NCBI GenBank assembly: GCA_951406725.2
Contig: OX597819.1
Location: 104,966,001-105,030,000, forward strand
Origin: Octopus vulgaris
Lineage: Eukaryota
Length of the DNA stretch: 64,000 nt
Reading direction: 5' to 3'
Shown here: one piece after another, positions 1-64,000 of the stretch
How positions within the stretch are numbered: position 1 is the stretch's first letter
Layout of the letters: every line of letters begins with the position of its first letter
Translations under genes and position numbers: made by a program
Notes under the pieces: model-generated
The model's database searches: none
What the model saw: only the letters and a program-made list of their open reading frames with translations
Told to the model about the DNA's origin: nothing

Positions 1-523
1 GCCTAAGTTTATAACAGAAGAACTTTTATTATATTCTGTTAAATGAAAATACCTTTCTAGTTCTAATTTGAAAATGAGAAAAAAAAAATAAAGGGAAAAG
101 AAATGGCCATATGACAAGCATGTTGGGAACAAAGATAATATGTATTTATATAATGATAATATCACATGCATTTCTTAAGTCCTTCTCCCCAACAATCTAA
201 ATACATAAATTAGACCATTATTTAAAAAAAAAAAAATAACAGAGTCTCTCTTTCTTTTGTGAAAAGTAAAATGAAATAAAAATGCCAGCAGAATAAATGT
301 AATTTATCTGATAAGAAAATACGAGGCTAACTTAAATCAGGGCAGTTATTCACCCAACCAAGGTCACCATCTGAAGTCTGAAATGCAAAGACACCATTCA
401 ACAACACAACCATCTCTATCTTTGTCTCTTCTTCCACTGATGTGTGCCCTTGGGAGCTGTGGACTGCTGTTTATGTTCAGTAGCTGTGAGGGAAACGATG
501 GAGGGGAGGGGGGTGTTACAAAA
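1..523 (-). other. 3' UTR (at least in part) of the dynein intermediate chain gene
   Basis: Lies directly after the TAA at 524-526 and is U-rich on the minus strand. The poly(A) site was not located. Confidence 0.7.
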
Positions 524-652
524 TTACCGCAGTGGCACTGTCATTGATCCCATAAACGAAGAATCTTCTTCTCGTTCAGCAGCATGACTCTTCAGTTCTT
601 GCAACGTCTGTCGGAAACATGACCATTCATCGTTCTTTGGATTGGCAATATG
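524..652 (-). CDS. DYNC1I2: DIC terminal coding exon ([42 protein letters not shown])
   Basis: Pyrimidine-rich TAG acceptor, 43 codons including TAA, and the conserved PxxDEW C-terminal motif. Confidence 0.93.
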   Translation of the reverse strand, partial: HIANPKNDEWSCFRQTLQELKSHAAEREEDSSFMGSMTVPLR

Positions 653-3600
653 CTAGAGGAGAAAAAGAAAAATTCATATGAAGAAAGCATTTAGCAAACA
701 CAAGTACTGCACACACACACACACACACACAGCCTTATTACACACCCTCACAATTTTATTTTCATTTGTCAACTACACAACTCCTTGTCTTACATGACTA
801 ACAATCTCTCCAGGTGACACCATACAGGTGTGTTCAGAGTTTCTTTGAATGATTGTTAGTTAGGTGTGGAATAATACAATGCCTACATAAATAGTTATAT
901 TGATGTGCAGGGGTAGAAAAAGAAAACGTTTAAGAATAAAAAAAGAAGGTAAAGTAAATCACCAACCTCGCCCACATCATAAACATTAATACGTCCATTG
1001 TCATCACCAGCTGCAATATGATGTCCACTTTGGTGCCATCTACACCGATTTAGAGCAACATTATTATCAGAAACAGCTGTAGCAGTTGGGACCTGTAATA
1101 CACAGAATATAATAACTTTTAGATAAAGGTAGAAGCTTTGAATATTTTCATGAATCTTAGGTCTTGTTATAGTAATGTTGGGTGTGTAAACCCTTGCATG
1201 TACAAAGGGATGCTGAAAAGTTCCTAGTTTGGGGTAAAAAAAAAAAAATACAGGAGGATCAGTTAATTATGATTTTATTCAACATATTCCCCTCTCAGAT
1301 TCACACTCTTATTGCAGCAGTCCTTCAGTTTTTCTAAGTCCTGTAAAAGAACTAGGAATATTGGTCCTCCAACCAGGCCTTTTGTGATACCCTTAAAGGC
1401 AGGAACGTTTTCAGCGTCTCTTCATATATGTACATAACCACGAATATAGGTGTGTATGTATACACAGAAACACATACATACACTAAATCTATTTCTTTGT
1501 TTCATCATGCAAAATGTAACAGACTTAAAAGACCAGCTTTATAGCTTTAATTACCTCAGTTTCGTTATTAAGGTGCCACAAATCCAGTCGGCCCATTCCA
1601 TCAACACTAGCAAACATGGCTGGGTGTATGGGAGACCACTGTACATCATAGACGTAGTCACTGTTGTCTTCAAATGAATGGATGTATTTCGAATCCTGCA
1701 AGAAATGAAAAGAACCAATTGATAACATAAATAACCCAGCTTAGATACAATCAGTGTTAGGACTTCATTTAATAATGGAAGACTGAAATGAAAAGGATAC
1801 TAAAGAATAAAAAGATATTAAACATACAAAGGTACTTATGTGGGATGTCAGTACAGAGACTGAAGTATTGGTGACACAGGTACAATTAGTAAGTAAAGTC
1901 CACTAATCTAAGAAGCAGTAGGGCATACAGTATATCAAACAACTGTTGAAGCTTTTGAGTACAGCTTGGATGAAATGGATTCTACTGTTGAGTTATACAC
2001 TACATAAAAACATAATTTTAAGAGGTACAGCAACAATGCAGTGGTTTAGAAAATGTTATCATCATTTTAGTCCCACTTTCCATACTAGCATGACTTGGAT
2101 TGGTTATCACAGTCTCAGTGAATTTTTATTTGGAGTTACTGCACTCCTACACGAACTTGGAACCAGATTTCACATAAAGTTTTCTTGACACAGTTTCTAC
2201 AGCTAGCTGTTCTTCCTAAAAATCAACCAAATTACATGGTGTACTAAATGCATTTTATTGTAATACCAGCACTAGACAGGCTGTCATCTCAACAAGACAA
2301 GACTAAGTGTCTTCTTAACACCTACATTCTTTTTTTTTATCATTCCACAATCCCATTACAGAGTGTATTGTGTGGGTGTATTTTATCACAGTACTAGCAC
2401 TAATGAGGTTGCCTTGAACTCTGCAAGACAAAAGGATTCTCACTGCTCAATATTTGTATAGAATAATATGATCAAGACAAGCAATTGTAGTTAAGTTTCT
2501 TGCTCAGGGATTGATAGAACTTAAACACTGAACAACCAGAAGCAAAAGTGTGTTGCCCACAATTCAGGGAGCCAAATAATAATTTGTTTTTGATTTAAGC
2601 ACCAGGCCAGCAATTTTAGAAAGAAGGATGGTTGGCAGAACTGATGCCAGTATCTGACTGGCACTTTATTTTGTCAACCCTTAGAGAGATGAAAGGCATG
2701 GGATTTGAAGTTAGACTTAGATTTGAACTCAATAAACCAGAAAAAAACTGCAAGGTATTTTGTTGTGCACTCAAATAATTCTGCCCATCCAGTCCACTTG
2801 ACCCTTTAACATTCAGATTACTCTATCAGCAGTAATGCTTATTTATGTACATTGTTTTGAAGTAATCATATACTGTTATGTAACTATGAAATTTTCCTGA
2901 GGTAATTGTTAATTTTTTAGAACGATATTGTAGGATTGGTGAGAAACCAAATCTGGCCAGTTTGAACAACATAAAGCAGGTAGAATATTTTGGCCAGATA
3001 TGGTCAGTTTAAATGCTAAAGCATTAAATAATAATGATGATTATGTTTGTGATGAAGATTCCTCCTTTCTTTGCTTATTTAAAAGAAGTTAATATTCAAT
3101 AAATACATCATCCAAAACAAGCCAGCACGAAGAAATAATATGAGATGATGACAATACTGAACCACAGAGAAAAAAAAGAAGACTTAAAGCATTACACATC
3201 CTAGTTTACTCAGAATAGGGAAATGAAATGTAGCATGCAATCCCCTTCCCTACCCATACTTCTACTGTAACTTCCAGAGGCTCTTTCTCTCAAATGTTCT
3301 CATCCTGCCTCATTTTCTCTCATTGCCACCCATCAATAGCTTCTACACCTTCTTCATACTTCCCCACCTCAGGACTATTTCCATGAACCCCACACGTCTC
3401 CTTTCTTCAAGGAATCTAAAGATTCTTCACTCTGATCTACTGCTCCTCCCCAGCCCTCTTTCCTTTGCACCTTCTGCCCATAAACACACACCCTTATAAG
3501 GTAGGATTGCCCTAGACCCTCCCCTACACAACCCACCTTATCATCTTTCCATCACACTTCTCAATAATCCCTGTCACTAATCCCTTTCTTTTCCTCTATT

Positions 3601-6600
3601 CTCTTTTATATCCCCACCCACTTTCGATTATCACCCTTTGCAACTATAAATCTATTACCCACCTACAATCATCAAATACTATTTTTCTATTCTCACTCAG
3701 TTATAGGGGCCAATTTGAGCCCTTGGCCTTGCAAATTACAAGGCACTCTTCACTACTACAAGTTCCATGAGCAAAGCACCCAGTGCACTCTGTACATTAG
3801 TTGGCATTAGGAAGGACATCCAGCCATAGGAACTATGCCAAAATAGATACTGAAGCATGCTGCAGTCTTCTAACTCATCAAATGCTATCAAACCATCCAA
3901 CCCATGGCAGCATGGAGGACAAGCATTAAATGATGATGATGAAAACGATGGACTTACTCGATTACTCCACAGCTTAATGGTCCAGTCAAAAGACGATGTC
4001 AGGAAGTATGGAGAGAAATCTATCTGACCAGGTACATTGTGGCAATCAATTCCAGTCACAGGGCCTTGGTGACCCTCAAAGGACTCAGTTATACCAGCTT
4101 TACTGAAATAAATAATACACAGATTATATAACACACAAGTTTCGTACAAACTTCAATCTATCAGTTTAGGTTAAAGTTATATTAACTAAAAGCAAGCTAA
4201 GATTTGCCAATACTTATATATATCAGTTTTAAATTGTAGACATAATGACACCAAGGTACTGGAATATCTTTATAGTTGATCATTAGTAGTTACCTAGATC
4301 ATAAAGAGCTGGAAAAATACTACAAAGTATTTTGTCCAATGGTCTAATGATTCTACTAATCCATCACCTTTAATAATAACAACGATGATGATGAGAATCA
4401 GATGCCTTCACAGTGGCAGAGAATGACAGAAACTTTCCTTAACATACAAAACACTTCTAGCTCCTTCACTGAAACTGAGACAAGAGACAGAAGAAATCTC
4501 AACTGATCCGCCACATTACATTTGATACTGTGTGAGAAGCCTGCCGTTCAGAATAGAAACTGACATGACCTCAGGATCCACAACCTACACATCAATGCAT
4601 GCAGTACACCACTTGTGGCAAGATGAGCATCTAGTATAAAATCCTGCCTCCAATAATTCTCTGCTCAGTCTATGACAGCAAGGAAAAACAGACATTAAAT
4701 AAATGAGTGTTCTTTACTTTTCTTTAGTGATTTTTTCATCCTGTATAGTATATAGAGTACAGGCATTCTATACAGGGATTTAAAATTTTTAACTGGATTA
4801 ATAAAGATCAAATAAATCTACTTTAGTAGTGTATTAATTTGTTTCTATTAAATATAGTTTCACTCTTTACTTCTCGTTGTTTATTTTATAAAAGTATATA
4901 TGTAGCCTGTATCTAGAAATCCAGACATCCTCTGGTACCTGAGCCTACTGGATAAGTGGCTTTGTGTGTGTACTATTTTCCAACAAAACTAAATCGATTT
5001 TCATAAACTGAACTGTATGTAAATTATTCTGTTTAATTTAAGCACTGTTAAAGTTTCTTCACTGCTAGTATTAATAGAAATGGGTTATGAGAACAAATCA
5101 GACAAACTGTTCCATTGAGTAGATAGATTATAGTTAATTTTGAAACAGCTCAGAAAAAAATAACATTTACAAACCTGCCATGCCGAGATGCTGTGTAAAC
5201 TGTGCAGTCTTCACTACCAACAACAAAGTTGTTAACGTCTCCAGCTAAGAAGGAGAAACAAGTCACAGCAACTGCTTTGCTTTGACGATGTTGAAGTTCC
5301 ATGCTGTCCTACAATATAAGACAAAAGAGAAATAGTTCTTAGAATACAGACATCTATTCACTGACAAATCGCTTTAAATATTTTATGTTAATGTTGTTTA
5401 CCCCTTCATTATCTAGATCTATGGTCAAAAACAGTTCTATCAATCATCCTGCCTTTTTAAGGCTATCTTGGACTATATTATCCCACATGTCCTTCCTTGT
5501 TGAAGTCAGTAGGTTGTGATTTGAGGGAGATATAGTTGCTATTTCAAATAGGTCAAACAATTGTCTTAGATGGCCCTTAATCAACCTATAAGCTTAACTA
5601 TCTTCATAAGATCTCAGTTCCTCCAAAGAGTCATCATCATTGCTGCCATTATTGGCATAATCAGGTCGAGCTTTCTCAGATATGCATGATTCTGTTCATA
5701 TATTCATCTCTACCTTCCATGCTGTCTGATATTTCTTCTCAATGGCATCCAAAATTATCTGTTAATTGATAGGCATATGTCTTCACAGCGCAGCTAACCT
5801 GATTACAACTATAAGTTTATATGTAATATTCACAGTTATGATCTACATATATAACTAATATTTCGCCAATTCCAGAACACAAAGAAGGAACTTGAACTTG
5901 GTTCAGTTTGTGAAATATCTCCAACTATTTATTATTCAGCCACCGTCATATTATGTAATTACACCAGGAAATTACTAGTACTTCAGAGCATGTTAACAAT
6001 CAACTGGAGTAAACCTAGTCAACTACCACAATCCCCTCCTCTAGTCCCTTCTACACTAAATATGAGTTTCCAGTTGGCTAATTAATCCTAAACTAGAAGC
6101 AGAGGTATCCACAGAATGTTTATAATGGAGCAACATTAACTAATACCTCCTTCCTTTCAATGTCCATTGCATTCTTCCAACAAGAAAAATTTACCAAATG
6201 GAATGTTAGGGAAATTGAAGAATGTAATGGAGTAATTAATATAATTTATAGCCGAGAATGTGAATTAACAAAGCTAGAGAAAATTAACATAATTTAGAGT
6301 CAGGCAAGTGACACATGACAATCCAAAGATCCAAACTCTGTGTCTCAATGGCAATACAATAAGAAAAATAATAAACTTCTTACTTGAGGTTGTGATAACA
6401 TGTCCAAACTCCAGCAACAGATCTTGCCATCGGTCGACACACTGATTAAATTGTGAGCATTCTGGGTTCCAACTACTTTGATGCAATAAACAGGATGCTG
6501 TCAAACAAATAAATAAATTAATTAATTAAAGTGAACAAATGGCAGAAATGTTAAACATATTTAAGCTCTCTCTATAACATTTATCATCATCATCGTCGTC

Positions 6601-9600
6601 ATCGTTTAATGTCCGCTTTCCATGCTGGCATGAGTTGGACGGTTTGACAGAGGGCTGGCAAGCCAAATGGCTGCACCAGGATCCAATCTGATCTGGCAAA
6701 GTTTCTACAGTTGGATGCCCTTCCTAACGCCAACCTCTCCAAAAGTGTAGTGGGTGCTTTTTACATGCCACCAGTGCAAACTAATAACAGGCGCGTGTGT
6801 GTGTGTGTGCATAATGTGCACACATCTACATCTGCATTCTCTGGTATAGATTAGGCAGGTTATGTCAGTTCAAATCAGTTCTCATTCAGGGCTACTGCTC
6901 TCCTAAAGCAGATCAGAGAGCCCCATCTCGATTGTATATTTCACTTTGTGGCTTGGTTTCTACAGCTTGAAATACTTTTTATCATCATCTACTTTACTAT
7001 GTGTACTGGGTACATTTTCTCATGGCACTGGCGCTAATGAGGTTGCTTTATACCCCTGTACTGGTGTATTTAGTCTCAGTGAGGCTGCCTTGTACTCCGT
7101 TCTGGCATACATGGTGCCAGTACTAGAGGGGTTGCCCTGTACTACATGCTAGTAGTCCATAGTGCCAGTATTAGTAGGGTTGCCATATAACTCTTAAGAT
7201 TGAAGTGTCCTCATTGCCCTATGATGTGTCTGGTTGCTCAAGCCATATGTAAAATGACAAAGTAGGAAAAAAAAAACACACAAACAATATAAAATCCCAT
7301 AAAAATGTTCTGGTTGAAAATATAGCACTGTTCACATCCAGAATATCTAAATTTACATTCAGTACTAACAGTGAATCTGCACATATGTGCATACATTTAC
7401 CTGTATTGTGTCAGCATCTTTGCACCACATATGATTGCACATGTACGAGTGTAAGCCTACTTTTGGGTGGTATAAATACACCTTGAGTGAGTGAGATCTA
7501 GCATAGGCTTGGGCAGACCTAAGTTTTGTGAGTGAAATGGAGTAGATGGAAAATATGCAAAAACTCTTTTAATGGATTGTAGCTGTAACTGACAAAAGCA
7601 AACCTTTTCATGCTATCATACTGATTCTGCTCACATCAAGGTAAAAATGTTTGTGGAATACTCAACCACTTACACTCTAATGAGTAGGTAGTATTGTTGA
7701 TTAAACAGCTGGGATACTTACTGACACAGTCACAAGATTAATTTATTTTTTACATATCAAAGTAAAGTAATTAAAAGTAGTGGTATCACCTTCCTCTAAC
7801 TTGAGTATATGCTCTGACACATCTTCATCATTAACTTCTCTCTCTTCCAACAAGAATAACCATGTGTCTCCCCTACAGCAAGACATCTATTCTTGACTCT
7901 TTATCATGCTTTAACCCCTGATTACCAAGTATAAAGGCACTGCCCTCAGTGCTACACCCCACTTAGTGAAGGAATCTTGTCATGTAAGTTATTTGGTGAC
8001 CTCACTTGATGCTAGTGCCATGTAAAAAGCACCAAGTACACTCTGCAAAGTAGTTGACATTAGCAAGGGCACCCAGCCATAGAAACCATGCCAAAACAAA
8101 TACTAGAATTCAAGACAGTCACCAGCTCCTATTGAGCTGTCCAACCCATGCCAGATTGGGAATCAGACATTAAATGGTGATAATGAGTAATGACAGGTAA
8201 ACAATGAAGACTAAACAAGACAATATGGTGGAGTAAGAGATAATATTTGAAGGAAATTAGTGCAGTGTTACTGTACTTACCGTGTGAGCAGCTGCAGTGA
8301 GTGGAGTACGTTGGACAGGAGTTCGTTTATTGACTCTGTTGTCCCACAGAACAATTTGGCCAGAATAGGTGCCTCCAACTACCAAATTTGGGTGGAAATT
8401 GGCAAAACAGCTTGACATCACAGCAGACTAGAGTGAAGTGGGTATAAAAAAGAAAGAACAAAGAATGATTAACAAATATTACATATACAAACGTACAAAT
8501 GTAAGATGACAGTTCTAAAAGATATGTAAATGATATTCAACCAAGTTTCAACATACACTTTTTGTGTAGACTAACTTTTGCAGTCATCATCATCATCATC
8601 GTTTAGCGTCCGCTTTCCATGCTAGCATGGATTGGACACAATACTAAATATTTAAACTTCAGTGCATGTTCCATCTGGCATGGGAACTACAAAAGAGGCC
8701 ACAATTAAGATTTGAGTATAGCAGGAATGTTACAATTGGACAAAATAAGGTTAAAATAAGCTGAAGGACTGAGGAAATTTAAAATGTCACCCCAACTGCC
8801 TCCTGTGTCGATGGCACATAAAAAGCACCCACTACATTCTCGGAGTGGTTGTTGTTAGGAAGGGCATCAAGCTGTAGAAACATTGCCAAATCAGATTGGA
8901 GCCTGGTGGGGCCTCCTGGCTTGCCAGACCCCAGTCAAACTGTCCAACCCATGCCAGCATGGAAAACGGATGTTAAACAATGATGATGATGATTCTCGAC
9001 AGCTTTTGTCAGTGACTTAATGACACATGTGACAAACGACTGAAAGAAACTTACTGACTGATCTCATGCAAAACAATTTCACATCTCATTACATATCAAC
9101 TGTAAGTTTTGATGACTTAAAAAATAAGACAGAAAAATGTTTCTGACCTACCTGACAGTGAAATGTAAATTCAGGTGTGTCTTTCTTGAACTTGGAGTTC
9201 CAGACTAATACCACACCATCTGGATCATGTGGAGATTCTTCGTTGGCATTATAAGAAGCAACTAACAATTCAGGATGCTGAAAAACAAACATGAAATCCA
9301 TTAGAATAATAATTTGTGGTGTTTCTAATAGTAGAGAGAGGGTTTAAAGAGTTATGCCATAGTTCTTGCCAAAACTAACACTATATGTTAAATATAAAGT
9401 AAATATGAATCAAATACAAATTGTTTTAATTATAATACAGCTTAATCTGTAAAATGGTTCACTCCCTGACGTTTCTAGGAGATATTACAAGGACACATAT
9501 TCCAGGTATATGAAGAAATACTATTTTTAAAATTATATATAGTTTAATTTATTATACATTTTTAAGATTACTGTAGGGGTTTATCTGGTAATGAAACTGG

Positions 9601-12600
9601 TCCAGTTAAATATGTTCACAAAATAGGTGTTAAGAAAAGTTATGTAATTATAACTGGGTTTAAATTTTTGAAGAATATTCCAAATTTGACCAACTGAAGC
9701 CCTACTAAACCAAATGGAGACATACTGTGTACAAGGCATCTCACCTCCAGTGCTGATGGTACGATGGAACCAACTATGTTCATTTAAAAGTGAATAGTGA
9801 GCAAGGCTACAATGAGCGAAGTTACCTATCTAGTACTAGTGCCATGTAAAATGTACCAAGTACACAAAGTGATTGCCAAACGAGCAGGAAAAGTTTAGGT
9901 TATGAGATCCTTTCAATTCTGCCTTGCTGAGGTGCTATGAGAAAATTCACCTCGTAAAGGTGCATACTCTCTCTGTACAGGGATTATGCCAAAGGAAGGG
10001 AATCCAACCTCAGAAACCAAGATATATGGCATGTACAAGCTCTAGTCTTTAGAAGCAGTAGCTCCCAATAAGAAAAATTACTTGGACTGTGATAATTCAT
10101 CCAACCTATGCTAGCATAGAAAGTAGGAGTCGGCAGCAATGATATTTTGTATGATGAAAAATTAGACAAAAGGGAAAGAAATAGAAGCCATCATCATCGT
10201 CAACATTTAATGTCTCTTTTCCATACTGGCATGGGTTGGACGGTTTGACAGGAACTAGTAAGGTTAGGGGCTGCACCAGGTTTGATTTCTATGGCTGGAT
10301 TCCCATCCTAATACCAACAACTTTAGAGAGTGTATTGGGTACTTTTTACAGGACACCACCAGCATAAACACCAATATTTTTTTATGTAGCACCTTGGTTT
10401 TAGGGCCCCAGGCACCTTGGTAAGTATTACTTTAAAAAATTTTAAAAATTGAAAATATTATCATTTGAGAAAATTGTTATGAAAAGAGACAGCATGGAGA
10501 TAATTGAAGAGAAAACAATAATAAAAAAACAAGGTAAAATAATATTAAGTATATAATAAGTCTCACTGAAATTTCAAATTAGAAAGAACAAACCTGAGTT
10601 GACCAATCCAAACTAGTAATGGTTCGATGCTTTGACCATCTTTCATCAAAGAAATATCTGTTTAATTTCAGACGATCTCCAGCAAACTGGTCACTGAAAG
10701 AAGAAGATTAGATAAAGAGTCAACCCCCAAAAAATAATGGAACGTGATGAGGATGGTAGTAAAGCATCTCTAAATCTTTCATATGAAAAATATATAAATT
10801 GTAATTGACTCAGGGAAATACTCAGCAACAATTTATAGAAATGAAAATTTCTTGGATATAAAACTAATGTATATTTTCAGAAATGACACAATCCTTAGAT
10901 TTCTGCATTATATCTAGTTTTCTTTCTTGTTACTTCCTTCAATAATTTATATAAAAATAAAACTGAAATTATACTGCATCATGCTATAATGAAAAAAAAA
11001 ACTTTGGAAAATAGGTTTAAATTTATAAGATTGTTTTGAGCAACTTCACATGTACTGAAGGGTTTGTCAAGTAGAAATTTATACACAAAATATTACTTAC
11101 TCATCTTTGCCTTCTTTATCACTACCAACATAATCAATGTACATATCTGTCTCATTTTCAGCAAGTACACGCTCAACAAGACGAGATGAACGATTGAAGA
11201 AATTCTGGAAATCTTCAGAAGACAAGATCTGTTTCCTCTCATCGTCACTCAGTTCTTTGACTGAGAGTAATGGTAATAAAACAATGGTAATAGAGTCATA
11301 GTTAAAAACTTGAGTAGATTGTTCAGTTTATGAGAGAAAAATATAACAAACACAACTATAACAATGATTTCTACCTTCTATGACTAGTTTTGTCATGCTA
11401 AGTCACATGGTATTGCAATAAGTTAACATTTAAAGATTGCTACATGACCAGGAGATGAAACAGTGGTGTGTTGCACCTTGTAAAATTACAATACATGCTG
11501 AACTTGAGACTAAAGACTTAACAGAATCCACAAGTTAATCTAAATGTATGTGTCTAGCAACAAGTGAAATCATGACAGTTTTACTTTTCTATTTGACCTC
11601 ACAATTCCTTACTACAATAGCCACTAATAGACAAAATCTCTAATTACAACACAAATATAGAATAAAACACTGATCTTGGGTTACTGTTGATCTTAAAACC
11701 TCCTGCTACAAAATTTACTGCAGGATCTCCAATGACATCAGCTCCACAGCTAATCCTACAACCTATATAATTCAAAACCCGTTGGTCCACACTATTCTCT
11801 TTCTCTTATTACTGTTATTTCATACATTACAGACCAGATACAAAATAGCTGATCAATTTGTTTCTTAACTACTCTCAACTGCATCTTCTGGAAGCACCTC
11901 ATATCCTTGATAGTTCAAATTATATTCTGATCTCTTAGTCTATGAAAGTCTAGGATGCTTGACTGGTACTTCATTGACTCTGGAAGGATGAAAGGTAAAG
12001 ACATCCCAACAGGATTTGAACCCAAAAGATGAAAAGCTAGAATAAATACTGAAGGTATTCTGTCTGAAGTTCTAACAATTCAGTCAATTCACCAGCATTA
12101 ATAATAATACCATCCACCTTTATTTTATTTGTTTACTTTTCAATTTTTAAAAATGTTTTTCCTTTTTCTCTATCACATGACTTTCTCTATCACTGGTGTG
12201 CTTCTTTTAGTGGCCTACCAATGTATACAATACATTTCTCTGCCCTATGTGTCAGGAAGACACTTGGAAAGAAATAGAAACAGAATTGAAAGAGGATGCT
12301 AATGAAAATAATGATAATAATAACACAGCAAATATTCTGCTCAATACCACAGATTTGCTTGTCAGCTGTTTGACCTGAACTAATTGAGCATGTCCCTTAG
12401 TGGCTGACAATATGTGCATCGCCATGTGTTGAAAAGAATTCTTTGGGATTTGGATAATTCACCTTTAGAAACCTATGTTTCATTCAACATCCTTAAACAA
12501 CCTTATTCAGGGACCTTTTTTAGCTGGGTCCCACCTGCAAGGTCAAGTGCTGTTTATCATGATATGAGATCACCATGTCATGCACAAATGATTGTGATGC

Positions 12601-15600
12601 ATGTGCCTGGTGTACCATTATCAGACATTTAGTCATGATGGGTATACTGGGCTTCGTATATTTTACCCCAGTGTCATTTTGATGGCATGCACTGCTCTCT
12701 CACTCAATAATAGTAATAGTTTCAAATTTTGCTACAGGGCCAGAATAATTCTTTCTAAAATAGGCACAAGGCCTAACATTTTAGAGGAAGGAGCTATTCA
12801 ATAACATACATATTTATTTCATTAACTCTGAATGGATGAAAGGCAAAGCTGGCCAGGATGAAATTTGAACTCAGAATGTAAAGATGGAAAAAATACTGCT
12901 AAACATTTCATCTAGAGTGCCAACAATTCCGTCAGCTTGCCACCTTTATAAAATAATGGTTTCAAATTTTGGCACAAAGCCAGCAATTTCAGGTTAGTCG
13001 ATTATATTGACCCTAATGTTCAACGGGCACTCATTTTATCGACCCTAGTGTTCAACTAGCACTTATTTTATCGACCCCGAAAGGATAAATGGCAAAGTTG
13101 ACCCTGACAGCATTTGAACTCAGAACGTAAAGTTGGAAGAAATGTCGCTAAGCATTTTGTCCAGGATGGTAAAGATTTTGCCTTAATAATGATAATTTTG
13201 AAATCCATTTCTAGCATAGGCACAAAGCTAGAAACTTGGAGTGAGGAGGTTAGTCAATTAAAGAGACCACAATAATTTGCTGGTACTTCATTTTACTGAC
13301 CCTGAAAGAATGAAAGACAAAGTTAACCCCAGTGAGATCTGAGATTAGAAAGTAAAGAATTGGAACAAATATCACAAGCCATTTTGTCCAATACTCCAGT
13401 GATTCTGCCAACCCAATATACCTGATGATAATAATTCTTCCTACTATAGGCAGAAGGCCTTAAATTTAGTTGGTGGGGGGTAGTCGATTACATCAGTCCC
13501 AGTGCTTGACTGGTGCTTATTTTATTAATCCCGAAAGGGTGAAAAGCAAAAATCAACCTTGGTGGAATCTGAACTCAGAATGTAAAGCCAGAAGTAACGC
13601 CAGCATGTTAATGATTCTTCTAGCCCACCTTAATGACGATTATAGTGGAGATGATGATGATGGTCCTGATGATAAAAATGATTGCAGAGAAGAAGAAAAT
13701 GAAGGTAATTCATAATAGTGATGAAATAGTTTACTTACTCCATTTTTCAACTTTTGACTCTTGCTCAATTTCTTGCTGTGTCTTGGCAGGCTGCACCATC
13801 TCAACATGTGGCATCTTGTGTTGATGAGCAGGTGTTGTTTCACTGGAAGCTTCCACAGAGTCCGTGTCGTCATCTGTGTGCCCATTATCGTCATAAACAA
13901 GAACTAAATGGTTAATAATTTCAAAGGCTGTCCCCATACTCTTGAACAAGGGTCAAATTTTAAACAAGTTATTTACTACATTGCATGTATGTGTGTACAC
14001 ACACACACAAGCAGACACACACGCAGACACACAAATACATGTGCACTCATATACATAAATATTAATACATTCTCCAGATAAACATCAAAATGAAAAAAGA
14101 TTTAAAATGCAATAAAACTGATAAAATGAATTAAACATTTTTTTAAAAATAAATTTACTTTACATTTCTTTGTGGCAGTGAAAAGTATGGGGAAAGAATA
14201 AATTTTCAAATTACAAGTATGGGGAAAGAATAAATTTTCAAATTACGTTTCTACCTTAATTCTTTGAGCTTAACCTTACAACCTGCCCTCCTAACCAGAC
14301 CAATCTACTTGGCTATCATAAGTTACACCTATGTTTATTGAGTTGAGCTCCTACAAATCTGATAACATTATCAGATGTATATATATATATATATAACATT
14401 TACAAGTTGCCAGTTTTAGCTTTGATGTATATTGTTTTGAAATACATATTTTCTCCAGAATTATAAGATTTTGAATAAACTTTCCAAAAATGCTTAGGAA
14501 AAACTCGAGATTAAAAAATTATATATATTATTTGAAAATATATTATTTAAAATCAGATAGCAATTAATATTATTATAATTATTTTAAATATTAATGTGTA
14601 AATTTAATTAATACAAGTAAGCGCTGACAGAATTAAGAAAATAAATAGCATTTTTACATATGTAATACTTAGTAACATTTTTTAATAGCAGACATCATAT
14701 CACATAGCTGCATCTACAGGCTATTATTGACTCAAACTGAATAAAATGTGAAGTTTACATTAGAATTAAGCTTAGGCAGAGTAGAGCTGGCATGCCACAA
14801 GGTTATAAAATGCTGGAGAAATGCAAGATAGCACAGAAGCAGTGGATTTATTTTTTGTATTTTTTTTTAGCAGATCTTGATTTTTAGTAGGAAAGCAATG
14901 ATATATAAAAAAAATTGAAATAAAATACTGGCCTTCTGTGAATAAACAGAAGTAGTATATAGCAATTATTCGTTAGCTTTGGCTAAAGCAGCCCAAGGCC
15001 AGAACTAGTTACAGGCCTTTCTTGATTTTCTTTTTCAGTTTTGTCAAAAGACACACACACACACACTCTCTCTCTCTCTCTCTCTTTCTATATATAAATG
15101 AAAGATAAATCCCTGGAAAATATGCACACACACACACACAAACACACATATATGTGCAGAAATTTAATCATTTGTCTTCTGAAGATGTGAGAGTTTATCT
15201 GCTGATTTCCTCATCCAATCATTGTATGAATATGCATCCAAGAAGATATGATTATTACACATAAACTGCTACTTCTATTCTCTCATAAAACTAAAATTAG
15301 TCGGCCATTTTAGATATTTACTTCACATTTTAATACACCATGTCTCTCAGTTTAACTATAAAAACAATGCTCACAACTTAATAAACTGAACCAACACAAG
15401 ACTGACACTAATTGGTATTACCAAACAAACACCACTGAACCATTTCAATAATAACCACATTTACACACAGAAACTCTATAATTAGTATTATATCCTATAG
15501 CTCCATTCAAAGTATATTTTGATATTGCCATAAAACCACCTTCATGGTTTTCTTGATCTTGTCCACAGATGTTACTCAAAGTTTTCAATATGCAGATATA

Positions 15601-15868
15601 GGTAGTATTTGTTTTCATCATCTATTTTTTAAAAGCCCTTGTTTTGTAATTTGTTATTTTTCTTTTCCCTCTGATTTAGTAAAGACATTTTTAAATATTT
15701 AAGGTGGTTTAAATTAAAGCAACATGGAAATAGAGATAAAAATGTTCATTCATTTCATTTCTACAAGATAAACATCAAAGAAATCCTTGTTATTAATACA
15801 ATTACTTATATGTAATACACACTCTTGCACAGTTACATACACATCTAAAGTGTTATATGTGTGTGTAT

Positions 15869-15915
<47 letters not shown>

Positions 15916-16608
15916 TAGACACACATATATATATACATACATACATATACACATACATACATACACACACACACACACATATATATACATATACACACAC
16001 ACATATATATACACACACACACACACATATACACACACATATATATATACATATACACACACATATATATACATATACACACACATATATATACATATAC
16101 ACACATATATATATACATATACACACATATATATACATACATATATACATATACACACGCATATATATATACATACATATATATACACACACATATATAT
16201 ACATACACATATATATACATATGTATATACACACATATACATACATACACACCCATTTGTTTATGTGTTATATATGTGTGTGTGTGTGTCTGCATACCTA
16301 CACAAACGTGTGAGTATACATATAAATATATATAAACACACATATATAAACGTGTGTATGTGTTTTTGTGTGTATGTGTAACACTTCCGTAAGAAAAGGG
16401 GTGACAATGATTTCAAAGTTTCAGTCTGTTAGCCTACTTCAGACTGTCTGAAGAAGTCTAGCAGTCTGAAACTTCAAAGTCACTAACATTCATCACTTTA
16501 ATATTAAGTTGCCTTTATTATAACATGACATAAAAACAACAATATATATAACATCATCATCATCGTCATTTAACATCCGCTTTCCATGCTAGCATGGGTT
16601 GGATGATG

Positions 16609-16663
<55 letters not shown>

Positions 16664-16939
16664 CACATGTACACACAGAACACTACAAGTAATTTAAAAA
16701 TTAATCCTTAGAATGTGGGGAAGTGTGTAAATGTAACAATAACAGTGGGAGAGAAAGCAGTACACAATTTTGATGAAATTTTACTGCAAAATCTGTAGAA
16801 TGGACCTTATTTCAGTAATAACTACAATAAAATAAGGTCCTTGTTGCTGTGGCAACACAGTGCAGGATATAAAACTAAATGTATTTTAACAAATTTAAGA
16901 TTAGGGGGATTGGGGAGATGGTAGGGAGAAAAAGTTGGT

Positions 16940-16974
<35 letters not shown>

Positions 16975-19900
16975 TGTGTGTGTGTGTGTGTGTGTAATGT
17001 GGGAGAAAATGTAAAGGGATAACAAAAAAAAAAGGAAGAATAAGAGAGTAAGAAGAGGGATAACAAAGGAACTATGAAATATTGGAAAAGAGCAAGAGGC
17101 GCAAGTGAAATATAGAGGAAGACGAAAAGAGAGCAAGGATGAGTGAAAAAGGAAAAAGAACAAGGAGATAAAGAACTGGGGACATGATGGAATGAAATGT
17201 GTAAACTGAGTAAGTGTGTGTGTGTGTGTGTGTGTATGATGTAAAAAAGGAAAAAAAAAGAAAGAGGGATTAACTAATGGAAGGCCCTACCCCCACTAAA
17301 TTCTTGAAATGGAATCATGAAGATTGACTCTTCCAAATTAAATAAACTTAAAATATGGAGAATATAGTCGAGTCAAATTGATGAAGATTGAAGCAGCTAA
17401 ATATGGTTTGAAAAAAATAATGGACTGGGAAGATAAACTATATGGGTTTGTATGCCAACATAGAAGACGGCAGTAGGAAATAATAAACAATTATTATAAA
17501 CTTACTAATAATTAGAAGGACCTTAACCTTCATGAGAGGGGAGTATTTGAACAAACCCAGTCAATGTTTGGTACCAATATTACTAATCTTGGTGAAAGAA
17601 AAAGTAGTTTGCTCCAAATGTAGACTAAATACCACAGTATTCAAGTGTACTTGTAAGTATAAGATTTGGGGGTTTTGTTTAATGTTACTGGCTCTCAAAA
17701 AAAGCTGAAAGAATTGATGCCAGTGGGATTTCAATGTTAAGGGATGTTAAAAACCACTTGAGAATTTTTCTGGCACTATCATATCAGCCACCCAGTTGCT
17801 TTAATTATAATTGTTTATGATTAAGCCAGCAATTTTGAAGAAAGTGGGTTAGTTGATTACACTGACCCCGATATTTAACTGGTACTTTATTGATCATGGG
17901 AAGCTAAAAGGTAAAGCTGACTTTGGCAGAATTTGAACTTAGGATGTAAATCACTGGAACAAATACTGCAATGCATTTTTCCAAAGCCCTCATTATTCTG
18001 CCAGTTAACCACTTCAATAATAATAATTCTTTCTAATTTTGGCACAAGGCCAGTAATTTGAGGGGAGGTTGATGTAATAACTCCAGAGCTCAACTGGTAC
18101 TAATTTATCAACCCCAAATAGATGAAAGGCAAAGTTGACTTCAGCAGGATTTGAACTCTGAATGTAAAGAGCTGGAAAAAATGCTGCAAGGCATAATAAT
18201 AAAAATCCTTTCTTCTGGAGGCACAAGACCTCAAATTTGGGAGCAAGGGACTAGTCAATTATATCACCCCCAGTGCATAACAGGTACTTAATTTATCAAC
18301 CCTGAAAGGATGAAAGGCGAAGTCAACTTCAACGGAATTTGAACACAGAATGTAGCGACAGATGAAATACCACTTAGCATTTTGAACAATTCTGCCAGCT
18401 CACTGCCTTAAGGCATAATAATTGCTTATGCACAAAGCCACTTGTTGAAAATAGAAGAAAATCTTCAGATGTTTTTAACTTCAATGTATCAGTATTAGTT
18501 ATTTTATTGATGAGCACAGTAGGAGTCAACACTGAACACTGTGGGAGTCAACACTGACTACTGAGTAATGGTGACCACATTGAGAAGATCAGATTTTTTA
18601 ATACAAAATCTGAAATTTACAAAGAAGGTAAATGGAAAATCATGTCAATCATGACCTTTGTAACAATGATAGCAGCTTTTAAAACACTAGCAAGAATCTA
18701 AACTGGATCACATATAATGGTTATTTGCTGAACTTGCAGTTCCAGCCAGCAACATGATAGAAATTTTGTTCTGACTAGATGTAAGGAACAAATTTCCTTT
18801 TATTGCAAAAGGAAACTACAGACAAGTAAAAAGTTAGCATTTTACTTTGCAATGTATATTTTGTCTCCAGAAGGATAAAAAAAGTACAGGGATTTGAAAA
18901 ATGAGGCACCAAGACAGAGCACTAAGGATTACTGTGATGTATATAGTTCTCTGTTGGTCAAGGCTTACCATGCATATGCAAGCCATGAAAAGAGTCTTTT
19001 TTAGGAAGAACAGTAATTGCACATTTCCCTTCTCTATGACACTAACATTTTATCCAAAGGAAAGGTAACTGACTTAGGCCAATACAGTTTGGAACTAGTG
19101 TTGTTGCAGGCCTTGCTATCAGAATGTAAAAAGTTGGAATATTCTGCAAGGGATCTTGTCCAACTTTCTAACAGCTCCACTACTGTACTACCTAGACTTT
19201 TTTTTTAACTCTGCATGAAAGGCTAGGTTAACCTCAGCAGGATTTAAACAGAGACTGCAGAATTAGAACAAATACCATGAGGCAATCTATCCAATGCTCT
19301 ACCAACTCTGCTAATCCACTGCTTTTACTACTACGATAATCTCTCTGAAATATACTAGTCACCCTATGTTGATAGTGAATAACTTAGTCAGCATGTTAAA
19401 AAGTTCAAAAGATCTGTTTTATTTCTTTGAAAACTATATTCTAAGGATCTGTTAACAAATTCAAATCTTATAGATATATATGATTGATCCACTAGAAACA
19501 TTATACGTTAGCATTTATAGAAAAACACCTGTAACATAACTAGTTTTTATTTCCCTACATAAGTGACTGAAGCTTCCAGAAATAAAATTGTAGTTTTAAT
19601 AACTAATCAACTAATAATTTTCATGTGTGTATGTGTGTGTGTGTGTATGTGTGTGTGTGTGTATAACTGATATAAAGTGGTAATGTATAAGTAGAGATAA
19701 ATTCCCAGAGGAATAATTAAATATGGGGGATAACTATACAAAAACTAAAATTCTAAACTGACAGTTGTTGACAAAACATTTATTTGCCTGCCATATCAGA
19801 TTCTAATTAATGTAGAATTTAAATTAAAGGTAATGAGAAATCAACGGTATCAAAATGTTTGAGTTATAAATGGGGATGTGTACTTCAAATTCAAATTTTA

Positions 19901-20799
19901 TAGAATTTTGGTCACTTTTCAAATATCAAGCTATTTCTTTATTTCACTTTTCAAATATCATGCAGACAACTGATAGCAATGGACAAATCTTTCAATACAA
20001 ACGGTACATAAAAACAATTCTACTAGCTACAGGAAAACCTAAAACATTTTTAGGAGGTTTTAAAAGGTGAAAAAATACTCAATTCCCAAAAGTGAAAAAG
20101 AACATGATAAAATGAAGGAAAAGTTAATTTGTAAGAAAATTTCCTGAAGAAGACTTGTAAAATCAAATACTGGCAGTGCTGCCAATAACCTTAATTCTTT
20201 ATATTGTTACTAAGGGTTTTTATGTCAAACTGTTTATACGGGTTGATGAAATAAAAACCAGGAATATGGAAACGCTGTCAGTTAAACCAGTTGGATAGAC
20301 TGTACAGTTAGTCTTCATTTCAACTAGTTATGTAATAAATTTCATTTCATATATACATAAAATTAATAATATTAATAATCTTTTCATGAAAATTCATTTA
20401 ATGTTTGATCAGATTTCTCCAATGGTTCCAACTGATAGTCTGGGATTGAAAGGAGGGCAAAAACAAACCTAGTTAGATTAAATTGCACTGCAGAACAAAG
20501 TTTTCTCCATTTAATAAATTTTTTTAAAAATTAAAAAGAAAATACATTAAACATAGAAAAAAAATATTCCTAAGGTAAAAAAAGATAAAAAGAAACAAAC
20601 ACACACATTTAACCAAACAAAACTGACAAGCATGCAATCTAGTTTTCCTTATATTCTTGAAATGCATATCCTTCCAGTTGGTATATGGTTATTATACAGT
20701 TTAGTCAATATTATTTGGCCATATCCAGAAAAATATATTTCATTATAGTAGAATTTAATACCAAAAATACCACAGTAAAAACATCTGGCATTTGACATG

Positions 20800-20857
<58 letters not shown>

Positions 20858-22561
20858 TTATAGAAGAAACAAAATATTCTTTCATAAATGTTTTATCTGG
20901 ACATTAGTAATGATTTATTATCGGCAATGAAATGGTAATTAAATTTACATGTTATATACTTTAAATTGAACAGTATTGTTGTTGTTGTGAATGAGCAATC
21001 ACAATATCAAATAATATTTATTGTGCTATAAATATGAAAATATCAGTTCAACAAATATTGAAGAGTAGTTACTAAAGGTCATTTAAAAAAAATATAACTG
21101 CTTTATGAGTTTTTGTTTGTTATGGAATGATATAGAAATTAAGGTGAGACAATACATCGTTATTAGTCTACCTTAATGAATCTAAATTACCTGGATTTCT
21201 AACACCTAAATGTGTAAGTGTACATAAGTATGTATAACTTTTGTGTGTGTATGTGCGTATTTTAAATAGTTCAATTAGTAAGATCTCTTGATTATCTTCA
21301 GTATAAGAGCTAGGACCAGCTAAGACATAGAATATGTTTTTATTGTATTAGCACGTACATAACAAAATTTTCAGTAATCTGTGTTAATACAATAAGCATT
21401 TAAACCAAAAGATAAAAAAAAATATATATTTTAATTCTCAAAAGGGCATTATTTCAAAATATAAAATAAAAATAGGCGTCAAATGGTTACAATAGCAGCC
21501 TCTCTGGATTTATTAACTTTAAAAAAAAAATCCATTATGTCAGTTTTTAGATGTAGGGAAAAAATTTTTTTGATGAAATAATGTAACTAATTGATTTTTG
21601 CTTTTAATAGAAGCTTTAGCTATGAAGGCATAATGCAGGATGATTGCAGTTATAATATTTAATCTGCAAGAACTAATGCAAGACAGCTTTTCATGTTTAA
21701 CAGTAAATATTTTTGTAAGTCCCCACAGTAGTTAGATTTTATAATAAAAGGATTAAAAACCAATTAAAATGAAAAACAAAATTAAAACAAAATAAAATTA
21801 TGTCAAGCAAAACACAAAGGTAATTCACAGGTGCAAAATGAAATTAGATTGCAAACAATAATGAAAATAATAATAATAATAAATAAATGAAACAAAAGAT
21901 AAATAAAAATAAACAATTTTAAAACATTTACAACATATATATACATACATGTATATACATACACATACGTATGCATACATACATATATAGATATATATAC
22001 ACACATTAGATATATGTATATACAGACACATATGTATATATACAGAGATATATATTCATAAATATGTATACAAACAAGCAAAAACAAAAAAAGTCTATCA
22101 ACTCCAAATCCAGAAAGCATGCATTGTCATGCAAATCATGTCCAGGCAGACTGTCCAGTGCCAAGAGTGGTCGCAGATGGTTTAAGCCTGCATTGCGTAA
22201 GTGAAAGAAGCTTTTGTTGTTGTTGTAGCTACTTGGTAATTTGCTTTAGTTTGTATTTAGAAAATTAACACTAATATCACAGCAACAACCTTCATAAATT
22301 CTTGAAGATTTAGGAAAGAGAGCAAGAGAAAAAAAAAAGTGTCTCGTTTTATTTATTATTATTATTACTTTTATCAGACGCAAAGCTAGTGACTTGAAGA
22401 GCAGGCAGGTCAGTTTGGGGAGCAGGCAAAGAATTCTGGGAAGAGTCACATATTTGTTCATTAAACATTTATAATTGGATTGGTTTATCTCATATTTCAA
22501 CTCTAAACATCAACACATCCAGATATACATATACACCAACATGTATGTATGCATGTATATA

Positions 22562-22618
<57 letters not shown>

Positions 22619-22913
22619 CCACCATGTGTTTTATATGGGAGAGTGTTTAGGAATGTGTTTTTCATATTTGTATGTGTGTGTGTTGGTGGGTAGATGAAAT
22701 AGCAAAGAATAAAACATGGGTGGGTAAGGGATGGAGAAGAACAGTGTTATAGTTAACCAAAATCGGTTACGCAACAAATGAATTTAACATGTTTGTGAAA
22801 TGTGTACTGACATTGTTGCCACAAAGAAACGCACCTTCCTGAAGAAAATACATGCAAAGTCAACACAGTTGTAATGTATATATAGATAGATAGAGATTTA
22901 CTTCATGTTATAA

Positions 22914-22950
<37 letters not shown>

Positions 22951-25900
22951 CATATACATATATATATATATATATATCATGATACGAATGTGTTACTAGC
23001 AGATGAATCATGCTAGACTGTAAAGCATGGCAAAAAAATACGACACTGTAGGCAGAATAAAGAACTAGGGAGGCAGGTAATACTGGTTCCTACCTTCGGC
23101 AAATTCATCGTCCCATTCCAAATTGGGGTATACAAACTTTGGGGAACCGATGCGTGAGGAATCAAAGCGTGGAGACGACCCTGCTCGACAACAGCCATAT
23201 AAGGAAGGAAAGGACAAGGAGTCAGAAAAAAGGGCTTCCAAAAAAAAGCACCCAAATATCTTATTTTATCGAAAAATATCAAATCTCTAATGAAATTTTG
23301 AAGGAAAAAAAAGTCATGTGAACTTTTCATCAAAAATATTTGTATATTATGATTACAGGATGAACACATTAATGGATTTAAAATACTCATTGTTTAACTT
23401 ATGAATCAAATTTGCTGTAGTGGTTAACAAGAAAATTAATAGAGCCCCATGTATTCACAAAGAGAGAAACATGTCTTTCTTATGAACACTTACATATACA
23501 TAATTACATATAACAGTAAACAAATATTTTACAGATTTTTGACTTGAAATATCATCGTTATTACTTTTATCATTTTTTTTATTATTATTATTTAAAAATT
23601 ATTATCATTGGTATGAGCATTATTAGTATTTACTGAAGAAATTACATATTCTTTAAACACTAGATTTTTGCAGTAATATTAGTTTTTCTTTTTAATTATT
23701 TTATGCTAGATATATTATTTATGTACCATTTATAATCTTTCTTGGAGAAATCATTATCATTTAATGTTTTCCATGTTGGCATAGATTGGACAGTTTAACA
23801 GGGTGTGGTAAGCCATGGAGCTCCAATGTCAGCTCTTGGCATAATTTCTATGGCTGAATGCGCTTCCTAATGCCAACAACTTTCCAATGTGTACAGGGCC
23901 TGTCAGCACTGTATCAGACCAACAATGCAGCTGTGCATATTTTCCACTACTTGCACTCTTTTATAAACCAACCTATCAATTCAATTTCACAGAATACAAA
24001 CACATCCACCAGACATCAAAAAGGAGACACAAAATTGCTTAGCAATACAGTGGCAATGATGTCTAATAAGTAGTGTCAGATCCACACCTCATTTAAATCT
24101 TACAACTTTGAGAGAATATAAATGATAGAGGATCTATGAATATTATATGAAAGCTGATTTATATTTAATACTGAGGAATAACACATTTTATTACTAATTA
24201 ATGCAAATATATCATTTTAGATAAAAGATTTTTTAATTATTTCTCTTCATAAACTGCAAAATATGGAAGTTTTTAACATATTTTTGAAAGATTAATTAAA
24301 TTTTCAAACTTTATTCCCTTGCATATTACCAAAATAGAGGGATTAATGAACATTAAACAATTTATAGCAGGGCCGTATAAAAAATAACTTATGATTAATA
24401 ATTTTAAGAAAATAGAGGAATTCATTACTTAATTATTCTAAGTATCTATGGTATTATAAAATGGTAAACAACTCAATTGGAATGAAAGACAGGCTTAAAA
24501 TTCCAACGTTAAGCTCCTGAAGATAACATGTGATAAACATTATATATACATGTATTTGATACTGTAAAATATATTTACTAAGGTGAAAATATATAAATGA
24601 AAAATATAAAAATCATTTCTTATGCATAAAATTATATGAACAATACTTTGCATTAACCATTTATAAAATTGGCTGTTGTGTTGTTTTGATTTTTTTTCTC
24701 TTCCCTAACAGGTTTTACAAACAAATATATAACAGAATATGTTATGTTGTACTCTTCCTAACACTGAGGACCTTTCCCAAACAACAGTAAGTCAAAAGTA
24801 TTTCACTAATAAACAATAGAAATATTTTATCTAAGGTTGTGTATATAAATCAACTTCTCAATATGCTAAACCATCCTAAAATATAATTACAATTTATTAA
24901 AATACCTAGAGTAATATGGTTAATTAATAATGTTATCTGGTTACTTACTCCACCTCACAGTTTTCTTTTGAGAGATAGTTTCTTTGTTTACATAATTTAC
25001 TAATTTCATTTATTTCTATTTAATTTCTATTCAGTTTTAATCTAAGCTAGTTTTACTCCATACATACACACATATACTTTGCTCCTTAATTTATACTTGT
25101 TTTTCTATACTAGTACTTACTAGATGGATGATTTATGGCTGAATACCTTTACTGTCTCTAACCCTTACCTGTTTTACAAGTAAGGGCTCTTTTTATTCCA
25201 CTACTTTGAGAGTACATAGCTACAGGCTGTAACATCCACTGGGAATATAAACATCCAATCTCATACAATGAAGGAAAAATGACAACACACATATTCTATA
25301 TTTATATGAGAGACTTCTGTACAGCTTCCAATTCTACTGATTCTATTCATAAAGCATTAGTCAGCCCCAGATAATAGCAGAAAACACTTGCCTAAGGTGC
25401 CACATGGTTGAGAAGCAAATTTCTTAAGCATACAGCCATGATATCATATATTTCCTACACATGAGAAAACCAAATAATCAACTCTTTAAATACCAAGCAT
25501 AACTAGTAACAATTTCATTAAGTGAATGTGTGTGTGTTTCTTATAGCTATGAACCCCTTAAACCAATTATCTTTAAGGGACTTGACAATGCTTCTTTGAA
25601 AGAGTCCATCCTCTGCAGTAACACTCAAGACTGAAAGCTAATGAAACACTCATTGGTTTTGCAGTGCTCCCCCTGTCTACAGCAATAAGTTGTTCTTACT
25701 TTCTGAAATTTATTTACAGTTGAGTAGACTATGCCATTCGAAAGATAAGTATTTGACTATAGACACAGAATAACAATATCAAATTGCTAAATAGTTCTTT
25801 CTTTCTTCACACACACTAAGGTCTAGATTATCTGACTATTAGAATAGCCAATTTGATAAACTTAGAATAAAATTGAAATATTAAATTAGAAATAATAATA

Positions 25901-26768
25901 CTAATAATAATGTTAAAAATCAATAATAACAGAAATTTTATAAGAGATAAAGAAGCTGAAAATGTTGCAATAATTATTTAGTCTAATAGAAACAAAGGAT
26001 TAAAAAATATGTGTCCAATATTCTAAGTCGAAATTATTATTATAATTATTATTATTGTTGTTTGGGTTTGTTTATATTTTGAAACAATAAATCTACTCAA
26101 TCCATATTCCAAAATTGATCTAAGTCAGAATTCATAAACAATGGAAATAATATATACAGGAAAAGAAAAAGAATTAAAAAAAAACTAAAAGTTAATAGCA
26201 GTTTTTTTTTTAAAACTACGTATTAAATGAGAATTTTTGGAAGAAGCTCAGATAACCAGAGATTTAGATAAAAAGTAAAATACATGATTGTGTGTATGTG
26301 TGTATTTTTGAAGGTACCAAATGATCTTCAACAGATAGCCAATATGTATGCACACACACATATAAACGCACATACATATATATGAACACATCTCTCTCAC
26401 TCTCTCTCTCATGTGTTTGCATGTGTGAAATCTTAGCCATCACTCATAAGTGAGTGTGACATGGTAGCATGTACCATGCTTACACTGACTGTTCAAGGTA
26501 CTTATGTAGTCACAGGCAAAAACTGTTATTCTCTCAACCATCCCAGTCTTGACCCTGTAGAACATCAAAGATGTGAAAGCTAGGGGAAGAGACAGCTGTA
26601 CTAGCTGTCAGCTGGTACTCATTTTCAGTCGGGCAGACTGGAGCAATATGAAATGTAGTGCCCTGCTCAAGGACACAAAGCTGTCCTGTCTAGGAAATGA
26701 ACCCACAACTTTACAATCATGATCTCAACACCCTAACCAGTAGGCCCCACAACCATATACATACAACA

Positions 26769-26810
<42 letters not shown>

Positions 26811-29439
26811 TGTGTGTATGTATATAAATGCACTCACACACATGTACATACAAGCATGTAATGTGTCACAGTTAAAATCCAATTAGCATGAATGCAATTT
26901 TATCTTAAAATGTAAATTTTAAAAAATTCATTACAAACTGAATAAAGGATCTTCAATAATATAGGGTCTAAATGACAATTAAGAGGTGGTGTGAGCATGA
27001 GACAGGAATGGAAAATGGTGTGATATAAACAAAAGCAGCGCTGCAATGAAGCTAGTAATAACATCAAAAGGTTATGGTAGTGATGGTGATGAGAGTATGA
27101 TGGTGATTGTAACACTGACAATGTTTGTTGTGACTAGTTAGTTATGAAACTGTTTTCTGGCAAAGAAAAATAGTCGGCTGTATCGACACAGTATATTACT
27201 GGTACTTGTTTAACTGACTCTTAGGGAATGAAAAGATAAAGCTGACCTTCAGGGAGAGGGTTCATATGGGGTGTGTCACAGACTAATAAATAATGGAACT
27301 ATATACACTAAAGAATATAAATCACGAGCTCTATAGTCCCAGATGCCACCACCATTGTTATTATTATTATTATCACTAATAATTAACTTAGTAATAATAA
27401 TAGTAATAATCTAAAAATAAAAATGAGCATGAAAGATGATATGCGAAAATAAAACAAATGAGAACATCACATGCATTTGCAAAAGAAAAAACAATAATAA
27501 TGAAATAGTAATAAAATAAGTATAATATCATGCAATTTGGATTGTAAGGAAATTAAAGTATTAAAAATAAATGATTTACTATTAAACTATTATTTTTATA
27601 TCATGTAATTATAATTGCATATATTATCAACATTATATTATATTAGGAAAGAGAAGTGAAGTGAGCAGATACAACTTGTAGACTTCCAGACTGGATATTA
27701 TATTGTACAGTAGTTAAATCTATACACTGCTATTTCCAATCCAAAACCCTGTCTGGTTAACTATTATAAATCCTCTTCCTTCATCTCCAGTCAATAATAT
27801 AATTAGTGTGTGTATGTGAGAGAGAGAAAACTCAATTATAAGAGTAACTGCCTCGTTTCAAATGACTGAGGGTTCATCACTGCTATCTTGCATATTATTT
27901 AAGTGCTAACAGCAACAAGATACTTGATAAAGAGAACAGGGTTTCTATTAGTCATCCAAAACAATTTCACATAATACTATCTCATTTAGCAGAGTATAGG
28001 TAAATCTGCACCAGCCATGGTAGAATCTAACCTCACACAACTGTAAACAAACAGACCAGTTGCTAATTAAAAAAATTGGTATTATATCATTGACAAATTC
28101 TTACAAATTTGAACATAGCATTAACTTATCTATTCAATCATTGTTGTGACTTGTGAGTTCAATAATAAGCCTTCTGGATCACAGAATTTAGAAACACTGA
28201 CGGTGCATCTACATTCAAGTCTTACATATGCTATCCTGAATGGCTTCAATAATATTGCTTCTAACCTGCAGTTGCCTCACTGAATCAGACAAGTGAAAAG
28301 CTAAAGGTCAATTTATTGAAGGCAGCTCTACAAAGGCAACAGCCCTTTCCTTCAGAAAGAATGAGTTAATGTTTGGTATAAGGTTTAAAAGGTTAAAAAT
28401 AAAGAATGGAAAGAAGCAAAATTTGATGTAGTTCAAATTATAGTGACAATTAGAATGTTATGAAAGATTAAGTCCATTGCAATAATGGATGAGTGGCAAA
28501 GAAGGGATATAGTACAATAATGGATCAACGATTGAACATTTTCAATGGGGAGAAACATATTGCTTAGATTTCTCATTACAGAAAGCAAAAGTCTCTGCTA
28601 AATCTATTTAGGGAATATAGTCTGTTGCTACTCAAGACTGAACAATTTCTTGGTAAGCTTACAAGGATGGCAGGGGTTCACAGAAGTGTTTCTAACATCT
28701 TTTTGTGATAGCAGATCCTTTAAGTTGCAAGCTGATCACAAGAACAATTATCAAGTTGTAGTCCTTGCCCCCAGGCAAAACAATCACTTGCCTTTTGATG
28801 TCACTAAAACCTACTCTACTGACAGATTCACTTTGGTCCTCTTTCTGAATGTCTAGTAAGAAATGGAAAGAATATTGAATTTGAAAGGAGAGGCCATACA
28901 ATTTCATATGAAAGACAGAATATAAAGTAAGAAAGAACTGAAAGGATACATGTACTGTTCAATGAGTGACCTTAGATTCCTCAAGTGGAGTATGTAAGAA
29001 AAACTATATTGAAGTTTAGTCAAGTCATTCATGAACTCACAGGTCAACAGAACTGGGAGTTTCACTATATAGTATTTGTAGTTTAAGTAGAAAAACTGAT
29101 CTGACTGGGGCTAGTTTGCCAAGCAATAAGTAACTTTTCTTGGCTCTCTGATGACAAACAGCACCAACAGTGATGTGAGGCTTGTAGGTAAAGAAAAACA
29201 AAATGATTTTAAAAGAAACATAGCAAAATATCGGATCTAGATATCCAATAAGTTATTAATGTCTTCAGAGACAACCATAAGCATTATTAACAATAATTTA
29301 ATTTCCTTACATGATTGTAATCTATTTAAAATAAAATATATGAATACAAAAAATATGCTTCACCACATAGAGAAAATAACTCATTTGAAAAGTTCAACAT
29401 GCTAAACTGTGCCAAGTGAGCAGCAAGTACACACATAAG

Positions 29440-29488
<49 letters not shown>

Positions 29489-29788
29489 GGATTTACAAAT
29501 GGTAAGGAATAAAGGAAATACAAATTCAGTGAAGATACCATTATCAACTAAAGCAAGTTTAAGTAAATTCAAACTTGGAATTTAATTACAAAAATGTGCC
29601 TGTTTGTGTGTGCATATATATATGTATGTGAGTGTGTAGAAAGTTGAAAAGGAATACATGAGTTGATATATACGGAAAAAAAGTCAAGGTAGAAAATGCT
29701 AAAATAATTTTATAAAAAATATTTCAGTACCATTTAACATCCTACTACTATCATGGCACTCACACATTCTTCTACCTTGACTTTTTTT

Positions 29789-29831
<43 letters not shown>

Positions 29832-32432
29832 CAAATTTACATTTGCACACACAATGATGATGATTGCTGGTGTCTATGCAGGTGTGTTTTTTTTGTAGTT
29901 ATAAGAGGGCATGTACATACTTCCTTATTGGTACTCATTTTGTCAACTGAAGGATGAAAAGGTCAGATCAACTCTAGTAGTAAAGCCCTAAGCTAGATAT
30001 TTAACACTACTTGAGTGATCAATAATTTTAACCAACTTTTAATGTACTGATGATGTTAGTTATTGAAATGAAGTGGCCTTTCTGTAGTTAAACCAGCTGT
30101 CACATTGTGACAAACCTTACTAAATTCCCACAGCCTAGGACTCTTCACTTCTCTTAAGCAATTTTTTTATGGCTCCTAAGAGCTAGAGGTATAGACAATC
30201 TCTAGACTCATTAGGTAATATTTATTAAAAAAAAAAAGGCAATAGAAATCTAGTAAAATATGGCCATGAACCTTATTCATGTGTCAAAGAGACAAGTAAG
30301 AAAGAGTAAGGAGACTCAAAACAAAGGCTGATACTGTTAGAAATGGAGATGATAAAGAAGACTTATAAATGTTACATATTTATAGAATAGAGAAAATGTG
30401 ACTGTGACAAATTCATGCTATACTTAATGGAATTAGCAGCACCAATTAATAGATTTACTTCAAATAAGGACTGAAACTACATTGCTGGTGCAGGTGGTTT
30501 CTATGAGGCTGTCTTTTGTTCTCTGTAGTGGGATTGCTTCTTAAGTTAATAACATGCACCAAAGTAAACTCAATGGGATTTGAACTTGGAATCAAATTAA
30601 ACACTGTATTGAGTCCATTACTCTACTGTCCAAATTATCTTCACTAACAATATATTTATGAGAAATAACTTATTCGAAACAACATGCCATTTCCTCTCTT
30701 CTGTATAATGTTACATCTTCATGGCTGTGTAAATAAAGTAAGATTTTAAAAGAATGATATGAGGTACAAGACCAGCAAATTTGTGGGCAGCATGCACCAT
30801 TGACCCCAGTATTTGAATGGTACTCCATTTCATTGGCTCTCAGAAGGATAAAAGGCCAGACTTGAATTCAGAACATTAAGGGTCAAAAGTAATTCTGCAA
30901 AGCATTGTTTTCTGACACTAATGATTATGCCAATAAACACACTGATTCATTTTGAAGAGAGGGGATACAGTTGCTAGTATTTTATCTATCCAAGGATGAT
31001 GAAAAGGATGTATAAATAACTGAATGTAGAACTCTGGGGTATTAAACTAGATATTGTGAGCTAAAATATTCACTGAAATGATGATGATGATTTATTACAT
31101 CTACACAAGGAGGAGGAGGATGAGTATATGCAATCAATGAAGTTGAATTCAATATAAAACTTGTACTTTGCCAACCTTAGAGGAATGAAAGGCAAATTTG
31201 ACCCTATCAACATAAGAACTCCACATGTAGACAGTAGGAATGAAATATCATATTTAATGCACTGCTTCAATATTTTTGACACTTCATCACCATTATTATT
31301 ATTGATTAATGAAATTTTATTCCCAAAGTTATTTTAGTAAATTCTCTTATATTATCTTTTCCTATCTCATAGTTTAAATTTTTTTAAATGTGGCTTTTTA
31401 AATTTTATTAATTTTTAATTCCAAAACAAAAATATTGAAATGAAAATATAAAATTTTGCAACTTAAAAAGTTACTCTATGTCCAGACAAAATGTTTTAGT
31501 AAATGTTACAGAAAGAATATTTTGCAGTAAAAAAAAAATGTGAAAAAAATAAAAATCAGTGAATCAAAATTCAAAGATATACAACATATACAGGAGTAAA
31601 ATGTAAACTTATGTTAAGATAATACCCAACTGCTAAAACAAACTGATTTCTAACTTTTTATTACTTTTTATCAATATGTACACAAGCTGAAAATATCTAA
31701 GGGATCCAGCAAAGCATAACAAACGAAATCTTCGATGAATCTTGTACATAGTCACTGCTTGTGATGGAAAAGTCACAACTTCTGATAGATGGTAACCGAT
31801 TTCGTATCTAGTTTCAAATCTTCAACAGTTTATCAAGCAAAACAAGATATTATCCACTCCTTATTGATTCAAGACTGTTGTTGAGTTACTTTTAAAGGAA
31901 AATAAGCTGGTAGTTAAGGAATCAATATTCAGATATGATAGTAAAATTATATTCAAGTCAGATAAATAAAGTTGTAGCTATGTAGCCTGAGAGGAATCAA
32001 TAGATATGTTGCTAATCAATTATAAATAGCAAAATGGAAATGAAAGATTCAAGGAACACTGGGTGCAGTATGGCTCAATGATTAAGACATTCATAGGCAA
32101 CTGTAATTTTTATAACTTCAGATTAACCCATACTTAGTGACTGAAACTGGGTAGATGAAAACTGAAGAATCTTGCTGAGTGGATTGTACCTGTAATTTAA
32201 AAGGTACAGCCTAGCATACTATATCACAATGATTCTACTCTACAATGCTCAGTTATTTTCATTAATTCGGGAATGGATAATTTGGTCAGCAGAAAAACTG
32301 CATCCTCATTGAAAGACAGCAACACCCCGGCTCGAAATGTAAAAGACTTTTTCTATTCCTGAGCGTTATACTAATACATCTGTTTATTTTGTACACCATC
32401 TGTCTTCATCTTTTGTTTTTTTCATAAACTCT

Positions 32433-32486
<54 letters not shown>

Positions 32487-34351
32487 TAAGTCAAAATTAC
32501 AGGACAGCTGCTGAATATGATGTTTCAATATAGTGAGACTATCATCAGAGAACATGAATCTCATTCTTTTATCTTGAGAAAAACCCTTCGTCATCCTATT
32601 TGCAGTTTGAAAATGTTATATTCATCATTACACATTGATAGTTTCACCTCATCCTGATATATAACACTTATTTTGGAATTACAAATGGAAGGAGGTAATA
32701 TCTTTCCCAACAACACTAGTACAAGAAACTAAGCCTTCTCAATCAATAACAAAAACCAGAGAGTAAACTGTATTTCCAAAGAGTTTCTAACCAAATCAAT
32801 GCTCTTCTTATATGTATCTAGCAACATACACACAAAAATATACTTTCTCTGAAAGATTTGTGAATAAATTTTCGGAGAAACAGATTACTGAAATCATTGA
32901 TTAGTTTCAATTTGGCTACTCTGTATTTTTACCCCTCTAGAGACTCTGCAAGTGACATAAAACACAGAAGTTTAGACATTTGCATGTGTTCTTGAAGCAT
33001 GGAAATTGTACAACTTAACAATCTACATGCAGCTTAATGGACTGACCTAAAGAAAGTTATGGACCTTTTCCAAGGATATATCTGGAAAGATCACAAACCA
33101 TGGCCAAGTTACAAATTCAGAGATTTCCAAATGAAACTAAACTGATTTTTTTTTTTTTTTGATAAAACCTATTCTGATAGGGAACAGATGTGTACTTCAC
33201 AAGGGACAGGTTTATGTATTGCCACACCACCAATATTATATATATATTCCTCCTGTATTGAGAAACAAAAATGATTTTAAAATGATGAGTTGGTTCTGAG
33301 TGCTGTTAAAAGGGTGCTTTAATAATGATGTGGAGTAAGAATATTCACAAAAACTGTATAATTTCCTGGCACTATATATGAAACGATAGTTTCATAGCAA
33401 TACTTAATATTCATGCAGTTCATGGTAATGTTGAATTATATTATAAAACTATTTGGATTCCTGGCTATGTGTAATAATAAAATTTATAAGACTGCACAGT
33501 TTCATGGTAGTAATCAAATACAGCTCTATGGCAATATGCAATAATATTTGTGAACCTGAATAAGTTCAATGAAGCACTCTCTTAAGAAAAACTCAAATTT
33601 GATATCTTTCATAAAATAAACCTTAAAGTTGCTTCTTTTTTCTTTATCTTTCCTCGCTGTTGTCAACAAGGTTGTTATTATATAAAGAATAATAACAACA
33701 TTGGCAAAAATAAACAAACAAAAGAACAAAGAAAATAAAACAAGATAGAGGGGATAGTGAACTTAAATTTTACAACAATTACCAAATTAATGAATGGAAA
33801 AACCAAAAAAAAAAAATAATACTAAATAAATATACTGATGGCATTTTTCTCTCTCTCTATAAACTTCCAAAGATATGTAATTTATTATAAAACATTGAAC
33901 AATATCTTACAGGTAGAATTTCAAAAATATTTTATTGAAAAAAAAAAAAAGGAAAGAATATCCAGAACTGTTGAGTTAGCTGAAATTAAAACAATTCTAA
34001 AATATGCAAAAATTAATTTATACATCAAAAATTGACAGTCTACCCTTAGTTTCACTCATGACTATTCACAACTGTGAAGAAGAAAAAGAGACCTGCAAGA
34101 TTATAAAGGTTATATGAATGTAACACATGTTACAAAGAGTTGAGTGTTTAGCATAACTGTAAACTAAATTTCATGACAAGGCAAAACTCAGAATAGACTG
34201 TCAACTTTCAATATAATAAACATATCTATCCACTCTCCATATCAGATAATGTTTGTACTATGTAAAATATATTTCTATTTATATTTCAAAACTCTTACAC
34301 ACACACATTTTTTATATATATATACATATATATATACATATATATATATAC

Positions 34352-34396
<45 letters not shown>

Positions 34397-34629
34397 TGTA
34401 TGTATGAAGTAAAACTTCACATATGGAAAATGAAACTGTATAAAAAGATAATATTTGAGAGTTCAAAGATTGAGCTAGCACTACTCTAAAACCACATTTC
34501 AGCTGTTCAGCAACACATCACAACCAACAAAAATACAAGAAAAAAAAATCAAACCACATAGTGAATATATGTGTTAGCATGTGTATGCATGTTTAGGTAT
34601 GTGTATGAGTATATATATAGATATGCATG

Positions 34630-34674
<45 letters not shown>

Positions 34675-36661
34675 GCATATATACGTGTATATATATATAT
34701 TATATACATACACACACATATATACACACACACATGCATACCCACATACAATCATTTGCACAAAACAAAAACTTGTTCAAAGAAACACAAAAAAGGAGAT
34801 GGGAATCATTCCATATTGGTGGATTTTACCAGAGGATAAGGCACAATGGAGATACGATTTACAGAAAAATTACCCATAACAAACTAGGAATTACCATGGA
34901 AACGTATATACACATAGAAAGAAAGACAGAAAGAGAGAAAGAAAGAGAGAGAGAGAGATGTATGTCACTGACAACATCTGGAAGGTGCGTTTATTTGGGC
35001 AGTTTTGCAGGCGCTAATTATGATCAACGTCTAGGTTGGCAGTGATGAAAAAAAAAAGAAAGAACATATGTAGAGGGGGGGTTGTTGTTATTGTTGTTAT
35101 TGTTTTTAAGATGAGGCATGCTCAACAAGCAGGAGGAACGAAGAATTCATCCCTAGGCCAGAAATTCACTTACCGTAATAATCCCATGGTCCCCGAGCTT
35201 CAATGTCAGCAAAGTAAAATGATAGACAAAATCAAAAACAAATGCCACATAAGAAACTAAGTTGATAAGCTTTTGGTTTAATATTTTTGCTTTTATAGAT
35301 ATTTCCATATCTTTTTTTAATTCATCTCTAATGAATAAGAGTTTAATTTAATTAGATAAATATAAATCTTAAAAATTCTCCTACAACTAAACCCAGTCAA
35401 CTGTCTTCTTTAAATATATATGTTAAAATAAATAACAATAATAATTCCACCAGAGATGGGAGCATCCCATCAACAGCCATAATCTAGCTTTCATCATGAT
35501 TTCAGTACTTTTTAGTAATGTCACTCCCAACAGGGGTGCCTTGTATCCTGAGGCTGCCTGGAGAACATCCACAAAATTCATAAAATATGGCTTATGTGTG
35601 TGAGTGTGCGTGCATATGCTTGAAATGAGTTACTATATACGAGATAAGAACACTTAATACTGCTTTGGTAGAGTTTAATTTAACAACCAAAAGCTATGAT
35701 TCAAATACTTCAGACAGTTACAATTTATTTCATGGCATTACACTAGGGCATCATTATGCAGTATAATATAATTATATAAAACAAATTTTTATGATCCTAG
35801 ATATTTTAATCCTAGCTTTTAATCATTATAACTTCATACTACTATAAAAATTAGCTTTATTTTCTTAGCTTTTTATCATATTTTGCAGTATCTATCTATA
35901 CTTCTCGAGTTTTCCTTATGTACCTGCTTCAGCTATAGACACATGTGATTTCAGTCTATATCTGAAGAATGAGATTGATAAGAAAGATCAGGAAACAATA
36001 GATGAACAAACACAGGTGCTTCCAGAAGATCCAAAAATGTTACATCAAGATTTTTTATAATGTTTGAGTTGTTCATTTGTACTTATTTATTTTGGCCAGT
36101 CATGCAGCATGAAACAGAGATGCAGGCAAGAGCATATGTAAAGGAATTCATTTTTGTAGTTGAATACCTTCACAACCATTCCAAGTTTGTTAAGAATATA
36201 TAATTACTCATCAAATCGTTATATTCAAAGCAGTGTAATCTCCTGGTTATTTTCAATTATATACTAATTATTTTCCATTATTTTGTCTTTTTTTTTCTTG
36301 TAGACTTATATCAATTTGAATTTATCTTTTACTTTTGTGAATTTTCACATATTACATTTTTTAAATGAATGATATTTTTTATATTCTTTCATAAAACCAT
36401 TTTCATTTTGTTATAAAACTGATTAAAATTTTAAATTAAAGCATAAAGTTTAAAATTTCAAATAATAATAATAATGTTTTCTAATAATAAATCATAATTA
36501 GCCAATTAAAAACAAATAAAATCCAAGCCCACAAATTTAAATTTTCATTACTTATTTAAATACTTTGAATAAAAAAATTAAAGGAAAGCAAAATATAGAA
36601 TATACAATAAGCAAAATGATAAACAAAGCTATATGATTTGTACAATATGGACACACACACA

Positions 36662-36713
<52 letters not shown>

Positions 36714-38489
36714 AAGCACAAACACACAAATATATAAACATCTAGATTAGCATGAAAGGTGTGAAGATATGAACGACAAATGCAGATCAAATAGGAAACA
36801 ATAATCAAATAAGAAAAGTATAATTAAGATATTAATATCATTATGTCCAACCATAATGTCATTAATTTTTTGTTCTTGTTGGTATTGTTTTTTTACCTTT
36901 CCAATCAGCAACAAAACTAATACACCCAGACTCAAACCATTTTCATAAAAACATCTTAACTACAAAATGAAATATTATAATAATAATAATAATAATAATG
37001 AAGATGATGATGAATAACAGTAATGAATGATGATGATGATAATAATAATAGTAGTAATGGTTTCAAATTTTGCCACAAGGAAACTACTCTGGGGGAGGGT
37101 ATGAGTTGATTACATCGACCCCAGTGTTCAACTGGTACTTATTTTATCGACCCTGAAAGGATGAAAGGTTAAGTCAACCTCAGCAGAATTTGAACTCATA
37201 ACGTAGCAACAGGCAAAATACTGCTAAGCATTTCATAATAATAATAATAATAATAATGAACAATGAAGAATGATAGTTTTAAATTTTGACACAAAGCCAA
37301 CAATTTTGGGGGAGAGGCTTTAGTCAACAGCATCAACCCCAGTACTTTGCTGCTACCTTATTTTAATGACCTTAAAAGGACAAAAAGCAAATTTGATCTC
37401 AGTGGGATTTGAAATCAGAACATAAAGAGTCAGATTAAATGCAGCAAGGCACTTTACCCAAAACTCAAGTGATTCTGCCAATCTACTACTGTAAAATAAT
37501 AATGTATTAGTCATGTGTACTAAATATTAATCATTCAGCACTATCATTTTCATTTACTAACATCCCATATTTTCCTTATAACTCACCTTTTCATTTTCTC
37601 TACAAGGTGTATCAGAGTTCCTTCAAGGACCACTCATAACATAGTTTGTTTTTTTTAAATCATTATCATTTTTTGTTATTTTTAAATGCAGCACCAATAA
37701 TTTTGTCAAACATTAAGAATGGTCTGGTGTTCTCAGGATATGGCTGCAGGTATGGCTTTCTATTACTGGTAGATCAGTGATATAATGATGGTAATCACAA
37801 TAGCTTCTCTCATTGGCACAAGACCACATAACTATAGAAAAGGAGTATTGTCTTCAGATCAATTCCAGAGTTATAAACTGACAAAGTCCATGCAAGCAGA
37901 ACTTCAATTTGTTTCATATTTAAGCTTGAAAGTATGGGGTTATTTCATTGAAGAAGAAATGATAACCGGTAACTTTGTGACATTCATGCCTTTCACAAGC
38001 AATACAAGTGATAGCAAGAATTGAAACTAGGTCAATAGGTTCGTTCACTTCTTTATGATGGCAAGCAGAAATGTAAAGAAATTATTTTTAATATTTTCCC
38101 CATTATTACACAACAATAAATTGTTATTAGGTATTCCAAATCAATTTTTTTAAAAGGAGGACACAGTCTACTTGACAGCAGCTTTCTAGAATATTTCATC
38201 AAGAGCTGAAGAATGAAAGATACAGTTGTCTGATGGTTCTGAACTCAGAACAATAAAGCTTAAAATATCACAAAATGACCATTCCATTCTGCCTTACCAC
38301 AATTTCCATTAAATTCACAAACCTAATTAAAAACACTTAAGATTATAACTGTGAGAGAATCTAATAATGGTAGCTTTAACGAACTCATCTATTGAGTGCT
38401 AGTAATAAAATTATAAATTCAACAAGGAACTGATTTTTCTGAAATCAATTCCTCAGTTCATGTTATATCCACATCAGTGGGGAGTAGGG

Positions 38490-38527
<38 letters not shown>

Positions 38528-41500
38528 ATATATATAATGAAATTTGTTTTTTCCAGGACTTAAATTTTATCTGATGGTTTATTCAAAACAAATTTTATAA
38601 TAAATTTGACTTTACCTCCAACACAGTCCTTGTGTCAATAAATGTCTTTGTTATTCTTAAACTTGTTTCAACTTGCACCTTAAATTAACCTGCTAATTCA
38701 TACATGACATTAAAGATGATGTGTATACAGATGACTGCCCTCACAGTACCATGTTTATTACAACCAAATTAATTTACTGTATGACCATCTTTATGAAACA
38801 ACTTCCAGAAAAACAAAGAATGTTTGGATATCATTATTATAGCTATATTTAAGTGAGAAGAGGGCAAATAACACTGAATCTTATAAAATCTACAAGTTCA
38901 GTTGAATAAACAATATAACTAACCAGCAAAACAGTAGAAGCTATAAACAGAAATTGTTAGGAACATTGCAGAGAAGTTTCTTTTGCAAACAGAAATCTAT
39001 ATTCAATGTATAAATGTGGAGAGGATATAGCTGCTGAGATGACTGCTACAGGTGAGTGCTGCTGCTCAGTTAAGCAGCCCAAAGAGGATGTGCTAACCTT
39101 GAGGACAAAGGTTAGATAGCATATGCTGCAATATTTTAGCCATGTTATCAGAGTTCAGATCCTCTGTATCCACAGCCTTAAGGCCAGGTAGACGAAAATG
39201 ACTTGTAGGCAATGAAGATGAAGGGTTGACTGTATCAGAAACACCCTACCGAAAAGGATATAGCACAGGACAACAGTATATGGCAAAAAGTGATGATGGT
39301 GTCTAAAGTCCCTGATCCTTAGATATGAAGATGGGCATATTCATTCATATGTTGGCATACACAAAGACAAATCTGTGGATGTAAACTTGCTGAGGAGCCT
39401 ACTCCAGTGCTAGATGAGAAGGGAACCTTCAGATACAGAAGGAACAAGAACTAAATCATTTTTATCATTCAACAAAAGGCCATATTTGTGACAAGTAATG
39501 CTGACAATAAACTATTGTCTACTATACATAATAAATGTGTAACTTTCCAAATGCAAAATGATAGACTTGTTATATTAGAGAATGAACCAGTCCAAATATT
39601 GTGACAATATCAGGTTAAAAGTCAGTAAAATTATAATCATAGTTCAACAAAATACTTCCTTAACTCAAAGATAATGCTGTATAACTTGGGGAAACAGCAG
39701 TACTAGTGTCCAAAATATGACTATTATAAATATCTCTCAATAGATATATTTTGTAATGCAACACATGATTGAAGGCCTGCATCAAATAGTAATCCAAAGA
39801 TTTTCCTAGTAACTGACATTGTGCAAGCACAGTGAATAAGTGTGCTGTTTAGCCCTAGGTCGGCCCTGATTGAGGAGTTCTATGATCGAAGGCATTCCAG
39901 AACCATGTGTGTGTGTTTGTGTTCAAGTAATGTGCATTTAGAACCACATTATATAGCCTTCATCCTATAAGACAGTAATGAAATTTGAGAAATTTAGCAG
40001 CTATTTCTAACAGATCAAGTAACCCTACTGAGTATCCCACATTCTCTAGTAAAAGCTAAATATAGGAACAACTAAATACATTGTGATGGTGTTAAGTGGC
40101 AGATATTGAAATAAGAAAAATAAAAGGACTTTCATGATAGGGTAGGGAGAAATAAATCCTTTGTATAATATATTCATGTCCACTCTGTAGCAAACTAAAT
40201 TCAAAAGGTGAGAAAAGTCACAAGAAACAACTTCAGAATCTAACTAGTTTTAATTAACAGTTGAAGACTGGCAAAGTCAGACAAGATTCTAAACAGGATG
40301 TTGAGGATGCAAACCTCTATTTTTCAAAACTTTCAAACAATGGTAATAATTCTTTTTACAATAGGACCAATAATAATGATTATAATAAAACCAATAGTAG
40401 TAGTAATAATGATAGTTTTAAAAATTTTCTTTTTATTATGATATATAAAGAGTAATAATAATGGTTTTTGATTTCGGCACAAAGTCAGCAATTTTGAGGT
40501 AGGGTATTGCCTGATACAATTGACTTTAGTAGTAGACTGGTACTTAATTTTATTGATCCCAGAGGGATAAAAGCTGAGAATATATAAATCCAGACAATAG
40601 TCATCATCTTGCTACTATAGGCACAAACCTGAAATTTTACGGGGAAGGAGATAGTTGATTGCATCAACCCCAGTGCTCAACAGGTACTTATTTTTATCAA
40701 CCCCAAAAGGATTAAAGCAAAGTTGACCCCACAGAATTTGAACTTAGAACATAAAGATGGACAAAATGCATAGGGGCATTTTGGCCAATATGCTAATGAT
40801 TCTGCCAGCTAGCCATATTCATAATGATAATTATAATATTGGCATAAAGCCAGTGATTTCAAGATAGGGGTTGAGTTGATTACATTGGCCCCAGGGCTAA
40901 ACTAGTACTTATTTTATCGACCCCAAAAGGATGAAAGGTAAAGTTGACCTCGGCAGAATTTGAACTCAGAATATAAAGACAGATAAAGTGCTGCTAAGCA
41001 TTATGCCTAGCATCCTAACGATTCTGCCAGCTAATGATGACTAATAATGAGTTCTGAAAAAAATATTGGTTTCATATACTGAAACAAAATGATAATTATT
41101 ATTTCTAATTTTAGGTTGTTTTTTCCCCCCCTAATTTTGATTATTTTTAATTTAGGCACAAGGTTAGCAATTTTGAGGAGAGAAAATTAGTTGATTACAT
41201 TGATCTCAGTAGTTAATTGGTACTTTTTTTTATCAACCCAATATGATGAAAGCAAAACTGATCTTAGTGAGATTTGAATTCAAAAGGTAAAAGGCCATAA
41301 CCAAAATATTTGTCCAACACACTAACAATTCTGCCAATCTACTGCTCAAACAATAATAATTTCTAAAAGATATGAAGCTTCAGAGTTTCAGAGGTGACAA
41401 AATGCTAAGTTCAGACATTCAAGCCTTCTCCTAATGTGTTGGTAATGCTAAAGAATTACATCAGAGGGAGGACAACATGCCTCGGAATTAGTTCATCAAG

Positions 41501-41908
41501 AACTTAGCACCACAACAGATCTGTATTTTGTCTCTTTTCTTTCCTCACATGTCTGATAAACTTACAAGTGAGTATGACCTGGTAACATGTACCATGCTTT
41601 TGCTAACTGTTTTAAGTAACTATGTGATCACAGACACTCTCTTGACTCTCCTCTCCTATCCTTTAATCCAGTATGAACATCAAGGCTGTGACAGAGGGAA
41701 AAAGAAACAGACATGACTGGAGCAATACGAAATGCCTTGTTCAAAGACACAACATGCCATCCAGCCCAAGAATCAAATCTGCAACCTTACAACTATGAAC
41801 CCAATACCTAACCATTAAGCCATGTGCCTTTTCCTCTTTGTTACACCTTTTGGAAAGATTTATCTATCTATCTATCTATCTAAATATATATCAATGATGA
41901 TGATGATG

Positions 41909-41968
<60 letters not shown>

Positions 41969-44900
41969 TATATATTTACAAAAGAAATTTAAGACTGACT
42001 CAACAAATAATACAAAATATACATCTGATTAATAATTAAATATATTACAGTCATACAAATGTTTAAGTACATCAGTCATACTGAAATACTTGCACAAAAG
42101 GTTTTTAATTATTAATCACTCAGTACCAGTGGTTCCCACTCCTAAGAAATGCTTGATCAATTTTTGCACCCACATAAAAGTGGGAAAATGAAAATGTAAA
42201 ATTTCTCAGAGGTTTTTATTTTACTCTTTAAACTGGACCACATATCGTATTGTGGGCGAACAAACTGAACTAAAGAAAAAAGTTTTCATTCTGTGCACAA
42301 AATCCAAATGTAAATTGAGCAATTAAAACAAACTATATGCAGCAAAATTAATTACAATTGTGAACATAGAAAGGTTAAATGATTTTAAGTTCTTGGTATT
42401 ATCAACACTTAAAATCATTTTTTAGAAGTTGGTTAATAATTTTATTTTAAAGTTATTTTAATAAAGTATTACTTTGCCTCCATTTTACCCCACTCCCACC
42501 CTTCTGCAATTCTATCTTATATCCCTAGTGTATGGGCACTCTTGATTGAGAACTTGTGATGAAAAAGAAGCATTTTTTAAATAAGGGTTTTGAAAGAGAA
42601 TTCATAAAAACTAAAAATATTTTTTTTTTTTAATAATCTAATTTGAAAATATTAACTTTTGAAACCACCTGAACTATATAACAATTCTTTCTCTTTTATA
42701 TGATATAAAATTCCTTCAGTTCACGTTTTATTTTGCTGAATAAAAAAAATGTGACAGCTCAACAAGAAAAAAATTATCAAAACAAAACATTAAATATACT
42801 ATTATGAGGCTTAGGAATGCTGCAAAGTAGTTTTAAATATTAAATCAAAATAAAACTATCATATTTTCTGATAAATTCCTCTGCCAAAGCAACTGAACAG
42901 AATGATACAATGACTGATGAGTAGTATATTTGTGTATAACAAACTTTGGAATGACATGTTTCAGTGATGATTGAATGAGAGAACAAAAACAAGATAACAG
43001 GTATTCATGCTGAAGAAGCGAATAGTTTCAGGACTGATGTCGGATGCAATGAAATTCATGAAGCATAAAATAGGTAAGTTATCATAGCAGCAAACATGTC
43101 AAGATCATAGCAGTAGTTGGACATGACACTAGAAAAAAATAATAATAGTTGTTAATAATATTGAGTATACTAACTACTGGTATTTTAGAAATAAGTGAGT
43201 AATTAATTTATTAAGAGAGAATACTAGATTATGTACAGCATCACATCTGAATAAGAGAATCTAGAAAGAGGGGGAAATGGAGCATAAGAATTTCACTAGC
43301 TAATATATTAATTAGTGAAGGTGAAAAAGTGGAGTCGCCAGCGTAGTCAGTAAGATGAAAAGTGGGTGGGACTGGGGGCAATTATGTAAAAAGAAGTTGA
43401 AATCCCTGAAATCACATGTAACAGTCACTCACTGTCGTCGTTTTCAAGACGTGCATCCACTTGGGGAAAATCTGGAAAGCAGCAGCAAATTTAGGGGTTA
43501 CATTGTTATTCGTAATGGTTAACCACAAACAGAAACAGAGTTTCATGAAAATTGTTAAGAAAAATAACAAGTAAAATGGAAAGAGAGAAAAAATAATTTT
43601 CAATAAAAAGGTTCTGCTTCTTTTAAAACAGGAAAAACCTGGTTTATTTCTGCCTTTTCTCTGATGTTCTTTTGGAGCAGGAAAACGTGATTGAAGATTG
43701 AAATCAAACACTAGTTATAAGCAATATCTACTTTTAATTAGAAAAAAATTAAAATAAAATCACAACAAAAGTCCAAAACATAAGAGACTTACTATCAATG
43801 AAATTGCATCTTAAATGCAGAGAACTTAACATCTTAAATTAGACTAAATATTGTTTAATTTTTGATTGATAAAATACGGTAAAAACAGAGACACCACTAC
43901 AACTATACTGCCTTAAATAAGTCACTTCATTGGCACCTTCACATACATTGATTTTCTTAGATTAGCTGATAAAGAATTTGGGGAATTACATAAGAAATTA
44001 AAAATATTTTGGTATTGAAATAGAGAATTCACATTAAAGAATTATAAAAATCATTTTAACAGAGAGAATATCAAATGATGTGAATTCCAAGACTAACACG
44101 AGAAAGCAATTCCTTATGAGAATCAGAGAACTTAAAACATCACATTACAATGACATGAGACCACACACACTCTTTTCGAGGGAGGGTATAATCAATTAAA
44201 ACAACCCCAGTATTCCACTGGTATTTATTTTATTGAGGATGAAAGGGAAACATGTAAGATTTGAACTGAAAATGTAAAAGGCCATACTGCAAGGAATTTT
44301 GTCTGACAATCTAATGCTATCCATTGTGATGGTGGTTCTACTGTAGGCACAAAGCCAGAAATTTGGGGGAGGAAGGGGTTTGTTGATTACATTGACCACA
44401 GTACTGACTAGCACTTAAGTGTATCAACCTCAGAAGAATGAAAAGCAAAACCAACTTTGCCAGAATCTTCATCTCAATACAATCCTACCAATCCACAGCT
44501 TGGCACCCTCAAAAAGTGTTTTCTACTATAGCCCCAGGCTAGCCAATGCCTTGCGAGTGAATTTGGAAGATGGAGACTATGTGGAAATGCACAATATATG
44601 TGTGTATGTATATACATATCTATATGCGCAGGACCATGACCCTAATGCCTGACAACCAGTATTAGTTTACTACACCTCAGTAACTTAGTGGATCAGCACA
44701 AGGGACCAACAGAATAAGAACCAGACTTAAATAAGTACTGGGGTCAATTTGCTTGACTAAACCCCTCAAGGCAGTACCCCAGCATGGTCACAATCCAATA
44801 ACTGAAACAAGTAAAAGACAAAGGTAAAAATAAACTAAAACAATATTCCAAACATCCAAAAATTGTAATCTATTTGCAGGTAATATTCTATTGATAGAGT

Positions 44901-45325
44901 AGATGACAGAAGTGGTAAAATGAACCATTCCAATTAGTTTAAAATACTACAGGGGAAAATGCTATAAAATAACATGTACATATATATATACATATATATA
45001 TATGTTCACATATTAACACACACACATATTTTTGCACGTACACACACATAGTGATTTCCCTGCAATATAACCATAAATTAAAATAAAAATCTCTGGAGAG
45101 TGAGCTTTTCCAATACGAGCCTCATTAGTTACAAAATGAGAGTCAAAAATTAAAATAATCAAAAAGTAAAAGTAAAATAGAGAAATAAATTGTAATTAAA
45201 TAAAAAAAGATCAATATTCTTAAAAATATATATATAACCAATCTAGGAGAGAATCCAAAAATTAATTTTTATTAATGCTGAAAGAAGAAATATATACACC
45301 TATATACATATTATATACATACATT

Positions 45326-45392
<67 letters not shown>

Positions 45393-46065
45393 CTGTGTGC
45401 ACTCACTAGCAAGTTGGAAACATACACTCATGCTTACTTGCTTTTTCCAACAGATGATTAACAATATTAAATCTGAAAAAACATTTTATATATATACCAC
45501 ATACATACACATACAGTCACACACACTGTATATACTTGAATAAAATCCATCTTTTGCAAAAGTCATATCTCTTTTTGGAATTTAAAAACCTGAAATTTTC
45601 TATGTATCACAAGCAAAAAAAAACCAAAACAAAAAAAAACCCAGTCAATTCTAGTATTTCCAAGTTAGCAGACCAACAGTTGTTTGTCGAGGGATTTTCC
45701 TGTATGTATATGTTCTGATAAGGAAATCAACCCCATCGCCTCCATTGTCTTTTGATGGACGAGTCACATAAATGTTAAGTGATGGATGTCTACAACTCAT
45801 TAACTGAGAAGCGCTACAATTACTATAACATCATTAGTGTGATCCAAAATATAATTTTAGCATCATTTATATAAACTAGATCATATGCATTAACCAGTAC
45901 AAATCATTGTAATTCATTTTTTTCTTCTTTTGCTCATAGAAAATAGATTATTTAGAGCCATTACAAGCCCTCAAAAATTACATCCATGTAATAGTTGATC
46001 TCTGAAATTTTAGCTCAAAATTTGATCTAAAAAGCACATTGCATTTTATACAAGTATAAACAGTA

Positions 46066-46117
<52 letters not shown>

Positions 46118-46645
46118 TATATGAAATCACACACAGAAAAAGTGATAAAGAAATGAAAAAACAAAATGAAAAGATGAAGTAATCATTTTAACTAAGAAGT
46201 CATACTAACCATGCAAAATAAACACGCACACATATATGTACATATATATAGCAAACAAGTAGCATACGAAACAGAGGAAACAACAAACATGTAGCTACAC
46301 AGTGCATAACAGCTGAACAGTATTGAAATGAAGATTATTTTTTTAATGAAAAATTCATTACATAAAGCTCAGGAAGAAATAATGGAAGTAGGGCAAGCTA
46401 ATAATATCATTTTCTAAAACTGATCTCTGTTTAAAGGAATTACATGTAGCAGAAAAGAAAAGAATAATGAAATTTGTTAAAGGATTTGCAACATATTTCT
46501 GTGTGTGTGATTAAAGTGTTAAAACTTCATTATCAACAACACGGTAAGGAATGAGGTGGAGATTGGACAGGGTGGATTTCACTAAACGAGCTATTTTACT
46601 CATAGGGAAAGCGCATCAAAGTGTGAGTGTGTGTATGAATGCATG

Positions 46646-46677
<32 letters not shown>

Positions 46678-46704
46678 CGTATACATACATACACACACAC
46701 AGAT

Positions 46705-46749
<45 letters not shown>

Positions 46750-49569
46750 TATATGCATACAGATACATATCTGTATACATATATGCATGTATATACATAT
46801 ATGTATATATAATATAAATAATATATAAATATATGCATATATACATACATATATGTACATACCTACATATATATGTATATATACATGCATATATGGGTAC
46901 AGGACATCAAAAAAATGTTGAAAACAATGAGAAACGAAAACATAAAAACAAAAACAGGGGAACAAACTTTTTTTCAAACAATGAAAAAAACAAACAGAGA
47001 AAAGAATATTCCCCTTCTTCAGTTGTCCCCGTTTGATCTACTCCACGTTTCAAAGGCAAGGACAAGACACGACTTCATTGAAACAGTCCTTCCCGCAAAG
47101 CAAATTAAATAAAATTTGGAATGCGGAGGGTGAAAATGGTAACAAGAACAGGAGAATGAGAACAAAACAGTAAAATCATACGGTATGGCTGTTAAGCCGA
47201 GACGATAGAAAAAATATTTTTGAATGCTAAGAGGATGAGCTTATGAAGGAAACAGTATAAGCACGTCTTTTCTTTATGAAGGTTGTGGGCAGAAAGACAG
47301 ATTATCTTTCGTCACGTGTCAGTGACGAGTGAGTCGAGGAGGAGGGAACGGTGTAGAGGAGAGAAGAATAGGGAAGGGTGGGAGAGAAAACCAGAAAGGA
47401 TGAAGAAAAAGAGAGGGAGAGAGATAGACAGAGAAGAGATAGTAAAGGTAGAAGAGTGCGCATCATAATTATTAGGATAAAACTTACTTGGAAAAGGATG
47501 CATGGCGTTCGATCATATAATAATATAAATAATATATAAATGTATGCATATATATATACATATATGTATATATACATGAATATATAGGTACAGGACATCA
47601 AAAATACGTTGAATACAATGAGAAATGAAAACGTAGAAACGAACTGTTTTTCGAACAACGTAAAAAACAGAGAAACAGGATATACATCATAAAGAATATT
47701 CCCCTTCTTCAGTTGTCCCTGTTTTGTTTTGTTTTTTGCTGTAGTTTCAGCTCAGAGCTGCAGCCATGCTGATGCACCGCTATTTTGCTACACTGTTATT
47801 ACTGAGAGCCTCCTTCAATATGTTGCACTTGCTGAAGAATGGAGTTTGATATAGCTACCCTCATTTGCACCTCTTGCCTTGATGTAGGTTCATCTGGGAC
47901 TCTCGACAGGAAGAGGTCCAGCTTTGATTTAAAAATGCCTACATCTACTTTGTGCAGGTTCCTCAGGTTGATGCAGTAACTGGTCCTGAAGCACGATGGC
48001 TTTGCTGGGATCTTTGGCACTATGCAGTGTCGTCCCATTCTGGCATTGGTGTAGCTTTCAATGCCAAAATTTGGCACAATTCCTTCCAGGATGTTCTCGA
48101 CGTATATTACTGCATACCTCTCCTGCCTTCTCTCCAGGGAATAGAGTCTTAGCTGTTTCAGCCTTTCCCAGTAGCTGAGCAGTTGCAAAGGGATGATCTT
48201 CTTTGTGAATCTTCACTGGAATGCTTCAAGGTCCGCTGTTAATTTCAGACTGTTGGGTGACCATAGCTGTGAGTAGTAATCCAGGCAGCTGAGGACAAAT
48301 GTCCTCCAGAGGACCATCACGGTTTCCTTATCTCTGGTTCTGAATGTTCTTAGGATCCATCCAGCCAGTCCTCTGCACTTTGTCGCCATCCTGGTAATGT
48401 ACACTTGGAATGAGGTATCATCACTCATGTCAATACCCAGGTCCCTCACTGATTTAGGCTCTGGGATTGAAATTCCCTGTGGACCAGTTTCATTTTCAGT
48501 TTTGTATGCTGGTAGCACAGGGCTTGGAATTTTTCAGCATTAAACTGCATTTTATTATCCTCAGCTCATCTGTAAATTGAGTCCAACTCCTATTGCAGAT
48601 GTGCAACATCGCTGGGGTTCTGTATTTTCTGCGAGATTTTCATATTGTCTGTGTAGCTTGCCAGAGTGGCTATCCAGGTTCTTGAGGGCATATCTTATGG
48701 AAAGGATGTGTTCCGATGGTCAGACAATCCATCTGTTGTCAACACCTATTAAAAGGAGGACTGGGCATGCCGTGGTTGATGATGCGCAGACGCGCGTTGA
48801 GACTGCAATATCTTGGGCTCTACGTAGACGACAGTGAACAGGTGTGGTCGCTTTCCTACAACTCGTCTCCATGACCGAACTGCAGTCGTGGATCAAAAAG
48901 AGGCCGAGGAAGGGTGAATGGCACTGTGAGTGTCGTGTTGCTCTCAAGCAACTATGCTGTCCCAGGTCGACCTTGAGTGACTTCAACACAACCAAAGCAT
49001 TCTATAGGGGATTAGTGGAGGGGAGGTACGACGACGACGAGCTCAAGGCAAACCTGGACGTCGAAGAGGAATACCTGACCTGCCTGTTTGAGACGACTTT
49101 CGGGCCAGGGCCCATGGACAACTTCCAGAGATCCCTGGCCTGGCAGTGCTACCGAGAAGCGCTACCTGTTCGGCATAAGCTCAACAGACACGGCTCGAGA
49201 TGCAGTCAGAGCGACGAAACTGTTCTGCACGCACTCATACAGTGTCCAACAATTTCCGACCTGTGGGCTTATGTCAAACAACTGCTGTCACGTGTGGGAC
49301 GAGTCGGTTTATCAGCCGAGTCTATCATCAATATTGTCACACCTCTTTCTTTCAAACGGGAAGGAAGAGCTATCTATTTTCATCATTCTTGTGGCTATGA
49401 CAAAAGAATGTATCTGGTGGACGTGTCTGAAAGGATTGGAGACAAACACTTTCCTCATATATGTATACATATATATGCATACATATATATATACATATAT
49501 ATGCATACATATATACATATATATGCATACATATATACATATATATGCATACATATATACATATATATG

Positions 49570-49601
<32 letters not shown>

Positions 49602-49809
49602 TACATATATATGCATACATATATATACATACATGTAGTATATATGTATTCATATATATACACATCTATGTATATATGTACATTTATAAAAATATAGAAT
49701 ATTATAAATATATGTATATGTATGTATGTATGTATGTATATATATATATATACATCTGTATATATATATGTGTGTATATGTATGAATATATATGTGTGTA
49801 TATGTATAT

Positions 49810-49855
<46 letters not shown>

Positions 49856-52800
49856 TTATACACACACACATATATATATATAAAGACTATGGGCTGGACA
49901 ACGAGAAAGCTCAAAATGACAAATGAAACTCCATGGGTGAAATATATTCATTAACCTAATGTACAAATAGAAATGTGTTACCTAATATCATCATTTAATT
50001 ATAAAACCTACTCAACGTAATGACACAGAAACATGCATATTCTTCAATCATTAATCTACAAAAGCTAGATCCAATACTCAGCCTTTCTTAGTTTGGTTTT
50101 AATATCTGGAGCTACACCTAGTCAATGATTTTTTTTTTTTCAAGGTCTGTAAAAATATTTTAGACTCATACTGGATTATGCTAGCCTAACTCACAGCTTC
50201 GTCTGAAGTTGAAAACCTGACCAAGAAGACCCCAGACTGAAGACCAGTGTACCTTGAAATCAGAAAGATACATATATCTATAGATATTCAAGACATAAAA
50301 ATTACACTTGTCATAACTATTTACCTACTTCACCCATGAAGGCTTTTGCATTCTTTCTAACAAATAACCAAAAGACAGATATTCCTCCTCACACACACTG
50401 CACTGTGAAAGAATATATCCAAACAAAGGTGTGTTTTTATTTATCAGAGTCCATAAAATGTAAAATTACATAACAATAGTTCCTTCTGAAAACATGGAAA
50501 TGGTTGTTAGATAACTGGTCAATTCAAGCAGGGGGAAACTTTCACTTTTAAAGAGCTGATAGTGGCCTGTTGTCTTACAGTTGTGCTTTGAAGTATTTGA
50601 AGTTTAAATAAATATGTCTGTCTATTAATCCATTTAACACTTAACACTGAAAAATGACTAAAACTGTAATCGAAGAAATTCTAAGTCTATCAGCCCAAAT
50701 AATAAAAACAAATGCAATGCTAAGCTATTAGCAGTTTTGTCTAAACACTGTTAAATTTTTCTTTTTGCTTGTAATTCAGCTGAGAGAGTTGTAATAGGTT
50801 TATATTTTACTCAACTATTTGACTGTCTAAAAAAATGTTAAGTTTGTCTACACAACCACCACCACTCCCAACTATTGTTTTTTAACATTGTATTTAGCAA
50901 AATAGCCCTTTTTGTTTTCATTTGTTTGCTTGGCTATTTTTGTGTTCTAGGAGAAAAAAATAATGAAACATTGCATTGAACATATATCAGTACAATGGAA
51001 GAAAGGATGATGATGATGGTAATGATAATGACAATGATGGAAGTAGATTGAATTATCAATGAAGATTAATTTTTAATCCTTCTTAAAGTATAAATAGAAG
51101 TGTTTCACCATAGATGCTGATTTATTACTTGTAGTGCAAATGAATAACAACTACAACAGCTTTTAAAAAACATGACTTTCTAAAATTATTATTCTAATAG
51201 CAGTTTGTCAGGTAAAAAAAACTATATAAAAAATTAAATTAACTGAGTATAACACTGGTTTTGATACCAGATGCAAATGAAATTAAAACTAAGAAAAAAA
51301 AACCAAGTTTGTTTTTAAAAAGAAAAACTGAAAGGTGCAGAAATATAAATGAATGAATTATAGACAATATTAAGCATAAAAACAAGGCAGCTGTATTTTT
51401 CTATTTTCAAATATCGGGTATAATTCTGAACGATGGCCAGCTATGGAAAAGATTATAGTCAGTGAACACCTGACCATCATATTTGAACATAGTCATTAGC
51501 AAAATATAATTTCGCTTGGTAGTTTATAGCAAGTGGAAGAACAATACTTAAAAACAACAACAATACTTAAAAACTGCAATTCTTAAGGCAGAAGAATGTC
51601 ACAACCTGTACCCTTCATTTTGTTTGACGCTTATTTTCTGATGCTTAGAAGGGTCTATCCAAACCAAAACAATAGCTATACTAACTGCCTAAAATTATAG
51701 GATGTAGTATTTGTCCCTAGAGCTTTCCCAGCTCCAAACAGAGTGGTTAATATTCATTGTCCCACCACTGGAGAAAATCTACAGATCCTCACAACAAATC
51801 CTTATTCTTGCCAATAAAAAAGGTCTACAAGTCATTTAAATTAATAGTTATATCCTCTTAACCCTGCTTCTATTTTTCTCAGTCCATCATTAACATTGGA
51901 TTTACCAAATTACCTATAACTTTATCTTCATTTTTTAATCACAAAGTCAGGAAAGAGAAAGGCATTCCAGAGACCTGGCCCAAATACTTGCAAAGAGCAA
52001 ACTGTTAAAGTCATCAACAACTAAGTGATGTTAAACTGGGGAAACTGATTAAGACTACTCCCAAATAAGTCTATCACATATTAAGAGTTTATTTGAAGAA
52101 CCAGATGAACATGTGGAAAACAAATAGCTTTGACCAACTGTCTTCGTTCATGCAGCCCATGACACTGTCAGTTAAATTTCAATTTTTAAATGCCCAACAT
52201 CAGTTTTACTAATAGAGAACAATGTATGACATATAGAAAGACTGTAAACATGTCCTCCTCTGATACATAAACAGATAACTTATGTGTACAAAGAATTTCT
52301 TTAAAATAGGCTGGACACTTGCAATGGTAACTAAACAAATTGTCCAGTCAGATTAGCCAGGTGGTAGAACTAATTAACAACATTGTGTGTTTTACTTAGC
52401 CACAACTACTTCTTTGATCTGAAGCACTTGAGAAAACTATTTCCAAAACAGATTTTGCATCAGTACTCAGAGTTTAGCTTAAGTTGTACAACTAATGTTT
52501 GCAGTAATGACAGGTGGAGTACTTCTACTCGACATTATTAGTACAACTGCATTGAGTTTATTCATCTAAGAAAAAAAAATTGTCTAAATCAGAATATCAT
52601 ATAGAAGTTCTCTCAGCCATCACCAATTTCAGACATGATTACAAGATGATAAGCAGAAGGCAGTTCCCAAAGATGTCTCACCAAAAATAGGGCATCTGTA
52701 GACAATTACCCTTTATGAACTGAACTGAAACTGCACCATAACTAAACTAACTCTGGCCTACACCAGCTTCACTATTGTATTCATTATCTATAAATTTCCG

Positions 52801-55800
52801 TATTTTTCCTTCTCTTTTACCTATCCAACATAGGAAGCAGCAATACTACAACTAGTATCAACAATAACACCTTCTTCCACAATCTAACTGAATCACTGAA
52901 AACAATAATTTAACTTGAAGTTTATGCATATCAGCAACTAGTCCTAAAAAAAAATTCATGTCTTAAGTTTCTCTCTCAGCATATTACAACTGATACTGAC
53001 ATACAGTCCTTGTGGGTTTTACTGATGGTAGATGCTCTCTATCCTTTCATACTCCTTGTTCAACAACTTCTCATACGGATATTTCCAAACCACTTTTATT
53101 TTTATTGCCACAGAGCTGTATACCCATATCATTGTTTGTATAACTACTTAACTTCTGACAAGATGGGCAACAGTTCACTTTCTAGTAACAGCAATTAAAT
53201 AGTTCCAACCATACACACATCTTGATATGAATATAAAACAGACTAATACTACAGAGATGTTATTGCATACAACATAATGTACAGATATACAACATATACT
53301 ATAACAGTCTCAAAAGTAATCCCTAGTTTGGATAAGGAAATCGAAAGAAAAAAGTTAATAGTTGATAATTAACCAATTGTAAACATCAATTAAGTCATTA
53401 ATTGACCAGTATCCAATTTATCCTTATTTAATCAATATCTAATTTAAATATTGACAGTACCTCATGTTTTCAGAGAAACAATTGCAACATGGGACAGTTT
53501 CAATGGGATAGGAGTTAATTGGCTCAAAGTTTCAAGCTAAGAAATAAGAGGATTACAATAATTTTCGTTCATTTATTGTTTGTAAAGGGTAAACATTTTT
53601 TAAAGGGTAAAAGGGATCAGAAAACCTAGTGTTGCAAATCCTTCACAAGATTACTACTCTGTCATGATCTGAGCAGGGAGATTCTCAAATGCGGCACATT
53701 CCAAAAGATGTATAACTGAATAGATTACAAGGCATTTATTTCGGAAATGGCTTACTCACTCGATGAAGATCCTTTGCTGCCATATCGGTTGCCTACACAG
53801 ATGGTAAAGTGGACAGATATGAATTCCATAAGACCAAAGAATTGGCTTTCAGACAGTACATTGTTGGAATAACAACATACAAAAAAAATCATTCATAAAT
53901 AAAACAGAGAAAAAGCGCAAGAGTAAGTCTTGTGATATTTGAAAGTTCCCTGTAATAGAGAGTTTAACAAATTGAAAGCATTATAAGCAGCTGAGTATAG
54001 CAAATAGCTAAGAATTTTTTTCTCTCAAGAAAGAGAATTGTTTCTTCCAAGCTCTTTCCATATTACTTCTTTTGACCATAAGTATACCAAAAATACCCAA
54101 ACTCATTATTCCAGTAAGTTTTACCAAACTTTAAAGGTCATTCATGATGACTTTTGCAGTGCTCTCATCAAACAACATAAGTTGAACTGTAAGTCTAATT
54201 TGAAAATATTCCAAGGTCATGAAGCACACATAATATTAGTGATTCATTTCATTTACATAATGATGATGTAAAAATATGATTAATAGATATTGATACACCA
54301 TTAAAACAATACATCTAAGAATCTCTTAACTGATAATTATTCCTCACACATCTTTTTCAAAGCAAGTTTCAGCGAATTCACATAAGACCATGTAAAAAAA
54401 AATGTTTATTATCTTATAAAAAAGAAAATGTAAAATATAACAAAGATCATTAATGAGAAATATAGTCCAAACCTTGTGCATCGAAAACTATTGAGGTAAC
54501 ACTAGAAACTATGCAGAAAAATAATAGAATCTTTTAACAGCAACTACACTAAAATTCAAAACTCTCATAGCTGGAAAGCATCTTGAATTTTATGCAATAC
54601 TACAAATTTCATTACGACAACTAATAATCTACAAGTGAATATCTCTCACAAATGAACTTTACCAATAACTTGAAAACACAATTATTTTCAGTAACAGCTA
54701 AAATATTTTGGTAAACATTAAAATTAAAGTCTATTTAATAAATTATACAGAAACTGATCTAAAACACCCAAATCAGTTAACAACTTATACAACAATGTAA
54801 TTTAATTGCACTTTCCAACTATCTGGAAATATTGGCTACAATACATCATAAGGACAACTATTTTATCCAATGCCAATTAAATGATGAGTAATTAATTCAT
54901 CTGGAATTTTACTTTTTATTTGACACATTGGTGTTTAATGGGATAACAACAATATTTATATCTACAATTTATAAACCAACTAGCAACTTTATGAAGATCT
55001 ACTAACCAACAATCTATAAACAGAGATTATAAATTAACCAGTGTCTCATATCCTATACAGGCTTGTTTCTTAGTAGCAAAACCAGTCCACCATATATCAC
55101 AAGAGCAATGAGAGTAAGAGAATTATTCCTTAATGAGATTACCAAGAATCTGTAAATTGAACTAAGACTGAATTAGTAACAAGACTTATTTACCATTTTT
55201 GAAGACAATCCAACCTTATTTGGGTTCCTAAAAGTATAGAAACAAAAGGACCCACAATATTCCTTAGACTAGAATATAACATGAACAAGTGTATCTCAAC
55301 AAATTCCCTGAACATTTTATTCATTTACCTCCAAACCACAACTAATCGCAAGCAGAAATTAAAAGTTCTTCTGACAATTTTTGAAGGATGACAACAAAAA
55401 TCAATCCATTTGATTTATTCTTTACAGAGAACAATCAGAAGCTATGGAGGTAATGTTATTTTATAGTTACAACCAGTTTAGTTTATAAAAAATACTTTTA
55501 TCGTGTATTTGACCTTATTTAGGTTGCAATACTATCATCTGGAATAAAACTGAGGAATTGCAACACACACATGCACAAATGAATTTTGTGTTTTACACTG
55601 CGCAGAACAGATCAGTTTTTAAAAAATAGAAATAAAATACTTGTATTTTTCAGGAAAGTTAAAGCGGAATTCCTAGTAGATAAATTCTGATATTTCACTC
55701 AAAGTAGAATAGATAGGAAGCACCAATATAAAAAGATCTTAAATCATGAACACATTTCTCTTTTGATTAATGGATCTTTATCTTTTCTTTTTTTTTTTTT

Positions 55801-58800
55801 CAATTTATAAAGACTGAATTAAAAAGACAAAGGACATAAAAAGGAAAAGTTGGCTATAATAGAAATTCGTACACTAAAATAATCCTAGAGTGCATGCATG
55901 TGTATGAGAGTGTGAATGCAATATGAGTCTGAAGAAGCTATGTTCAAAAACTAAATATGATGAAATTAATATACAAAATAATGTGTAGTTAAAACAAAAA
56001 GTGTCAGAAAATAAAGTCAAAATTCTCAAGTCTTTCACAAATTTCTAACCTGCAACATAAGGAATAAGGAGATTGCCCTGAAGTTATATAAATGAAATAA
56101 GTCCTGTGAGTATGCACATACTTGCTTCGCACAGTGAAGGTGGTATAAACCCATGACTACAATTTAGTTATCAGGAATAAGATTGGGTTATGGACAGCAA
56201 TAGAATAGGTCTATAACCAATGAAAGCACCACATGATATTGATTTCATTGTATCTAATTAAAATAGATATACTTATTCACAAGAAAATACCATCTTGCCA
56301 CGCTGTTTTGTATGTAAATTGACATAGATTTCTCAAAATATCAAATTTGAATAAATGTCAGGCTAATTAGATTTTTATTTTTCAACTTCTAGTGCAAAAC
56401 AAATTAATAAGAGGGTTCAATGAAAGTTAAAAGCATCAGATCTGGGACAATAATATGTGCAATAAAATCTACAGCTAATATAGAGAAAAGAAAATCAAGC
56501 TACATATTAAAATATGAATGAATACAGACTGAATATATATATATATATATATCATCATCATCGTTTAACGTCCGTTCTCCATGCTAGCATGGGTTGGACT
56601 AGTAATGGAATGCTTACAGCACCTAGGGTTCCCAAGCGGTCACCCATCTAAGTACTAACTAGGCTCGATGTTGCTTAACTTCGGTGATCAGACGAGAACC
56701 GGTGCTTTCAACGTGATATGGCTATATATATATATACACACACATACTTATTCAATCACAAAACAACTTCTGTTTCTAGTAGTCAGGTGTACATAGAAAT
56801 CTGTGATACCTTCATCAGTTGCTTACCGTTATGCATACAACTATAGTAAAGAGACCAATGATAGGTGGAAACAGTTGAAATAGGAATACTTTCAATTCAT
56901 TGTGCAAATAACATTGCTTAAATCTTTAAAATCAATATTAAAAGCACAATTTAAAATCATGATACCATAAGTTTTCAGTACAGATGACTACCAAAAAAAG
57001 AAAAAGAGAAAGCCACATATATGTGAGATTTAGCATATTCTGATAGGAAATCATAAACAAAGTCTCACAGCCTAAGCTTTGGAAATTTGAGCCCCATCAA
57101 ATATAATTCTTGATCTTGGCTGTCTACGACAGTCTACCAAGCCTATCCAAATTCTTCTGCTGAAGGAAGGTGGTATTACCAGCTTGCACTCTGTGCCTGA
57201 GTAAAATGGCTCAAGAGCACATCCTCAGATGCTGTTCAAAAGCCCTGAGTAAGGAGAGCTACTGCTGGCACCATAACCAATCACCAACTACAATAAGATA
57301 AGTCATTATAAACATCTCTACCCAATGAAGTATACCATCACTTTTGTTTGGGATGAAGCTAAATTCACTGGGAAGCAAAAGGTGGCTATAGAGAGTACTT
57401 GAAGTTCCCAGAAACTACTTCCGCATCACCAAACGTGGTGCTGATCTCAGAAGCACTCAAGCAGGTCATCTGATAAGAACTCTTGTTTATTGAGAGGGTC
57501 ATACTAAGGAAGTCAATGAGGAGGAAGGTATATAATGAACTGTTGGAAGAATACCAAAGCAATGAGTGGAAAGTAAGGTGTTGCTCACTGAGGTGAGATA
57601 CAGTGGTTTCACAATAGCCAGTAAGCAAAGAGCCATCATGTTATCCACCTAAGCAGCGAAAGTTGCTTCAAAGAGGATGTGAATCAATAGGTGTCATCAT
57701 TGAAAGATACGATGTACTTCACAACTGATGAAGTGTCCATGTGCATCACAAGTTGATGCATGTACACAACATAAAAACAAGACAGAAATACTTTCTGAAA
57801 ATATAATTTATAAAAAGCTAAAAATTCTAAAAGGATTTACACAAAGCCAAAATTGCCCTCATAGGAATTTTACTCTAAGATACTTAGTTGATCATAAATC
57901 TGCAACTGTAATGTATTGACATTAGGAGCACATGTAACTGATAGTTAACTGATGAACAGCATTACAATTAAGCTTTGTAAAATGTACTTTAACTAATATT
58001 AATAAGAAAATCAAATTCAGATCAGAGCAGTAAAAGATTTGATTTCAATTCTTTATATTAATTCCTTGAGATTAACAGAGAATTATCTCACCTATATGTC
58101 ATGTGGCTTCTCAAGCAAGCAGAAAGAATGGGCTTTAGCTTTTCATTTTTTTTTTTTTTATAATGGCTTGGAAATTCAGTTTTTGTTTTTTTTGTCATTT
58201 TATTTCATAAATTTATTTACACAGCTAAAGAATTGGAAGTATTTAGAAGCAACCTTTATTATAAATTCATTTAGAAGTCCAAGCTATCATGAAAAAAAAA
58301 AGTACTTAAAAAATAGTGGTTGCTTACTTGAAAACCTCATACACAACTGGTAAAATACTAAAAAGAGACCAAATTGAAACTAAATAAGAGCTTCTGAAGA
58401 CTAAAGTTATCAGCAAAATGTGATTTTTTTTTTTTTTTTACTTCTCTTGGAACAAATAAAAGAAATGCAACCAATTCTCAAAACTAAAAATTATTTTCCA
58501 TAATTTATATTTATTTTCTCTTTGCTTGAAATGGTGTAGTAATTTTCCAAACAAATTAACTTTTATCATTTAAAATTATACTGAAACAAAGCCTGAGAAA
58601 TAATGCAGTTCACTAAATAATAAATTTTTTTTAAAGAATTTAACAATTGTAATTTGAAAATAGAGTAATATCAAAAAATATTATGCCAAGGGATATGATT
58701 TTTTTCTTGTAAATTTAATATACTTTAAATCATTAAAGTAATAAGAAAATCTAAATAAATACACACACAAAGCTATTTCAAAACATCTTAAAAAGAGACA

Positions 58801-61800
58801 TAGCTATATCCAGATTCTCATAGAGTGACTTAAATATTATGAGAAGGGTACATGAAGTTACTTGCGTATAAGCCTAAATATTTTTTTGTGTGTGCATCTC
58901 TAAGTAGGATGTCATTCAAAATTTTTTATTCAAATGTATGCTAATGGTTATACATTTTACCAAACAGAAGACAAGGTATGTGATCCAATAACCTGACCCG
59001 CAGAATAACGAACAAGACATGGAGTAATAACATCAACATTAGCAGATTTTTACCTAACAATCATGGTTCTGTACTAGTATCTAATCAAGCTTAACTAATT
59101 TTTATATCAACTTTAATATTTCCATTCAATGAAATAAAATAACAGCATTTTTTTTTTCTTAGTACACTCATCATTTTATAGTATTTTCAATGAAGATTTA
59201 CTCCATGATTAATTATTCATTACGGATTTTGTAATTAATACACAGACTGCTAAGTTTCAGAAGAATATTGAGCATCAAGAGTATCATAAAACTAAAACTC
59301 TTGGGAAAGGCATGAATATCTCATTCCAATTCCCCTCTTCCAATGCATTTTCTCTCTCTATGCACCTGTCTGGAAATTGCATTATCTTCAGTCATTGATC
59401 TCATAGCTTTTGTTTCAAAGACCCCACCACATATCTATCTATATATCTACACACACACACAATACATATTTGATTTGCTATCAATTATGGAAGATTCTTC
59501 TAGAAAAGGTTATTTCCTTACAGCCAGATACATCTAGCCATTCTTATATTGTCTTGTTCTTTTTAAACTGATATCCTTTATTTAATGAAATACTTCGTGT
59601 TTAGAACAATCCTCTAAAATAAAATAAAATTTAATTTTAAAAACACAGGATTCAAACCTAACTAAAAATCTTTCCAACTGAGTGTAAGCATGTGTCTGTA
59701 CAAACTTTTACACACTCACACAATACAAATAAATAAGAAATCTCAATGAGTAATCAACATTTTACTTTTTTAAACAGATTTATTTCCACCTCCCTTTCTT
59801 TTTTTTTCTTTTGCTATCCATGTGTTCTGACATTCTATAAAGTAACAGAGAATGTTCAATGATTTGCATTCCTTCATCAGTGTCTTGCCTATAACCAAAA
59901 CAATTCTCTTTTGCTCATTACTCCAAACTGTAAATAGACCCCATGAATAAGTGCCGTCACCACTATAAGTAACAAGAGCACTGGTTTGTAAACAAGTGTT
60001 TTCTTACCTTGCAGTTCTGAGTTTAAATTTTACTATAGAGCCCCACTAGACTGTCTTTCTCCATAGACACATGAATTTGAAGCTTTCACTAAAACCCTGA
60101 CCAAACTGTCTTACACAATTCTATAAGTGATTTGATTTATTTAAATCTATATTAATTAAAGTGTAAGTTACACCAAAATAGTTAAACAGTAAAAATACGA
60201 TTGCTTGGTTTTTCGGATGTTAATGTAGAGTTTCAAAAGTATACAAGTGCATCAAGAAGAAAATTTCAAATCACCAGTTAAAACAAATCTAAGCAGGCCT
60301 CAAGGTTTCATACAATAAATTTCACAAAAGATAATAAAAGTTAATTTTGCTACAAATATCTGTGTTTGCCCTTCCTCAGCAAGAAAAGAAGTTAAATAAA
60401 ACCAACTGGTTAAAAGGTTTACAATACTATCATCTCATATGTCTGATGACAATCAAATGCAACCATACACACACATAATATTGATACATATACAGCATTG
60501 ATATAAAGTCTCCTCTTTAATGCCTGAAAATACTTTAAATGTGTGTAGCCCTGTGGCTACACACATTCATTTATCCTTGATCAGATCTAAAAGCAGACCA
60601 TCTAGTTGATTGGCACTCACCAGCCACCACAACTGTAAGTCCACAACTTTCAGCACCCTTGGCACATCTACTTTTCATTATCCTTACTACAGTGCCCCAG
60701 CCTGCAAACCCACTCTAAATCATTTCTCCACACAACTCCCTCCTTGCCTATATTTTCCCACAGAACTTCACACTGAACATACATCGACATCAATTTCACC
60801 ACGCTAGGACCTAGAAATGCCATGAATGACACTTTTCCTCAGCTAATTAAATTAGAGAAAAAAGTCCCACTTCCCCTCTAATAACAGAAAAATACTGCAA
60901 ATACCTAAGACAGAATATTTCCCTATTCCAATAAATTTTTGAATAGAAACATTGGTATGGAAACACCAATGTCCCCTTACACACACATACACATCTAATA
61001 CAATCAAAGCTTGAAATTTGAGGCTAATGATGAATAACATTTAAAAGATTTTTTTGAAATGCAAATAAAATGTGTCCCTTCCAGGAGAGTAGTTAGATAG
61101 TTTGAAGGGTTTTTTAAAATTCTTTTTTCCTTTTTATTTTTCAAATTTTTTTTTTATATTTCTTTACAATTTTAAACAGACAAGATCGGGAGAAATATTG
61201 ATCTGATAAAAACCATGTATGTGATGTGAATAAGAAGAAAAGAGTGGCTGTTATAATAACTCAAATGAAGTACAACTCAAGGGTACTGTCCATAGTTATT
61301 TGAAACAGAGGACATTTGACCCAGCTTTGTTAGTAGTTATTATAAGCAAAGTCCAGATAAGGTATACACACCAAACATTTTATTAACAAAAAGAAAATTC
61401 ACATTAAAAAAAATTAAAAACATGAGAATTCAAAAATAATTTTTAAAAATACATAAAATTAATTGAAATATCTAATATTGTTTTCCAGTAAGCATTATAT
61501 ATAAAACTAATAGTAATTAGAAAACGTTTTAGAAACTTTGTTCCACATTTTAAACCTTAAAGATGATTCTTTTTTCAATAGCTAAATAAATAAATTAAAA
61601 ATAGTGCCTTAGTTTTACCAAATAAAATACAAAGATCAGTTAAGAAAATGAATTAGCTTTTATGTCACAGTATTTGTTTTACAACAATCAGGAAGGAAAA
61701 AAAAAGGACTTAAAATAAGAATCTAAACAAAATCAAAATGACTAGACATAAATATTGTAATAACTGACTATTCTAAAACTATGGAAGCATCTAGATAACC

Positions 61801-61977
61801 ACAATTCTAGCTAATATATCAAGTAAAAGAGGAAAGAAAAGAGTTTGCAACCAACCTTCACGATCTCCTGTTTCAACACTTGTAGTCTGAGTTTCTTTAC
61901 TGTATGAGACATTCTCTTTTGGAGCAATGGTCGTCTCTGAAACCTTGCAGATGGACAACTTTACCTTCGGCCTAATG
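524..61977 (-). CDS. DYNC1I2: Cytoplasmic dynein 1 intermediate chain, multi-exon gene, 5'-partial (N-terminal exons outside the window)
   Basis: Twelve GT-AG exons join in one frame with consistent phases. Diagnostic motifs: KETQT (LC8 site), [16 protein letters not shown] (helix/LC7 region), [49 protein letters not shown]. The symbol indicates the family; an invertebrate gene is not specifically assignable to DYNC1I1 or DYNC1I2. Confidence 0.97.
967..1092 (-). CDS. DYNC1I2: DIC exon ([42 protein letters not shown])
   Basis: 126 nt, CAG acceptor, GTTGGT donor, phase 0-0, last WD40 repeat. Confidence 0.95.
1201..1426. mobile_element. Tc1/mariner-type MITE
   Basis: Imperfect TIRs tacaaagggatgctgaaaagttcct (1201-1225) and aggaacgttttcagcgtctcttcata (1401-1426), with TA ends. 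Confidence 0.65.
1555..1695 (-). CDS. DYNC1I2: DIC exon ([47 protein letters not shown])
   Basis: 141 nt, CAG acceptor, GTAATT donor; within ORF 1525..1728. Confidence 0.96.
2580..2795 (-). mobile_element. Decayed tRNA-head SINE (family A)
   Basis: Plus strand reads ...gatgaaaggc...atttgaactc..., shared with many copies in the window. Confidence 0.55.
3770..3945 (+). mobile_element. (ATG)n-tailed retroposon/SINE (family B)
   Basis: aaagcaccc...ggcattaggaaggacatccagcc...tccaacccatggcagcatgga...taaatgatgatgatg. Confidence 0.7.
3958..4102 (-). CDS. DYNC1I2: DIC exon ([49 protein letters not shown])
   Basis: 145 nt, phase 2-0, CAG acceptor, GTAAGT donor; WD40 repeat with GH and W-S dipeptides. 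Confidence 0.96.
5175..5308 (-). CDS. DYNC1I2: DIC exon ([44 protein letters not shown])
   Basis: 134 nt, phase 0-2, TAG acceptor, GTTTGT donor; translated manually, absent from the ORF track. Confidence 0.95.
6384..6497 (-). CDS. DYNC1I2: DIC exon ([38 protein letters not shown])
   Basis: 114 nt, CAG acceptor, GTAAGA donor; highly conserved DIC sequence. Confidence 0.96.
6582..6775 (-). mobile_element. (ATG)n-tailed retroposon/SINE (family B)
   Basis: catcatcatc...gtttaatgtccgctttccatgctggcatg...gggtgcttttt; its reverse complement aligns with 8800-8993. Confidence 0.8.
7960..8185 (+). mobile_element. Family B SINE, diverged
   Basis: gtgccatgtaaaaagcacc...aagggcacccagccatagaaacc...gtccaacccatgccag. 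Confidence 0.65.
8281..8427 (-). CDS. DYNC1I2: DIC exon ([49 protein letters not shown])
   Basis: 147 nt, TAG acceptor, GTAAGT donor, phase 0-0. Confidence 0.96.
8800..8993 (+). mobile_element. Family B SINE
   Basis: Same family as 6582-6775 in opposite orientation; ends atgatgatgatgat. Confidence 0.8.
9152..9277 (-). CDS. DYNC1I2: DIC exon ([42 protein letters not shown])
   Basis: 126 nt, CAG acceptor, GTAGGT donor; within ORF 9089..9301. Confidence 0.96.
10190..10350 (-). mobile_element. Family B SINE
   Basis: catcatcatcg...tttccatactggcatgggttggacggtttgacagg... Confidence 0.7.
10594..10693 (-). CDS. DYNC1I2: DIC exon ([33 protein letters not shown])
   Basis: 100 nt, phase 2-0, CAG acceptor, GTTTGT donor; FFDERWSK motif. 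Confidence 0.95.
11101..11260 (-). CDS. DYNC1I2: DIC exon ([53 protein letters not shown])
   Basis: 160 nt, phase 1-2, CAG acceptor, GTAAGT donor; conserved helix/LC7-binding region. Confidence 0.95.
12700..13625 (-). mobile_element. Head-to-tail array of about 4 family A tRNA-head SINEs
   Basis: Repeated (aat)n-ttcaaattttggcacaa...tcgaccccgaaagg(a)tgaaaggcaaag...atttgaactcagaa units. The minus strand carries a B-box-like GTTCAAAT. Confidence 0.8.
13739..13903 (-). CDS. DYNC1I2: DIC exon ([55 protein letters not shown]), with alternative acceptor at 13873
   Basis: Phase 1-1, GTAAGT donor. In-frame acceptors TAG (exon starts 13903) and CAG (exon starts 13873). Within ORF 13731..13949. Confidence 0.9.
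14161..14177 (-). promoter_or_regulatory. Putative intronic RNA-pairing element D
   Basis: Transcript UGCCACAAAGAAAUGUA forms 17 contiguous pairs (2 G-U) with 22817-22833. Confidence 0.5.
14183..14246. repeat. Perfect 32-bp tandem duplication
   Basis: aagtatggggaaagaataaattttcaaattac x2. Confidence 0.9.
15855..16380. repeat. Compound (TA)n/(CA)n microsatellite
   Basis: Directly visible; produces spurious Y/I/H/T/C/V-rich ORFs. Confidence 0.95.
16403..16487. ncRNA. Inverted pair of decayed minimal type I hammerhead-ribozyme motifs (probable Penelope-like element relic)
   Basis: Plus strand: CTGAAGA-agtct-agc-agtct-GAAAC-ttcaaa-GTC. Minus strand: gacagt-CTGAAGt-aggct-aac-agact-GAAAC-tttgaa-aTC-attgtc. 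Confidence 0.45.
17810..18410 (-). mobile_element. Head-to-tail array of 3 family A SINEs
   Basis: Three units containing aaggcaaagttgac...atttgaac, separated by (aat)n. Confidence 0.8.
22152..22187 (-). CDS. Candidate 36-nt alternative exon ([12 protein letters not shown])
   Basis: ttctttcacttacgcaatgcag acceptor, phase 1-1, open frame. Weak GTCTGC donor followed by two TGCATG motifs. Confidence 0.35.
22812..22838 (-). CDS. Candidate 27-nt microexon (GRCVSLWQQ), overlapping pairing element B
   Basis: tattttcttcag acceptor, GTCAGT donor, phase 1-1. Confidence 0.3.
22817..22839 (-). promoter_or_regulatory. Putative RNA docking element B
   Basis: Transcript GGAAGGUGCGUUUCUUUGUGGCA is complementary to 34980-35001 and to 14161-14177. 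Confidence 0.5.
23094..23180 (-). CDS. DYNC1I2: Alternative DIC exon, 87 nt ([29 protein letters not shown])
   Basis: GAGCAG tandem acceptor, AAG|GTAGGA donor, phase 1-1. PNLEWDDEF resembles the Drosophila Cdic variable segment PGLEWEDEF (recalled, not searched). The donor and 3' part are more certain than the acceptor. Confidence 0.82.
26430..26750 (-). mobile_element. SINE family C (second copy at about 41550-41830)
   Basis: Shared catgtaccatgctt...gactggagcaat...tcaa(g/a)gacacaa...ccctaacca between the two loci. Confidence 0.6.
29674..29790. mobile_element. Small inverted-repeat element (MITE-like) in a TA context
   Basis: Perfect 21-bp TIR ggaaaaaaagtcaaggtagaa / ttctaccttgactttttttcc. 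Confidence 0.7.
34980..35001 (-). promoter_or_regulatory. Putative intronic RNA-pairing element A
   Basis: Transcript UGCCCAAAUAAACGCACCUUCC gives 13 perfect plus 8 further pairs with 22817-22839. Confidence 0.5.
35174..35197 (-). CDS. DYNC1I2: DIC microexon, 24 nt (ARGPWDYY)
   Basis: tttgctgacattgaag acceptor, ACG|GTAAGT donor, phase 1-1. Resembles the Drosophila Cdic variable exon AHATDYY (recalled). Confidence 0.85.
37055..37490 (-). mobile_element. Two family A SINEs in (AAT)n/(GAT)n
   Basis: catcgaccccagtgttcaactggtacttattttatcgaccctgaaaggatgaaagg...atttgaactc. Confidence 0.8.
40460..41350 (-). mobile_element. Head-to-tail array of about 4 family A SINEs
   Basis: Repeated units as at 12700-13625. 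Confidence 0.8.
43433..43471 (-). CDS. DYNC1I2: Alternative DIC exon, 39 nt ([13 protein letters not shown])
   Basis: ccctaaatttgctgctgctttccag acceptor with branch-like CTAAA and UGC motifs, GTGAGT donor, phase 1-1, CpG-containing island within AT-rich intron. Confidence 0.7.
46890..47720. mobile_element. Unclassified element with ~140-bp diverged direct repeats
   Basis: ggtacaggacatcaaaaa...caatgagaaa...aaagaatattccccttcttcagttgtccc at about 46895-47030 and 47587-47718. Confidence 0.55.
47745..48575 (-). mobile_element. CR1-group LINE, 3' fragment (RT C-terminus), frameshifted
   Basis: ORFs 48213..48518 ([11 protein letters not shown]...[10 protein letters not shown]) and 47799..48188 ([19 protein letters not shown]...FKSKLDLFL) carry CR1/L2-type ORF2 C-terminal motifs. 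Confidence 0.85.
48620..49452 (+). mobile_element. L1/Tx1-type LINE fragment (C-terminal zinc-knuckle region)
   Basis: ORF 48844..: [15 protein letters not shown]...[18 protein letters not shown], a zf-RVT-like motif. Confidence 0.7.
49455..49885. repeat. Compound (TA)n/(TACA)n microsatellite
   Basis: Directly visible. Confidence 0.95.
53760..53792 (-). CDS. DYNC1I2: Alternative DIC exon, 33 nt ([11 protein letters not shown])
   Basis: ctttaccatctgtgtag acceptor, GTGAGT donor (a second donor GTAAGC lies 4 nt further), phase 1-1, open frame. Confidence 0.6.
54473..54487 (-). CDS. Candidate DIC microexon, 15 nt (VFDAQ)
   Basis: cctcaatag acceptor, AAG|GTTTGG donor, phase 1-1. Confidence 0.45.
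56612..56723 (-). pseudogene. 5S rRNA copy, lacking about 6 nt at the 5' end (retro-pseudogene or SINE3-like head)
   Basis: GCCATATCACGTTGAAAGCACCGGTTCTCGTCTGATCACCGAAGTTAAGCAACATCGAGCCTAGTTAGTACTTAGATGGGTGACCGCTTGGGAACCCTAGGTGCTGTAAGC matches metazoan 5S including the internal control region. Single copy, no oligo-T terminator. Confidence 0.92.
61856..61977 (-). CDS. DYNC1I2: DIC exon with Tctex/LC8-binding region ([40 protein letters not shown])
   Basis: KETQT motif, phase 2-1, AAG|GTTGGT donor. Tandem acceptors give starts at 61977 or 61971. Confidence 0.94.
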
Positions 61978-62339
61978 CTACAAACCAAAATAAAACCAAT
62001 TTATGATGCAAGAGTGACAGAGCTATGTCAGTATTACAATTGCTGTAAGCCATGCAAAAAATTGTTAGACCTTATATCAAAGAAACAAATGATTTGCATT
62101 TGCTTTACACTTAAAAATTAATTGTCAAATCTAGGTGGATTACAGCATGTAAAATAAATTATCTTGTCTCAGAAACTAAAATGTCTACAATGGATTGAAC
62201 TAACAACCCGTGAGTGAGTAGTTCAATAATTGTCTACACAACCATTTCATTTCTAATTTTGTAAATAGTTAGCTTAATATTTGTTTTGATTTTACAGATG
62301 ATGTAATCCTTAATCATACAACATAATTCCCATTATATA

Positions 62340-62600
62340 TATCTGGATCTGGAGGAAGGCACAGTACTATTTGCCCTCGCAGATCATCGTCCTAGACAAG
62401 TGAGATGCCATTAAGATGGCATGCTCTTGAACTTTTGCAAGTCAACATCTGTAGAAAAAACATGAGCAGGAAGAGAATTCCAGATGGCCAGCATTCTGGG
62501 AAGAAAAAACTGAGCATAGTAATTAATGTGGAACCTTGGAGGGTTGGACACAACAAGGATGAGGAGAGAAGAGACAAACCTGGAATTATTTTCCTCAAGT
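62340..62600 (-). mobile_element. CR1/L2-group LINE 3' end relic
   Basis: ORF 62411..62620: FFLPRMLAIWNSLPAHVF...DLQKFK, a typical ORF2 C-terminus. Confidence 0.7.
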
Positions 62601-63844
62601 AATGGATACTCTTCCAACAATCATAAACTCTATATTCAAGGATGTCTGATACTTTATTAAAACTCAATACGAAAGCTAATTTCAAAGTTATTTTACACTA
62701 ATTGCACTAATTTTCAGAAACTCTTTGTGATATATGTGTAAGGGAATAGTGCTATAAGTTCAAACCATACTCACTTGACATTTGAGTCATTAGCAATAAG
62801 AAGTGTACAAGCAACAACATTCTCATTATTGTACATTTGTTTTTCCAAGCTCATATAGGTAGGATAGTTCCTTTCCAATACAATCCTACCATTTGTTGCA
62901 TTCCTTTATCTCCTTTGTGAAGCTCAGCACTTGTGTCTGTATACCCCTTGATTTCCTCATCTACAATTTTCTTCTAGATGCATCTTTAGGTACCACATTA
63001 CCCAACCATTATCATCCATACAGATTTCCTATTCATACAATAGTCATCTCTCTTACACATTATATCTAATTCTGTTTATACCCAGTTTTTCTCTCAGCTC
63101 ATCTGTACCTCATCATCTATGCACATTAACATTACATATCTAGTAAATTTTGCTTGATTTATTTCTCTCTAACATTCACACATCCTGGGAAGATGGTAAT
63201 TTAAAATACACATACTATAGAAAAAAAATTTAATAACCAAATAAAAACTCCCCTAACAATTTTTTTTTTTTTGGTACTTAAAGGAAAAAGAACAGTGATC
63301 ATAACACTTTTGCAAGAGATCTGAGACCAGGAGAAAGAGGAGGGGGGAAAAAAGACAAACAACATTCATAGGTGAACTTCAGCCTTAGTCTAAATGCCTG
63401 CAAGAGATTGGACTCCAATAAAGATACCCAAAAGTAAGGCGGTGACAAACTGAGAAACGATTTGCCTCTCAAGAATCAGTATAATCCAGTTAAACTTCCA
63501 ATACAATTTCTAGTTACTCAATATCAGTAAGAAAGCCTAGGTCAGCACAATATGGAAGAAGAAAAAATCACCTTCCCCAAAGTGCTGTCCTGTAGGAGTG
63601 AAACTAGAACCACCAATGTTACATTATGTCCAAATAATAATCTTTTTTATCATTCTGAAGCTAAAACAATGAAAAGAAAACTCTTACCTTCCTCCAGGAA
63701 TTACCACATTTGTTTGTTCTGTGTCCTGTATTGTGGGGCTTATACTACCACTTCGACCACCACCCTCTAAAAGAAAATTAATATAGAAAATACACCAGAT
63801 ATTAGGCACAGTTTTTGAAAAGGTTGATCAATAATAAAAATAAT

Positions 63845-63990
63845 AGCAATCCTTTCTACTATAAGCATATTTTGGGGCAGGGGGCTAATCAATAACATCA
63901 ATTCCAGTGCTCAACTAGTACTTACTTTACTGAGCCCGAAAGGTGAAAAGCAAAGTTGACCTCAATGGAATTTGAACTCAGAAGAAATGC
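63845..63990 (-). mobile_element. Family A SINE
   Basis: ccagtgctcaactagtactt...cccgaaaggtgaaaagcaaagttgacc...atttgaactcagaa. Confidence 0.75.
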
Positions 63991-64000
63991 TGTGAAGAAT

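Follow-up and report, generated by a model that had tools for sequence, protein, structure and literature searches.

We found that, in the variable region of the gene for the cytoplasmic dynein intermediate chain (DIC) of octopus, a 23-nt intronic element (B) is complementary to two other intronic elements (A, 12 kb upstream, and D, 9 kb downstream), and that the three lie 173–258 nt from consecutive splice sites. Pairing of A with B would loop out an 87-nt cassette exon, v4, and favor its skipping, and pairing of B with D would tether B just ahead of the next constitutive acceptor. We tentatively propose that A, B and D make up a selected long-range pairing module of this kind, a reading that we regard as possible rather than probable; that all three elements are functional has, in our judgment, about an even chance. 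In other genes, looping out reduces the inclusion of an exon, and splice sites that are far apart are joined by bridges (PMC8052449, PMC10790352). If the proposal is true, control by competing RNA structures would extend beyond mutually exclusive exon clusters and into molluscs, a hub serving both a loop-out and a bridge would control an ordinary cassette exon across 21 kb, and the arrangement would suggest how exons of 24–87 nt are handled within introns of 9–12 kb.

Exons of the DIC variable region and the elements in its introns

The window, by which we mean the whole 64,000-nt stretch of Octopus vulgaris DNA that was analyzed, had been assigned in an initial annotation to a DIC gene, which lies on the minus strand, and both the identity of the gene and its exon layout were upheld. 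The exons are as follows, in window coordinates and in the order of transcription:

61856..61982, minus strand: upstream constitutive exon, ending in VETGDRE, where the variable region starts
53760..53792, minus strand: cassette exon v1, 33 nt, recognized by an isoform-record peptide and AG/GT ends
43433..43471, minus strand: cassette exon v2, 39 nt
35174..35197, minus strand: cassette microexon v3, 24 nt, encoding RGPWDYY, with a homologous peptide in many other molluscs
23094..23180, minus strand: cassette exon v4, 87 nt, encoding a peptide that ends in LEWDDEFAE, enclosed by A:B
13739..13927, minus strand: downstream constitutive exon, with alternative acceptors at 13927, 13903 and 13873 and its donor at 13739

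Exon v4 is a true cassette exon with pan-molluscan homologues, and its peptide is almost unaltered in squid and cuttlefish. It is present in 16 of 39 cephalopod protein records and absent from the other 23, so the exon is optional, and Logan-derived records contain both the v4-included and the v4-skipped states. The v3 and v4 peptides occur together in 8/39 cephalopod and 14/65 other mollusc protein records and are both missing from 14/39 cephalopod records, counts that refer mostly to gene models and not to counted transcripts. No link between v4 inclusion and acceptor choice was visible, the v4-containing records using 13903 in 9/16 cases and 13873 in 7/16. By inspection, the peptides of the 33-, 39-, 24- and 87-nt exons v1–v4 are unlike each other. 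Small alternative exons in the N-terminal region are likewise found in mouse DIC and Drosophila Cdic, in which this region is alternatively spliced, and in neurons the interactions with cargo and dynactin are believed to depend on DIC isoforms (PMC2908135); the alternative exons of mouse DIC are richest in neural tissue and are thought to alter dynactin or cargo interactions (PMC2908135). Unlike our proposal for octopus, the splicing of mouse and fly DIC is presented without an RNA-structure mechanism in the excerpted text of PMC2908135, and our literature search found no paper with such a mechanism for DIC isoform choice.

The intronic elements on which the proposal is built are:

34980..35001, minus strand: element A, 173 nt past the v3 donor
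22851..22856, minus strand: UGCAUG hexamer, 11 nt ahead of B, in a predicted local hairpin that masks the 5′ half of B
22817..22839, minus strand: element B, the hub, 255 nt past the v4 donor
14161..14177, minus strand: element D, 258 nt ahead of the 13903 acceptor

A, B and D have the sequences and coordinates first annotated, and we reproduced the distances of 173, 255 and 258 nt, the 8.6-kb gap between B and D, the pattern of A:B (13 perfect pairs, a mismatch, 4 pairs, a bulge and 4 pairs) and that of B:D (17 contiguous pairs, two being G-U). Apart from the mismatch and the bulge, A pairs with the whole 23 nt of B, and perfectly over the 5′ 13 nt; D pairs with the 3′ 17 nt, with Watson-Crick pairs over the 3′ 13. 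The two partners overlap on 17 nt of B; the first 6 nt of B are beyond the pairing reach of D. Computed duplex energies are about -31.8 to -34.6 kcal/mol for A:B and about -24.7 to -26.3 kcal/mol for B:D (energies below are in the same unit). The arms of A:B lie in the two introns flanking v4, which is alternatively skipped, and those of B:D both lie in a single 9.2-kb intron, at donor +255 nt and acceptor -258 nt, so that the loop-out geometry of the former and the bridge geometry of the latter, both suggested at the outset, were confirmed. Across the 64-kb window, B pairs best with A and D, each of which in turn pairs best with B; no comparable partner near v1 or v2 was seen among the best seven window sites for B. 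B is predicted to be locally folded, with 10.6–11.5 kcal/mol needed to open it, and the adjoining hexamer, which we take to be an RBFOX-type motif, has a putative role only. B also has a gapped partner near 16836–16866 (-26.8), which draws on flanking bases.

The pairings against chance and repeat origin

The two duplexes are stronger than expected by chance only in sequence close to splice sites, and not over the whole 48-kb variable region. When the entire region was shuffled, the energy of A:B (-34.6) was reached in 5 of 35 shuffles and the hub was matched in 2 of 35, with a mean of 21 duplexes at the strength of B:D, which ranks 40 (-26.3) among the duplexes of the real region. Among the duplexes confined to 300 nt around the ten splice sites of the variable region, A:B and B:D rank first and second. 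With this 300-nt size, which was picked with the A, B and D distances already known, splice-proximal shuffles reached A:B in 0/609, a second duplex at B:D strength in 1/609 and a common hub whose two partners were each at ≤-26.3 in 1/609, the best duplex alone reaching B:D in 38/609; with 600 nt, the corresponding figures were 1/178 for A:B, 5/178 for a second duplex and 1/178 for a shared hub. Among sets of ten real octopus windows of 300 nt, a hub this strong occurred in 2/508 and A:B strength alone in 48/508, and the best duplex among 28 flanks of constitutive exons of the same gene was -28.7. Isolated duplexes at A:B strength were found in 15 of 26 real control strand-blocks and opposite-side hubs in three, two of them in the upstream block, where the hub is a 47-copy repeat. 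The strength of A:B and B:D by itself proves little, and the evidence is their position near splice sites: the 300-nt flanks make up 6.2% of the region, a fraction whose cube, for three arms lying 173–258 nt from consecutive splice sites, is 2.4e-4.

In agreement with the earlier description of B as a non-repeat element, neither B nor A nor D was masked as a simple or dispersed repeat in a comparison with 650 kb from elsewhere in the genome. With ≤2 mismatches allowed, A has a single genomic copy; the exact D-type 17-mer occurs five times, B and D among them, and the 5′ 18-mer of B has four matches at ≤1 mismatch, B and A among them. A search with the 201 bp around B, which skips common words, found only B itself, and Rfam contained no family matching the elements. 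Descent from a dispersed repeat was rejected, as no flank homology was found among A, B and D or to 14 genome look-alikes, and a common origin by local duplication was rejected for the same absence of flank homology; the flanks of the duplexes also showed no inverted homology (scores 10 and 8). The 3′ half of B (19 nt) resembles a word of two dispersed repeat families (94 matches vs. 9 for the control), which raises the chance of a D-like partner; the 13-nt core of A is distinct from this word. Metagenome scans gave 596 pattern matches and no relative for the frame of the 87-nt exon, and no match for the first 20 nt of B. Among the sequencing runs on the stretch of B and v4 (4 of the 24 listed), X5 is even over exon and intron, as DNA would be, and the matches of X23 and X19 are limited to short low-complexity patches; X9 has 2 differences in ~865 nt, neither inside B, and is near-identical, too close to speak to conservation. 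Neither splice junctions nor signs of editing were seen in these runs.

The elements may alternatively be chance complementarities or neutral relics, short and unselected, in an AT-rich and repeat-laden 48-kb region, with v4 regulated by proteins alone. We consider this somewhat unlikely, given that such a hub is rare in splice-proximal shuffles and real-window sets, that all three arms fall close to consecutive splice sites, that the flank homology which would mark relics is absent and that the core of A is unlike the repeat word. It nevertheless draws weight from the whole-region shuffles, from the frequency of stronger duplexes in real blocks, from the repeat-like 3′ half of B and from the post hoc choice of the feature out of a very large number of windows; for complementary pairs, false discovery rates of 10% to >50% have been reported even where the pairs are conserved (PMC8052449).

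Predicted competition for the shared element

Mutual exclusion of A:B and B:D, as first suggested, is predicted to be only partial: the full duplexes overlap as described above, but co-folding predicts both partners bound together, with A on the 5′ 11–13 nt and D on the 3′ 10 nt of B in 34–90% of the ensemble, according to flank length (40–98% in another calculation). The weight of this predicted 13 + 10 bp three-strand state hangs on long-loop costs that are not reliably computable. It lies below A:B alone by 6.2 (37°C) to 7.7 kcal/mol (18°C) at 1 M and at 18°C would require D to be present at more than ~2e-6 M in effective concentration; an ideal chain would supply 3e-7 M, so that the three-strand state would need a compacted intron.

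A clean either/or switch, in which B pairs with A (skipping) or with D (inclusion) and never with both, appears doubtful because A:B is stronger (by 7.1 kcal/mol at 37°C and by 9.4 kcal/mol at 18°C), transcription reaches A before D, A occupies 6 nt of B beyond D, and a three-strand state is predicted; given the first three of these, D would be unable to evict A unaided. The overlap on B does argue for strict exclusion, as does the finding that each partner intrudes into the other's half further than most random real flanks would (the reach of A into D's half of B is equalled by 589 of 24,470, or 2.4%, and that of D past 10 bp by 752 of 24,470, or 3.1%). A second long loop would moreover be costly, with the ideal chain falling under the concentration that three strands need, and human ATE1 offers a precedent of two elements competing for a third (PMC7797038). 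On balance we hold a strict two-state switch to be improbable.

Under the module that we propose, competition is predicted to be lopsided and partial, the 5′ 13 nt of B being owned by A and the 3′ 10 nt contested, with predicted energies of -9.8 kcal/mol for A and -16.0 for D at standard state. With A bound, D may take the 3′ half of B, which would splint A to D and shorten the path from the v3 donor to the acceptor from 21.3 kb to ~450 nt, giving skipping. If A were blocked, or had left with the excised upstream intron, B and D would form their full 17-bp duplex and shorten the intron downstream of v4 from 9.2 kb to ~520 nt, giving inclusion. We infer that D would serve both outcomes and that the choice would rest on whether or not A captures B, which a protein acting on the UGCAUG hairpin, the rate of elongation or temperature could tune. 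A bolder form of the proposal, which we consider speculative and improbable as it stands, is that B is a 23-nt intronic RNA splint pairing simultaneously with two non-complementary elements 21 kb apart. The resulting three-way junction would join the upstream donor to the downstream acceptor with B's own exon looped out, and when A is absent it would convert to a plain bridge with v4 included. The predicted stability of the three-strand state is close to balance at the body temperatures of octopus and rises in the cold; the splint could be a temperature-tuned dynein isoform switch within a wider pairing network (E:F, described below) in a mollusc-wide variable region.

It is also conceivable, if quite improbable, that only A:B is real, as an ordinary exon loop-out, and that the match between D and the 3′ half of B, which is repeat-like, is due to chance. 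The low rank of B:D in the region fits this explanation, and D-quality sites for B occur at 8 per 1.3 Mb, so that a partner this good would be expected with a chance of ~5% in a 9-kb intron; the wobble extension of D past 13 pairs is equalled by 4,811 of 24,470 random flanks. However, at the same rate a partner ≤300 nt from the very next acceptor would be expected in ~0.2%, and B exceeds the runner-up partner of D by 9 kcal/mol (-26.3 vs. -17.1). Finally, that the duplexes form for other ends, as an A-to-I editing substrate, for back-splicing or in a general compaction that helps long introns to splice with exon choice unbiased, is highly improbable, as the helices are short and entirely intronic and A lies 11.8 kb from the v4 acceptor, a poor layout for circularization, even though coleoids recode extensively by A-to-I editing (PMC10278661), intronic pairing can drive back-splicing (PMC10790352) and strong duplexes are more numerous in the region than in its shuffles (11 at ≤-30 vs. 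a mean of 2.5).

Comparison with known systems and further candidate pairings

The docking-site/selector label that had been applied to the elements fails, as v3 and v4 are co-included in records and the partners of B lie on opposite sides of the hub. Such systems are described for Dscam1, 14-3-3zeta, Mhc, MRP1 and the bidirectional srp, and in them, too, one site is complementary to several distant sites, with overlap (PMC6071210). The exons that they control are mutually exclusive and usually duplicates; the docking site lies beyond the exon cluster, and every exon has a selector of its own next to it (PMC6071210), whereas the octopus exons are unrelated and co-included, and the hub lies beside the regulated exon with one partner beside a constitutive acceptor. 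Since v3 and v4 are not mutually exclusive, this is not a Dscam-type system; neither a mutually exclusive cluster, nor tandem-duplicate exons alike in length and sequence, nor an outside docking site with one-sided selectors was found.

Human ATE1, with its elements R1/R3/R4 and R2/R5 (Kalinina et al., PMC7797038), is closer in that two elements compete for a third, and long-range pairing there (R2:R5 spans 30 kb) sets the isoform ratio in a manner dependent on elongation rate. The competing ATE1 module enforces mutual exclusion of exons 7a and 7b by hindering 3′ splice sites (PMC7797038), whereas in octopus the cassettes are independent, the three elements each keep a distance of >170 nt from splice sites, the competing pairings both extend over 9–12 kb and the hub is predicted to be co-occupied. 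Among the loop-outs and bridges reported for CASK, PHF20L1, DST, Drosophila Nmnat, SF1 and ENAH (reviewed in PMC10790352, cataloged in PMC8052449), the loop-out layout is shared by A:B and the bridge layout, with arms near the donor and acceptor of a long intron, by B:D, and the UGCAUG adjoining one octopus arm recalls the RBFOX2-linked examples. These examples are described as two-armed (PMC10790352, PMC8052449), whereas B would serve a loop-out as its 3′ arm and a bridge as its 5′ arm; conservation or experiment backs many of the examples, and the octopus module is proposed from its sequence.

Other candidate pairings are no more than leads: B′ (35243–35257, 45 nt ahead of the v3 acceptor), which pairs with D at -18.1 and with A at -8.1, is at noise level, and the 16-bp G:H pairing (53315–53330 with 34880–34895, about -21) is inside the shuffle range. 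A site at 33655–33676, nested within A:B, could mask the v4 acceptor (-27.4); partners as good occur at 6 per 650 kb, or ~11% for a 12-kb intron. A further pair of candidate elements, the first of which was absent from the initial annotation, lies upstream of v4:

53103..53121, minus strand: candidate element E, at v1 donor +639
33518..33536, minus strand: candidate element F, the partner of E, at v3 donor +1638

The candidate E:F duplex has 19 contiguous pairs, one of them G-U, and would loop out v2 and v3 together; F also pairs with B, more weakly (-19.2).

The DIC variable region and its isoforms

The translation of one exon in the window is identical to the cytoplasmic dynein 1 intermediate chain (DIC) of Octopus vulgaris, O. 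sinensis and O. bimaculoides. Four cassette exons (v1-v4) are flanked by two constitutive exons, one at 61982-61856 and the other ending at 13739.

Exons of the DIC variable region
61982-61856, minus strand: upstream constitutive exon
53792-53760, minus strand: v1 cassette, 33 nt
43471-43433, minus strand: v2 cassette, 39 nt
35197-35174, minus strand: v3 cassette, 24 nt
23180-23094, minus strand: v4 cassette, 87 nt
acceptors 13927, 13903 and 13873, end 13739, minus strand: downstream constitutive exon

Among the matches listed, 39 region-spanning cephalopod records comprised 8 with both v3 and v4, 9 with v3 only, 8 with v4 only and 14 with neither, and 65 records from other molluscs comprised 14, 37, 4 and 10, respectively; the set is a sample, with 15 of the 88 main-cluster members listed, and consists mostly of gene models. 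Despite these sampling limits, the counts from both groups show v4 to be an ancient optional exon that is not mutually exclusive with v3.

Isoform records of O. sinensis (P0015, P0025) and O. bimaculoides (P0021) carry three extra residues (D/N-I-E) before v3. The nine bases encoding them (35198-35206, minus strand) have TG on their 5′ side and the AG acceptor directly 3′, and the window contains no separate 9-nt exon for these residues, which suggests that a conserved alternative 3′ splice site, a TG, precedes the v3 AG by 9 nt and is used from two donors. UGC also occurs just upstream of the v3 acceptor (35198-35215, minus strand); UGC in this position is tied to neural microexon regulation. 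TG-AG tandem acceptors within 28 nt are described for human genes in the available portion of PMC2374985.

Pairing, position and sequence origin of A, B and D

The complementary intron elements A (34980-35001), B (22817-22839, the hub pairing with both others) and D (14161-14177) were found where the initial annotation had placed them. A and B lie 173 and 255 nt beyond the v3 and v4 donors, respectively, and D precedes the 13903 acceptor by 258 nt, with spans of 12,140 nt (A-B) and 8,639 nt (B-D). Core duplex energies are -31.8 for A:B and -24.7 kcal/mol for B:D, reaching -34.6 and -26.3 kcal/mol when a few flanking bases are added; A and D show no pairing with each other (-2.5 kcal/mol). On B, A pairs perfectly over the 5′ 13 nt and with flaws over the 3′ 10, and D makes Watson-Crick pairs over the 3′ 13 nt, with wobbles farther 5′. 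In the transcript, D closely follows a perfect 32-nt tandem duplication (14183-14246), a few bases separating the two. A B-like 15-mer at 35243-35257 (minus strand), 45 nt before the v3 acceptor, ranks second among D's partners in the window; its energy (-17 to -18) is no better than noise.

None of the three elements was masked by the tandem, low-complexity or cross-block BLAST filters, derived from 650 kb of sequence elsewhere in the genome. Searches of the 2.8-Gb genome gave one match to A at up to 2 mismatches and four to B's 5′ 18-mer at up to 1 mismatch (B and A themselves among them), whereas B's 3′ 19-mer had 94 matches at up to 2 mismatches, vs 9 for its control. Eight of 14 fetched look-alike loci belong to two repeat families by BLAST, and the flanks of the 14 bear no resemblance to those of A, B or D. 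A, B and D are therefore not recognizable as fragments of repeats, as had been stated for B, although B's 3′ half is a type of word common in the octopus genome.

Duplex strength relative to chance

Of the 912 duplexes seeded in the masked 48-kb region, A:B was narrowly the strongest and B:D came 40th. In local dinucleotide shuffles of the whole region, the energy of A:B was reached in 5 of 35, a hub of equal strength arose in 2 of 35, and duplexes as strong as B:D numbered 21 per shuffle on average (35 shuffles). Helices of at least 17 contiguous pairs at -24 or better numbered 2, vs a mean of 0.55 per shuffle (325 shuffles). Isolated duplexes matching A:B in strength were present in 15 of 26 real control strand-blocks and an opposite-side hub in 3 of 26; two of these three were the two strands of one upstream block, where the hub is a 47-copy repeat. 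This repeat, which has 47 matches in the genome, includes a strong inverted pair at ~7530-7880 of L002, its arms separated by ~300 nt and located 1.5-1.9 kb before the start-codon exon. Duplex strength alone is insufficient to establish the finding.

When the comparison is confined to 300 nt beside each of the ten splice sites of the variable region, A:B and B:D are the two strongest duplexes. A:B was reached in 0 of 609 flank shuffles, the best duplex was as strong as B:D in 38 and the second-best in 1, and a hub whose two partners both scored -26.3 arose in 1. With 600-nt flanks (178 shuffles), the corresponding counts were 1, 34, 5 and 1. Sets of ten real windows (n = 508) matched A:B in 48, yielded a hub at -26.3 in 6 and one as strong as here in 2; the strongest duplex among the gene's own 28 constitutive flanks was -28.7. 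Sites pairing with B as well as D does occur 8 times per 1.3 Mb, and the chance of such a partner is ~5% in the 9-kb intron and ~0.2% in the last 300 nt ahead of the next acceptor. All of these splice-proximal figures overstate the case, since the flank size was picked after the distances were known and the feature was one choice out of many windows. The observation is real and well placed, and A, B and D are candidate functional elements. We consider it fairly probable that A:B has been selected; for D the balance is about even.

Putative mechanism and further pairings

A:B would enclose v4, as in an exon loop-out, and B:D would join both ends of the intron after v4, as in an RNA bridge, layouts described in the available portions of PMC10790352 and PMC8052449. 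The two duplexes had been proposed to exclude each other. They do overlap on B, but unevenly, and co-folding with short linkers placed A and D together on B in a large share of the ensemble. Explicit energies were -38.0 for this three-strand state vs -31.8 for A:B and -24.7 for B:D. For balance, the effective concentration of D would have to be 4e-5 M at 37 C, or 2e-6 M at 18 C, vs the 3e-7 M supplied by an ideal chain, so the three-strand state may form but is not guaranteed. D is predicted not to displace A fully, as this would be unfavorable. A is transcribed before D; its capture of B would decide v4 skipping, and D may tether B near the acceptor in both outcomes, skipping and inclusion. 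A's extension into D's half of B, somewhat beyond chance (2.4%), is the strongest argument that the two truly compete. Preceding B by 11 nt is a UGCAUG, an RBFOX-type motif, which is predicted to form a hairpin together with B's 5′ half, and holding it open lowers B's predicted opening cost from 10.6 to 6.8 kcal/mol; because the variable region has 21 such hexamers, it is a lead only.

The docking-site/selector label had to be given up, as the arrangement fails the class-defining tests in the available portion of PMC6071210 and v3 and v4 can co-occur. Judged from sequence, it would act instead like a loop-out joined to a bridge. Nearest in logic is ATE1, where R1 and R4 compete for R3 (PMC7797038, as far as its available text goes). 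Our search, with subscription papers mostly outside it, found no literature on dynein intermediate chain and RNA secondary structure, octopus splicing or the Drosophila variable region. For docking site/selector and dynein it returned one general review, by its listing entry, and no splint or three-way-junction entry evidently concerned this layout. Dynein is absent from the text and four searched supplementary files of a Drosophila screen (PMC2724269), and the available part of a 2024 review (PMC11802352) mentions neither dynein nor molluscs. As the search stopped short of the supplementary catalogues in PMC8052449, it does not prove that no such DIC mechanism has been published.

The longest helix in the variable region is E:F (53121-53103 with 33536-33518; 19 contiguous pairs, one G-U, -30.3), with only two other genome matches at 1 mismatch. 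It was unmatched in 477 shuffles (0/477), yet an equally strong helix occurred in 10 of 13 real blocks. E:F would loop out v2 and v3, and some isoform records join v1 directly to v4; it lies away from splice sites and remains a pairing candidate. These two introns are also linked by a second, weaker pair of 16 bp (53315-53330 with 34880-34895), which crosses E:F. The stretch spanning the v4 acceptor (23162-23196) can pair with two upstream segments, 61921-61948 (-31.4) and 33655-33676 (-27.4), the latter pairing nesting inside A:B and not exceeding chance. The intron before v1 contains a full-length 5S rRNA match (101 bits; 56611-56729, minus strand), and broken reading frames on both strands at 47800-49460 in the v1-v2 intron, partly masked as dispersed repeat, are likely retroelement remnants.
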